A stretch of DNA of 64,000 nt from Mizuhopecten yessoensis. Taxonomy: Eukaryota. Below, in pieces: positions 1 through 64,000 of the stretch. The position numbers were made by a program, and so were the translations under genes. Numbering within the stretch: position 1 is the first letter of the stretch; the number at the start of each line of letters is the position of its first letter. The notes below the pieces were generated by a model. It made no database searches. It was not told the origin of the DNA and saw only the letters and a program-made list of their open reading frames with translations. The DNA is taken from NCBI RefSeq assembly GCF_002113885.1, contig NW_018408349.1:142945-206944 (forward strand), given 5' to 3'.

Positions 1-705
1 TTTTGTTGACCTTTGTCCATGGAAGGTCCCTGCAAAATTTCATTGAAATTGGTTCAGGGGTTTTGGAGAAGAAGTCGAAAATGTAAATTGTTTACGGACG
101 GACGACGACGACGGACAAAAGGCGATCGCAATAGGTCACAGGTGACCTAAAAATATGGGTAGGGGAAACTTATGGGATACTCGACACTGTAATAGGTAAC
201 AAGAAACTGCCAATGGCGATACGGCCGGATTGCTATAGTACATGTTCATGTAAAGCATCACATGTGATAAGCATCCTTTAAGATACATAAGCCATGCAAG
301 TTTAGTTGACGTACAACAAGTAGTTACTTTAATAGTAACTACATGACCTTAACCAATCTTCTTAACCTGGTCACTGAAGCGGAAAATGTAGGTCAGAACC
401 AGCATACGAAGCATTGCATGTGATCAGCATCCTTAGATACATAAACCATGCAAGTTTAGTTGATGTAGGACAAGTAGTTACTTGGTAAGTGACCAAAACC
501 AATCTTCTTAACCATAGTGCAGATGGGGCCTGACCTCAACCAAACTTCTTAACCTGGTCACTGAAGCGAAAATGTAGGTCAGAAGCAGCATCCAAAGCAT
601 GCATATGTAATTATAAGCATCCTTCGATACACAAGCTATGCTAGTTTACTTGATGTGGGATAATGAATACCTTGGAAACTGAGCTTAACCATTCTTCTTA
701 ACCTA
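1..705. mobile_element. Helentron/HINE-like non-autonomous element end(s) with internal ~150-bp tandem repeats
   Basis: ggacggacgacgacgacggac microsatellite then caggtgacctaaaaa terminus (1-153); repeated aagcatcc..agatacata..ccatgcaagtttagttga units (250-700). Confidence 0.55.
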
Positions 706-1767
706 AATGCCTTTTTTTTTGCAATGCTTTTCTTTTGCTGTAAATACTGTTGTAGTTTATATAATCTTCTCTTTTTACGGCCAGAGGACCTGGTAGGTAG
801 GGGATTCCGGATCACCAGTACTTTGAGCTTCTAATTTTTATTGCAATGTAAAACTTTAGAAGATATCTATCAAATGTAAACTTCCTGTGTGAACCTCCAT
901 TCATGAATTTGATAAATCTCTTGCAAAAATTATCAACTATATACGACTTGTTGCCAAAATTTCATTAACGATTACTTCAAATTTTTTCAATGTATGAACA
1001 CTAAACACATGCTCACAAACGAAGCAGAATCCCTCAAAGGAGGAATAGTCCGAATTATTTAGACGTTTTATCGACTTTTTTATATCGGTCTGGCGTCGAT
1101 TAACCGACGCCAGACCGATATAAATAATTCGGACTAAGGAGGGATGACCCAAACCTGTTTACTATTTAAAACATGACTGGATTTATTCGACATCCCTAAT
1201 GTGGAAGCAGCAGGATCAAACATGGAGACTAAATGTCAGCAGAATGCATGCATGAGTATTCCTCCATATTGTTTATAATAAACTTAATATAAATAGGCCT
1301 ACATTCGAGTGTCTCAAGCTAAATCTTAACGGGACACGATATTATACACGTAATATTTGCTGTTTTAAGGATTTTTTTTAGTTTTTTTAAAGCTTTTCAT
1401 ACCAGGTATTTGTATATATAGAGATGCAAACGCAATGAGATAAATTCCAGATATGCCCCAGAGGAACACATCTCTTGTATAACTGATACCGCTCGTCATT
1501 TTAACACGGTTAAATTTCTTGCCAGTGTGGAAGTGCCTTGGAACACCCAGACAGGAAGTAAATGCGCGATATAGTTCTTCAATATACTATTTTATAACTA
1601 GGTTTCAATGTAAATATAATCATTAATATGTAGTTTATTCAAATTATTATTTTTTCGTGTTTTTTCGTGTTGATATCCTGTTAAAGTCAACCAGATTTCT
1701 GCTTTGTGTAGAGATACATAAGTATTCCAAATTTTTCGATTTGCATTTCGATGTTACCCTTCTTTCC

Positions 1768-1979
1768 ATTGGACGAGATTTACTAATTGGACTACTTTTT
1801 TTTTATAAACCTAGCCAATGGAAAGTCGTTTAGCATTTCTTGTCGTTTGTTTACAAAACGCGCGAGATTTGGACATGGGGATGGGAGATATCAAATTAAC
1901 TCTACTTGTTAAACAAGCACAATGTCTACTATCGCTACACGTCGTCCGTTTCTTGCATTGACAACTTAATCTGTGTACC
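1768..1979 (+). promoter_or_regulatory. Putative NCAPH2 promoter and non-coding first exon
   Basis: Three CCAAT/ATTGG boxes (1768, 1786, 1815), an E2F-like AAAACGCGCG (~1855) and a donor gtaagc at 1980. This layout is typical of cell-cycle gene promoters; no transcript evidence. Confidence 0.4.
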
Positions 1980-2107
1980 GTAAGCTCAAACGTGAACTTA
2001 TCATATCTTGTTCGTTAGTCGAGCACTGGAATAGGCCTAAGGAAGCCTAGTGTGTAATCAGCTGATCAAGTTACACTAACGGTACAGTATATTAAATCGA
2101 CTCAGTA

Positions 2108-2527
2108 CACTCTGCCGATTGAGCTATATAGCTATAAAGACCTATATAGCTATATACACCTATAAATTATAGCTGTGTTGAGCTATATTTTCTCATATTC
2201 CAAATTTCATTAAATTAAAGCAAAGTCGCATAAAACAATAAGGTTAATGGTAATGTTGACTACAAAAAGCATACAGTTAGATGTTTATTTTCATTTTTCA
2301 TAAATGCAAAATTTCCGATTTCTTTACATCATTTTTTTTTTTTTTTAAATACTTATATTTAATGTCTTTCGTTATCAACCTAATGATACAATCTTCTTTT
2401 AAATGCGACTTTGTTCCGTTTTCCTTAAAAAAGAAAATCATTTGAAAATAGCTCAAAAGACCTATTTCAGATAGGTCAATAGAGCTACTATAGGTCTTTA
2501 CAGCTATATAGCTCAATCGGCAGAGTG
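2108..2527. mobile_element. MITE with ~40-bp terminal inverted repeats (CACTCTGCCGATTGAGCTATATAGC...)
   Basis: Matching inverted ends, flanked by TA on both sides. Confidence 0.75.
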
Positions 2528-2934
2528 TACTGGACCTGTTAAAGGTACGGCACAATAACAGGTAAATAATATAATATTACGACTGAGTAGAATGCAATAT
2601 TACTTGTCTTATACCAGTAACACCTATTCTGTCCATTAAATTAATGGTTTTTTTTAGTGAAAATACAAATATGCAAACTAACCAGTCGGACTTTGCAATT
2701 TATGTAGCTTTGTTTTCATGGGAACTTTGGTTGTTCCTTGTGGACGGTTGATTTTTAAAAATTACTTTAAAAAGGTATATGTATATGTCAATGCATCACA
2801 GTATATATTCTTTAAAAAAATGCAATATAAAGATTTGAGCAACACCAAATAAAATGTCCTGGTACTATTCCAACCTACAAGTTAAATGTTTGAGAATGTA
2901 CTTATGATGAATATATTGTACTTCAGATTCAATC

Positions 2935-3069
2935 ATGGTTGTCCAACAATCTCAAACCCAGAACATTGATGCAATGGCAAAGTTTTGTTCTATGCTGCAA
3001 CCTATCCGAGACCTCACCAAGAACTGGGATGTAGATATTGCTGGCAACCTGGAGGATTACTTGGAAGAG
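2935..3069 (+). CDS. NCAPH2: NCAPH2 coding exon 1 (MVVQQ...[25 protein letters not shown])
   Basis: Acceptor cttcag ends 2926, ATG at 2935, donor gt at 3070; conserved kleisin N-terminal motif. Confidence 0.92.
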
Positions 3070-6000
3070 GTATTACTATGAGTGTTAGTAGGAAGATTGT
3101 ACTGTCTGTGTATGTAGTGTACCTGGTTAGTCTGTGTATGAAACAGACTGGCTTATACTGTATGGGAAAGGCGCATGCTGATTACAGAACACATACCCCA
3201 TCCCACACTTCCACCTTAGTTATATTTAGTGCTCCAATGATTATATAGCTCCATTGTAGTAGGACGAGGAAAAGTGATAAAGATAGTGCCGTCGCTGGGT
3301 CTCGAACCCGCGACCTTTGGCTCTCCAGTCTGATGCTCTTACCGCTGAGCTAATATAAATGGAAATTCCCTACAGCTGATGCTTGTAAAGCAACCTGATC
3401 AAGTTTCGCGGCTCAGTGAACATTGTTGTAAGCTAACTAGTAGCTTGTGGTGATGTATGATGGTCCTTTCTTCTAATGTATGCTGTACACACGTGTACTT
3501 ATTAGACTTCTGGTTGCTATATATATAGTTATTTACAGTTACAGGTTCATTTCTTTATCTGGTAGGGTTGGAGAATTCAGCTCCAACTGTTGATTCCTCT
3601 CCTTTTAAAATATGATGATTAAAATGTGTGATTTTTAAAAGCACGGTCAGTGCCAAACAGTCAATTTGTTACATTGTTCACTTTTGACTGGTTAGACTTG
3701 CAAATTATGTATATATGTAACTAATAAAAAGATGGCTTGAATTTTGTTAGGTGATTTTTCCAGTGGCTGTTGAGCCGTGACTTGAAGGTGTTGGCGTTGG
3801 AGAGATTACTACCTCCTCTGTTCCACAGATTTATCACTCTGTTGCTGTAGAAATTACCATATTTGTTTAGTCTGCATGGTCTTTTGAATAGTTTCCTGGA
3901 GTGCCCTCTGGTTCGGTTGTCTTCAGCTTCATGAAATAGTTTTCCCTTGTCAAGAATGTCCATGTTGTTTAGTATTTTGTAGGTTTGAATTACATCAGCT
4001 CGATGTCTTCTATATCGATGCACATCTTTACACCATTCCCCCCTTTTTTTCAAACACCAACCCAGGTTCTTTGACTCCCCGCCAAGGGTTCTCCTATCTT
4101 GAACAGGGAGAGCCAGTTTATAGTAGGACGAGGAATAGTGATAAAGATAGTGCCGTCACTGGGGCCCTTGGCTCTCCAGCAACATTTGTATGTCAAATAA
4201 AAGATTTTGTAGTATTTCCTTTGGCGAGACAGATTGATGGCCAAGATCTTTTTTAATTTCCTTGAATTCCAAGTAACTCAAATAAAAGTTAAGTCGCATT
4301 ATATATTTCAAAATAGATTTGAGTCTCAGCCAAACAAAATGAGTCCCAAAACTAAAAACAGAAACACCTGATTTATGAAATATTGTTGATGTTGCAACAA
4401 TACAAATAACAAACAAATGATTTTAACATTTATTGCATGTGCAGTACAATGAAGCTTTAGTTGTCAGTCTTGTTAAAACTCGTGTATTGATCTGTTACAG
4501 CTAGAACACATCACGGTGGCCTTTGATAGAGGACTCGTCACAATGAACTTTGCTGAGGCGGCCATGGTCATCCAGGGTTCTGCCTGTGTTTATAGTAAAA
4601 AAGTAAGTGATGACATCATAGGCCATAGTCATCCAGGGTTCTGCCTTTGTTTATTAGTAAAAAGGTAAGTGATGACATCATAGGCCATAGTCATCCAGGG
4701 TTCTGCCTTTGTTTATAGTAAAAAAGTAAGTGATGACATCATAGGCCATGTATGTATATCATGTTAACACAGGAGTGGACTTTAAAAAAAATTGGTTACT
4801 GGTCCAAAGGGCTATGACCAGTTAAAGTAAAAGTCCTGTTTGAAGTGCACTGGTCCTAAGATAACGAGGACTGCAGGCCTGAATGAGCACCAAAGGTACT
4901 CGATACTCTTCTGACCCCCCACCAGAAATTTTGAAATCTAGAAGCTCTGTGGTACATTCTTGGCTTAGAAAAAAGCTTTTCAAATCTGCTGAAATTTTAG
5001 ATAAATTTACAAAATATGTACTGGCCCAGCGGGATAGATTGTTGAAAAACCTATACTGGTCCACCCAGAATCCCAATGGCCATGGGCCAGTGGACCAGCG
5101 GCTAATTCCACCCCTATAGACAGCATATATTCAGTCTTTGACGGGTTTGTATATGGAGGTCAGGTTACATATTTGTAAATTACAATGGTGGAATTACCCT
5201 ATGTGCCACAAACCATAACAACCAATGTAATTTACACTATTTATATTGCACAGGTAAAATTTTAAGTGCAGGGGGGGGGGGGGGGGGGGGGGAATTCTTC
5301 TGAGATTATATTACCTAACATTCCAATCTTGGCTCATCATGCCCCAATAGAGATATAGTTACAGCATGTTATCCTTCTGTTGAGATAAATCATTATCGCT
5401 CACACATGACTTATAACATACCTGTAAATAGTCTATTCCAATGCTGTGTTCCTTAGAATGTTGCTTATTTTGAAAAACATGGAAATCTTTAATTGTAACA
5501 AATAAGTAATAAATTACTTACTAAACCATGTGTACTTTCAGGTGGAATATCTGTACACTTTGGTACACCAGGTTCTTGATCTACTAGCCAACAAAAAGTA
5601 AGTAGTGCTTATCTTGGGTTAGTGCTAACTGATTACTAATATGACAGCAATAGTTTTCCTGTCTGAGTTGTTTCTGTATCTGTGTATCTGAAATCATCTA
5701 TTTTTGAAGGTTCTTTTTTCCAAATTTTCTGCTTTAAATACTTGATCAAGCACAATGGGTGCCTAGGTAGCAGCTATCGTTCATTACTACTGTGTGTAAT
5801 CAAGCATGAGCTTAAGACCACTCAATGTCTCAGGAATTTAAGTTTTACCTCGAAGGTTGATGGATAAAAGAGTGACGTTTGATAGGGTTAGTTATTATTC
5901 TATCACTCTGATTGCACATTTACTTCCTCCAGGGTATCGATTTGTGATATTTGTGATATTTGTGTATCTACAGAAAACAGGCCAAAGCTTCCTCAGTTGA

Positions 6001-9000
6001 TGATGAAGGACACGATGAGGATGCACATTTTAATGACGGGACTGATGAGGTAATTATACTAAACTATGCTGTATAGATATATAGGTAACTACACTATTTG
6101 TATATAGAGTATTAACAATGGTTTTTCTAATAGATACAAGGAGTACCAATCATTTTTCACAAGTGCGAAAGACAGGTGAAAAATCAATAGCTTCTGCCAA
6201 GCAGGTAAAATATATACGGTTCTGTAGGAAAAAACAACTCAATTTTCTATTTATTACATTTTCTTGAAGTCAAACAACAGAAATATTGCTGCTTTAAAGA
6301 GAATTTGTAGCTTAATGTTTGAAGCGAAGTTCCAATAGCGTCATGCTTGACAAAAAGGTTGTGTTCCATTTTGAATGGTAGGATTTGCTTCTTAAATGGT
6401 ATCATTGATGTTTGTTTGTTTAATAACTTGTGTAAGTACCAGAGATTTATCACTTATTCCACCATGGCCTATTAACAACAGAACAGAAAATCTGTAAGTT
6501 TGAATGCAGTAAATATATAACACCGTTTTGATTGGTCAATATAAAATCAATACCAGACCATATAACATCTCTTTTATCTTCACTGCAGTGTAAGTTCTTA
6601 TCACATTGATAATTCTATTATGTAACTGGTAAACATGTTAATTATTATTATACTATAGATATAGATATTTGTTTACAGATACATCACTGTAGTGTATGCT
6701 TTGCTTTTGTCAGTTTCTTAGTCTGGATGACATCCAAGAACATACCAACATCTGGATCAAAGAGGATAGCTATGGATGTAAGGTAAAATATACATAATAA
6801 AGTATAACAATTTTCCTTTCATGGGGATTTGTTGAAGCTTCATGTACTATAATTTCCTTTTTCCAAAATATTTTTCTCATCTTCTATTTTCAAATAAATA
6901 TGTGACTAGAAACATGTCATCAGATTAATGTTTTTTATATGGCAATGAACACGACAAAAACCTGTGCTGAGCCAGGTAATTATTCAACATATAGATCATT
7001 ATACACCTGGGATAGACAACACATGTTTGGGACCAGGTAGGTCAGGAAGTAACAGTTGATGGAGCGGGTATCTTTAAAATGTATTCTCGGAGACCAGAAT
7101 AAAAATTGAAAAAAATATGTAGGTATTTGAACTGGAATAGCTCCATTATAGATTGTATAATTGTCTTTCCAGGTTGTTCAGCCAATGCCTCAGATGCCTT
7201 TGTGTCTGATTCCCCTTGAAGATGGGGAGAAGGGAGACAACCCACTCCTTAGGTAAATAGGTGATATATCTACCTTACTGTCAGATGTATCTTGCCCCCT
7301 GTTTTATAAAAAAAAAATGCAAGTACCATTTTGATCTGCATAGATAATAACACCACTCAGGTTATTATGTTATTACTGGGAATTGTGTGTTGCACATCAG
7401 ATCCTATGGTGAAGTGTATTGTCTCTGTTGTATAGATAGTGTCTGTACAGATCACCCATTAATGACCGGCTGTCCATCTAACATCTGACATGCATAAGAT
7501 TACACATGTTCAAACTAGTAGTTTTGAAGCATTAACAGACAATTGTTTCTTATCGCTGGATGTTCCTGGTGTTGACAGTAAAACAGGTGAAGTGCTGGGC
7601 AGTAGAAATGACTTCAGAATGAACACGAGTTCCGTGCACCAGTCTGGGATACTGCTACTCGATATGTACCACTACACGCTAATAGACAGGTCTATCAACA
7701 TGGCTACCTCATCACTCCAAGGTCAAGGTCATAGCCCAGGTAAACAAGCTTTAAGGTCAAGGTTGGATGTCGGGCAACATTGCTGCCACATCATGCTAAC
7801 GTTAAGGTTTTAGGTTCAGTATTAAAGCAAGTTACAAAGTCAACATTAGATGTGGATAATAAAAAACTTAACACAAGCTAATACGCCAAATGCGTCAATA
7901 CTTGACACTTTAGCGTTTTGAATGTGGTTCAAGGACGAAAATATATGCGTCCTCAAATAAATTTACCGAACTACTGAAATATTGTGTCCAGCCCGCTTAC
8001 TGTTCGAAGTGCGTTGAGAATAAGAAGGGACTTTCGGAATTTGAGTTAAGCGCTATTCTGATTGGCTAACATATATAGTCTGAGTCGCGCGCGCGTCATA
8101 ATCAATGTGAAGGTCGCACGAACCGCAAGTTGACAGATGCCTTGTTCCTCGCAGACCAGACTACCCATCGAATCGGGCATCAATGTCATCTCGGGCTAAA
8201 ATCACTCACTTTTTCAAATGGCAACAGAGAATGAATTAAACAGGCCTATCCGCCCTAATGTTACCAAAAGTGAGGATGGTGCGTCGGAAAATCCCCCGAA
8301 AAAAATCAAAACAACATGAAAAAAAATTGCAGTCTTACTCTTCAAATTTTTGTCAGCATAATAACATTTTATGATGACCTTAAGAATTTATATGACAAAA
8401 AGTATTTCTATAGTGTAAACCTATAGTCCAAAACAGAATGCATAGTCGTCGCACACGCCATGTTTTAAAAACGCTGACATTTGAGTTTTAATTACGTTTT
8501 CATGTGCTATTTGAACTTAAAAACTAATCATCTATAGACAAAAAATTGTGCATGGCTATCTATTCTAAGACTACATCATTGTTATAACTGATTTGTTGAC
8601 ACATTTATTTATTTGTATTTTTGCAAAAAGTTATTCAATTTGGGTAGGCCTACTGCTGCGCATTCTTTACATTGGAAAAACAAATAAAAATGTTCACGAC
8701 AAATTTATTTTGCTTGTTTAAATTTTGTTTTGCTTGTAACTTTCAAATCTACAAGCAAATTATTGCTTGTAGGTTCAAAAATTAAGTTCAAACCTTTTTA
8801 AGTTAGTAACAATTTCTCATTTTACCATGCTTACATAGTCACTATTTTGGAGGGAGACATTGTTTAATACTGGTTGTTTGTAGTTCTATTAACATCTTGT
8901 CTGGACTGTTAAGTTTTAAACCGTTGTAGATTATCTTGATTAATGACTTTCCACCCTTCGTAATACACATGTTTTTCTTGTCGTATTTTCGCGTCTTCAT

Positions 9001-12000
9001 TTCCGTATTGAGTATCGGGCTTTCCATTACCGTAGTGTAAATTATAGTAACACCGGGTAAACAATAGTACACGTGCGTGACGATGATATATCAACACCCG
9101 ATATAGAGACTTAACTTGGAAATGTGTAATCACACGTACTTCAGAAATAAAGGTTATGATACAAAGACATTAATTAACTCACGGGAAAACACTGACATAC
9201 GATCAGACGACTTCAAGAATGTCGTATATGAGGCGCATGGAATGCAGACTGATGTGTTTTGTTTACAGACCTCACCTGTACGTATCATGTGCTAACAGTA
9301 GTTCACAAGCTCTTGGTCGCTGACGACTTTTGTTGTCGAGCGAGTTACGCTCTGTCAGATAAATTGGTTCACAAATGCAATTACAATAACTCTGTGAAAA
9401 TAGTGGTTTGTAAAATATCAAGAACCCTATAAAATGCAAGTGCATGTGCGTGCACGTAATAACGGCATACCATGCGATAGCCTATGGTTACATATTTACC
9501 TGACATGTTGATATGTACCATGCGTAAGCAGGCTATGGAATGATGTCCAAAGTGTACATGATTGAGAGTAATTTTGTTCCATAAAAGAACAGTTAATTGA
9601 CAATTAAATATAGTAATTTAATTTCTTTCCATCATTTTTGGTATAGTAAAGAAAATAAGTGTCATTGTATAAATTCTATCCCTCTGCAAAAAGTTCTGTT
9701 TTTTTTCAAGGTAGACAACTCTCATCAGGATCAAAATTATTATAAAATGTAAAATAAATTAATTATAAAGACTTGGTGTGTATTTGGTTCAATTTTTCAG
9801 TCTTTTTGTATGAAACTATGTGTCCTGTTTGCTTTTAGCTTGTACTAAGTAACTGTTATCCATACAATTTCAATAAAAAAAAAAACGCTTTTTGTAACAT
9901 GTTGTAGATATTTTATGATAAATAAAATATTTGTAGGGTTGATTAGCAATGTTTCTTTTCATTATTTTATTGTTGCAATAGTTTTGAACAATGCCACACG
10001 CTCAAAAAATGTAAAAGTGTTGAATTTGACAAAAAACAATATTCCGGTATTTTTTACAAAAAAATCCCCAGTTTATCGGAATGCTTAGATTTTCATAATA
10101 TCTTCTCTACATAGTGACATAACCATTATGTGAAACTTTCATTGAATTCTACTGGCTAATTGCGAAAGGGTGGAGCCTCCTTAAAGTTGAAAGTAACTGC
10201 ATTGCACTGTAATTATGTCAATAGTGAACTCTACCCCAAGGTTAAAGGTCACAGAAGTCCTTAATCATCACTTTGGTATTTAATCCTGACTTGTCTCTCT
10301 GGATGGTGAATATGGACAGCATCTTCTTATATAATCTGTTATATTCTGAAACTCTGATCCTGTTCTGCAGTTACCCCACATGAGACAGACGTAGCTGAAG
10401 AACCACCCATGGCTGAAGACGTGCCCATGGATGATCCATCTGGGGGTTTGTTATCATTTCCTTGTCCCAAGTCGGACTTCCTTACCATTGAAGATAACTG
10501 AAATTTCATGATTTTACTTGACTAATGTTGCTTCTACTCGTAAAACAGCCTTCGACTGCCATCTGGTAGACATTGATAATGTAGCCTTCAGTCCAAGTCA
10601 TCACATGACTAGGGCATTATGGGAAATCCAAAGAGATGTTACCGAACAAGCTTGGTATAGCATCAGGCAGTGTTTGTCGTCCGTCTTCTTGATGAAATTT
10701 TTTACACACATGCATAACAACATACTTCAGAAACATAATCATTCAAATTGTATAAATTCACAATAGCTTCAAATTATTTTAGATATTAGTAAACTATTAA
10801 TATTTGACTAATAATTCTACGATTGAGTGATTGTACATTTAATATAAAATTCACTTCTACCCAGATGATAACAATGAGCATATGTTTGATGTGCCGAATG
10901 ACGAAGTGGACGGAGCCCCACCAAAAAGTGATGTCCCTCCGGTACAAACAGAAACACTGGTAATAACCGTCAGCTTGCCATCAATTATGAAAGGACAATG
11001 TCAAGCTAAGTTGTATGAAGTTTTAAAAAAAGTTAACGCAAGATGCAGTTATTATTGGCAAGATTTTCAATCCAACAGAGAAAGAACAGATCAAACTAAC
11101 ATATAGCTAATGAAGATCTCTACAATGGATGGTGCCTCTGGTGGGATCTCTTGTTGTATTGAAGCTAGATACAAATAACTCGTGAATTGTTTTAAAGGAA
11201 AATCTACATTACAATTTTAGCCCAACATTCTGTATGCTATGATTTATATGTAATTTTGTCTATTAGAAAGCAGAATCTGAAGAGTTACGGAGATCAGAAA
11301 GACGAGCAAAGACAGTGCGGATTGTACCACCTAAACCGGTATGTATTTGTAATTGAGAAATCATACATGTAGTGTATAGCAAGCCATAAAATTTCAAAAT
11401 ATGAAGGAAAACTCAAGATTTAAATTGAAAAATCTGGATATTTCAATATGCAATCAAACTTCCTAAAATTTGTGATAAGCTCCAATAATAATTACCCAAT
11501 ATTTCATTCATTTATTTTTATTATTTTGTGAAATGACATTTTTTTTAGATGAGCTTGCAAACTTCGAGAAACTGAAATGAAGTGAACTCTTTTAAATGTG
11601 TCCTTATTTAGAGCTCAGAACTGTATAGAAGTAGATATATATAAATATTTGATATTAAAATTTACGTCATCTTACTAATATACATTCAGCTGAGACATCA
11701 TTTATTGTTTCAACACTATTTTACATATATTTAACAGAAGGTGGATCACTGGGACCTACTAGATCAACATGAGGCCCTCGCACAAACAGAAAAGGCTTTT
11801 AAGAAAAGTAGGTCAACTTCAACTCCTATCAATTGACCTTGTTATTTCCAAGTCCAGCATTCTAGAACCTTTGTTTTTAGGATGATAATATTAAGGAATC
11901 CCTTTCCTTTTTGTGAAATTGTATGTGTCAAAAATTTAGAAAATATTTTTTTCTGGTTATGATAATTGGAACAAGTTTTCTATTGAATAAGTGTTGCCCT

Positions 12001-15000
12001 TTAGTTTAATTATCACTGATATTTGATTTAGATAAATAAAGGTAAAATATTTATGAACATTGAAAAATTAATTAAAAGATAGTAATGGTACATTTAGTTG
12101 TCCAGTTTGCACTAAAAAAAATCATCAATAATCACATTGACAGAGTTTTGTAAATGGTTAACTGAGGTAAACATAGAAAAGGTTGAAATTCTTATAAACC
12201 TGTTGCCTTCATTAGCCCAGTGTTGTCCTTAGAAAGCGATTACACAGTTACATACCATGGTATACAATGAAACCTGGCTCGACGGAATTTAAAGGATATC
12301 CCATGATATCTTCACCCCTAGTTTTTAACAGTATATTATTTTTGTCAGTTTTCACTGGTATCCATCTGTCCGTTTAACCCTTTCACCACTGTATACCATA
12401 ATGGACTTATCCATATCAATGCATGGTAAAGTCTATTAAATTTGCATAGAGATGAAAGGGTTAAATCTGTTTTAACAGGGAGACTGGCTTTAACATGTCT
12501 TTATTATCCTCAGTAACATGTAGTACTTCAAATCTTGTAATATCAAACTCTAAAGTTGTTTTCTGAAAATTATTGAACTTTTCTCCTTTTCTTTGCACTT
12601 GTTGAATAATTTTTGATCATATTGAAATCTAGCTTGTTTGTTTGGGGGTTTTTTTCAGGTAAAACATTCAAAATACCTGAATGTGTACAAGATGTCACAA
12701 AGAAAAGAAAAAGAAAGACACAGATGAAAAAACCCAAGCTCCAACCTCTGTCGGATTTCATTACAGGAGCATGTGAGTGAAATGTCAATTACGTCGAAAA
12801 TCAGAAACAATTTAGTTTTCTTTATTCATGTGAAGATATTTGTCACTTAACACACAGAAACTACCAAAATATTTACAACAAATGATCATTAATATTATGC
12901 ATTGTAATAACTTGTGGAGTATAAAAGCAGTTTTAGTGAAATTTCAAATTTGGTAATATTTTAAACATGTAAATCATAAGTAAAAGGGGCTTTTTAGTCA
13001 AATGACAACCTGAAAATCAAGTCAATACTGAAAATATATATCTTCTAACGAAAGTTTACGTAGTTGATAATGATATGACCTGAAGTCAACGTCCAGATTG
13101 TTTCATCTTTTGGGAAAGCCGGTGATAAAAATAGCTACAACCAAAATAGCGCAATATCTGGGCCTTGCAGCGAGAAGTAATCATGTACAGCACTAGGCTG
13201 TCAACCGACATTATGAGGCTAAGTTCACACATAACGCATTCTTTACTTTACACAATACATCTCAAGTAAGAATTATAAACATCATTATATATACCTATAA
13301 TCAGATATTTCTGTTCACATTTGGATTTGAATTAGAACGAACAGGTTCATGAAGAGCATGCATGCACTAAAAGGGTGCCACAGGGAGAATTTCAAACCGC
13401 AAAAAAGTACGACATCAATAGGTTTAAATGTAAAATAGATCACTCAATTATAACAATGTTTTAGATGCTTAGATCTTTAATTATGGATTGTTGTGATTTG
13501 CAGTTTCACACAAAAGCAAGTTTCCTAAGAACCCCAGAAAGGTACCTGTGTTTATTGAGTTTGAACAGCAGTACTGGATTGAATACAAGAGACGACAATC
13601 GATTCTGAGAGAACAGAGGAAGTCCCTGGTAAATATCACTTTTAATGGGAGGAGACATACCTTATGTAACTCTTACTGTAGATTTATGTAATAGTTCTAA
13701 TTGCCTGCAGCCTAAACTGGTCAGTATGGAGGCCATTGATATCACAGAGGAATTTTTAATTTTGTACAATGATTTAATGGAAGTTTTGTGCCACACAGAG
13801 CCGTGAGGTGCTGGAGGAGGATCAAGAGGATGAAGATGTGAACCAGAATGATGAGCCTGACAACATAGGTCAGTATATATTTCTTTACAGTTTAACAGCT
13901 TGTAATAGCTTCAATAGAACTCAGTTAGTTCAAACTCTGATCAGTCATTGACCCCCACCTAACTGAAACTCTGACCAGTCATTGACCCCCACCTAACTGA
14001 AACTCTGACGAGTCATTGACCCCTACCTACCGGTAACTGAAACTCTGACAAGTCATTGACCCCAACCTACCGGTAACTAAAACTCTGACAAGTCATTGAC
14101 CCCAACCTCCCGGTAACTGAAACTCTGCCCAGTCATTGACCCCCACCTACCAGTAACTAAAACTTTGACCAGTCATTGACCCCCACCTACCTGAAACTCT
14201 GACCAGTCATTGACCCCCCCCTACCGGTAACTAAAACTCTGCCCAGTCATTGACCCCCACCTAACTGAAAGTGACCAGTCATTGACCCCACCTAACTGAA
14301 ACTGACCAGTCATTGACCCCCCCCTAACTGAAACTCTGACGAGTCATTGACACCTACCTACCGGTAACTGAAACTCTGACAAGCCATTGACCCCAACCTA
14401 CCGGTAACTAAAACTCTGACAAGTCATTGACCCCAACCTACCGGTAACTGAAACTCTGACCAGTAATTGACCCCCACCTACCGGTAACTAAACCTCTTAC
14501 CAGTCATTGACCCCCACCTACCAGTAACTAAAACTTTGACCAGTCATTGACCCCCACCTACCAGTAACTAAAACTCTGACCAGCCATTGACCCCCACCTA
14601 ACTGAAACTCTGCCCAGTCATTGACCCCCACCTACCGGTAACTACAACTCTGACAAGTCATTGACCCCAACCTACCGGTAACTGAACCACTGACCAGTCA
14701 TTGACCCCCACCTACCGGTAACTAAAACTCTTACCAGTCATTGACCCCCACCTATATAGCTACCAGTAACTAAAACTCTGACCAGTCATTGACCCCCACC
14801 TAACTGAAACTGACCAGTCATTGACCCCAGCCTAACTGAAACTCTGACCAGTCATCGACCCCCAACTAACCAAAACTCTGACCAGTCATAGACCCCCAAC
14901 TAACCAAAACTCTTGACAAGTCATAGACCCCCAACTAACCAAAACTCTTGACGAGTCATAGACCCCCAGTTAACCAAAACTCTGACGTGTTGCATTTCCC

Positions 15001-18000
15001 TCCCCACTTAAACTCAGATGAGTCATAGACCCCTCCCCACTCAGAATCAAACACTCAGATCATTTGGTCCTGGGTAGATTTATCCTTGTCTTTTCAAAAA
15101 TTGAACATCCTGAAATTGTTTTTCCTAGATCCAACATTAATTAAGAGATTAAATTCAGACATTATTAACCAAAATGTGATATCTCTATTCTATGTTTCAT
15201 GAAGAATACAAATCAAACACGAAAACCCACAAATCACCAGACACCTGTACTTAAGTAGTATACTCTCTACCCACAAATCGGCAGATATTAGGGTAGATAC
15301 TTGTTATATCTACAGTACACACTAAATTAATACCATACATAAACGTCGTGATATATGCCGATATAACAGCTCAGTATAAACATAGTGATAAGTAGCTCAG
15401 TATAAATGTAGTGATACATACTGATATTATAGCTCAGTAACAGGTCTGTACAAAAATAACTTATGGTGTGTTGTCTTACAGATATGGGGGTAGATAAGTT
15501 AGACGATGGTGATGACCTAGACGATGATGCTCCATTGGTAGATGATAACCTATTTAACGCCATTGAATCAGCCTTCTCCCTACAACCTGTTGATACAGCA
15601 TCACCTAGCCGATCAGGTAAAGTTCCCCGACAAACTAGAATGTTACAGACAACCTGTTGATACAGCATCACCTAGCCGATCAGGTAAAGTTCCATGTAAA
15701 CTAGAATGTTACAGACAATCTTTTGATACAGCATCACCTAGCCGATCAGGTAAAGTTCCATGTAAACTAGAATGTTACAGACAATCTTTTGATACAGCAT
15801 CACCTAGCCGATCAGGTAAAGTTCCATGTAAACTAGAATGTTACAGACAATCTGTTGATACAGCATCACCTAGCCGATCAGGTAAAGTACCATTTAAACT
15901 AGAATGTTACAGACAATCTGTTGATACAGCATCACCTAGCCGATCAGGTAAAGTTCCATGTAAACTAGAATGTTACAGACAATCTTTTGATACAGCATCA
16001 CCTAGCCGATCAGGTAAAGTTCCCCGACAAACTAGAATGTTACAGACAACCTGTTGATACAGCATCCCCTAGCCGATCAGGTAAAGTTCCCCGATAAACT
16101 AGAATGTTACAGACACCCTGTTGATACAGCATCACCTAGCCGATCAGGTAAAGTTCCATGTAAACTAGAATGTTACAGACAATCTTTTGATACAGCATCA
16201 CCTAGCCGATCAGGTAAAGTTCCATGTAAACTAGAATGTTACAGACAATCTTTTGATACAGCATCACCTAGCCGATCAGGTAAAGTTCCCCGACAAACTA
16301 GAATGTTACAGACAACCTGTTGATACAGCACCACCTAGCCGATCAGGTAAAGTTCCCCGATAAACTAGAATGTTACAGACAATCTGTTGATACAGCATCA
16401 CCTAGCCGATCAGGTAAAGTTCCCCGACAAACTAGAATGTTACAGACAACCTGTTGATACAGCATCACCTAGTCGATCAGGTAAAGTTCCCCGATAAACT
16501 AGAATGTTACAGACACCCTGTTGATACAGCATCACCTAGCCGATCAGGTAAAGTACCATGTAAACTAGAATGTTACAGACAATCTGTTGATACAGCATCA
16601 CCTAGCCGATCAGGTAAAGTTCCATGTAAACTAGAATGTTACAGACAATCTTTTGATACAGCATCACCTAGCCGATCAGGTAAAGTTCCCCGACAAACTA
16701 GAATGTTACAGACAACCTGTTGATACAGCACCACCTAGCCGATCAGGTAAAGTTCCCCGATAAACTATAATGTTACAGACAACCTGTTGATACAGCATCA
16801 CTTAGCCGATCAGGTAAAGTTCCCCGATAAACTAGAATGTTACAGACACCCTGTTGATACAGCATCACCTAGCCGATCAGGTAAAGTTCCATGTAAACTA
16901 GAATGTTACAGACAATCTTTTGATACAGCATCACCTAGCCGATCAGGTAAAGTTCCATGTAAACTAGAATGTTACAGACAATCTTTTGATACAGCATCAC
17001 CTAGCCGATCAGGTAAAGTTCCATGTAAACTAGAATGTTACAGACAATCTGTTGATACAGCATCACCTAGCTGATCAGGTAAAGTTCCCTGTAAATTAGA
17101 ATGTTATAGAATCACCAGGACTATGATACAACATATTTACAGGAGATCTTTCGTGACTGTGTATGACAGTAGGTGGTTATGTCAAATCACTGATGAACAT
17201 TTTGTTATGACATTATGAAGCAAAGTTGATCAGAATTAAACAAGGAGTCAATTGACCAAAGGTCAGGGTCATCGGGTCAGGGGTCAAGGTCAAATTTTGT
17301 ACCTTTTCACTGGTTAACATTTTGCTATGACATTATGAAGCAAAGTTGTTCGGCATTAAACAAAGAGACACATTGAGGTAAAAAATCAAGGTCAAAGGTC
17401 AAGGTCATTAGATTCAATGGTCAAGGTCAAATTTGTATCTTTTCACTGATGAACATTTTGTTATGACATTATGAAGCAATGTTGTTCAGAACACAGAGTC
17501 AACTGACCTTAGGTCCAGGTTACGGGGTCCAAAGGGTCAAGGTCAAGTTTTGTAATTTTCACTGAAGAACATTTTGTTATGATGTCAAGAAGTAAAGTTG
17601 GTCGGAATTAAAGAATAAGTCAACTGACCAAAGTTCAGGGTTACTGGGTTAATGGTCAAGGTCATTTGGGTCCAAAGTGGATCTTTGACTTTGACCCTGG
17701 CTCTTGACAAATGAGTATTGCACCGGTATTTACATTTTTGTTAGCCCAGCAAATATGGAGGTGGAAGGAAACAAGACTCACATCATAGTACATGTAAAAT
17801 GTATTTTTTGCTTCCTTGCGATTCTTTTTGAAGTCCAAATGTAAAACGTCAAGCTCAGCTATATGGGCAGATTGCTTCTTGATGATTATGGGGGGTATAT
17901 TGCCACAAGACGGGGCCCTTACTGACCTGTCAGTGTTCTAGTAGCAATTATCATAGCTACTGTCCATTTAGTGGTTATGTCTCTGAATAAAACACTATAT

Positions 18001-21000
18001 CCTGATTGTTGGAGTATCTCAAGGAACACTCGTGTCAAGTGCCCTACTATATAAAGTTAAAGTCCAATACTCGCCATGAATCACATTCTCTGCCCATATC
18101 ATATACTTTGTCTGTGACGTTTCGAGGACTAGTACGATATGTACACTGTCACCTTCATCAGACAAATGACCAGTGAAGCGTTTGCACACAAAGGTGTAAA
18201 ATGTGTACGAGTTGGGCCAGTTCTAAATCGAGACGAGGGGGCTCAAAGCCTCTTGCACATCTATGACCAAGTGTTAACAAAGCGTAGCTGAATGGAGTCA
18301 TTTCGGTACATATTTAACAACTATTGTACATACATTTCCAGCGTAGCCGAAATCGACATCAATTTTATGGACAACTCGTACATATTTTACACCTTTGTGT
18401 GCATAGGCTTCATTGGTCATTTGTCTGACGAAGGTGACAGTGTACATATCCTACTAGTCATCGTAACGTCACATAGAAAATTTTATTGGTTGTGTAAAAA
18501 GAACTTCTCATAATCCATACTTACCAACCTGAAGAAAATGTTTAGAAACATATACTTTGTCACCTGCAATTGCCAAATTTTACATATGAGTTTGTCTTGG
18601 GATGTCTTACAGAGCTAATACCCTTTATTATGGCCCCTTGATTATAATGATAATGGTGTAGATGAATGAATTATATTTATCATGATGATGATGATAGTTT
18701 TAAAATGATTAGGAATGCTGAAAGTTAATTGTTGAAATTTATGATGTAATCATTGCTTGATTGACGTGAATGATAATGATAGAAAAAGTTGATGAGGAAA
18801 CTTGTTGATGATGATGATGATTGATGGCGATGGTTTTATGATGAGAAATATGAACAGATATATATAGATGCTAATGATGAAGATGAAGAATAGATGAAGA
18901 TGATGTTTATTATGATATTGGAAGTGTATGATGGTGTTGATTGCTTTAATGCTGATGATTTATTTGGAAAAATAAAACAATTACAAAAAAATGGCCCCTT
19001 GTACAATTTTTGAATCCATTTTTTTCCAAAGGTGGGAGACTAAGGATTGCTCTCAATACTTTGGTTTGGTATCAACAGCGTTCCTCATTGTTCTGTCATT
19101 GTTTTTAGAACATTGTGGATTTCCTGTGGGAGATATTGTAACAGATTATGAAGAGCTGGTCAGACAACATGTGGTAAGTTACGGTCACAAGAGTAATACC
19201 AAGTTATCACAGACACGTGCCCAGTGAGTCATATGATTCATGTTTATAGTTCTTATTGAAAATCCATAGCAAGACAATTAAATCAACTCAACTTTAGATA
19301 TAGATGAGTCTTATAAACAATAGGTTAGTGCTGGGGCTAAATTAAATATTTTTTTGGAAAATTACTGGGTGATGTTACACCTACGATATTTTGCGAGCTC
19401 ATTAACCAGTAATTTTGAACCAACTCCTGCCTGGGTTGAACAGTTATATCCCCATCAACAAGAGGAATACTTCTATTCCTTATATTTATATTATAATCTT
19501 TTTATTTAATATAGGAACAGTACATGGCTAGTGCTCAGGAGTACGCCCAGATAACAGAGCTATCACAACGTGTGGCAGAATGGGAGGACAAAGTCATACC
19601 CAAACTAGAGGAGGAGGTGGGTATTCTTGTGTTAAACTACTTGGAGCCAAAACGTTGTTTCAGCTTCAGTATTATTCTTAAGAAGAGCTCTTTTATATCT
19701 TTTGGACAGTATTTTTTATGATTTTTAAACTTTTTTGTTATTATTTATGATTTTGATAAAAAAAAAATCAGTCAGTTTAAAACAACTGTCTGAATATTGT
19801 GACATCCATTATACCTGAAATACTTAACATCAGTTACCAAAAAGATTGTAGAGAGTAGAAACAAGTAGATAATAATCTAGTGTGGTAATACCAGTTTTAA
19901 CTAACAATAGCATATAAATGTCTGTACAGATTTCTGTTGATTTGATTATAGACTTTCTGTTTTTCTTTATGTGTATTAATATTGAATTTGTTTACAGGAC
20001 AGTCACGAACCTTTTGACATCAACAAGTATGGAACAAAAGTGTTGAACAATTTAAGTAAAGACACAGTTGTCCCATTTAAATGTGTTGCCACTGGAAAGC
20101 CGCCGTTTGAAATATGTAGATTATTTCTGTCATCTTTGATGTTGGTAAGTGTCCACGTTGAATTTATTGTTTTACTATATCAATGTTTTATAGTACATTG
20201 TATTATAAACCTGCCTACAGTGACCTTGGTGTAATCCTGAAATCTTAAAATCTAAATATGATAATGGATACTTTGAGGAGGTGCTCCAAAGTAAACTGTA
20301 TCTATTTCATTATACACACCATCATGTGGCACTGCCATTATATAACCCTACAAAGGTCTAATGGCATACATATCAGCTATGAATGCCATGGTTCGCATGT
20401 TGACGTCATTATTACTATGACATCACCATTGTAACATTAGATACCACTGACCCTCCTGTGAAGATGGCTGTTTTATTCATTAAACAAACGTAAACAATAC
20501 ATGCACTTTACTTGAATTAAATGCTGAATTTTGATAATAACATTTATTTTTCTGTAAGATGAAAATATTTTAAAATAGGTAAATATAAGTACATTAACTG
20601 AACTTGGTTCTTTTGGTATTCATAGTTAGCATGAATGCCAACTAGAATGTGACATTTCTCATGTTCCAGTTGGCAAACATACAGATTATGAATGCCAACT
20701 GAAAGCAGTTTAATACATGTACATATATTTTCAAATATTTTCATCTTACAGAAAAACATTTATTTATCAGAATTCAGCATTTAATTCAAATAAAGTGCAT
20801 GTATTGTTTACGTTTGTGAAATGAATAAAACAGCCGTCTTCACAGAAAACTGAAATGCTCAAATATGCCATATGGGCAACCATGGTCTATTAAAACTCAT
20901 TCACCCCTGAAGACACATTTGAACTCTTCCAATGCAAAGGTTGGAATAGTCCATTATGACATTTCAGGGGTGAATGAGTTAAAACTTAGGTATACCATTA

Positions 21001-21545
21001 TTTTTTTATTTGTAGATTAAACCTGTCATTCAACTAGGTCCCATATTACACATTTTAATGTAAAACAGATCTTTGTATCTAATCCAAAATCTGTCGTTTC
21101 TTACTTGTCTCAAGTTTTGTGTTGGTAAGGATCATAAGTGTCATCAAAGGCCACAATCTACCATTACATGTACTTAGTCTGTACTTCATGGTGTTGATCA
21201 ACTGTTAGTATCATAACTGTCACATTTTGATAGCAGTGATGGTGACTGTTTAAAACATTTCTTACAGATATGCACAACTTCAATGGGTACAAGTTAGTAA
21301 CACGTATCTATAGTTTGTGAAATAAAGAAACTTCATATTGGGGTTTTATCTTTCTTGAAACAACATTTTGAGATAGAAGTTATTTTAGTTGATTATTTTT
21401 ACAGGCAAATACAGAAAATGTGAAAATTGTTCAGAAGGGATATTTGGAAGAAGGTATTGACATGTTTGAGATGAGACTTTTATCCACAACACGGATGTTT
21501 GAACAACTGGAGGAATACCAGGCACCTTCACTAGCAGCCTCCTGA
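2935..21545 (+). CDS. NCAPH2: Condensin-2 complex subunit H2 (kleisin beta), whole spliced gene span; 19 coding exons, ~629 aa (632 with the candidate microexon)
   Basis: Hand-spliced GT-AG exons keep frame throughout (1890 nt including stop). The protein has NCAPH2 hallmarks: [110 protein letters not shown]. Confidence 0.95.
3255..4185 (-). mobile_element. TRIM-like non-autonomous LTR element with a tRNA-like sequence in the LTR, interrupted by a CR1 fragment
   Basis: Direct repeats tagtaggacgagga..gtgataaagatagtgccgtc at ~3258 and ~4121. On the - strand: PBS-like TGGCTCTCC (4115-4107) and polypurine tract AAAAAAAGGGGGGAA (~4050-4036). A box TAGCTCAGCGG and B box GGTTCGAGACC lie in 3352-3297. 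Confidence 0.55.
3721..4015 (-). mobile_element. 5'-truncated CR1-clade LINE (C-terminus of RT ORF)
   Basis: [14 protein letters not shown]...[10 protein letters not shown]...[11 protein letters not shown]...FKSRL is the typical CR1 ORF2 tail. Confidence 0.85.
4501..4602 (+). CDS. NCAPH2: NCAPH2 coding exon 2 ([34 protein letters not shown])
   Basis: ttacag / gtaagt boundaries; conserved motif. Confidence 0.93.
4560..4750 (+). repeat. ~3 tandem copies (61-62 bp) of the exon 2 3' end plus 5' splice site
   Basis: ggccat(g/a)gtcatccagggttctgcct..gtttatagtaaaaa(a/g)gtaagtgatgacatcata, repeated. Confidence 0.95.
5542..5597 (+). CDS. NCAPH2: NCAPH2 coding exon 3 ([18 protein letters not shown])
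   Basis: tttcag / gtaagt; in frame; conserved VEYLY. Confidence 0.92.
5974..6049 (+). CDS. NCAPH2: NCAPH2 coding exon 4 ([25 protein letters not shown])
   Basis: ctacag / gtaatt; phases compatible with neighbours. Confidence 0.88.
6714..6782 (+). CDS. NCAPH2: NCAPH2 coding exon 5 ([23 protein letters not shown])
   Basis: ttgtcag / gtaaaa; conserved FLSLDD. Confidence 0.9.
7173..7252 (+). CDS. NCAPH2: NCAPH2 coding exon 6 ([26 protein letters not shown])
   Basis: tttccag / gtaaat; conserved P.M.L...E.EK..NPL pattern. Confidence 0.9.
7579..7739 (+). CDS. NCAPH2: NCAPH2 coding exon 7 ([23 protein letters not shown]...)
   Basis: ttgacag / gtaaac; conserved GEVL.SR.DFRMNT. The 3' donor choice is less certain. 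Confidence 0.87.
7900..10184. mobile_element. Probable non-autonomous DNA transposon in NCAPH2 intron 7
   Basis: Right end ...aaactttcattgaatt...gggtggagcctcc|TTAA resembles Kolobok-type termini. No matching left end or coding capacity found. Confidence 0.3.
10371..10445 (+). CDS. NCAPH2: NCAPH2 coding exon 8 ([25 protein letters not shown])
   Basis: ttctgcag / gtttgt; phase 1-1; acidic linker. Confidence 0.78.
10865..10959 (+). CDS. NCAPH2: NCAPH2 coding exon 9 ([32 protein letters not shown])
   Basis: acccag / gtaata; phase compatible. Confidence 0.8.
11267..11338 (+). CDS. NCAPH2: NCAPH2 coding exon 10 ([24 protein letters not shown])
   Basis: tattag / gtatgt; phase 0-0. Confidence 0.82.
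11738..11807 (+). CDS. NCAPH2: NCAPH2 coding exon 11 ([23 protein letters not shown])
   Basis: taacag / gtaggt; matches the D.W..LD......K.FKK motif. Confidence 0.88.
12374..12463. mobile_element. ~90-bp TTAA-flanked MITE (second copy at 59279-59369)
   Basis: TTAACCCTTTCA...TGAAAGGGTTAA inverted ends; two dispersed copies in the window. Confidence 0.7.
12659..12772 (+). CDS. NCAPH2: NCAPH2 coding exon 12 ([38 protein letters not shown])
   Basis: ttttcag / gtgagt; basic KRKRK cluster as in known NCAPH2. Confidence 0.88.
13504..13628 (+). CDS. NCAPH2: NCAPH2 coding exon 13 ([42 protein letters not shown])
   Basis: ttgcag / gtaaat; phase compatible. Confidence 0.87.
13711..13719 (+). CDS. NCAPH2: Candidate 9-nt NCAPH2 microexon (PKL)
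   Basis: ttctaattgcctgcag|CCTAAACTG|gtcagt; phase 0-0; flanking introns 82 and 79 nt. Confidence 0.5.
13799..13868 (+). CDS. NCAPH2: NCAPH2 coding exon 14 ([23 protein letters not shown])
   Basis: cacacag / gtcagt; acidic linker. Confidence 0.83.
13930..14990. repeat. Intronic minisatellite, ~32-40-bp unit (ctgaccagtcattgacccccacctaccggtaactaaaact)
   Basis: Directly visible tandem repetition with short and long variants. Confidence 0.95.
15482..15616 (+). CDS. NCAPH2: NCAPH2 coding exon 15 ([45 protein letters not shown])
   Basis: cttacag / gtaaag; phase 1-1; its 3' end seeds the 66-bp array. Confidence 0.83.
15582..17108 (+). repeat. ~23 tandem 66/67-bp units, each containing the exon 15 3' end and a 5' splice site
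   Basis: acaa(c/t)ctgttgatacagcatcacctagccgatcag|gtaaagttcc...aaactagaatgttacag repeated; first donor 15617, last 17079. Confidence 0.97.
17170..17742. mobile_element. HINE-like repeat with ~130-bp ggtcaaggtca-containing tandem units
   Basis: Four diverged units (tcactgatgaacattttgttatgacattatgaagc...ggtcaaggtca) ending in ...ttttgtt. Confidence 0.5.
18113..18474. mobile_element. Fold-back element with ~100-bp inverted arms carrying Penelope-type hammerhead-like cores
   Basis: Arms 18113-18214 and 18372-18474 are reverse complements. - strand CTGATGAAG...CGAAACGTC (18161-18116); + strand CTGACGAAG...CGTAACGTC (18425-18470). Confidence 0.6.
19109..19173 (+). CDS. NCAPH2: NCAPH2 coding exon 16 ([22 protein letters not shown])
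   Basis: tttttag / gtaagt; conserved YEELVR. Confidence 0.9.
19515..19616 (+). CDS. NCAPH2: NCAPH2 coding exon 17 ([34 protein letters not shown])
   Basis: atatag / gtgggt; conserved TELSQR...WED. Confidence 0.92.
19998..20144 (+). CDS. NCAPH2: NCAPH2 coding exon 18 ([12 protein letters not shown]...[13 protein letters not shown])
   Basis: tttacag / gtaagt; C-terminal winged-helix motifs. Confidence 0.93.
20456..20845. repeat. Fold-back / MITE with ~115-bp inverted arms in the last NCAPH2 intron
   Basis: 20456-20572 is the reverse complement of 20733-20845. Confidence 0.8.
20890..20982. mobile_element. ~90-bp MITE (AACTCATTCACCCCTGAA...TTCAGGGGTGAATGAGTTAA); other copies at 25120-25208 and 49002-49090
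   Basis: Terminal inverted repeats; three dispersed copies. Confidence 0.75.
21405..21545 (+). CDS. NCAPH2: NCAPH2 terminal coding exon ([12 protein letters not shown]...YQAPSLAAS*)
   Basis: tttacag acceptor; TGA at 21543-21545; AATAAA near 21887. Confidence 0.92.
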   Translation, partial: ANTENVKIVQKGYLEEGIDMFEMRLLSTTRMFEQLEEYQAPSLAAS

Positions 21546-22679
21546 CACATGCTGAACTGTGACAAAGAGTGCACCAGACTGTAGCCATTATCAACATTTT
21601 ATGAGACTGTCATCACAACCACATGTACTACTATTTTTTTGTGGTCAGTAGGGTACCAGCTTCAGATAACACTGATCAACGACAATTTTTATTTTTTATT
21701 TTTTTCAAAATTACATGTTTAAAACAAAATAATATAAAATCTAGTGTTAAGTCATACACTGCTGCTGTAAGTCTTTTTTTATGGAAACGAAATTCCGTAA
21801 CAGAAAAAAATATGGAATTGAGAGTTTAAGATTAAACATTTGTACAATCTGTTAAGTCAAAGAATTACAGGAATATACTCTGTATAAATAAAAACGCCGA
21901 GTTAACCATCAAATTAAGTTAATTTTTAAGTATAACCACTCCACACATGATTGCTTGTTACAAGCTCAAGCTGATAATACACAAGTCTTGTTTAACATTC
22001 GTATCATACAATATTCACCCAATTGCAACAGGCGTATGATAAAATCATGTTCAGCAATATTTAACAAACTCAATAAAGACCAACATGGTGAAAAGAATTT
22101 TCTTACAGAGACTGTAGAAAATTTGTTAAAGGGAGATAATTCAGGAATGAAACTATTCATGTATGGAAGTCCAATCATTCACAATTAGAACTTTGTATAC
22201 ACTGGTATGTATAATGATGTGCTGTTAACAATCCCCAGGGAAGTGTTGTCCTACTACAGAATGGAATGTGGACCGGAATAACTTGCATACCGACATTGTC
22301 ATTCATTCATAGTGTTGTAACTCTCTCCTCTCTGATTATAATACAACACGATTATAGCATATTATAGTTACAAAATTGTACATTTCAGGCATAACCATTA
22401 CTTCTCAAGCTTATTATTGCATATATAATTATTACGTATAATCTTGAGTAACAAACTTGAGCAAGCATTTTAAACATTAAAATATTTTATCATGTTATTG
22501 ATGACTGTTTTTCTTGATTACGTAATGTTGCAATGGTCACAAAACATTGGTTATGATAAACAATATCTGTGAAACCTTTACAACTACATTCATACATAAC
22601 ATTCAGAAAACCTTCCAAATAACAAAGTGCTTTTTCTGAATTTGATCTTAAAAATAATGTTATATTAAAGAATGAAAAT

Positions 22680-24350
22680 GTGTTTGGTCTAAAGAAGTTC
22701 CACTGTACACAAAACCAGAGTGTCTGAACTAAAAGGGTTCCACTGTACACAAAACCAGTGTCTGGACTATAGAGGTTCCACTGTACATACCTACGTAAGT
22801 GTCTGGACTAACAAGGCTTTACTGTACATACCTATGTAAGTGTCAGGACTAACAAGGCTCTACTGTACATACCCATGCAAAGTGTCTGTACTAACAATGC
22901 TTTACTGTACATACCTATGTAAGTGTCTGGACTAACAAGGCTCTACTGTACATACCTACGCAAGTGTCTGGACTAACAAGGCTTTACTGTACATACCTAT
23001 GTAAGTGTCTGGACTAACCAGGCTCTACTGTACATAACTATGTAAGTGTCTGGACTAACAAGGCTTTACTGTACATACCTATGTAAGTGTCTGGACTAAC
23101 AAGGCTCTACTGTACATACCTATGTAAGTGTCTGGACTAACAAGGCTTTACTGTACATACCTATGTAAGTGTCTGGACTAACAAGGCTCTACTGTACATA
23201 CCTATGTAAGTGTCTGGACTAACAAGGCTCTACTGTACATACCTACGTAAGTGTCTGGACTAACAAGGCTTTACTGTACATACCTATGTAAGTGTCTGGA
23301 CTAACAAGGCTCTACTGTACATACCTACGTAAGTGTCTGGACTAACAAGGCTTTACTGTACATACCTATGTAAGTGTCTGGACTAACAAGGCTCTACTGT
23401 ACATACCTATGTAAGTGTCTGGACTAACAAGGCTCTACTGTACATACCTACGTAAGTGTCTGGACTAACAAGGCTTTACTGTACATACCTATGTAAGTGT
23501 CTGGACTAACAAGGCTCTACTGTACATACCTATGTAAGTGTCTGGACTAACAAGGCTCTACTGTACATACCTACGTAAGTGTCTGGACTAACAAGGCTTT
23601 ACTGTACATACCTATGTAAGTGTCTGGACTAACAAGGCTCTACTGTACATACCTATGTAAGTGTCTGGACTAACAAGGCTCTACTGTACATACCTACGTA
23701 AGTGTCTGGACTAACAAGGCTTTACTGTACATACCTATGTAAGTGTCTGGACTAACAAGGCTCTACTGTACATACCTATGTAAGTGTCTGGACTAACAAG
23801 GCTCTACTGTACATACCTACGTAAGTGTCTGGACTAACAAGGCTCTACTGTACATACCTATGTAAGTGTCTGGACTAACCAGGCTCTACTGTACATACCT
23901 ATGTAAGTGTCTGGACTAACAAGCCACTGCTGTACATACCTATGTAAGTGTCTAGACTAACAAGCCACTGCTGTACATACCTATGTAAGTGTCTGGACTA
24001 ACAAGGCTCTACTGTACATACCTATGTAAGTGTCTGGACTAACAAGGCTCTACTGTACATACCTATGTAAGTGTCTGGACTAACAAGGCTCTACTGTACA
24101 TACCTATGTAAGTGTCTGGACTAACAAGGCTCTACTGTACATACCTATGTAAGTGTCTGGACTAACAAGGCTCTACTGTACATACCTATGTAAGTGTCTG
24201 GACTAACAAGGCTCTACTGTACATACCTACGTAAGTGTCTGGACTAACAAGGCTCTACTGTACATACCTATGTAAGTGTCTGGACTAACAAGGCTTTACT
24301 GTACTTAACTATGTAAGTGTCTGGGCTTGAAAGGGTCCACTGTACACAGA
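22680..24350. repeat. 41-bp minisatellite (tactgtacatacctatgtaagtgtctggactaacaaggctc), ~38 copies, with a 123-bp higher-order period
   Basis: Direct tandem repetition; the tacg variant recurs every 123 bp between ~23327 and 23819. Confidence 0.97.
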
Positions 24351-25250
24351 AACCAATGTGTCTGGGAAAACTACCTTCTACGGTACGCAAAAATAGGTGT
24401 CTTGACTAACAAAGTTCTGATGTTCATTCCTTTGCAAGAGACAACATACAATATATAGGAATAACAAGTGAAGGGCCACATTAACACTAGGCAAACATGG
24501 ACTTTATCAGCAAAGAGTGAATATTTGGACTGGGTTTCCTGGAATATAGTAGTCGGATAATTCAAAATTTACATGACATTAACACTCATTCGTTGGTATG
24601 TTCACCGATGTCTTATACACTATTAATAACATTTCCCAGGATAGATATACTTGCATTAGAGTCAATCGTGAATTCATGTACCACTAGTGTTTATATAAGT
24701 TCCCTGTGAGAATATAATTTTTGTGAAAATGTTTTATACAACAATTTTAAAAAGGGATTTACACAAAAAATAAGAGTCACATTACTTGCAACTTTAAATT
24801 TGTATGATAAACAAATTGCGCTTCCAATAAATTGTGATAATCAAAATCTGAATATACAAACATAATTCTCTACAGGAATAATAAGACTGTCTGTTTGACT
24901 TTGTCTTTGTGACTGAAACCTGAGCATCATTTTTTGTTTCCTACTGTTCAAACACACGACAACTTGATATTACTCCCATGTGTCAGCCATTAGTACCGGT
25001 ATAACAAAGAAACATGAACACAGGATATGAAACCCCTGCGAAGCAGTTTTAGTTGTTGAATTTCTGGAATCTGTTTCCACACATAATGCCTTGAAATGTG
25101 ATGGTTCCTAACCTAACCTAACACATTCAACCCCGAAATTTTATAATGAACTAATCCAACTTTTGAATTGGAAGAGTTCAAATGTGTCTTCAGGGGTGAA
25201 TGAGTTAACATACTTCAGACTCGCCGAGCCTTTGGTGACACGTCAAATCA

Positions 25251-26279
25251 CTAGATACTTTTATCATAGGATTCCTCATCAGAACTCCAGGACCGAAGAG
25301 ATAATGTTCCTGCCCCGGAATAATCTGGATCCCGTCTGGACTTCCCTGGAAATTCAATGGGTGATGGTTTCGTGTTGGCAAGGACGTCGTCCTGTGTGAG
25401 ATTAATGTCGGAGCCCTGGGAGCCAGCTGAACTTGCTAAACTGCCATCACCTTTGGCAAAAAAGGCTCTCTGGATCTCGGAGTCGAGGAAACAGAAACAC
25501 AAGGATGCAGCCAGACCAATCACACCCCACGATGCTACCACCAACACATCATGTGTTTGGGAATCAAATGCACGTACTGAAATGGGAATTTCCGCCAGAA
25601 GTGCGACAATGATAAATACACTCACAAGGTTATTCTTCTCTTTAATGTTAGGAACATGCCCCGACAGAACAAGCAGTGTCTCCGGTCGTTCCCACCAAAT
25701 GTAGAAATAGTTAGCTCCGAGAAAAAATAACGTTCCCATGAGAAGGAACGCATGATCCACAAATTCAAAAATATTGAGGATGTGTGCGGTACCACCGCGC
25801 CAACACTCGTCAGTTTGGTAGAAGTCTGTAGAATAAAAGGATACTGAATAAAACAGAATGGGCAAGACGGGAGCACACCAGTTGGTCAAGCACAAACAAC
25901 CATTACATCTTCCTCCCATACCATCAGACTTGGTCTTGAGCACTGTGTAGTAATATCCTGCGATGATGGCCACCTTGATCCAGGCTAAACAGGTTGTCAC
26001 CTCAATACACAGGCGCAGGGTCCAACACAGGACGTTCTGATCCTCCATTGGGAAATGGTAGCAAATTTCAAAAACGAGACGGAATAAGTATTGCAGTAAT
26101 GTCCAAACGAAAATAATTTTCATCTGTTGATACCGAAATCCAAATAAACGCCTGGAACATCTGCACAGAATTGCTAGACTGACCATCTGTATGAATGCCA
26201 CCAGTATGAGGAAGACATAGCTGATGACACTGTACCACTGGAGAATCATGGCTGGACACCAGTGTAACGGTATAATCAC
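25251..26279 (-). CDS. Class B (secretin-family)-like 7TM GPCR, single coding exon; first ATG at 26252 (333 aa)
   Basis: Seven hydrophobic segments; RRLFGFR in ICL1, Cys at the TM3 start, W.AP in TM4, CW in ECL2, and GLAASLCFCFLDSEIQ matching the class B TM7 G..V....CFLN.EVQ motif. The start is uncertain (the ORF track begins at GTG). Confidence 0.7.
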   Translation of the reverse strand: MIIPLHWCPAMILQWYSVISYVFLILVAFIQMVSLAILCRCSRRLFGFRYQQMKIIFVWTLLQYLFRLVFEICYHFPMEDQNVLCWTLRLCIEVTTCLAWIKVAIIAGYYYTVLKTKSDGMGGRCNGCLCLTNWCAPVLPILFYSVSFYSTDFYQTDECWRGGTAHILNIFEFVDHAFLLMGTLFFLGANYFYIWWERPETLLVLSGHVPNIKEKNNLVSVFIIVALLAEIPISVRAFDSQTHDVLVVASWGVIGLAASLCFCFLDSEIQRAFFAKGDGSLASSAGSQGSDINLTQDDVLANTKPSPIEFPGKSRRDPDYSGAGTLSLRSWSSDEESYDKSI

Positions 26280-27508
26280 GATATAAGGATGTACCTTCCA
26301 GTTCCACAGCTCTGGTATGCTTCCTGTTTAGAGGGTCTATAAAGTATTTCCTACACACGACAGGTTACATACATATTTTATATGTAAACACAGAACAGCA
26401 GCTCTCCGCTACTGTAATTGAGAAGAGTAGTACAGATCTGATAAGAATCAATATGTATGGTATACAGTTCTTGTCAACAGTAAACAGTCTCCATCCTTCA
26501 CGCGCCACTGACCTCGCTGAGTTGAGTCATACAAGTGTTCGTGTAAAATATATGCAACTATGTGATGTCAACAGTTCCAGTAGTGTTAGCTATTTAGCGG
26601 TTAGCTGAAGCTGCAGTCTGGGCAGATTGAAGCCATATCTTCTTCCTTACTATCGGTTAGAAACCACACATGCCATTCAATTGTAACCCCGTGTCGGAAC
26701 GGTCTTCAGGCAGGACGTTGTGTGTGTAATGGCACATAGAATATTCCAGTGCCCGAATTTAGCATAATTGATGCTCCTGACGTCAAAAGCAGCCTATTAT
26801 ATTATGTGTACGGGCAATTTTTACACCGGTGCCAACTCGCCCCGGATCAATAATACGTGTCTTCGTATGCGTTACATGCAATTTTCAAATGAACCTGTTC
26901 ATAGGACTAGCGAATAAAATACCCAGATCTCGTGTTCTTACAAGATAAATATTGTTATGCCACCAAATAATCAAACACTTCAGTAGGTCGTCCCATTTAT
27001 TGCATTAATAGGCCTAACTTGTGTTAATATTAGTATGCAATACTCTGAACAACTGTCCGTTCCATTCTCACCATATATATATGCGTCCACGTCTCACCTG
27101 AATTCAGTTTATAGGATATTTTGAAGTTCAGTTTATATATATATAATTACACATTGTCGGATTATTCAGGGTTTGGTTTCGACCCGCTTAGGTTTTGCAA
27201 TTCAATACATTGTGTGGGCAAAAATCAGAATGTTGTATTCCAAAAATATTTACAGTTGTATGCAGTATTTAATTTTGATAGATTAACATTTTCCTACAAA
27301 CTTTTTGTAATGTATACGCTAGCTCGTTCTCTTTGACGCCGGTCGCTGATGATCCCATTTACGCAGCAATTGAATACGGTAAAGTGGAAAAAATGTGATT
27401 TTTAGCCCTATTCAAATCACCCTGCGTCCGTGGTCCATCGTCCGTCCTTAAACAATTGTTATCGGTATTTCTCAAGAAGTACCAGAGGCATCTTTCTAAA
27501 ATTTTAGA

Positions 27509-27984
27509 TTAGTTCTTTTTTATTGCGTTTCTGACACCGTGATAAATAAGGAAATTAGTACGAATATTAAATTTTTCTATGAATTCTGGATAGCTGTAAA
27601 AAAATCCGTTGCTATTTTCTTTAACTACGTCATTAATTAGTATTACCCCTTTCCTATACCAATCCCTGTAAAAAATGCTCTTATTTTCTATCGTTACTAA
27701 ACTATTGTACCAAATGGGTGTTTTAAGAGCATTATTATTCTTATTCACAAAACATTCTGTTTTACTTGGAAAGCTTACTCCAACTTAATAGAACATCTTT
27801 CCAAAAGAAGTTTTTACAAGTGTTTTGGCATTTTAAAATACAATCTGTGCCACAATTTGCAAAAATATTTGTATTTCCAAAAGTTTTGAAAATTGATTGC
27901 CATTCCCTTTACTTGTAAACAGCCGTCGAATCCATGTAAGCTTTAAAGATTCAATAAAAGATTGTAACTTTATCATTTTCAGGC
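27509..27984 (-). mobile_element. L1/Tx1-clade LINE ORF2 fragment (inverted 5' piece)
   Basis: LKMIKLQSFIESLKLTWIRRL and PIWYNS.V.IENKSIFYRDWYRKGV..IND...TNFLIYHGV motifs, with frameshifts. Confidence 0.8.
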
Positions 27985-28689
27985 NGGGGGTTGCTAAGGA
28001 AATCCGCCATCTTGGATCCAAGATGGCGCCTTACCAACCCCCTTAACCATAGACCTAAATTAACTTTAGGTCTCTGCCTTAACCTACGGCACCAGATCTA
28101 CATCTATTCATCATGTGGGGTTTTTTTGTGTGACGTCATCAATTTTAGTGTTACTAACTGAATTATCTTCCCCTGTTTTCAAAAGGTGTGTTTTTAGTGT
28201 GACGTCATTTTGACGGAATTAACTCCCTTTGTTTCTGACTTTTTACCTTCTGATTTCAGGTATTGCTTCCATGGACGGTCTCTCTCTCTCTCTCTCTCTC
28301 TCTCTGTGATGCTTGACGGACCTGCGAACCCTTGTAGTACAAGAAAGAACGCATACATTAATGAAAATCGCTATTACTTGTACATTGTTTTCAATAGGTG
28401 TGCGTATTGCGTATGACATCATCAATATGGCATTTACCGACGGAATTAGCTCCCCTTGTTTCTAACTTTCTAGTGTTTTGGAGTGTGGTATTAAATTGAG
28501 ATGAATTTTTTTTTCGTGTAGGAAGTGAGTGTGTCGGTGCTGTAGCAGGTGTTGTTGCGTCCTTGTTTGAACAAAAAATAATAGTTAACGCGTAGACAAT
28601 TCACAATGATAAATTAGCTGACGGTATAATAAAAGAGTGAAGTAAGTTATTCTATTTGGACGATTAATATTCTTACAGGGTAGCGTGTA

Positions 28690-29260
28690 ATACTGAATAC
28701 TGGGAAAAGGAAATGGGAAGCAATGTTTGATTTTGATGAAGAAATATGGAGGAAAATATACTTAACACCATTCAAAATTTGTAAAAATACAAAATTTTAA
28801 TGGCTTCAACTTCGAATAAATCAATATATTCTAACTACAAATTCATATCTTTATAAAATAGGCCTAGTCGATAGTCCATTCTGCAGTCGTTGTAATACTG
28901 AGAATGAAACGATAGTTCATGCATTATGGGAATGTGAAAAAGTACAGTTGTTTTTGACAAATTTTGAATTTTTGCTAGATTTATTATTCATTCCCTTCAA
29001 TTACAACAAGGAATCTTTTATCTTTGGATTTTATGAGGGAAAAACACAATGTTGATAACTTAATTATTTTAGTTATGAAGCAATATTTGTATAACACAAG
29101 ATTCCAGGAAAAGAGCCTGTCTTTATCAGCTTTGAAAACTGTATTAAAAAAAAATACACACACAAAAATATATAGCTACTGGTAAAGGGGAAAATTATCT
29201 TACCATCTTTAAGAATGAATGGAAAAAATGGGAAAGATTACTGGTCTCTACATAAAATAT
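28690..29260 (+). mobile_element. L1/Tx1-clade LINE ORF2 3' fragment (zf-RVT region)
   Basis: WEKE...IWRKIY..PFKICKNTK..WLQLRINQYILTTNSYLYKIGLVDSPFCSRCNTENETIVHALWEC, with stops. Confidence 0.8.
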
Positions 29261-31358
29261 AGAAATACTTAGATGTTTCATTCTCTGTTTAACATTATAA
29301 GAGATATGTGATTTCCATGTCTGTCCTCAGCATAGACTTGTTTGCCTGGTGATCACCTCTTATATTGTAACTGATATCTTAACTTGGTAAACTTTATGAA
29401 TATGATAGGAAGTTGTATTTTTCTGTAAGAGTTATTGCCCTTCGTTATCTCATTGCTCTCAACAAAACTTGGTATGTCTTGCTAGTATGACTTGTAGTAT
29501 CTTAAGTACAATGTAGCATTGTTCCTTATTGAACATTTTCTCAGGAATTTTTATACATTTTACTTTTTATACAAGAATCTAAGTCTTGAATGTGGTGTAC
29601 TTTGCCTTAACATGGTTCAGAATCATATACTATGATTCAGTCTCAAGTTGGGTGAATCTTGGTATGAGTTACTATCAATGCCATATTTTTATATCCTCTA
29701 TAGTGATATCTATATTCTACAAATGTTTACAATATATATGTGTATGGAAATATAGTTGATACAAACATTGGTCAACGTCCCTGGCAATATTAATATTAAT
29801 ATAATATTATAATACAAATAACAATAACGTTAGACTTTACTCATAAACGAGTTATTTCTTTTAATAAATATTAAATATAAATATTTGTCACGTCAGCATG
29901 TCCCTCTTCTCCCTCTTATTCAAGTTCTCTTTCTCTATGTTGATTCTATTCTTCCTTTAATTCTTCCATCTCTCGTTCTTTTCATTCTTAAAAACAGTTC
30001 CTATCACAATTATATGCAGTTACACTATTAACTACATATTGTTTTTATGTATCTTTAATATAGTGTTGATTTTTTGCTAATGACTAGAAATGGAGTGAGT
30101 GTGTGTATGTGTATGGAAAAATGAATTGTAAATGTATTATGTACTGTTAAAAAATCTTCAACAAAAAAGAAAATAATCAAAAAAAGAGGTAGGAACAGCA
30201 GATAAGTGTGTATCATTGCGATAATGAATGATTTTGTATGCAAGTATTCAAGTTGCCAGGTTCACGAGGATGTTGGACAACATGTAATGTATATTATATA
30301 AGTGTGAAATCTGGTGATTATCAATATAAATTTGTGGTTTTGTAAGGTATCCACTAGTTCAATACATGTATAAAATCCACGATTTGTCCTTCACAGATCT
30401 CAATTAATATTCATATGTAATATTTATGAAGTGCAGCGTTTCCAGAGTGATTTCTTGTCATTGTCATAAATTGTTAAGGTTCTATTCAACGTTAACATGA
30501 CTGATGGTTTGTTGTTCTTTTTATAGTTAAAGTTATAGTTTATAAGTTGGGCTTGACGTCTAATCAACACATAATTAGTGTTTTGCGGACTAGTACAGAT
30601 ATGGAGGATGAGACAGATAAGGCAGGAAAAGAGAAAGAACCTACATTGGTGGAAAAGTGATGGGATCGTGAGGATTTATCCTGATAAATGTTCAGTTTGA
30701 TATTGTGGAAGACACATCAAAAACGGCTGCATTGACAAGAAAGGGTATTTCAAATGTTCCTCATAACGTCCTGAATACTGTACAATGTTGTTTTACTTTT
30801 CAGGCGGCCCCATTACGCAATGTAGTCGCCTTGAATTTTATCAGGCATTGCCAATTCCCTCAGGTGTTAGTATGCGACGTTTTCGTGTTTTCAAGTTTCC
30901 TGCTCTTAGGATAGCAAAGAAAGTGACCAGGGAAGAACAGTAGAGACGAGAATTGATTCGGGGAGGAATTAAGGGTATTTTACACCTAGTAAAGAACTAA
31001 TTTTAATTATTGAACATAACTTTATATTTTAAAATTAAGCATGAAATAAATAATCAATGTTTAATGTGTGCCTGAATCATCCGAGCTACCCCGTTCCCTC
31101 CCTTCTTTCTATCTCTCTCTGTTATAGTTAAAAGTCAGGTTGTATATACGTTTAAATGTTTTTGTACTGATCTTTTCCGATGCTGACGGCACAAGAGAAA
31201 CGGATATTCAAGGACGAACGGAATGACAAGGAGGTAGCAAACCAAGGCACGGGAGTGATGGACAATAGTACAAGCAGAATGTATAGGAAAGTGTATATTG
31301 TCAACTTCTGCCATCAGTGTCGGAAAAGATTGTCCACATTATGAAAAAATACATTTTT

Positions 31359-31362
<4 letters not shown>

Positions 31363-31414
<52 letters not shown>

Positions 31415-31565
31415 GATATGTACAAATGGTTGTGTATATTGTATATGCCATCTTGAATTTTGTAAGTATATACAGATGTTTTATTTTAGGGAAAGGGCTT
31501 TAAATAAGTCGTACAACTTGTGCCCAATCCTGTTGCTATAAATGCAAGAAAATATGTTTAAATCA
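31363..31565 (+). mobile_element. 3' tail remnant of a LINE related to the 51848-56845 element, with a (CT)n tract
   Basis: gggaaagggc..taagt...aacttgtgcccaatcc...atgtttaaat matches the 56763-56838 tail. Confidence 0.65.
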
Positions 31566-33578
31566 AAATAATCCCACCTATGTTTTTCCACATCAGAAGG
31601 CATGTCTTTCAAAATTGACAAGAGATATTCTGCATCCTCCTCGGCGGTTAAATTCCCAACAGCCCGCCTTACGTCTCTCTCTAGACAAAGAATTCTATGG
31701 AAAGAATGAAGATTAGATTGGTGCTGCTTTATCCAATCAATAACGGTTATTAGGACATTTGATCTTATTCTGTGGTGCAAAATGTCCGTCATCTGTCCCA
31801 ATAACTTTTGTTTAAATGCCTTTTTCAACAGTCAATAAATAAACTGATTTTGACCAAACTTTGTAGTGAAGTATCATTGGGTGTATAGGTGTTTGTATTT
31901 ACCTAACGAAGGCATTTAAGGAAATCGGAGAAAAAAAATGAAAAAATATGACTTTTTGAAGTTCCCAAAAAATAGAGCATTTCCCAGTGAAAATTAATTA
32001 TAAAAATTCTAAATTGCGTTCCGACACCACTTTTAAGGCTCTGGAAAAAAAAAAAATATATCAAAACTGCCATGTTCAATTCCAATTAAATGAAGATTTG
32101 TTTATTCTTATTGAAAAAAAACCCAGACGTGAATAACCGATTTCCACATTACTTAGAAGAAACATATGATGTAGAAATCGGTTATTGTCTGTCTTTTTTT
32201 CAATATATTATTAGTCATAACATTTGTATTTATTTTAAATATCAAAGGCATCAACTATGAAACGATTTTTCTGATTGGCCAGTGCATTTACCATTGTAAC
32301 GCGTTAGATGTGAATTTTAACGAGTAAGAAGTGACTTTTAACGAGTTAAAAATATTTTAACGTGTAACTTTTACATTTGAAAAAGTAACGCGTGACAAGT
32401 GATTTTTAACGCGTTAAATGCACTTCTAACGCGTTGAAAGTAAGTTTTAACGCGTTAAAAGTCACTTCTAACGCGTTACTTTTTTAACGCGTTACTGTAT
32501 ATCGTTTTTTGCCCGAACCGCCACCCATATACATTCTTATATTCTCTTTATCCATATAATCTATTGATATTCGCGTGTGAATATTTTCGTGCTAATTTTA
32601 TTCAATGTATAAATCATGAACGTATTCTGAAGGTACGTCACATGAAACTCCCTTGACCCCGGGATTAATCTCTGTTTTGTAGGGGCTCGTAAAATATTTC
32701 CTTTCAGTTGGCGTCACCAAGCTTTAGGACGATTGAGTACGTCACAGGGTTGGGGAGCTCACACAATATATTGTAAATGTGTAGTATGGTGACATTGACC
32801 TTTGATATAAAATGCTGACACGTGAACAATGAAGTGAAACTTATTTCTTCGTTTGCGCATTAATTGGCCAACTAATACAAAATGGTAACATACTTAATGC
32901 GTGTTTTACTATTAACTAAAGGAATTCTTAACAACTGACCATTGACGACTTATACCCTATTTTATGCGTTTTGTTCTCATTAATTGCAGGATATTTTAAC
33001 ATCGAACCAAAATGTTCATTCCAAAGGGATTTTATCTTTTTCTCTGAACTGGAAATTCAGATAACTATTTGTTGTGTTATTGTGCAATAGCGCTACATTT
33101 TCTCTGTCGGGTGTATAAAAAGAGCCACGAACTGGTTCGCATTCAAAGAAAGAATGAGAACTATTAAAACTAGTTCGTACGTTTGCTCCTAAAATCCTAA
33201 CGACACAATTCCGAGAAGTATAATTCTATATTTGTATCACGGACACTGACATAAGACGTGTAATTTAGTGTGAAGTTCAAAGTTGTACCTTAAACTATTT
33301 GGATATTGGCATGTAGACTGTAATTCCAACAAAGCCAATGCGCAGAATAATTAAGTATGCTGCAATATGTTAACCTGAGTTATATTTAAAGTTGTTTCCG
33401 ATAAACGATCGAGACACTTCTATCAACACCGAGTGCCTCATTAATCTCCCGTATGAACTACCGAAAACGGTCTACAGGAATATACCTCGCCTGACTCTCT
33501 CCAAGACTTCTCATCTACTTTTCGTCTAGAATTACCAAGTCTAGTATAGAAGAAGATATGCCGTCATTGTCTATAGTA

Positions 33579-33680
33579 CCAGTCCAGTCAACAGTTCTAA
33601 AAGTGAAGTGAGACAACAAGAAATACCAGATTTCGAGTTGAAATGGAGCAAGGAAGTAAGGTACATAAAATTGATATCTT
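33579..33680 (+). pseudogene. Diverged copy of the PPP1R15 large-exon 3' end (SPVNSSKSEVRQQEIPDFELKWSKE) with donor sites
   Basis: Ungapped by-eye alignment of 56/72 nt to the gene (SPTNGCESDKRQQEILDVNLKWS), followed by taag|gtacat as in the gene. In-frame TAG upstream at 33542. Confidence 0.7.
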
Positions 33681-33799
33681 AGTCTGGTTTACGTTATTTA
33701 CTTCCTTACCACATACAGTTATACTTATATCTCCACAAGACAGTAACATCGCCCTGCCCTTTATCTTCACTACCCGTTAAACCAGTCTTTTTGAACATA

Positions 33800-36700
33800 T
33801 ATTCACAACCAAGTCCCCTTCAATCTTCCTCTACTCACCACCACGTCCCCTTTCGTCTTCCTCTATTCACTATCACGTCCCCTTCAGGCTTCCTCTATTC
33901 ATCTATTCACCACCACGTCCCCTTCAATCTTCCTCTATTCACCACCACGTCCCCTTCAATCTTCCTATATTTACCACCACGTCCCCTTCCTTCCGTCTTC
34001 CTCTATTCACCACTACGTCACCTTCANNNNNNNNNNNNNNNNNNNNNNNNNNNNNNNNNNNNNNNNNNNNNNNNNNNNNNNNNNNNNNNNNNNNNNNNNN
34101 NNNNNNNNNNNNNNNNNNNNNNNNNNNNNNNNNNNNNTTACGTCCGCTTCCGTCGTCCTCTATTCATCTGTTCACCATCACGTCCCATTCAATCTTCCTC
34201 TATTCTCCACCACGTCCCCTTCCGTCTTCCTCTATTCACCATCCCGTCCCCTTCAATCTTCCTCTATTCACCACCACGTCCCCTTCCGTCTTCCTTTATT
34301 CACCACCACGTCCCCTTCCGTCTTCCTCATTTCACCACCAGGTCCCCTTCCGTCTTCCTCTTTTCATCACCANNNNNNNNNNNNNNNNNNNNNNNNNNNN
34401 NNNNNNNNNNNNNNNNNNTCTTCCTCTATTCACCACCACGTCCCCTTCCGTCTTCCTTTATTCACCACCACGTCCCCTTCCGTCTTCCTCATTTCACCAC
34501 CAGGTCCCCTTCCGTCTTCCTCTATTCACCACCACGTCCCCTTCAATCTTCCTATATTCTCCCTTCCGTCTTCCTCTTTTGACCACCACGTCCCATTCAA
34601 TCTTCCTCTATTCTTCACCACGTCCCCTTCAATATTCCTCTATTCACCACCACACCTCTTCAGTACTCTCTTATTTACCACCACGTCCCCTTCAGTCTTC
34701 TCTTATTCACCACCACGTCCCTCTTCAATCTTCATCTATTCAACACCACGTCCCCTTCAATCTTCTTCTATTCACTATCACGTCAGATTCAATCTTCCTC
34801 TCTTCACCACCACGTCCCCATCCGTCTTCCTCTATTGACCACCACGTCCAATTCATTCTTCCTCTATTCTCCACCCCGCCCCCATAATATTCCTCTTTTT
34901 ACCACCACACCCCTTCAGTCCTCTCTTTTTCAGCACCACGTCCCCTTCAGTCCTCCTCTATTCACCATCACGTCCCCTTCCGTCGTCCTCTATTCCTCTG
35001 TTCCCCATCACGTCCCATTCAATCTTTCTCTATTCTCCACCACTTCCCCTTTCGTCTTCCTCTATTCACAACTACGTCCCCTTCCGTCTTCCTATCTATT
35101 CTCCACCACGTCCCCTTCCGTCCTCTCTTATTCACCACCACATCCCCTTCAATATTCCTCCATTCACCACCGCACCTCTTCAGTTCTCTCTTATTTACCA
35201 ACACGTCCCCTTCAGTCTTCTCCTATTCACCACCACGTCCCATTCAATCTTTCTCTATTCTCCACCACTTCCCCTTTCGTCTTCCTCTATTCACAACTAC
35301 GTCCCCTTCCGTCTTCCTATCTATTCTCCACCACGTCCCCTTCCGTCGTCCTCTATTCCGTCCCCTTCAGTCCTCCTCTATTCACCATCACGTAATATTC
35401 CTCTATTCACCACCATGTCCCCTTCTGTCCTCTCTTATTCACCACCACGTCCTCTTCAGTCCTCTCTTATTCACCACCACCACACCCCTTCAGTCCTCTC
35501 TTTTTCAGCACCACGTCCCCTCCAGTCCTCTCTTATTCACCACCACATCCCCTTCAATATTCCTCCATTCACCACCGCACCTCTTCAGTTCTCTCTTATT
35601 TACCAACGCGTCCCCTTCAGTCTTCTCCTATTCACCACCACGTCCCTTTCCGTCTTCCTCTATTTACCACCACGTCCCCTTCCGTCTTCCTCTATTTACC
35701 ACCACGTCCCCTTCCGTCCTCTCTTATTCACCACCACCACACCCCTTCAGTCATCTCTTTTTCAGCACCACGTCCCCTCCAGTCCTCTCTTATTCACCAC
35801 CACATCCCCTTCCGTCTTCTTCTTTTCACCATCACGTCCCCTTCAATCTCCCTCTCTTCCCCACCACGTCCCCTTCCGTCCTCTCTTATTCACCACCACC
35901 ACACCCCTTCAGTCCTCTCTTATTCACCACCACGTCCTCTTCAGTCCTCTCTTATTCACCACCACCACACCCCTTCAGTCATCTCTTTTTCAGCACCACG
36001 TCCCCTCCAGTCCTCTCTTATTCACCACCACGTCCTCTTCAGTCCTCTCTTATTCACCACCACCACACCCCTTCAGTCCTCTCTTATTCACCACCACGTC
36101 CCATTAAATCTTCCTCTATTCACCATCACGTCCCCTTCCGTCTTCTTTTATTCTCCACCAAGTCCCCTTCCGTCTTCCTATATATTGTCCATCACGTCCC
36201 CTTCCGTCTTCCTCTATTCTCCACCACGCCCCCATAATATTCCTCTTTTCACCACCACACCCCTTCAGTCCTCTCTTTTTCAGCACCACGTCCCCTTCAG
36301 TCCTCTCTTATTCACCACCACATCCCCTTCCGTCTTCTTCTATTCACCACCTCATCCCCTTCAATCTTCCTCTATTCACCACTACGTCCTCTTCCGTCTT
36401 CCTATATATTGTCCATCACGTCCCCTTCCGTCGTCCTCTATTCATCTATTCACCACCACGTCCCATTCAATCTTCCTCTATTCTCCACCACGACCACTTC
36501 CGTCTTCCTCTATTCTCCACCACGTCCCCTTCCGTCTTCCTCTATTCACCACCACGTCCCCTTCAATCTTCCTCTATTCACCACCACGTCCCTTCAGTCC
36601 TCTCTTTTTCAGCACCACGACCCCTTCAGTCCTCTCTTATTCACCACCACGTCCCCTTCCGTCTTCTTCTATTCACCACCTCATCCCCTTCAATCTTCCT

Positions 36701-39700
36701 CTATTCACCACCACGTCCCCTTCAATCTTCCTCTATTCACCACCACGTCCCTTCAGTCCTCTCTTTTTCAGCACCACGTCCCCTTCAGTCCTCTCTTATT
36801 CACCACCACATCCCCTTCCGTCTTCTTCTATTCACCACCTCATCCCCTTCAATCTTCCTCTATTCACCACTACTTCCTCTTCCGTCTTCCTATATATTGT
36901 CCATCACGTCCCCTTCCGTCGTACTCTATTCATCTATTCACCACCACGTCCCATTCAATCTTCCTCTATTCTCCACCACGACCACTTCCGTCTTCCTCTA
37001 TTCTCCACCACGTCCCCTTCCGTCTTCCTCTATTCACCATCACGTCCCCTTCAATCTTCCTCTATTCACCACCACATCCCCTTCCTTCCGTCTTCCTCTA
37101 TTCACCACCATGTCCCCTTCTGTCCTCTCTTATTCACCACCACGTCCCCTACAGTCTTCTCTTATTCATCACATCACCTTCAGTCCTCTCTTATTCACCA
37201 CCACGTCCCCTTCAATCTTCCTCTATTCACCACCACATCCCCATCCGTCGTCCTCTATTCACCGCCACATCCCCTTCCGTCTTCCTCTATTTACCACTAC
37301 GTCCCCTTCCGTCGTACTCTATTCATCTGTTCACCACCACGTCCCATTAAATCTTCCTCTATTCACTATCACGTCCCCTTCCGTCGTCCTCTATTCATCT
37401 GTTCACCATCACGTCCTATTCAATCCTCCTCTTTTCACTATCACGCCCCCTTCCGTCGTCCTCTATTCCTCTGTTCACCATCACGTCCCATTCAATCTTC
37501 CTCTATTCACTATCACGTCCCCTTCCGTCTTCTTCTATTCATCTATTCACCACCACGTCACATTCAATCTCCCTCTATTCACCACTACGTCCCCTTCCGT
37601 CGTACTCTATTCATCTGTTCACCACCACGTCCCATTAAATCTTCCTCTATTCACTATCACGTCCCCTTCCGTCGTCCTCTATTCATCTGTTCACCATCAC
37701 GTCCCATTCAATCTTCCTCTATTCTCCACCACGTCCCCTTCCGTCTTCCTCTATTCACCACCACGTCCCCTTCCGTCTTTCCTATTCACCATCCCGTCCC
37801 ATTCAATCTTCCTCTATTCACCATCACGTCCACTTCCGTCTTCCTCTATTAACCACCACGACCTCTTCAATCTTCCTCTATTCACCACCACGTCCCCTCT
37901 CGTCTTCCTTAACATTCACAACCACGTCCCCTTCAATCTTCCTCTATTCCCCACCACGTCCCCTTCAATCTTCCTCTATTCACCACCACGTCCCCATCCG
38001 TCTTCCTCTATTGACTACCACGTCCAATTCATTCTTCCTCTATTCTCCACCACGCCCCCATAATATTCCTCTATTCACCACGACACCCCTTCAGTCCTCT
38101 CTTTTTCAGCACCACGTCCCCTTCAGTCCTCTCTTATTCACCACCACATCCCCTTCCGTCTTCTTCTATTCACCACCACATCCCCTTCAATCTTCCTCTA
38201 TTCACCACTACGTCCTCTTCCGTCTTCCTATATATTGTCCATCACGTCCCGTTCCGTCGTCCTCTATTCATGTATTCACCACCACGTCTCATTCAATCTT
38301 CCTCTATTCTCCACCACNNNNNNNNNNNNNNNNNNNNNNNNNNNNNNNNNNNNNNNNNNNNNNNNNNNNNNNNNNNNNNNNNNNNNNNNNNNNNNNNNNN
38401 NNNNNNNNNNNNNNNNNNNNNNNNNNNNNNNNNNNNNNNNNNNNNNNNNNNNNNNNNNNNNNNNNNNNNNNNNNNNNNNNNNNNNNNNNNNNNNNNNNNN
38501 NNNNNNNNNNNNNNNNNNNNNNNNNNNNNNNNNNNNNNNNNNNNNNNNNNNNNNNNNNNNNNNNNNNNNNNNNNNNNNNNNNNNNNNNNNNNNNNNNNNN
38601 NNNNNNNNNNNNNNNNNNNNNNNNNNNNNNNNNNNNNNNNNNNNNNNNNNNNNNNNNNNNNNNNNNNNNNNNNNNNNNNNNNNNNNNNNNNNNNNNNNNN
38701 NNNNNNNNNNNNNNNNNNNNNNNNNNNNNNNNNNNNNNNNNNNNNNNNNNNNNNNNNNNNNNNNNNNNNNNNNNNNNNNTATTCAATCTTCCTCTATTCT
38801 CCTCCACGTCCACTTCCGTCTTCATATATTCACCACCACACCCCTTCCTTCCGTCTTCCTCTATTCACCACTACGTCATCTTCAGTCCTCTCGTATTCAC
38901 CACCACGTCTCCTTCAGACCTCTCTTATTCACCACCACGTCCCCTTCCGTCTTCCTCTATTCACCACCATGTCCCTTTCCGTCTTCCTCTATTCACCATC
39001 AAGTCCCCTTCAATCTTCCTCTATTCACCACCACGTCCCGTTCAATATTCCTTTATTCACCATCACGTCCCCTTCTGTCTTCCTCTAATCACNNNNNNNN
39101 NNNNNNNNNNNNNNNNNNNNNNNNNNNNNNNNNNNNNNNNNNNNNNNNNNNNNNNNNNNNNNNNNNNNNNNNNNNNNNNNNNNNNNNNNNNNNNNNNNNN
39201 NNNNNNNNNNNNNNNNNNNNNNNNNNNNNNNNNNNNNNNNNNNNNNNNNNNNNNNNNNNNNNNNNNNNNNNNNNNNNNNNNNNNNNNNNNNNNNNNNNNN
39301 NNNNNNNNNNNNNNNNNNNNNNNNNNNNNNNNNNNNNNNNNNNNNNNNNNNNNNNNNNNNNNNNNNNNNNNNNNNNNNNNNNNNNNNNNNNNNNNNNNNN
39401 NNNNNNNNNNNNNNNNNNNNNNNNNNNNNNNNNNNNNNNNNNNNNNNNNNNNNNNNNNNNNNNNNNNNNNNNNNNNNNNNNNNNNNNNNNNNNNNNNNNN
39501 NNNNNNNNNNNNNNNNNNNNNNNNNNNNNNNNNNNNNNNNNNNNNNNNNNNNNNNNNNNNNNNNNNNNNNNNNNNNNNNNNNNNNNNNNNNNNNNNNNNN
39601 NNNNNNNNNNNNNNNNNNNNNNNNNNNNNNNNNNNNNNNNNNNNNNNNNNNNNNNNNNNNNNNNNNNNNNNNNNNNNNNNNNNNNNNNNNNNNNNNNNNN

Positions 39701-40140
39701 NNNNNNNNNNNNNNNNNNNNNNNNNNNNNNNNNNNNNNNNNNNNNNNNNNNNNNNNNNNNNNNNNNNNNNNNNNNNNNNNNNNNNNNNNNNNNNNNNNNN
39801 NNNNNNNNNNNNNNNNNNNNNNNNNNNNNNNNNNNNNNNNNNNNNNNNNNNNNNNNNNNNNNNNNNNNNNNNNNNNNNNNNNNNNNNNNNNNNNNNNNNN
39901 NNNNNNNNNNNNNNNNNNNNNNNNNNNNNNNNNNNNNNNNNNNNNNNNNNNNNNNNNNNNNNNNNNNNNNNNNNNNNNNNNNNNNNNNNNNNNNNNNNNN
40001 NNNCATTCACCACCATGTCCCCTTTGCTTTTCACTGTTTACCACCACGTCTCCTTTGCTTTTCACTGTTTACCACCACGTCCCCTTTGGTTTTCACTGTT
40101 AACCACCACGTCCCGTTTGCTTTTCACTGTTTACCACCAC
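33800..40140. repeat. Pyrimidine-rich ~32-bp satellite (tcaccaccacgtccccttccgtcttcctctat) with assembly gaps
   Basis: Direct tandem repetition; four N-gaps inside the array. Confidence 0.95.
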
Positions 40141-41090
40141 TAAATGTATGATTAGTTCTAGATACTGATTATTCTCAACTTCTTTAAGTATTAAGAAGGA
40201 TATTGACAAAGGCGACCATGAACTGAAAATCAAGGTCACTTAAGAATATTTTACATCATCAGCCGTTTATTTTTATCTAATATGCCATGAAGACAATTGC
40301 CAATATATAGTTGATATCACGATATCATTGTAAAATGTCTTATATCCTATTACGACATAAATATGGACTCTATATCATTTAAGTTTCAGTACTTTAGGTT
40401 TGATATCACTACCCCCATTCTCGCACTGAGGGCGTGACATTTTACATCGAAAGGTGATTATCCTTCTTGAACACCAGGGTCTGTATTCATGAAACTGTTA
40501 CCATGCTCAAGCTAAGATTCTGTGCTCAGACCCATTTTTTTGCTTTGGAGATAACGTAGTAAAAATTCGTATTTTTCTATACTCTGGGAGACTTTTGGAG
40601 AGAGATAAAGCTGTATACTGTTTTCAATGATTACGCATGGCATTTTTATCGTGTCACATTATTTGAGTAATAATGGTTTCATGAACGAGTGCCCTGGTCT
40701 TATTGTTCCATTGTCAACGGTATCTGTAAATCATTCGTTTGTTAACATTTTGGCCTAGTGTTATCTGCTTATTTCTGTTTAAGACTTCATTTAACCTTTC
40801 TTCTTGCTCTCCCTCCTTATACGCAATGGTTCCATTCTTGGTACTTTCCTTCAGAACTGCCTTGTAATGTTACGTATGGTCCTAAAATTCCCTCTGCTTT
40901 AAGCTTCTTTCAGACATCTCTGCCTGGTCCTCTATGTGTTTGTTTTTTTATCATTTCTTGAGTTCACATTTACTTTCTTGACAACACCGCAACACTGACG
41001 CCCGCCCCTCTCCTCGTCACTTACACCCGTTCTCGACTGCAGTCGTTGTTTCATGTTTGCCCTCTCTTTAGCTCCTTACAATAACCTATC

Positions 41091-41369
41091 TTTCTGGTGT
41101 CCTTTGATAGTGAGTCTGATGACTTTTCAGGAGACAGTGGTGATGATTTTTCAGATAGTGATGGAGTAGATGAGCTGGACTTTTTCTCCTGTCCATTACA
41201 ACTTAATGTGTTTTGTCCTGTGAAACAACCTATGGCTACCAACTCCCCTAAGGAACCCAGTCCAACCAACGGTTGTGAAAGTGACAAGAGACAACAGGAG
41301 ATACTGGATGTTAACTTGAAATGGAGCATGAACTTTTCTATAAGTCAACGGGAAAAATCCAAATCTAAG
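41091..41369 (+). pseudogene. PPP1R15: Inverted partial duplicate of PPP1R15, penultimate-exon 3' part (in-frame ATG at 41232); pseudogene or mini-gene
   Basis: 277/279 nt identical to 61168-60890 (revcomp); intact donor gtacgt at 41370; in-frame TAA at 41082. Confidence 0.85.
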
Positions 41370-42899
41370 GTACGTACACATGAAATTGATACCTCGTAAT
41401 GAATATGACAAAAGTTTATCTTTCCGATAGGTTTAATGTCCCCTCCGTTTAATCGGCTATGTATCTTTGGGCTGTAAAGTTCACAAATGTTGCCTGATAT
41501 ATCGAATTCGAAAAGATGCAGACGTGTACTTTTGACACACTTTAAAATAAATTACGTCAGTTGTCAAACACTTTTAGTAGCAGTGTTTGCACTGGTTATT
41601 GTCATCAATAAAGGGACTATTTCCAGCTATGTTAAAATTACATAAGAGCCTGCCCCCTCATAACTTTTGGTTCAGAAGTGCTTCGAGATTTATGCTGCTG
41701 TTTTAACTTTTTTTCAATCCCTTATACATCAGAGTTATTACTTTGAATCACTCTTCTAATTATTTAGATGATTAATTAACCTTATTACAGCATGAGTGTC
41801 GAAAAATGGAATATCAGCCTGAAAGTATTTTTCTGAAAAAAACCCATATTTTTTGCAACGTAATACTTGGGAAAGACATTTTCTTTCATGTAGTGCTTTA
41901 ATACATTTATCATCCAGAATGCGAGTTTAATCGAACATTTTGTGAACATTTTAATGTAAAATCTCATTATTCCTGTATACCAAACATTTTCATAGTATGA
42001 AGAAGTGGTGTTATTTTAAATATATATGCAAAACTTCAGTCCAAAAAAGTGGTGGAAAGTATTCATTTCGCACAACAAAGTACCCTGTGTACCCAAAAAG
42101 GTGAGGGCACAGACACCTCCCTGGCGTCCACCAAAAAAACAATGCACCTGATAACAGGTAATTAATGAAATTCGTTGCAAGTCTACAATAAACCTTTCAG
42201 TGCATGTTAGGTCACAAACAATTCCAAATTCCCATCTATTTCATCACTTGGCGCGATTGATAAAGGTTTTGTTAACAATTAATTTTGAAATAAAATGTAT
42301 TTTTTTGTCACTTTTTAGAATCTGTTCTTATACATTTTGTTATCATTTTTCATACATTTTATCATCAGACATTCGTTTTTACATTGCTTTTAGAGGATAT
42401 TTCATATTCATTTGTTAATATTCATCTCATAATGAAGAGTAAATGTATTGATGAAGGTCGCCATCGTATTTTCGCGAAATCTCGTAAATGTAAAGGTACA
42501 CGAAATGTAAAAACAAAATCCATAATATAAATGGCTTTTGGATATACTGACTAAAAGTGGCATAAATTGCTCAAATGAGTTAGTATTTGCGCAAAAGAGA
42601 ACCTGAAACAGAACGTTTTTAAGAAGAAACTGCTAGAAGTTTTTTTGTCTCGTAACAATCAAGGACCTGTTTTACGGGTCCTGTTCACATAAAAATGTTG
42701 TCTTTCTTTTAACGATTTGAATTCGAAGGGAAGCAAATCCACAAAAACGTGCCAGGCATCAGTTAATTTTCACACACAAATTGTGGTGTTATGCGTCATC
42801 ACGTGTATGTTCATTTCATCTTATTGGCAATGACCTAAACCCTTGCATACAGGTTATCCTATAAGGAAGAGAGTGTTTGAACTCTCAATTATGAAGTAG

Positions 42900-44100
42900 G
42901 TCATCTGAAATAATTGATGACCTTTTAGAAGTGTCGCACATTGTATCAAAGAATCAATCAGCCTTCACTCTCAATTTTTGTCTCTTGGATTACCCTGACT
43001 GCAAAGCTTGGACAGGTTGGTCAAAGTACAGTTTCTCAAAATCCATACGTAATGTGTCCCATTTCTTTCTTATTAAGGATATACCAAAACTACACAAAAT
43101 GCTCTTTTACCGTTTTGGGTTAAGATGAAAACTGATATCTCATGTAATTAAGTGTTCCGCTCTTTTTGGCATTTCCCGGCCTAATATTTCGAAGACCTTT
43201 CATTCTGTAGAACAAGCATTGAATAAATCTATAGTTCCAGTGTTCCCTGGTCCTGACCATTTGAGTAGGGGNTGTTCCTTGGTCCTGACCATTTGAGTAG
43301 GGAACATATACTTTCACAAATACTTTATTATCAGAAACATTCTTTGGAGACAAAGTGACTGCCTTAATAGATGGTACAAATATTTATATTACATCATAGA
43401 CAAGCTCACATGGTTGGAGCAAGACGACAATGTAGTCGTTGATCGTGGTTTTAGTAATATCCTGCCAACGTATGGGGCATCTGTTACTGATACCAGTATG
43501 TACTCATATCTTAAGACATGTCAGAGACAACACTCTGATCTACAGGATAACATTGACAGAACAGTTACCAAATCCCGATGGATTGTAGAGTCTTTTTATG
43601 GCCGTATTAAGCATTGGATAATTTTTAGAACTCAATATCAAATTGCTTCATTGATATAATTGAGGAAGTGCTAAAGATTGTGACTGCATGTCTCAATTGG
43701 ATACGGGGACCAATTTATCATAGACCACCGAAACTGACATAAAAGACAGAGAACTCGCACATCAAATAAAGTGTATACTCAACCAGCTCATTCCAAGAAA
43801 GCAAACTCAGAATTCGTAAAGATTATGAAATATGGGTGAATCGGCACTATCAGGGCTCCTATGTTGCCAGATTTGTTCCAGAAACAACAGCCAAACTAAA
43901 TACAATGTTTGGATTCAGTACAGCACGACACCAAATGATAATAATCTAATAAAAGATTACTACTGCCAATGCCCAGTTGGTCAAAGAACTATGGGAATGT
44001 ATGCTCCTACATCAAGTATACTTTATTATCTTGGCTATCATAGCAATCTTTAAAATCCAAAACAATTGCACCCAAGGGCTAAGAAGTTCCGACAAAGCTT
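42900..44100 (+). mobile_element. Degenerate DDE_Tnp_4-type (PIF/Harbinger-ISL2EU-like) transposase with C-terminal SWIM-like zinc finger
   Basis: ALIDGTNIYI (~43360), VVDRGF, RTVTKSRWIVESFYGRIKHW and YYCQCPVGQRTMG...SILYYLG; stops, frameshifts and an internal deletion. Confidence 0.75.
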
Positions 44101-44278
44101 GAAATAAGTTGTTTTCTTGAGAATCTAGAAAACAAACTCAAAGCCTCGCAACCTTTTTTTCTTCTTTCTTTTTTCCGAGTCTGCCATTCGAACACATACA
44201 TGTATCATACTCTTGCATCTTGGAAAAAATTATCTGTAAATGTCATCAGATGTTAATACGGCGTCTTACTTTAATAAA

Positions 44279-45230
44279 GAGGTATGGCGGAAAACTGCCC
44301 GTATTTCCATAAGTCGGCATTTATGAAAACGGAGAAAAAAATTAAGGAGTAAAACAATTCGTGTAGCCAAAATGCATACAAAAGATACAAAACCAATTGA
44401 ATATGATTTTTTAAACTGCTGAGAAATTATGTATTGCTAATATGATACTGCAAATATAGCCATATACACTATATCTATGAAAGTGATGGGGTTTCCCGGA
44501 CTTAAAAAAATACTTTCAACACTTTCCCATCCGAGGACCAACTTTTGAATAAACTTTTTGTGACCGTGATGTAATATGCAAAAACAAATCGTATTACGGA
44601 AAAGTGGTCCTCCTTTGGGAAAGTGCTCAATTAATGAAAAACAGGGGTGATCAAGTTTCTCTAAACTGCGACCAGTGTTTCTCGGGTTAAATCAGTTTGT
44701 AATTGCCAATATCGATATGTTCTATGTAGCCGAATGTGTAACGCAGTTTACTTGTGATTAGAAAATAAACGGTGCAGGTTCGAATCCTCCTTCAGTTATT
44801 TTTTATTTTAAATATTTAGGCATGTTATCATTTTCCTTAATAAGGCATTGGTGTTTTGCTTTTTTTAAATCGATGGAAGATTTTGTTTACATTTTAATGA
44901 CATACTTCTATCGAAGCATGTCAACAAATCCCTGTACACGTGTACAGTACAGCTACGCTTTGTAGGTAAGACACTATTTTTGATGAAATTTATGAATTGT
45001 TTTACCCTCCAACTGGCAATAGTAAGTATATCAAGTGCTTAAACACCAACAAATAATGCCGAATTACCAAATATGTGGTCTGTTTACAATAATCTATTCT
45101 TAGACACGGGATTCCGATATTGCTACCTGTATAAAAATACCTGAGGACGCGTCATAACAGTGCACGGTTGGATGCGCGCACTAGCGTACCATAGCTTTGG
45201 GGAAATAGGCATAGCAACCCGCCATATCTC
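44279..45230 (+). mobile_element. MITE copy A (GAG(G/C)TATGGCGG TIRs; AAA|element|TTT junction, Spy-like)
   Basis: Inverted termini; homologous in reverse orientation to 46831-47912. Confidence 0.75.
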
Positions 45231-46028
45231 TTTATAAAAACAAAGTAACAAACAAACATGCAATCTCTGAATTCCATTGATATTGCAAGAAAGTTGTCTG
45301 AGAATCTGACAACTGATAAGGCAGTAGAATGAATTTTGATGGCCATCTTGAAAAGGGATAAACCAACGATTTTTTTCCAAAAATGTTCTCCATTGATTAA
45401 ATTCTTCATTTCTGTCAGTTTTCAGTTATAACGATTAGACTACATGAATTCTGATGTATAGACCCTATGGTCATTTGATCCCTTCTTTGAATATGTTCCA
45501 CCACATATTTTGGATTGATATTTTTGTCACTGGTAGTTCATAATCTAGTCCTTTTATAATCAAAATATTTTTGGTATACAAAAGTTATAAGATACTTTTA
45601 GTCTAAGATGACCACACATTTTGTCTGGAAAATATCATTGCTTGAGATGGCTTCCGACTGTTGATTTGTTTGTAAATATCTGATAACTCACTATAGAGAT
45701 TTTTACATGTATACTGTAGCATATATTCCCTAGTTGTGGTTGCATCATAAATGATCCTTCAATGCATTATTAGTTTGACAACATTCGACTTTTGGGGGGA
45801 AACTCTTGACCTTTTGAGAATTTCAGTTTTATGCTCTTACGAAAAACGAAGTGCTCATTTGAAATTTGGTTGGTGTTTTTGTTGTGATAAGGTTTAGGTC
45901 TACACCTCACCAAAAGAAAATTGAAATCAAAGGAGGGGCCATTTTGGAACCCCTCACCCCCTTTCATCTCGCAAAAAAATATTTACGAAGACTTTTTTTA
46001 TATTTAAAATGACCTAAACATTTTGCAG

Positions 46029-46226
46029 GTGACTTTTGCTGAGGGAGACCAGTTGTGTACAGTATATGATTTGGATGATGAAGACCGGAAATCACACTGG
46101 GAGGAATGTGTCCGTGATAGGGAACGATTTCAACGCCGAATTACTGAAGTGGGGGAGATCATGAAGCCTGTGTTATCGATGGAGAGAAGAGATAGAATTT
46201 ATCACCAATATTTAAAACAGAACTGA
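46029..46226 (+). pseudogene. PPP1R15: Inverted duplicate of the PPP1R15 terminal coding exon (VTFAEG...RDRERFQRRI...QN*); pseudogene or mini-gene
   Basis: Identical to 60448-60251 (revcomp); intact ttgcag acceptor; identity continues into the 3' UTR to ~46280. Confidence 0.88.
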
Positions 46227-46830
46227 AGACAGACTACGATACAGATGATGACTAGAGACTGAGGTTATAATGTGATGGTTGATATATAAGTACATACATT
46301 TAGAGGCCATTGTATTTCTTGATTCAGGTTTACTGATGATTACTGTGTATCATTGGTAATAGTTAATAGACCGCAAGAGGCCCCAGGGACCTGAAGCCGA
46401 TCGTCTAATGTAGTATTTCTGTTTTTTACTCACTGCCAACACGCTTTTGGTCAAAGCTCGTTATTCCAAGTCTTTTTCCTTCTTCAGAGGAAGTCATTTG
46501 GGTATATATTTGTTAAGGTTGTTTCTTTCCGGAAAATGTTTAGCTATCTATTTCGGTAAGCTAGAGGCCAAATAGCATGACGATCCCTGTAATCTTTAAA
46601 GTGTCCAGCTTATTTTACCTTGAATGAATGTCAAAGTTATTTCTGTTCTCCAATTTTGTTGCACGCCATACTAACAACAAGCCAACCTACATGATTCTAG
46701 AAATCGGTTTCCCTGAAGGAGTCATTTTCACAACATCGACTGTGAATATGGGTTAAGGTCATTCCTTTTTGCAAACTTTGAAGCACTAGATGGCAAAATT
46801 AAACAGAATGTATTTGAGTATTTCGACAAA

Positions 46831-47912
46831 GAGCTATGGCGGATTGCTATGCCTATTTCCCCAAAGGTGAGACCACTAGTGCGAGCGTGCCACCGTGTAC
46901 TGTGATGACGCGTCCTCGGGTATTTTTATACAGGCAAACAGCCGAATTCAACGCCGTGGCTATTGGTGCATGCGTTTCACGATAAAGACTCAACAAAATG
47001 CTTATTTCGCGTTATTTCTATGAATTTGAAACAAATAATATGCTGTATGTAACAATCGTAGGATTTAATTATCATTACTGCTACCTGCGTCATGCCGTTA
47101 CCTGCATCTTACAAAAAAACACATCTTGATTTTGTTTTTTCTGCACATATGAATGGCAAAATGATATAAATAATTTTCGAATAGCATGACTCACACGTGT
47201 ATTGCGATTCTTACTTTGTGCTGCAGTCATCCTGCATTTCAAACAAATGAAACTATCCTCAACGATCAATTTTCCCGTATTTTTGGTAATATATTTGTGA
47301 TAATAACACTTCATATTGTTTGTTTGGCCTTCTTTTATTGTGACGCAACAATCCCACACAATCCATCATCATTTGTTTGTGTTTAAATAATAGATAAGAT
47401 TACAAGTGCCAATTAGAAGGAAAAATAATTCATAAATATCTTTTAAGATGATGTCTTATCTACAAAGCGTAGCTGTACTGTACACGTGTACAGTGATTTG
47501 TTGACATGATTCCATAGAAGATAAATCAATAGGTATGTAATTAAAATACAAATTAAATGTACTATTGATTTGAAAAATATTTTATTAATTAATTAAGGAA
47601 AAAGAATACGATTTTTTCTTTTGCATATTACATCACGGAATAAAAAAGCTTATTCAAAAGTTGGTCCTCGGATGGGAAAGTGTTCAAAGTATTTGTTTAA
47701 GTCTGGGAAACCCCATAATTTGGCATAGATGGATATGGCTATATTTGCAGTATCAAATTAACAATACCCTATATCTCAGCAGTTCAAATATTCATAACCA
47801 ATTAGTTTTATATCTATTCTATGCATTTTCGCTGCTAGAAATTATTTACTAATTAATAAAAAATTTCCGTTTTCATAAAAGCCGAAATATTGGCAGTTTT
47901 CCGCCATAGCTC
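46831..47912 (-). mobile_element. MITE copy B (same family, opposite orientation)
   Basis: GAGCTATGGCGG...CCGCCATAGCTC termini; shares internal blocks with copy A (e.g. ctgtacacgtgtacagtacagctacgctttgtag). Confidence 0.75.
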
Positions 47913-47938
47913 TTGACCATCTTAGTTTAGTTAACTCA

Positions 47939-49001
47939 CAAGCACAGAAATCAGTGTTTGCTGTCTATAAGAAATTGAGAAACATATCTTTACCAGTTGA
48001 TCTACAATTGAAGATATTTGATTCATTAATTATGCCAGTTCTTCTGTATTCATCAGAAATATGGGGTTTTGAAAACACAAATATTATAGAAAAAATCCAT
48101 CTTCAATTTTGTAAATATATACTAAATGTAAGAAAAAGTACACCAAATTTCATTGTTTATGGTGAGCTTGGAAGATACCCACTAGACATCGAAATTAAAT
48201 GTAGAATAATAGTATTCTGGCATAAGTTGATTACCTCTAGTAAGTTATCAAGTACTATTTATAAGCTTATGTATACATTACATGAAAATGGAACTATGTT
48301 ATTTAAATGGCTCGCATATGTTAAAGATATTTTTTCTCAAACTGGCCTGAACTATGTGTGGTACTATCAATCTACATGTTCTTTTTCAAAAGACGAAATT
48401 AAGAGGCTTGTGAAAAGTAGACTGAAGGATCAATTTATACAGAAATGGTTTGATAATATTCTTAACTCCTCTAGAGGACAAACATATTCAATATTAAAGA
48501 CAAAGTTTGAACAAGAAAAATATTTAATTAAACTTAATACAAATGATAGGAAAATAATGTGTAAATTCCGTTCTTGCAATATGCATTTACCCATAGAAAA
48601 AGGAAGATGGTTAGGTATTCCTCGTCAAGAAAGAACCTGTACATTATGTAATTTGTACATTGGAGATGAATTTCATTACTTATTTATATGTGAAAGTGTT
48701 TTAGTTAAATGTCTAAGAGAGAAATATATACCAAAATATTATTTCACTTATCCAAGTCAATTAAAAATGCAAGGATTGTTTAATATATTTAATGTAAAAA
48801 TTTACACAAAACTTTGTAAATTCATAGAAAAGCTTGAAAAAATATTAACTTAATTTCTGTACTATTTGTGTACTTCTATATGTATCTATGCTATGTACAA
48901 TGTTGTAATTGTGTACATCACACGCCATGTATCATACTTACTATATGTATGTGACCTCTTGTTACACACGTAAGTGTGTCGGAGTGAATAAATAAAACTT
49001 A
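47939..49001 (+). mobile_element. 5'-truncated non-LTR retrotransposon (RT C-terminus plus CCHC finger; ORF 47954-48853) inserted into a 90-bp MITE
   Basis: LKIFDSLIMPVLLYSSEIWG, VYGELGRYPL, LPIEKGRW...RTCTLCN..IGDEFHYLFIC; aataaa tail; aactca duplicated at both ends. Confidence 0.88.
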
Positions 49002-51847
49002 AACTCATTCACCACTGAAGACACATTTGAACTCTTCCAATTCAAATGCTGGAATAGTTCATTATGACATTTCAGGGATGAATGAGTTAATATCTTAGCT
49101 CCCGCCGTCATTTTGGAAAGAAGTATAAGAAAATTACAACAAAATTTGTATTGCACACGTAAAATTAAATTCTACAAAAAATATATTTTAATATAAAAGG
49201 CGACTAATGTACTAGGAATTGGAGTGTTAGGATATTGAAGAAATCAACATGTTTGCACTCCGCCCATCCGCCCATCCGTCCGAGAAGTTTGTCCGGGACA
49301 TATCTTCTATACTATTTCACATGGAGAAACCAGATTTGGTGTACAAGGACATCTTGGGATGGCGGAGTGCATGAAGAAGGTCACTATGACCTCACGGTGA
49401 CCTATACTTTGACCTTTGACCTTAACATTTGAAAAAGTTTGTCCGAGGCATATCTTCTATACTATTTCATCTGGAGTAACAAGATTTGGTGTACAATGAT
49501 ATCTTGGGATGGTGGAGTGCTGAGTCGAATAATTAGATCACTGTGACCTATTACTTGACCTTTACTTCTGAAAATGTTTGTCTGGGGCATATTTTTTTTT
49601 TTTTTTTTTTTTTACCGGACTATTTGTTTATTTTCTTCATCTGAATGGTATCGTAAAGTACTGATAAGAACGAAAATAAAAAAGTTGATTTACACAATTT
49701 GTTTATACTAGTGTTTGTCAATGCATGTATTCAAAAGAATCAAAGGTCTTACTCCAGAGTTGATGATTAAATTTTAACAGTGATATAGTGTACAATGTAT
49801 GTTAAAATACAATTAGGATAATGATAACATTACAGTCCATATTGAAGAGAGTCTGCCTTTTTTCTCGTTTTAAAAGACAAACAATATTCAAAGACACGAA
49901 AGTACAGAGGAATTGTAAAATCTTGGAAGAACAGGCGATATCCAATAATGACTACATTTATAAAAAAAAATGACCTAGGCCTTAATTTGGTGTTCTTCTT
50001 GAAACTACATGTTTTTATACTTGCATATGTCAGTTATAAGCAGAAATATCTGTTTATTGAATGCCGCATTTCCACAGTTTTTCATTCAACTATTCTGATG
50101 CCAATAGCGATCATATAACAAAAACATATATACACACAATTACTGTAAGAGAATATACTGCATATTTTTCTCTAAGATAATTTGGTAAGGTGAAGATGCA
50201 GATGGCACAGCAAAATGCGCCTTTAAAAAATAAATCATGTTCTTAAAAGTCAGGTAACGGAAAACTACATGACAATATTCCGAGATGAAAATTCAGAAGA
50301 AAAAAATCTCTTTGTTGAAAAATTCAGAAAGAAAATTTCTTTGTATTTGAACTTGTGTTAAAATGACTTCAGAAGAACTTTTTAAAAGTAACATAATAAA
50401 TGTAATACGTAAACTACATTAAAGATAGCCATTACGTGTCCATGTCTACAACGTATAGTTACAAATAAATAAATGTGGACTGAACTGCAGGAATAATAAC
50501 AAGAGGCCCAAGGGCCTTAGCGGTCACCCGAGTTATATCGAGAAAAATGAAAATATCTTCCAAAATTGTATGCAGGACAACGAAGGATTTCATCAGTAAC
50601 ATCGACTTGTAAAAAATGTAGAACTGTTTCTGGACATAAAAATCTGTCGGAGATACGACAAAACTACAAGGTATTCATTGAAAATATTAAATTAATTGTT
50701 TGTGCAAAAAAATAACATCAATGCAGGCACGGAGCAACGCATATTGCCGTTTTTTCGAGCCTGTACGACCGGAAGGACGAACGTTTTTGAAGCCTTCAAA
50801 TAGCATAGAACCAATTCAATCACATTTTCCCGTACTTTCCGTACATGTGTTGCCATAACGGCTTGAGCGATCGGCCGAGAGGGCCCGCTACTAATTTCTG
50901 GCAACAAAAATCTAGAACTTTTTTTTCTTCTAAGATTGGGACAACTATACTTTCAAAAACGGTTTGGTTAAAATGTAAAAAAAATGGTCACTTTTCAAAA
51001 TTAGTGTGTGTGTTTAGGTGGAAGGGGGGGGGGGGATCTTTTATGTAGATTCAGCTGGTAATGCTGCAATGTAAGTAATGCACATGGAGCAACCAGTTTG
51101 GGTGTCGAGGACATCTTGGGATGGCGCAGTCGAAGTCGTAGTCGTAGTGACCTATGACTTGACCTTTACTTCTGAAAATGTTTGCCTGGGGCATATCTTT
51201 TGTACTTTTTCATCTGGAGTATCCAGATTTGGTGTACAAAGACATCTTTAGATGGTGGAGTGCAGAGTTGAACTAGAATTTTGTTTTTGTGAACAAAAAC
51301 ATGTATTTCCCCTTATAAGCCAATAGGCAAACTTCAGTATAAAAAAATAACAAAGGGCCATATCTCTGTATATAGTGGGGCATGAGACCCGAATTTTGAA
51401 TGCGACACTCCTACCTCCCAAGATACATTAAACTAGGAAGTTTATTGACAAACTTCGGTATTAAAAATAAACAAAGGGCAATAACTCTGTATATAGTGGG
51501 GCACGAGACCTAGTTCCATTGCACTGCACACGTTCTGTGGGTGATGCAGGTAAACTTTAAGTTTGATTAAGATATCTTTTATGGTTTAGAAGTTATGCCG
51601 TGGCCAAACTTCGGTATTAAAAAAAACCAAAGGGCCATAACTCTGTATCAAGTGGGGCATAAAACCTGAATTCAGTGCGAGAAATTCCGCCATACCAAGA
51701 TACATAAATATGGTAAGGTTGGTCAACGTAGGTGAAATAACATGGAACTTATGATCCAGACAAACTTCGTTATTAAAATGAAACAAAGGGACATAACTCT
51801 GTATATATTGGGGCACGAGACCAGGTTCCATTGCAATGCACACCTTC

Positions 51848-54800
51848 GCCTGCGGAACTGGAAGGTCAAAAATTTAATTTTTCAGGCAAAAAGTAAATTG
51901 AAAGAATCCAGGCAAAACATTTTTATATCAGAGGACTTAACAGCTAATCGTCAGGCATTAATTAAAAGTCTAGGCAAGGCCAGAAAAGCAAAGAACATTT
52001 ACTCTTACTGGACAAACGACGGACGTGTCTTCTATAAAGTTGCACAGGACTCGCCCAAAATACTCGTCAAGACACACAATGACATATCGGACCTTGTACC
52101 AGAGGGCCATTGAGTGACTGTCATGTTTACACAGTAAACACAGCCAAAAATGACTTGACATTCTGTACATAATGTCAGTTCATTAAAATAGTTATACATA
52201 TATCATACAAAAAACCACCACCCAATCCATTTCCATCCATGGTTGGCATAATAAATATTACATGCATGCTACTAATGTATGTATTTAAATATGTATAAAT
52301 AGGTGCACGCGTGTGAGCATATTTTGTACGTGTGTTTATGTGTGGATTACATACATATAGAAGCCTGTGTATAACCATAAGTGTATGTGTACATACTCTG
52401 TGTATCTTCGGGTGAGATATTTAATTTCATTTAATTTCATATACATGCACGAGTATTTAAATACTATATATAATATATGTGAACGTTTACGTGTATGTAT
52501 AGCAAATTAAATAGTACATGCATGCTGCTTATGTATGTATGTATGTATGTATGTATGTATGTATGTATGTATGTATGCAAGCATGCTTGTATATATATAT
52601 ATATGTGTGTATATTCGTGTATGTCCATGTACTTACTCCTTACTGAAAGGCAAATCAGTTTTGAAAATAAATAACTTATACAGTGTATGTATAAATAGGT
52701 GTACGTGCATGTGTATTTGTAAAATGAATTATTTGTGTTTTTTCAAATTCATGCATGAGTCTTTCAATATTAGGGGTTGTAAATACGTTGTTATATATAC
52801 ATGTATGTGTGTGTTTCATGTTTGTTCTAGTTGATAAGTTGCATGCGAATAATGAACACATCGACACTGGTAATGTGAATATTGTACAATAATACATATC
52901 GTCATTGATAAATCCCATTTTTTTCGTATTTTTGTATTGCTAAAACCATGAAACCGCTGCTGAATCATCAGCCATGTTTACTCTTTAAATTCTTCTTTCT
53001 ACTACTTCCTGTCAACTTTCTCTCTGTTTACCCTATCTTGACCTTAGATCGACTACTTGGCACGTGCAGTCATTCATGCGTACATACAAAGAAGTTCTTT
53101 TCTTTGACAGGTGTTACATGTATATGTTTTCTTTAGACGCTCCCGGGGGGAATCCTGTGCAATATGTTGTTTTTGATAATGGTTAATCGGTGATATGTCA
53201 GCAATATCGCACAGGATTTCAATCGGTTGCTTTTATAATATAGCTTATGGAGGATCATGTTTTAAAAAAATACGTAGTGTAATACACATAAATACTGATT
53301 ATATATCGAATGAACACATATTTTACAAAACTCTTTTTATATCTAGTGTTAAAGCAAGCGTAGCATCTTTCATGTTGATGTGCTTACAGTCACAGTTTCA
53401 AAACATAAATTTTTGCCATATTTTGTTGTTATTACTTATATTGGACATGGATGTAGAAACTAATCCAGGTCCATCAGTAAATGAATTATCTCTATTTCAT
53501 TTGAATGTTAGAAGTATAAGGAATAAATTAGAATATATTGAAAATATTACAAATGAATTCAATATTTTATGTATGACTGAAACACATTTGGATGAGTATG
53601 TACCTACTTCTGAACTAGTTCTACCGGGTTTTGTGGAACCATTTAGAAAAGACAGAAATTTCTCCGGTGGTGGTATCTTAGTATATTATTCTGTTTCCTT
53701 AAAATGTGTCCGGAGGAATGATCTCGAATTTCTGGATGGAGAAATAATTTGGATACAGGTAGAATTAGGTCACAATAGTGTATTAATATGTACCGTTTAT
53801 AGACCAGAAAATTCACGTCACCCTTTTTGGGAGAATTTTAAGTATTCGATTGAAAAAGCTTTAGAAATTACTTCGAATGTTATTATTGTTGGTGATATAA
53901 ATGTAGATATGCTAACGTTATCACGTAATCATATTTTACACCAAGTCATGTTGGAAATGGACTTAACTAACGTTATTAATGAGCCGACTAGGCGTGGAAC
54001 AACCAGAAATAGTTTACTTGATCCTATTTTATTAACTGACCCTACCAAATGTACTGATTCGTATGTAATTCCGATTGATCGTAATATAAGTGATCATGAT
54101 GCATGTATTGCATTTTTGTCTATACCTGTTAATCTCTCTTGTACCTACACTCGAGAAATTTGGGCCTATAAACATGCCGATTTTAATAGGTTAAATTTTT
54201 TAATAGAAACTTTTGAGTGGCCTACATTTTTTCAAAACTTTATTTCCGTTAATGTAGCATGTGTTGAATTTACTGAACAATTTTTGAAACTTGCTAAAGA
54301 ATGTATACCCAAAAAAACAGTTTATATAAGACCTCGTGATAAATTATGGATGAATTCCCAATTAAGAAAAGCTTTTCAGTTACGAGACCGGTTACATAAC
54401 GCCGTTAAACGTGTTAAGTCCATATCCAACTTAGAGAAATTTAAAAGACAAAGAAATAAGGTTAATAATATGAAAAAATATGCAAGAGAAATGTTTTATA
54501 ATAGTGTTGGTGATATTATAGATAATCTTAATACCAGTAATCCTAAGTCATATTGGAGACTAGTGCGTAAATTATTAAAACAGTCGGGTTCTCAGGAGGT
54601 TATTCCACCTCTAGTTAATCCTTGCAATGCAAATATTGAATATGATGATGATAAGAAAGCAAATATTCTAAATAATTATTTTAGCTCTATCTCAAACATA
54701 GATGATATTGGCAAATCTTTACCCAGTTTTGATTCCAGAACTGATTCTGTACTTGATTCTATTGTGGTTGAAAGTGATGAAATATGTGATATTTTGAAAA

Positions 54801-56845
54801 TTCTGAAATTAGGAAAAGCATCTGGTCATGATACTATAAGTCATCATATGCTAAAATTTACAGCGAATTCTATATGTAAGCCATTGTCAATTCTTTTTAA
54901 TATGTCACTAAATTCTAAAATATTCCCTGAAATATGGAAACATGGTATTATTTTACCACTGTTCAAAAAGGGTGATAGACACTTGGTGTCAAATTACCGA
55001 CCAATTACTTTGTTGTCTTGTATAGGTAAGGTTTTTGAAAGGGTTGTATTTAAACACATCTATAATTTTTTCCTTGATCATTCTTTATTTTACGAAAAAC
55101 AATCTGGTTTTATGATTCATCATTCCACTGTCCATCAGCTAATAGAAATTTACCATAATATATGTTGTTCATTAGAAGAAAAAAAACATACTTGTCTAAT
55201 TTTTTGTGATATATCGAAGGCTTTTGACCGAGTTTGGCATAGGGGTCTTTTACATAAATTACATGCTTATGGTATTAGAGATGGTTTACTACATTGGTTT
55301 AAAAATTACATTTCAAACAGACAACAACAGGTTCTTGTTAAAGGTGTGTATTCTAATATAGGTTACACAAATGCTGGTGTACCACAAGGAAGTGTGTTAG
55401 GTCCTCTGTTATTTTTGGTTTATATTAATGATATTGTTGATAATTTAAATTGTATTTCACGCTTATTTGCTGATGATACCTCTTTGATGTATTCTTCGTC
55501 TTCTCATGCTGATATTGAAATGTGTGTAAACAGAGATTTGGAAAAACTTGACAAATGGTCACGGGACTGGCTTACTAAATTTAATCAACAGAAAACTGAT
55601 GTGTTATTTATATCTAATTCGCGAAATATACTTCCTTTACAGATTTGTTTTGGTACTGAGACTCTGAATTGTGTTGAAAGTCATAAACATTTAGGCGTAA
55701 TATTTAGTGCAGATGCAAAATGGTCTTTACATATTTCCGAAATTCAAAAAACATGCATGAAAAAGGTATCAGTACTACGAAAGTTTAAATTACTGTTGAG
55801 TAGGAAAACTTTGTTAAGAATATATAAAGTATTTGTGTTGCCTGTGTTGGAATATGCCTGTGAAGTTTGGGACGGTTGTTCTCTGGCAGATCTAACTAAA
55901 CTTGAACAAGTTCAGCTTGAAGCAGCAAGAATTATTACTGGCCTACCCTCTTTTTCTAGTAAACAATCACTTTATCAAGAATCCCAACTTGAACCTCTAT
56001 CTGAAAGAAGAAAACTTAAGAAACTTTCCCTAATGTACAAACTCCATAATAAACAAACACCTTCTTATTTAACTAACATTCTTCCTCCTAAAGTATGCGA
56101 ACGCAATAGCTACAACTTGAGAAATACTGAAAACTACACTGTTCCCAATTTCCGTCTGTCTAGTTCATTCCAATCCTTTATTCCTTCTTCTATAAGACTA
56201 TGGAACGATTTACCAAATACTGTCAGAGAGCAGCCATCCGTTAACATTTTTAAATCATCGATTAAGCGTAACCAAGGTTACTTGTTGCCTATTTTTTTTC
56301 ATGTAGGAAATCGAAAACTAAATATTTTACATACACGATTGCGTCATTCATGTAGTAGTTTAAATTATGATTTGTATAGAGTTAATATTGTAGGTGATCC
56401 AATGTGTGCATGTGGAAATGAGTGTGAAAATGCAGTCCATTACTTTTTTGATTGTATGCTGTATATCAGACAAAGACAAATTTTGATTGATGATATCTCA
56501 CGTTATTGTAATATTTCTCTAAATGTTATTATGTACGGTTCTCCAAATTTGTCAGATGAAGACAATGAAAATATCTTCCATATAGTCCAAACCTACATTA
56601 AAAATAGTAACAGATTTTAAGGTCAGTAGTATTATCCTATCATCTCTCTTTCTTATTCTTCTAAATTTCTTTTCTTCCCTTTTCCCTTCCTTTCTTCTTT
56701 GTTCATATATATTATAAATATATTTGTTGTTGTTGTCATGTAATCAATATAATGAAATGTATGGGAGAGGGCGTTTCTAAGTTGAGATAACTTGTGCCTA
56801 ATCCTTTTTGTTGAATGACAAATAAAAAATGTTTAAATAAATCGA
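51848..56845 (+). mobile_element. Recently inserted CR1/L2-group LINE, 5'-truncated in ORF1, with intact ORF2
   Basis: 8-bp target-site duplication ACACCTTC (51840-51847, 56846-56853); ORF1 C-terminus NIFISEDLT...WTNDGRVF (to 52113); A-rich tail. Confidence 0.92.
53195..56620 (+). CDS. LINE ORF2: 2A-like peptide, apurinic endonuclease, reverse transcriptase and C-terminal CCHC
   Basis: DVETNPGP; HLNVRS, ETHL, GDIN, SDH (APE); YRPITLL, QSGF, DISKAFDRVWH, GVPQGSVLGP, LFADD (RT); CACG..ENAVHYFFDC. Confidence 0.95.
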   Translation: MSAISHRISIGCFYNIAYGGSCFKKIRSVIHINTDYISNEHIFYKTLFISSVKASVASFMLMCLQSQFQNINFCHILLLLLILDMDVETNPGPSVNELSLFHLNVRSIRNKLEYIENITNEFNILCMTETHLDEYVPTSELVLPGFVEPFRKDRNFSGGGILVYYSVSLKCVRRNDLEFLDGEIIWIQVELGHNSVLICTVYRPENSRHPFWENFKYSIEKALEITSNVIIVGDINVDMLTLSRNHILHQVMLEMDLTNVINEPTRRGTTRNSLLDPILLTDPTKCTDSYVIPIDRNISDHDACIAFLSIPVNLSCTYTREIWAYKHADFNRLNFLIETFEWPTFFQNFISVNVACVEFTEQFLKLAKECIPKKTVYIRPRDKLWMNSQLRKAFQLRDRLHNAVKRVKSISNLEKFKRQRNKVNNMKKYAREMFYNSVGDIIDNLNTSNPKSYWRLVRKLLKQSGSQEVIPPLVNPCNANIEYDDDKKANILNNYFSSISNIDDIGKSLPSFDSRTDSVLDSIVVESDEICDILKILKLGKASGHDTISHHMLKFTANSICKPLSILFNMSLNSKIFPEIWKHGIILPLFKKGDRHLVSNYRPITLLSCIGKVFERVVFKHIYNFFLDHSLFYEKQSGFMIHHSTVHQLIEIYHNICCSLEEKKHTCLIFCDISKAFDRVWHRGLLHKLHAYGIRDGLLHWFKNYISNRQQQVLVKGVYSNIGYTNAGVPQGSVLGPLLFLVYINDIVDNLNCISRLFADDTSLMYSSSSHADIEMCVNRDLEKLDKWSRDWLTKFNQQKTDVLFISNSRNILPLQICFGTETLNCVESHKHLGVIFSADAKWSLHISEIQKTCMKKVSVLRKFKLLLSRKTLLRIYKVFVLPVLEYACEVWDGCSLADLTKLEQVQLEAARIITGLPSFSSKQSLYQESQLEPLSERRKLKKLSLMYKLHNKQTPSYLTNILPPKVCERNSYNLRNTENYTVPNFRLSSSFQSFIPSSIRLWNDLPNTVREQPSVNIFKSSIKRNQGYLLPIFFHVGNRKLNILHTRLRHSCSSLNYDLYRVNIVGDPMCACGNECENAVHYFFDCMLYIRQRQILIDDISRYCNISLNVIMYGSPNLSDEDNENIFHIVQTYIKNSNRF

Positions 56846-58739
56846 ACACCTTCTGTGGGTGATGCAAGTATACTTCAAGTTTGATTAAGATATCATTAAC
56901 AGTTTAAAATTCACTGGCCGCACAAGACTTACTGAAATTGTTGCACTTATTTGACATTGAAGTGAAGGTCACAGTGACCCAATTCCAGTGCACTGCACAC
57001 CTTCTGTGTACCTTAAGTTTCAAAGTTATGGCCTCGACAAGTTGCGATTAGAAGAACCAGTACTAATACAATGTCTCCCTTCATTCGAAGGAGAGACATA
57101 ATAATTAGGTCACTGTGACCTATGACTTGACCTTTACTTCTGAAAATGTTTGTCCAGGGCATATCTTCTATACTATTTCATCTGGAGTAACCAGATTTGG
57201 TGTACAAGGACATATTGGGGTGGTAAAGTGCAAGAAGAAGGTCACTACGACCTCACTGTGATCTATGATTCCTGACATAAGTGTACTGTTTGTTTATTAT
57301 AGAAATCATTACCGGTGGGGGACTATGGATTGCCTTGTTATTTGACATTTAACTTTGCATTATCCTGAATTTGAAAAAAACAACACATTTGGACATCACG
57401 ATGAAAGGGTATGTAGAAAACAATACACTGACGACACACCAATATTTAATGTAATCCAAATTTTCTCCTCACTATGTTTTTCTTAATTCTTTAGGTTTGA
57501 TGCTTTCATGATATGAATAAATGTCTTGATAGTAACACTATTTAAGTGTGATTTCATTTTTGCAAACTTTGTAGCTCTCCATGCAAGCATGCTACTGCCC
57601 AAATATCATCAACTCAAGCTTTCTCATTCTTCAGAAACAGATGTGTCAAGTTTTTGTAAGGTAAAGGTACCACTGCATCTATTATTATCAGAGTTCCATC
57701 ACTTTATTACACACAGTAGTCTCCCTTCTGTAAAGATATCATGAAGCAGCAAAAAAGACTTTTTCTGGTTAAGAGTAATTGCCCTATAACTTATAGATTC
57801 CCTTTACTTTCAGATACATATATGTCACAAGGTGTTGCAGAGCGCCCCGTATTGGCCCTGTTTATGAAGTAACAACCCCACATCCAGTTTGTTAGATACT
57901 TGAAATGTTAAAAATGTTATCCCTTTTTGGCCCTTAAAAAGGCTAGCCCCTTATCCTTTGCAAATGTCATTCCCCGTCACCTAGAAATATTTCCCACAAA
58001 ATTTTGGCTTAAGTCTGTCGAGTTATCAAGAGAAACTTGTTTGAAACAGCTTATAGAGAGTGCCAAGCTAAGTTAAATGTCTCAAAAATTATTTCACATG
58101 AATGATAGGATGATTATACATCTGTAATATAGGTACCTGTCACCAGACATGTTCCAACTGACAACAACAAAAATAAGTTAATGAATTCAAATCTTTTATT
58201 TAATTAAAAAATATCATTATTTGTTGAATAACCAGTACACAAAGCAAAAGGAAAATTTGAGGCATAACAAACAAGTTTTTGCAGGCATAAATTAAATGAT
58301 TTAAAATTGCAGGTTATAATCAACTGAAACACGAAAAACAAGTCTAAATTTAATTCTTTTATTAGAAATGTGTATCACAGCTTCATGATGCAATCAAAAT
58401 TAATAATAAACGACTACCCATTACATGGACTTTAACAAACTGAATATGGTGTAATCCAGATGTTTCAATATACCATATATTTCTGAAAAAAGAGCAATTC
58501 TTTTCTTGAAATGCAGAACATCCGAAGTAAATTTACTATGTAGTCCACTGATTTACAACGGTCCCTGTAGCAGGAGCACTATCACATATTTACTGTCAGT
58601 ACATGTACATACATATCTATTTCAAGTGTCTGCCACTAATTTGGTGCCATTTCAAAATGCATCAATGCAAGGTCAGCTTAAGGAATTTGAGATGTATGCG
58701 ATATTGGTTGACACTCTTGACCCGATGTTAAACAATTTT

Positions 58740-59190
58740 AACAAGAGGCCCAAGGGCCTTAGCGGTCACCTGAGTTTTATCATAGGTACTGGTAGCTTTA
58801 TTTTATTGTTTAGATGTGATGTGGAAATCAGCATGTAAACTAAGTGAAATACAATACTTGTCATGTCATCAAAGGATAAGAATTTGAAAATATTGGTAAA
58901 TGTTCCCTTTGGGGACCCGCCCTAGCTCCTGGGGAAGGGGCAGGAATCCCAATTTAACAATGTAACACCCTCATTCACCAAAGATGATTTTGACTAAGTT
59001 TGAGTAATTTTCTGCTGAAAATGGATAAAAATACCCAAAAGTGTTATTTCCCTATATAAACTATAGTAAACTTTAACCCCCTCCCCAAGGGAGAACGCAT
59101 AGCTCGGAGGTCCTGAAATTTACAATTTAAATAAAGCCCCTGATGATCTTTCCATCCATCACTTGAGCAAAGCTCAGGTGACCTAAAAAT
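58740..59190 (-). mobile_element. Complete short HINE/Helentron-like element
   Basis: aacaagaggcccaagggccttagcggtcacctgag at one end and ctcaggtgacctaaaaa at the other (subterminal inverted repeat plus stem-loop). Confidence 0.7.
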
Positions 59191-60250
59191 ACATCACATG
59201 CAGCCTATGGGAAAGTGATTCTGTGAAAGTTTTTCATTAATTTGAACAAATATTATAATAAGAGGATGTTTTCTCTCTTTAACCCTTACACCACTGTAAA
59301 CCATAATGGACACATCCAGAGTAATGAATGGTAGAGTCTACTAAAGTTACATAGGGATGAAAGAGTTAACCCATCAACTGTTGTGGCAGCCATTTGTTTT
59401 CATTTTAGAAGGCACTTGTCTATCAGGATAAGGATTTAATGACTCAACCATGCTTCTAACAACATACCCCATTACAGAAAGTCTCAATACGTATTTGCAA
59501 GATAATGTTGAAATGTCAGATATCTGTAGCTAGTACCAGTGTACATTGTTTTTAATACAGTTTACACAGATTACTCACCACAATACACACCGATACATTA
59601 ACTCTGATATTGCCCATAATTAATAGGATGAGCTCTAACCTAAAGGAGTGCGTGACAGATAAGAAAATTACTTTGAGTTGGGTTTTGTACATATGGAGAC
59701 TGATCCATCGATTACTTTAATTTCTCAATTAATGTGATGTTAAATCATTAGATTTCTTTACGACACATGCTAAGTGGACTAATTAGAATAATATCTGTAA
59801 TTATATATTTGGTTATCAGACATAATATTACTGACAGGTAGTTCTTCATCTTACAATGCTTTTGGTTGGGACTAGCAAGAGAAACGCAAACTTACCATTT
59901 TACTTCCCTTTCTATTATAATTAATAATTTAGATCTTAATTCAATGTACAAGCGCGACCTGCATACCACACTTCCATCAAAGTGAAGATATATTTTAAGC
60001 ACAAGTTAATGTGTACTTACTTTAAAAGTTAATTTGACCTCTTAGCAAAACAGTAATCATGACAAATCAAGAAATGAACCATTATCGTAAAATTGAATAA
60101 TTTAAAATAAAACAAACGAGTATCAACATGAACCTTGAAACAAGAAATAAAATATTTTGGCCAGGTGCCTCTAAGTGTATGTACTGATATTAATATAACC
60201 ATCACATTATAACCTCAGTCTCTAGTCATCATCTGTATCGTAGTCTGTCT

Positions 60251-60448
60251 TCAGTTCTGTTTTAAATATTGGTGATAAATTCTATCTCTTCTCTCCATCG
60301 ATAACACAGGCTTCATGATCTCCCCCACTTCAGTAATTCGGCGTTGAAATCGTTCCCTATCACGGACACATTCCTCCCAGTGTGATTTCCGGTCTTCATC
60401 ATCCAAATCATATACTGTACACAACTGGTCTCCCTCAGCAAAAGTCAC
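60251..60448 (-). CDS. PPP1R15: PPP1R15 (GADD34/CReP-like) terminal coding exon: PP1- and eIF2alpha-binding domain
   Basis: Splices as K|VTF (RVxF motif), followed by R..HWEE..RDRERFQRRI.E....KPVL, the GADD34/ICP34.5 homology domain; acceptor ttgcag. Confidence 0.92.
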   Translation of the reverse strand: MTFAEGDQLCTVYDLDDEDRKSHWEECVRDRERFQRRITEVGEIMKPVLSMERRDRIYHQYLKQN

Positions 60449-60889
60449 CTGCAAGTCAAAAAAAGAACCAATAAAATAGTGTAAAATTTAATGCTTTTGT
60501 AGACATAATAAACATAATGTACAAACTGTTTTTGTTGGTAGGTAGAAATCATTTTTGAAAAATCATTTTAACCAGCTTGATGAAGTCGACCATTTTTGGT
60601 TTAGGTTATAGTAATTAATGTTTGCACCAATATAAGTATTATTTTAACAGCAGCCAAAATGGAAATTTTTACTGCAGCAAGATTTAATTTAAACTAATTG
60701 TCACTGCAGCAATATTTATTTCAAACTATGTCAATCAGCTTACTTGCCTATTCTTACGCTTGATATATGATTGTTCTGTAAAAATTAAAATTTGCGAAAC
60801 TTTCCATGAAATTCCCACTATTTCATATCTAACATCCTTGATCAGCAAAAGATTAACTCGTGTCTGATACCTCATTTTAATGTATGTAC

Positions 60890-62755
60890 CTTAGATTTGG
60901 ATTTTTTCCGTTGACTTATAGAAAAGTTCATGCTCCATTTCAAGTTAACATCCAGTATCTCCTGTTGTCTCTTGTCACTTTCACAACCGTTGGTTGGACT
61001 GGGTTCCTTAGGGGAGTTGGTAGCCATAGGTTGTTTCACAGGACAAAACACATTAAGTTGTAATGGACAGGAGAAAAAGTCCAGCTCATCTACTCCATCA
61101 CTATCTGAAAAATCATCACCACTGTCTTCTGAAAAGTCATCAGACTCACTATCAAAGGACACCAGAAAGGAATGCTGTTGTAATGGACTGACAGGTGAGC
61201 TGTTGGAATTTATGCCAAGTAGAAATGCCACCGTATTGGCAGACCCTGAGTTTTTAGTTGTACCTGATCTCGCAGATGAACCCTTTTCTTTACATTTTTT
61301 TTCCTGTGATCGAGTTTTCTGTTCATTGTTTTTTGCTTGGCAGCTGGGGATTTCGGATAGATCTTCTTTTCTAGCCTTGGAACGCCTTCGCTTCTTTGCT
61401 GATGGACGGCATCCCTTTTTATGACTATTTCTAACTAATAGCACAATTCTTCTTGCATAGTCTTTATCTAAATCGGAAGGCTCACTTTTCTTCTCTGCAC
61501 AATTAGAACTTTGTGGTGACTCTGTATTAGACACTCCAACAGGGATTTTACGATGATCATCTTTTGAGCAAGACTGATGTTCATTTGGCTGAATTTCTGA
61601 TGATGTTCCATTGTCTTTATTTGTAGGTATTAAATCATTTTCCTCAAACATACAGGTCACATGAATCACATTGTCATCTGGTTGGAATATGTCACTTATA
61701 ACGGATGCTTCTCGTTGCAAAGTTTTGTTGTTAATTGACGAATCATTGGATGTTTCTGAGTCTATAGACACTGTCCTCACTCTGAAACCAATTCGCTGAG
61801 GAACGTCTGACCCCCCAATTTCTTCTGACTGATCACATTCAAACCAATCAATAATTTGGACAGATGCTGATTTGTGTCCATTGCTGCCTGCGTCAAGTTC
61901 TTTGCCTTTGGTGGCAGGGACTGTAGATATATCAGGCTTTTCCACTTTAAGTTGCAAGTCTTCACATGACTTTTTCTGACTTGGCATTGCACATTCAATG
62001 TTTATCACAGGCTTGGGAGTTTTATCATTGTCAATGACATTTTTGGAATGCGACAAAGTTTCACTAGTACTATCACTTCTTCTGAGAGGCTCTGTTGTAC
62101 TTTCCAACCTGTCTTGAATGATTAATTTATCATCTTGCAAAATGTTTTCTTGAGTGGGTTTTCTCCAGTTAGAACAATCACTTGGAACTCGGTCAGACGT
62201 GAATGAATATCTAGGTCGACGGCTGTACCTGTGTCCATCCACATGTTGTCCTCTATGAGAAGCCCTATTTGGGTACCTCTGTCCAAGATGGTGACCTGTC
62301 ACTGCTGGGTGGAATCCAGTTTTCTGATGCTGGAAATGCTTGAATTCTGGGGTACAAATGTTTGTAGAGTTTTTCAAATTTGAAAAGGCACAACTATTAG
62401 GCCGGGTTGGTGTTTTCTTGCGACAGCCCCAATGTGGGGCAGAGTATGGTGAGCTATGTGAATTCATAGCTTGTGTTTGGTTAAACTCATTCAATACAAA
62501 ATCACTTTCCATATTCATGGGCATAACGTTCGGTGCACTACTATAATTAATAAAACCTCTTTTAGTCCCATGTAATTTCATAAAAGCAGAGTCAAATAGG
62601 GTAGCCATGTCTGGTATGTATCTATCAGTTGAACAGCTGCCTGATGTAATTTCACCAGTACTGTCTAAACGCAAAAAAACTGGAGTTACGTGACCTTTTT
62701 CAGGTACGGGGTGTTTTTTGTCCTTACACCGCCATTTTGTCCCATATGGATTCAT
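60890..62755 (-). CDS. PPP1R15: PPP1R15 large coding exon (622 codons; full protein ~687 aa)
   Basis: Long Ser/acidic low-complexity ORF ending KSKSK|gtacat, in phase 0 with the terminal exon. Exact start codon uncertain. Confidence 0.85.
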
Positions 62756-62768
62756 AACCCGACACTAA

Positions 62769-63053
62769 TTAGTCATCCCATCCTGATCCGACAGCTTGAT
62801 ACGCGTTAATAACGAACATGTTATCTGAATAAGGGATAAGATAATCACACATTAAAACACTGTCACCCATAGGAGACATAAAGTTATGAAAATACCACTT
62901 ATGTGTATCGGCGAGAGCAGGATTTGTTCGAACAGCGTGTTGGTTACTATCAGTCAGATTAACAAACCTTCTTTTAAAAACACTCTTACAAAAATCTGGC
63001 TTCGTTGAATATGTGGTTGATATCCTTCTGTTTAATTCCGAATTCATCTTCAT
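62769..63053 (-). promoter_or_regulatory. 94-codon upstream ORF ending 13 nt before the PPP1R15 ATG
   Basis: ATG..TAA ORF out of frame with the main ORF; overlapping mini-uORFs ATGGGATGA and ATGACTAATTAG. Confidence 0.55.
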
Positions 63054-63425
63054 ATAACTTCAGTATTCACTGGTTAAAACTGTCGTGTATCATTCTCGTT
63101 CTGTTAATCATATTGTGTTGAAGGTTCATGTTTATTCTAAAAATAGTGTTTTCCCGGAAGTTCGAGAAAAGGAGTAGTTATAGGCATTTTCACATACGCG
63201 TAGCAAAATAGTTCGCATGTAAAGCAACACATAAATGTAAATATATCATGGTTGATATATATTATCGGGTTTGTTCTTTTATTAATTATATGGTGATTTG
63301 TTCCTGTTATTGTAATGATGATAAAAACTCAAATAATTATTATGCAAAGAGGATAGCGCATTAATTCATACTTGCTTATGTTACTTAATTTAGATAATAC
63401 AACCAATGCCAAGGACGTTTGCTTT

Positions 63426-63434
63426 ATTGCATCA
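63426..63434 (-). promoter_or_regulatory. C/EBP-ATF (CARE/AARE) element upstream of PPP1R15
   Basis: Exact ATTGCATCA / TGATGCAAT ~370 bp upstream of the uORF; TGACGT half-site near 63651. Confidence 0.5.
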
Positions 63435-64000
63435 GATATAAAGGCGGATAACTCATAGTATGTATTGCGTTATTCACATTCCGTTTTGTAACTAGCCTTC
63501 ATTTACGTTGTTATAATGTTCCCTTACTTCAGTTTTCACAGCACAAATATAAACGCATTTAAACTATACTGTACAAGTCTTAGTCTGAATGAAATTAGTT
63601 AAAATGGTTTTGTCAATTTTTGGAAAAAAACCGCATTTATATTTAAAAACACGTCATATGTAAATAAATGTATAAAGATTCTGAAAACTACACGTTTTCA
63701 TTATTGACTTCGCACATAGAAATTTAAGGCATTATTAAATGAATATTATGAGAGTCGTTATGCTTAATTAAGATATATATTCATTTATTTTATTAATTAG
63801 AAAACATTAACCGGTATAGATTCTAATTGATAAATTGTTTATTAGTATATTGTAGTATAATTAATTCTAAGCTATAATTTCAAATTTATATGATATCTCA
63901 GTTCGATTTTTCTCGTTTTCAATTCTTTTATGGATCGACTTCTTTCTCGATATTTTTTCGGGCAGACCAGAGACGTATATATATATATATACTTTGGGCA

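Follow-up and report, generated by a model that had tools for sequence, protein, structure and literature searches.

A short spliced frame in the 64-kb window analysed here (the whole stretch of DNA, 64,000 nt) encodes a protein that resembles the viral eIF2alpha-phosphatase adaptors. This raises the question of whether the scallop carries a stripped-down, independently driven gene of this kind, or only a partial copy of its own PPP1R15 gene. The 111-aa spliced frame was found as originally predicted: it is made of 41232-41369 (138 nt, 46 aa) and 46029-46226 (198 nt, 65 aa and the stop), its ATG lies in a good Kozak context (CCTATGG), and both splice sites are intact (donor AAG/GTACGT, acceptor TTGCAG/), with KSK/VTF restored across the 41369^46029 splice. 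The parts of this copy, hereafter copy A, are:

41090 to 41373, plus strand: first tract, 282 of 284 nt identical to 61169-60886 of the second copy (copy B)
41370 to 46028, plus strand: intron of copy A, 4659 nt, with mobile-element debris
46023 to 46280, plus strand: second tract, with the last coding exon (46029-46226) and its PP1/eIF2 core
46281 to 46803, plus strand: 3' flank, of which about 90 nt are weakly like the 3' UTR of copy B, followed by unique sequence

The intron had been described as filled with transposable elements, and mobile-element debris is indeed present between the exons, namely a DDE_Tnp_4 fragment at 43297-43656, with a score below the Pfam cut-off, and repeats at 44277-45233. 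A faint likeness to the 441-nt intron of copy B is confined to its first ~270 nt (4 of 200 shuffles scored as high). The first ATTAAA in the 3' flank, at 46798, is a candidate poly(A) signal.

The second exon scores 37.7 bits against Pfam PF10488 (gathering cut-off 26.1), and the core aligns with human PPP1R15B (4v0u_E, E 4.5e-08) over KVTF...TVY...DEDRK. Given the 41369^46029 splice, the RVxF motif, the hydrophobic pair and the Arg equivalent to R658 (PPP1R15B numbering from PMC10743859) are all present. Copy A and its parent both have Ser where RKG normally has Gly. The eIF2-alpha motif, which we take to be W-x3-[AV]-x-D-R-x-R-F, and the C-terminal actin-binding helix are also found (WEECVRDRERFQRRI...VLSMERRDR). 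Copy A has KVTF, DEDRK, W-EE-x-x-RD-x-x-RF and the C-terminal helix in common with human PPP1R15B. The vertebrate paralogues PPP1R15A (GADD34) and PPP1R15B (CReP) are two long proteins that diverged long ago, whereas copy A is truncated.

The core also matches ASFV DP71L (9nb9_B, E 1.6e-06), and copy A has the core-only architecture of DP71L and HSV ICP34.5, from which the same mode of action would be predicted if the protein is made. The proposed resemblance to the viral adaptors holds for this intact core, but neither for the short linker nor for a viral origin. The spacing from Phe to Arg, counted from the alignment, is 17 residues in copy A, 14 in DP71L and 15 in PPP1R15B, so that copy A is without the short linker of DP71L, which is credited with tight PP1 binding in 10.1101/2025.02.28.640897. 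With respect to origin, copy A and the host gene next to it are 99.6% identical and have their intron at the same position; judged from the sequences, its likeness to the viral proteins is one of truncation of a host gene and not of viral descent. The viral genes are moreover highly expressed, whereas copy A was not seen in the four RNA-seq runs examined.

The adjacent gene, copy B, is a full PPP1R15 member of 687 aa (P0001, XP_021367206.1) with a long acidic N-terminus, a leader uORF and an intron of 441 nt, located 14 kb from copy A and inverted relative to it:

60890 to 62755, minus strand: first coding exon of copy B, 622 codons, expressed in all four RNA-seq runs examined
60251 to 60448, minus strand: last coding exon of copy B
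62769 to 62879, minus strand: leader uORF of copy B, 36 codons, stopping 13 nt before the main ATG
61214 to 61237, minus strand: NTVAFLLG, a conserved hydrophobic motif of copy B without a duplicate in copy A

Copy A is a 5'-truncated inverted duplicate of this gene and not a mini-gene in its own right. The N-terminal region had been claimed to be missing from the short frame, and about 530 parent residues are gone. The parent's 36-codon uORF is gone too, but other short upstream frames precede ATG 41232, and the claim that the frame is free of a uORF leader may hold only for this uORF. The NTVAFLLG motif of copy B is likely the counterpart of the H1 eIF2-recruiting helix. A PSSM for this H1-like motif, built from seven distant hits and passed by 7 of 28 long hits outside the training set, found the motif in copy B and in two further proteins from scallops (2 of 200 shuffles in each case), and in neither the 111-aa nor the 185-aa model of copy A.

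The second exon exists in only two copies in the genome, both inside the window and inverted. Over the two tracts the copies differ at 2 of 542 positions (99.6% identity), silent sites included. Both differences lie in the first tract and change the amino acid (A/B: 41131 G/A, Gly/Glu; 41352 G/A, Glu/Lys), and the second tract is identical to copy B 60454-60197 at 258 of 258 nt, including 54 nt of 3' UTR. Outside the tracts, the copies resemble each other only weakly at the start of the intron and over the 90 nt of UTR that follow the second tract, and upstream of about 41070 the alignment found no homology to the big exon of copy B. At an assumed divergence of 25%, the probability of two or fewer differences in 542 is 3e-64. 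Near-identical tracts, silent sites too, inside diverged homologous flanks are a hallmark of gene conversion, and it is likely that this process has kept the exons of copy A near-identical to copy B. Copy A also shares the lineage-specific residues of copy B (RKSH, EEC and the Met) when compared with Argopecten, Ylistrum and P0002. The intactness of copy A would then come from sequence exchange with its parent, not from selection on the short product. The same pattern has been published as mosaic gene conversion for the inverted Dlx duplicates of Capitella teleta (PMC3199776), where Dlxa and Dlxb are likewise linked, tail-to-tail, and about 100% identical over the conserved exon while divergent elsewhere; as described there both are whole genes, whereas the scallop copy A is truncated and, in its RefSeq model, has a borrowed, repeat-derived first exon.

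Fold-back pairing of the inverted copies may drive the conversion, and the tracts would end where indels and insertions interrupt the homology. The tract ends lie close to the splice sites that copy A itself uses in the models, within 20 nt of the first acceptor, 4 nt of the donor and 6 nt of the second acceptor. This is the pattern expected from selection on the spliced product of copy A, and it counts against a passenger maintained by conversion; conversion templated by cDNA would account for the two intron-side ends as well. A third copy lies upstream:

33500 to 33690, plus strand: copy C, a decayed, frameshifted copy of the exon-1 tail and donor, 78% identical over 72 nt

Copy C is an example of an unconverted copy, and it carries an ATG at the position aligned with 41232. 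No exon-2 remnant was found next to it within 32530-33800, and a weak 44-nt match inside a repeat near 40590 (2 of 200 shuffles) was rejected.

Near-identity of this kind could also arise if exon sequence of copy B had been put into a gap-rich region of the scaffold during assembly, and it is true that the assembly is fragmented (82,659 contigs), that N gaps lie close by and that the tracts are of read-pair size. Nonetheless, the old homology runs beyond the tracts, copy A has two bases that are essentially never found in copy B transcripts, and four runs from 2025 (one sample) contain 0.95-1.00 of the words, among them those across the junctions. We regard such an artefact as highly improbable.

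The original prediction had the 111-aa protein start at ATG 41232, with transcription from an upstream GC box or entry at a pyrimidine-rich acceptor at 41071:

41001 to 41007, plus strand: GC box CCCGCCC, without support as a promoter

Both elements are present, but the roles given to them do not hold. CCCGCCC occurs three times in the window against 0.65 expected; a promoter at this place was rejected, given that CpG is not enriched around it (an equal number is found in 106 of 610 windows) and that 40662-40892 has no reads in three runs and, in run X23, roughly what a single fragment would give. The acceptor at 41071 has 15 pyrimidines in 18 positions, 29 such sites occur in 57.6 kb, and an in-frame TAA follows it. 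The frame of copy A stays open 5' of ATG 41232, back to 41085, and 41090-41231 is coding sequence in the parent gene too, so that the Met encoded at 41232 is simply an internal one. This ATG is preceded by five out-of-frame ATGs (41119, 41143, 41161, 41170 and 41206), and neither entry point, 41071 or 41110, would give a transcript free of upstream ATGs. This Met is missing in all six aligned non-Mizuhopecten sequences, which represent four scallop lineages. A 111-aa protein made from this start would agree with the good Kozak context, with the ATG of copy C at the aligned place, with the identical GenBank entry OWF43722.1, and with the reads of run X19, in which five non-B reads at 41352 and none at 41131 would be consistent with a start between these positions. 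Set against the upstream region nearly empty of reads, the lack of CpG enrichment, the upstream ATGs, the non-conserved Met and the near absence of copy-specific reads, it is very unlikely, and the proposal of a gene driven from the GC box is not supported.

The locus has been annotated twice, as the 111-aa 'Protein DP71L' (OWF43722.1, GenBank) and as a 185-aa RefSeq model, XP_021367213.1, which corresponds exactly to 31180-31280, 41111-41369 and 46029-46226, with the frame intact over the three exons. The RefSeq model, which fits better, enters instead at the 41110 acceptor from a transposon exon 10 kb upstream:

30180 to 32532: multicopy interspersed repeat, non-coding, whose related copies have long inverted ends
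31180 to 31280, plus strand: first coding exon of the RefSeq model, with ATGs at 31180 and 31258
33796 to 40140: 32-bp satellite array with four N gaps, in the first intron of the RefSeq model
41111 to 41369, plus strand: second exon of the RefSeq model, holding ATG 41232, the start of OWF43722.1

The repeat has at least 92 matches genome-wide, mostly at 78-95% identity (40 of 96 candidates scored), and is probably a non-autonomous, DNA-transposon-like element. The donor of the first exon reads GTATAG, and the four other repeat copies aligned have GTTTAG, GTTTAG, GGTTTG and GTTTTG; the copy at 31180-31280 has the best donor of the five compared. The second-exon acceptor (41109-41110) is cryptic, inside sequence that is coding in copy B. 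This repeat copy would have gained a usable donor and splice to 41110, in which case the first products would be 185 or 159 aa and the 111-aa ATG only the third in frame. The context of the in-frame ATG at 31258 is strong, and the part of the exon that precedes it contains no long ORF. A general class of chimeric partial duplicates with transposon-exonised starts has a repeat-derived first exon, an in-frame splice to a duplicated gene tail and a cryptic acceptor, as in the RefSeq model here. The present case differs from them in that the tail it captured can function as a module by itself and is apparently kept synchronised with its parent.

Expression was evaluated in four RNA-seq runs from four studies, with 18-24% of each run read. 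The copy B allele was found in 318 of 318 reads at 41131 and in 392 of 398 at 41352, the non-B reads at the latter being 5 of 17 in X19 and 1 of 239 in X23. Among the loose read ends listed, those of 220 reads at 41090 and of 197 reads at 46280 continue as copy B, read depth in the bins at the tract boundaries is no higher than copy B alone predicts, and the 3' flank of copy A at 46437-46667 has a depth of 0 in all four runs. The copy-specific reads that the original prediction called for, with G at 41352 or from the 3' UTR of copy A, are almost wholly absent from all four, and copy A is essentially silent in these datasets. No read joining 31280 to 41111 was seen, with the alignment confined to other parts of the locus. 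Fourteen further runs (X1-X14, five studies), only guessed to be RNA, contain 0.59-0.90 of the words of 45950-46740. For the last exon and 3' flank of copy A, the share expected is 0.30 from copy B alone and 0.90 (0.896) from a spliced copy A transcript. Runs of one study tend to have similar shares, and none of the fourteen exceeds 0.90; in four large runs of DNA size the share is 0.95-1.00. This ceiling matches the spliced transcript, indicating that expression of copy A may be substantial somewhere.

If copy A were a fully silent pseudogene, conversion alone would keep its frame, the RefSeq model would be a spurious or rare splice, and the word shares would come from DNA-type libraries or pre-mRNA. 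This would agree with the near absence of copy A reads in the four runs, with X1-X14 being only guessed and none of them recorded as RNA, with a RefSeq first exon inside a multicopy repeat where reads easily mis-map, and with both differences between the copies altering amino acids. It agrees less well with word shares that cluster by study and stop at 0.90 against 0.95-1.00 in the DNA-sized runs, with the best donor of the five repeat copies compared, and with the six non-B reads at 41352; we consider it a plausible but rather unlikely explanation.

It is also conceivable, though we doubt it, that copy A encodes a functional PP1 adaptor consisting of the core only (185 or 159 aa), switched on through the transposon exon in a particular tissue or stress. 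It would escape the parent's uORF, and conversion from the parent would keep it fitted to PP1, actin and eIF2-alpha. The frame intact over three exons, the strong context of ATG 31258 with no long upstream ORF within its exon, the presence of every core motif, the coincidence of tract ends with exon ends and the word shares of X1-X14 all point this way, and the ~70-residue core is sufficient in vitro according to 10.1101/2023.12.15.571226. On the other hand, copy A was not seen in the four RNA-seq runs, an intact frame is uninformative under conversion, and the H1-like motif is gone, while human PPP1R15B needs H1 for eIF2 capture as reported in PMC7615683. No counterpart of copy A was found in other scallops either; among proteins shorter than 377 aa there was no short relative from another scallop, the two hits among 47 candidates being the copy A model itself and a 70-aa fragment without the RVxF motif. 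Short database hits are mostly single-exon gene calls or unnamed proteins and were not taken as evidence for cellular mini-PPP1R15s; of four looked up, three are unnamed and one is a tick model of 176 aa. Among the literature matches listed, no paper joins scallop with PPP1R15, GADD34 or DP71L.

The reading that we tentatively prefer is that copy A is an old inverted partial duplicate of PPP1R15, overwritten by conversion and with weak or restricted transposon-led transcription, carried as a passenger without selected function. Within it, the old age of the duplication, the overwriting by the parent and, if copy A is used at all, the transcription from the transposon exon are each likely. If translated, the product would bind PP1 via KVTF and the core as the parent does, with weaker recruitment of trimeric eIF2; the distal eIF2-gamma-binding helix is described as important in mammals (10.1101/2023.12.15.571226, PMC7615683).

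As a passenger, copy A would be a neat but unremarkable locus that combines a partial duplication with conversion limited to exons and exonisation of a repeat. That a frame next to its parent is intact does not speak for selection, and 'Protein DP71L', the database name of OWF43722.1, reflects a domain hit only. Copy A also confounds read mapping: in the four runs examined, all the expression that would be assigned to the short model is that of the parent. There is a small chance that an animal host gene has here converged on the viral minimal design, as a DP71L-like off-switch of the integrated stress response activated by a transposon in a particular tissue or stress, with interfaces updated by conversion. 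If the chimeric transcript is translated, the locus would offer a natural test of whether, in an animal cell and with no distal eIF2-gamma-binding helix, the ~70-residue core is enough to terminate the integrated stress response.

The 111-aa frame of the original prediction, placed in copy A (the 5'-truncated PPP1R15 duplicate on the plus strand), is borne out: 41232-41369 joined to 46029-46226 has canonical splice sites, KSK|VTF lies across the junction, and exon 2 is above the Pfam PF10488 cut-off. The proposed start at ATG 41232 is present in frame, but the frame is already open back to 41085; this methionine corresponds to parent residue 577 and is missing in six of six non-Mizuhopecten sequences aligned, and five out-of-frame ATGs lie within 120 nt upstream. 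The predicted acceptor (41071) and GC box also exist, but an in-frame stop comes after the former and the surroundings of the latter are without CpG richness. Production of a 111-aa protein from a proximal promoter is very improbable.

The sequence of copy A is already in databases, as the 111-aa GenBank protein OWF43722.1 ('Protein DP71L') and as the 185-aa RefSeq model XP_021367213.1 ('PPP1R15B-like'), which matches 31180-31280 + 41111-41369 + 46029-46226 exactly. The first exon of this predicted transcript lies inside a multicopy repeat (about 30180-32532), with the donor GTATAG in this repeat copy and GTTTAG (twice), GGTTTG and GTTTTG in four others aligned; its in-frame ATGs give 185, then 159 and lastly 111 aa. 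The neighbouring features, together with those of the parent gene, copy B, are the following.

25251-26327, minus strand: 358-codon intronless frame of seven-transmembrane type, from feature hits
33796-40140: strongly skewed 32-bp satellite, 6 kb, four N gaps, between copy C (a decayed third copy) and copy A
44277-45233 and 46828-47914: inverted repeat pieces, 76-85% identity, either side of the last exon of copy A
47879-48853, plus strand: LINE remnant between copies A and B, 324-codon 3' fragment
53180-56620, plus strand: LINE remnant between copies A and B, 1146-codon endonuclease and reverse-transcriptase frame without stops
62769-62879, minus strand: uORF of copy B, 36 codons, four in-frame Mets, just before the copy B start

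The seven-transmembrane frame has no Pfam match at E 0.1 and Atlas feature hits of 0.94-0.96 to Dicty_CAR / 7tm_2-like receptors; it and the RefSeq model of copy A are arranged head to head, so that a common promoter is conceivable. The inverted repeats could pair in pre-mRNA, and their family is expressed from other loci. The N gaps of the satellite could conceal more fragments.

Copy B, the second, inverted copy of both exons in the window, is a complete gene (62755-60890 + 60448-60251, minus strand, 687 aa) whose product is identical to P0001, named as a Mizuhopecten yessoensis protein in the sources. Through its uORF this mollusc gene is a candidate for translation controlled by the ISR. 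Full-length relatives in other scallops have 688-707 aa; the Pecten maximus model P0126 (605 aa) stops before the core exon, without PF10488, which probably reflects mis-annotation or splitting of the gene. PMC10743859 is the source of the residue numbering and of the statement that Drosophila has a single gene.

Exon 2 was found genome-wide in two copies only, A and B, which are identical at 282/284 nt over 41090-41373 and at all 258 nt over 46023-46280. Beyond these tracts the likeness drops at once: weak similarity extends over some 20 nt on the upstream side and over 90 nt of the 3' UTR, the start of the intron scores little better than shuffled sequence (4/200 as high), its end scores no better, and further upstream nothing aligns to the large exon of copy B. 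Given old flanks around fresh exons, silent sites included, protein-level selection alone cannot account for the pattern, and gene conversion between the linked inverted copies would be its simplest cause; passages on Capitella Dlx describe the same pattern (PMC3199776). Copy A also carries residues specific to the lineage of B; its Gly at 41131 is new, and its Glu at 41352 is the same as in Argopecten and Ylistrum. Copy C (33500-33690), which is frameshifted and 78% identical across 72 nt, seems to have been spared conversion. It has an alternative donor, GAA|GTAAGG (33640-33665), which joined to 46029 would yield a K-E-V-T-F motif and has no in-frame start upstream. That copy A is an artefact is hardly credible. 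Among the literature matches listed, none describes copy A as arising through truncation, conversion and exonisation.

Expression was examined by placing raw reads on 40200-47100, using 18-24% of each of four RNA-seq runs, one per study. The check for the diagnostic base and 3' UTR of copy A was almost wholly negative: the 276 reads spliced 41369^46029 belong to copy B, the B base occurs in 318/318 reads at 41131 (11, 23, 139, 145 by run) and in 392/398 at 41352 (12/17, 28/28, 238/239, 114/114), the loose ends listed at 41090 and 46280 run on as copy B, boundary bins are not above the B-only expectation, and 46437-46667 has zero reads in all four runs. Copy A therefore lies below about 1% of copy B in these samples (upper bound 0.94% if reads are independent). 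The non-B reads at 41352, five in run X19 and one in X23, may represent a B allele. Separately, a C/A polymorphism at 46237 (copy B 60240), in the shared 3' UTR, segregates among the four runs, a candidate marker for any polymorphism common to both copies. Fourteen contig runs from five studies, guessed to be RNA, contain 0.59-0.90 of 81 sampled words of 45950-46740, where 0.30 is expected from copy B alone and 0.896 if the spliced copy A exon extends to ATTAAA at 46798; four much larger runs reach 0.95-1.00. These shares fit restricted expression of copy A, as a lead only. A silent pseudogene, which the four RNA-seq runs would suit and this lead would not, is rather unlikely.

Because all core motifs of copy A align with human PPP1R15B and ASFV DP71L, KVTF would likely be the PP1 docking site of any product, which would likely also present eIF2-alpha-P together with G-actin. 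Passages of PMC7615683 state that PPP1R15B requires helix H1 for eIF2 capture and describe H1 as conserved in ICP34 and DP71L; the motif of copy B that likely corresponds to it (61237-61214) lies 45 nt beyond the duplicated tract and is absent from both copy A models (111 and 185 aa). Phe-to-Arg spacing is 17 residues in copy A versus 14 in DP71L, whose tight PP1 binding is credited to a short linker in 10.1101/2025.02.28.640897. From these differences, a copy A product would act as a weak core-only adaptor; copy A does not belong to the viral group. In vitro the core suffices, yet the extended human protein acts on the eIF2 trimer with roughly tenfold greater speed, as passages of 10.1101/2023.12.15.571226 report.

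A word-limited search found no short counterpart in another scallop (2 matches among 47 candidates), and in a clustered search the three closest proteins besides the copy A model were a 70-aa fragment, a 704-aa orthologue and a repeat-like protein. The identical tracts end almost exactly at the splice sites of copy A, the one structural argument for function; beside the scarcity of its reads, a functional 185/159-aa adaptor is unlikely. We tentatively regard copy A as a passenger with restricted, transposon-led transcription.

Follow-up and report, generated by a model that had tools for sequence, protein, structure and literature searches.

In the scallop Mizuhopecten yessoensis, two exon-sized pieces of a short inverted PPP1R15 paralog are nearly identical to the parent gene beside it, the identity being 99–100% as given by one gapped scaffold assembly of this species. 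We consider it likely that this short gene is an ancient truncated inverted paralog that has been recurrently overwritten by DNA-level gene conversion from the nearby paralog. The window that we analysed is a stretch of 64,000 nucleotides of M. yessoensis scaffold NEDP02005022.1, and all positions given below are counted from its first letter.

The gene pair and its near-identical tracts

PPP1R15 is a stress-phosphatase regulator, and the members of the family are defined by the binding of PP1 and the promotion of eIF2alpha dephosphorylation. The parent protein read from the window, a 627-aa ORF together with the ORF of exon 2, is a 100% match to the annotated M. yessoensis protein (Table 1). 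The duplicate described in the earlier note is itself an annotated gene in both GenBank and RefSeq, arranged tail-to-tail with the parent. The GenBank model (OWF43722.1, 111 aa) is named "Protein DP71L", and the RefSeq model (XP_021367213.1, 185 aa) is named "PPP1R15B-like" and comprises three exons, including a first exon of its own.

Table 1. Coordinates of the features of the PPP1R15 locus in the window.
Feature	Position	Strand	Remarks
Short-paralog exon A	31180..31280	+	tblastn of XP_021367213.1 on the window; 33 codons + 2 nt
Relic third copy, exon-1 tail and donor	33579..33652	+	77.8% identical to gene and copy; 39-nt deletion
Assembly gaps	34027-40003 (N runs); 27985 and 43272 (single Ns)		43272 in the copy's intron
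Tract 1	41090..41378	+	= 61169-60881 (-), BLASTN and direct comparison; 3 mismatches/289 nt
Short-paralog exon B	41111-41369	+	RefSeq protein mapped; acceptor 41110/41111; inside tract 1
Short-paralog intron 2	41370..46028	+	4659 nt
Decayed Harbinger-like transposase fragment	43414-43659		in intron 2; DDE_Tnp_4 E = 2.4e-4, below Pfam cut-off
Inverted repeat, ~1-kb arms	44314-45240 and 46821-47885		left arm in intron 2; tract 2 between the arms
Tract 2	46023..46280	+	= 60454-60197; 0 mismatches/258 nt
Short-paralog exon C	46029-46226	+	stop included; inside tract 2; Pfam PP1c_bdg match
Unconverted 3'UTR homology beyond tract 2	46281..46345	+	indel-rich, identity much lower; anchored shuffle 2/500, L = 90
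Spacer of the convergent genes	46346..58182	.	~14 kb stop to stop
Non-LTR retrotransposon 3' fragment	47954-48853		in spacer
Intact LINE ORF2	53195-56620		in spacer; RVT_1 E = 2.9e-33, Exo_endo_phos E = 4.7e-9
Conserved 3'UTR end of parent	58183..58325	-	AATAAA poly(A) signal 58200-58195; UTR ~2 kb
Parent PPP1R15-like CDS	60251..62755	-	LOC110459329; XP_021367206.1 / OWF43723.1, 687 aa
Parent exon 2 CDS	60448..60251	-	stop included; Pfam PP1c_bdg PF10488 match
Parent intron	60889..60449	-	441 nt
Parent exon 1 CDS	62755..60890	-	1866-nt coding exon

Tract 1 covers the last 279 nt of parent exon 1 and 9 nt of the intron, where one of its mismatches falls. At each differing position the gene has A and the copy G: 41131 (GAA to GGA, E to G), 41352 (AAA to GAA, K to E) and 41374 (intron position +5). 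The count of two differences per 279 nt in the exon part, both A>G and both non-synonymous, that had been reported before was reproduced, with the first difference lying exactly at 41131. A possible signature of A-to-I editing in these three of three differences was dropped, as polarisation with the other species revealed no consistent direction (the copy changed twice from A to G, the gene once from G to A). Tract 2 is made up of 6 nt of the acceptor, 198 nt of coding sequence with the stop codon and 54 nt of the 3'UTR; its identity (258/258 nt, silent sites and the first ~54 nt of the 3'UTR included) and the intron lengths of 4659 versus 441 nt agree with the earlier reading. A 1-nt deletion is common to both Mizuhopecten genes and shortens the C-terminus in each.

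The identity had been described as breaking down near the splice sites. This is correct for the donor and the acceptor but not for the 5' edge of tract 1 (41090 / 61169), which is 21 nt upstream of the RefSeq acceptor of the copy and falls within the large coding exon of the parent, the ORF extending 1.6 kb further upstream. Diverged homology adjoins three of the four tract edges, being found over ~25 nt 5' of tract 1 (14/500 in shuffle tests), ~25–60 nt past the donor (not significant) and ~65 nt after 46280 (2/500). The previously claimed homology of the intron start and the distal UTR is present, but it is short and at best marginal in these tests. No significant homology was detected between the intron interiors of copy and gene by sensitive local and anchored alignments. 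Since the Mizuhopecten intron is not homologous to that of the parent, a young DNA duplicate is ruled out. What an unconverted copy looks like is shown by the relic of the exon-1 tail, which is found in the first intron of the short paralog and precedes a satellite. A deletion of 39 nt that appeared to be common to this relic and the Ylistrum copy found no support on alignment.

The same pair in other scallop genera

An inverted partial copy is present 3.4–4.1 kb downstream of the PPP1R15 ortholog in Pecten maximus, Ylistrum balloti and Argopecten irradians; the larger spacer of ~14 kb in Mizuhopecten is due to the insertion of non-LTR retrotransposons. The relative place and orientation of the copy are equal in the four scallop genera, and the paralog therefore predates their split. 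Only the exons, the 3'UTR end and the relic could be matched across genera by sequence, the flanks of the copy being beyond such matching because neutral DNA is saturated. The conserved 3'UTR end of the parent is the sole intergenic stretch with matches 3' of the Pecten, Ylistrum and Argopecten genes. The outgroup has a single gene, two further outgroup contigs being unspliced or genomic versions of it.

The identity between gene and copy is ~92–97% in Pecten maximus, 78–82% in Ylistrum balloti and 68–75% in Argopecten irradians. The synonymous divergence dS between species is 1.06–1.88, i.e., saturated, while between gene and copy it is 0 in Mizuhopecten and 0.148 in Pecten. In the ML tree the gene and the copy pair within species (UFboot 99% in Mizuhopecten and 96% in Pecten), and the monophyly of all genes is rejected (delta lnL 96.5, AU p = 2.4e-5). 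Together with the presence of the pair in four genera, these results bear out the main proposal of the earlier note, namely an old inverted paralog with exons kept near-identical by conversion. A "copy clade" of the unconverted Argopecten and Ylistrum copies was not recovered in the ML tree, and a single origin of the copy rests on its position, orientation and structure, not on the tree. In all four genera, exon 2 of the copy is preceded by an AG acceptor and its ORF is intact. Its changes are concentrated at third codon positions, and its amino acid identity exceeds that of neutral simulations (p ≤ 0.003). In Argopecten and Ylistrum the exon is an old one and subject to coding constraint.

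The trees alone do not separate conversion from the alternative that the two exon pieces were copied in recently and independently, whether by transposon capture or by a young duplication in each genus, and the position of tract 2 between the ~1-kb arms of an inverted repeat, as well as the Harbinger-like fragment in the intron, might be taken as traces of such events. Four independent inverted duplications of an equal segment, on an equal side and in equal orientation and order, would however be needed, and a pair of captures would need to have inserted in the correct order and orientation while ending at splice sites. The diverged homology that runs past the tract edges and the old, coding-constrained copy exon 2 of Argopecten and Ylistrum also argue against independent copying, which we regard as very unlikely.

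The near-identity could also have arisen during assembly or gap closing, if reads of the parent or collapsed contigs had been used to build or polish copy exons that are really more diverged. The window does contain the N runs and the single Ns listed in Table 1, tract 2 is perfect over its entire length, and scallop genomes are highly heterozygous, which encourages the collapsing of bubbles. Nevertheless, tract 1 keeps three locus-specific differences, indicating that the loci were resolved separately, and the tract edges match the acceptor and donor, not the positions of the Ns. Collapse of k-mers would only lift to 100% a pair that was already ~97–99% identical, and the same phenomenon, at 92–97%, occurs in Pecten maximus, where the assembly of the locus has no N. 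An artefact of this kind appears quite unlikely.

Probable gene conversion and the template of the transfer

The repair mechanism and the direction of transfer are what we infer from these observations. An inverted duplication running from the exon 1 tail through the intron and exon 2 into the beginning of the 3'UTR would have produced the truncated paralog, and its intron would subsequently have been rebuilt by transposon insertions, leaving no homology for heteroduplex extension. In the Mizuhopecten lineage the two remaining islands of homology, exons B and C, would have been overwritten recently and non-reciprocally during break repair, with the inverted paralog as a template and the partners 14–20 kb apart. 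The tract edges would coincide, or nearly so, with those of the exons, since the rebuilt intron of the copy offers no homology, and the 3' edge of tract 2 may be an ordinary tract end within UTR sequence that is still homologous.

The earlier note had allowed for an mRNA or cDNA template, in which case a reverse-transcribed spliced mRNA of the parent would have served in the repair. The identity is indeed essentially limited to exonic sequence, and the intact LINE ORF2 of the spacer, with its reverse transcriptase and endonuclease, makes RT activity plausible. A cDNA tract crossing the junction would, however, delete the 4659-nt intron, which is retained; moreover, at the two junctions the identity reaches 9 nt (with one mismatch) and 6 nt into the intron, and tract 2 ends 54 nt into a UTR of ~2 kb, where a cDNA would run on. 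In Pecten the homogenised tract includes the intron along with the exons (92–97%), which indicates that the process is DNA-templated. For these reasons we abandoned the cDNA option as highly improbable.

The second option of the earlier note, selection for base pairing, would imply a read-through hairpin giving rise to small RNAs that regulate PPP1R15, and the inverted convergent layout with near-perfect silent and UTR sites in Mizuhopecten is what one would look for in such a case. Yet the conserved poly(A) signal of the parent lies ~12 kb before the copy, the sense transcripts of the two genes carry the same and not complementary sequence, and Rfam gave no match in the whole window. Arm identity falls to 68–82% in Argopecten and Ylistrum while the reading frame and the protein are conserved; coding, not pairing, is therefore the conserved property, and the pairing hypothesis is scarcely credible.

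Mosaic patterns of conversion are well known from inverted duplicates in close linkage, among them the Drosophila Hsp70 and alpha-amylase pairs, the tail-to-tail Dlx pair of Capitella and the Y-chromosome palindromes (PMC3199776). Like these, the scallop paralogs are closely linked and inverted, their within-species identity greatly exceeds what the age of the duplication would predict, and the mosaic tracts lie in the most conserved parts while flanks and introns escape. In contrast to them, one scallop partner is truncated and has its own first exon, and the two discrete tracts of ~260–290 nt match exon limits. Processed retrocopies and products of cDNA conversion share with the scallop pair the confinement of similarity to exonic sequence, but here the intron is kept, splice-adjacent intron bases are common to both copies, there is no poly(A) tract or A-run, and the homology stops 54–120 nt into the 2-kb UTR. 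The scallop pair is a further case of an established process and reveals no new mechanism. Its value is that of a clean case of concerted evolution in a mollusc, dated by comparison: unlike the known duplicates, one ancient inverted pair is seen as a natural time series of four states across four genera from 68% to 100% (68–75%, 78–82%, 92–97% including the intron, and 99–100% in the exons only), providing a direct view of how conversion breaks up into exon-sized tracts once the introns have lost their homology. It is also a warning to annotators, as within-species identity at this pair is uninformative on the age of the duplicate.

The short paralog as a putative PP1 cofactor

What the short paralog retains is just the KVTF motif for docking to PP1 and, at the C-terminus, the PP1c_bdg core. 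With a cut-off of 26.1 bits, PF10488 scores 41.7 in the short paralog and 36.2 in the parent, and 44.9, 33.1 and 43.3 bits in copy exon 2 of Pecten, Ylistrum and Argopecten, respectively. The docking motif is of the RVxF type ([KR]-V-x-F) and spans the junction of exons B and C as K/VTF in copy and gene alike; each of the four scallop copies has VTF after the acceptor, the preceding K being confirmed in Mizuhopecten and Pecten only. Exon A is without PPP1R15 homology (donor AT/GT at 31280/31281), and no homologs of it were found in the 10-kb flanks searched in other scallop genera. Annotated short homologs and transcripts of the copy were likewise absent among the representatives (clustered at 50%) of the other three scallop genomes, and a literature search on scallop PPP1R15/DP71L returned nothing.

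The PF10488 core and a KVTF motif spanning the exon junction place the short paralog alongside PPP1R15A/B (GADD34/CReP), DP71L of ASFV and ICP34.5 of HSV-1. Like the two viral proteins it keeps the C-terminal core alone (111–185 aa predicted); in contrast to them it is host-encoded and its function is a predicted one, and its exon A, unlike anything in PPP1R15A/B or the viral homologs, has no detectable relatives. The short gene may encode a functional PP1 cofactor of the DP71L type that acts in eIF2alpha dephosphorylation, and as a truncated PPP1R15 paralog conserved in scallops it may bear on the control of the bivalve integrated stress response.

It is conceivable, though unlikely, that recurrent conversion was favoured in a functional host "minimal PPP1R15" of the DP71L type maintained for >100 million years beside the full-length gene. 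Conversion would then match the PP1- and eIF2alpha-binding surfaces of the two proteins or spread adaptive change between them, and the C-terminal deletion found in both Mizuhopecten genes would illustrate the latter.

The gene, its inverted partner and the extent of their identity

The full-length PPP1R15-like gene lies on the (-) strand, where a 627-aa ORF (62755-60872) is 100% identical to the M. yessoensis parent protein record P0001 (XP_021367206.1 / OWF43723.1, 687 aa); the scaffold encoding that protein, NEDP02005022.1 (GCA_002113885.2), is base-for-base the same as the window. The only spliced proteins used were P0001 and the two records of the short paralog, P0010 and P0012, and exons were searched individually. 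Exon 2 of the gene gives a Pfam PP1c_bdg (PF10488) match above cut-off, and the KVTF PP1-docking motif straddles the exon junction. The terminal part of the ~2 kb 3'UTR is the sole intergenic stretch kept in three other scallop genera; the remainder of this UTR, unlike its poly(A)-bearing end, is not conserved across the four genera.

Features of the PPP1R15-like pair and its surroundings, in window positions
Feature	Position	Strand	Remarks
Parent CDS exon 1	62755..60890	(-)	
Parent intron	60889..60449	(-)	441 nt
Parent CDS exon 2	60448..60251	(-)	
Parent 3'UTR end	58183-58325	(-)	AATAAA poly(A) signal 58200-58195
Block 1	41090-41378 = 61169-60881	(+) = (-)	3 mismatches/289 nt
Block 2	46023-46280 = 60454-60197	(+) = (-)	0 mismatches/258 nt, as assembled in one gapped scaffold assembly
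Exon A of copy	31180-31280	(+)	RefSeq protein mapping; without PPP1R15 homology
Exon B of copy	41111-41369	(+)	RefSeq protein mapping
Exon C of copy	46029-46226	(+)	RefSeq protein mapping
Relic third copy of exon-1 tail and donor	33579-33652	(+)	78% identical to gene and copy; 39-nt deletion; unconverted
Satellite	33796-40140	(+)	>6 kb, 32-bp unit; ~0.95 kb upstream of block 1
Harbinger-like transposase fragment, decayed (PIF/Harbinger)	43414-43659	(+)	DDE_Tnp_4 E = 2.4e-4, below Pfam cut-off
Inverted-repeat arms	44314-45240 and 46821-47885		~1 kb, 80-89% complementary; flank exon C
LINE 3' fragment	47954-48853	(+)	gene-copy spacer
123-aa ORF	51742-52113	(+)	gene-copy spacer; weak Baculo_FP_2nd match
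Non-LTR retrotransposon ORF2, intact	53195-56620	(+)	1141 aa; endonuclease and reverse transcriptase
Tandem-repeat array	13932-14987		~34-40-bp unit; self-comparison; region of strong GC skew
Tandem-repeat array	15582-17110		~66-67-bp unit; self-comparison
Tandem-repeat array	22680-24346		~41-bp unit; self-comparison

The near-identity of two segments of the gene and the truncated (+)-strand copy, reported in an earlier note made from the sequence alone, was confirmed (blocks 1 and 2 of the table). That note held that intron identity equal to that of the exons would speak against its reading; the intron interiors (4659 nt in the copy versus 441 nt in the gene) gave no similarity exceeding shuffled controls. 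All three mismatches of block 1 have G in the copy and A in the gene, two being non-synonymous (41131 E>G, 41352 K>E) and the third falling at intron position +5, while block 2 comprises 6 nt of acceptor, the CDS and 54 nt of UTR, past which identity collapses into an indel-rich continuation up to ~46345. The proposal that identity ends near splice sites holds for the block 2 acceptor and the block 1 donor but not for the 5' edge of block 1, which falls mid-way in the large exon of the parent, away from its splice sites; the copy has an in-frame TAA four codons upstream of this edge. At three tract edges diverged homology outlasts the tracts: ~25 nt 5' of block 1 (SSLQ*PIFLV vs SPLQQHSFLV), the first 25-60 nt of the intron beyond block 1 and ~65 nt of UTR beyond block 2.

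The copy is annotated in GenBank as 'Protein DP71L' (OWF43722.1, 111 aa, join 41232..41369, 46029..46226) and in RefSeq as 'PPP1R15B-like' (XP_021367213.1, 185 aa), the latter mapping to the window as a predicted three-exon model. The predicted acceptor of exon B, TTTGATAG, derives from coding sequence of the parent, and intron 1 of the model spans the gapped 32-bp satellite and, upstream of it, the relic third copy.

Conservation of the pair and coding constraint on the copy

Orthologous loci were compared in Pecten maximus (L002), Ylistrum balloti (L003) and Argopecten irradians (L004), and each of the three has a partial copy, inverted and tail-to-tail with the gene, at 3.4-4.1 kb downstream of it. 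LINE insertions, among them the one with the intact ORF2, have widened the Mizuhopecten spacer to ~14 kb. Nucleotide identity of gene and copy in Pecten is 97% over the exon tail and 127 nt of intron, 92% over the remaining intron and 92-95% in exon 2. It is 78% in exon 2 and 82% over a 78-nt exon-1 remnant in Ylistrum, and 68-75% in Argopecten, over exon 2 only, a search for the exon-1 tail in the Argopecten copy having found none. Neither transcripts nor annotated short homologs of the copy were found for these three genera in the records searched (representatives clustered at 50%), and the literature searched has no discussion of a truncated PPP1R15 paralog conserved in scallops.

Exon 2 of the copy gives a PF10488 match above cut-off in all four genera. 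That it is probably a coding exon, and neither a pseudogene in decay nor an arm for RNA pairing, is argued for by its unbroken ORF and the AG acceptor immediately before V-T-F (4/4 genera), by a dN/dS of 0.08-0.15 between gene and copy, by an excess of third-codon-position differences (27 of 47 in Argopecten and 18 of 34 in Ylistrum, the reference being a gene-majority proxy) and by amino-acid identity above that of neutral simulations (p < 0.0003 and p = 0.003). Selection for base pairing between the inverted arms, which the earlier note had offered as one option, is contradicted by Argopecten and Ylistrum, where the arms are low in identity yet the reading frame is preserved.

The full-length P. 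maximus gene is one A short in an A-run relative to its own copy (A4 at L002 11790-11800 versus A5 at 16835-16825), so that exon 1 is frameshifted and the RefSeq protein, cut short at 605 aa, lacks the PP1c_bdg domain; the lesion may be genuine, or the long-read assembly may contain a homopolymer error here. The intron of the Pecten copy carries a ~510-nt insert (L002 16442-15935, (-)), whose opening bases repeat the acceptor and the initial ~25 nt of exon 2 (GTGACCTTTGCAGATGACGAAAAC...).

Probable concerted evolution and its template

For exon 2, silent sites have reached saturation between genera (dS 1.06-1.88), while gene and copy differ by a dS of 0 in Mizuhopecten and of 0.148 in Pecten. 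In the ML tree gene and copy group together within Mizuhopecten (99%) and within Pecten (96%), and constraining the four genes to monophyly costs 96.5 lnL units (AU p = 2.4e-5). The presence of the copy in four genera, the within-species pairing and the contrast in dS support the central proposal of the earlier note, an old inverted paralog with exons homogenised by gene conversion. That the Mizuhopecten copy is a young, independent duplicate is excluded, since its intron would then be expected to be ~99% identical to that of the gene and no such identity was observed; four independent inverted duplications of the identical segment to the identical place are implausible. The Mizuhopecten identities come from a single gapped scaffold assembly, which is short-read based; that the pattern is probably real and not an assembly product is argued by block 1 retaining three differences that set the loci apart, by the block edges falling at biological landmarks and by the Pecten parallel in a gap-free assembly. 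Gene conversion between inverted paralogs that lie close together is a well-known process (PMC3199776), of which the Mizuhopecten pair is supported as a new and rather instructive case.

In Pecten the homogenised segment extends through the intron, which identifies genomic DNA as the template. The copy intron of Mizuhopecten has been rebuilt and holds the Harbinger-like fragment and the left inverted-repeat arm; homology is thus left in the two exons only, and conversion would show up as two tracts of exon size. An mRNA- or cDNA-templated conversion, the other mechanism that had been suggested, is not supported: a cDNA template across the junction would be expected to delete the intron, which the copy retains, and it leaves unexplained both the shared intron bases and the end of the tract after 54 nt of a 2-kb UTR. 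A 1-nt deletion is common to the two Mizuhopecten genes and gives them a C-terminus of 65 codons, versus 69-75 in the other genes, which implies that one derived change has spread to both.

Repeats around the pair

The decayed Harbinger-like fragment sits in the long intron of the copy. The inverted-repeat arms may belong to a foldback-type element, or a single repeat family may have inserted twice long ago. In the 32-bp satellite, which contains four N gaps, the C/T strand bias is extreme (GC skew -0.78). P. maximus has a 41-bp satellite (L002 17831-20178) in the equivalent place, ~0.9 kb upstream of the copy; BLAST of the Mizuhopecten against the Pecten units gave no match, and by eye the two are loosely alike.
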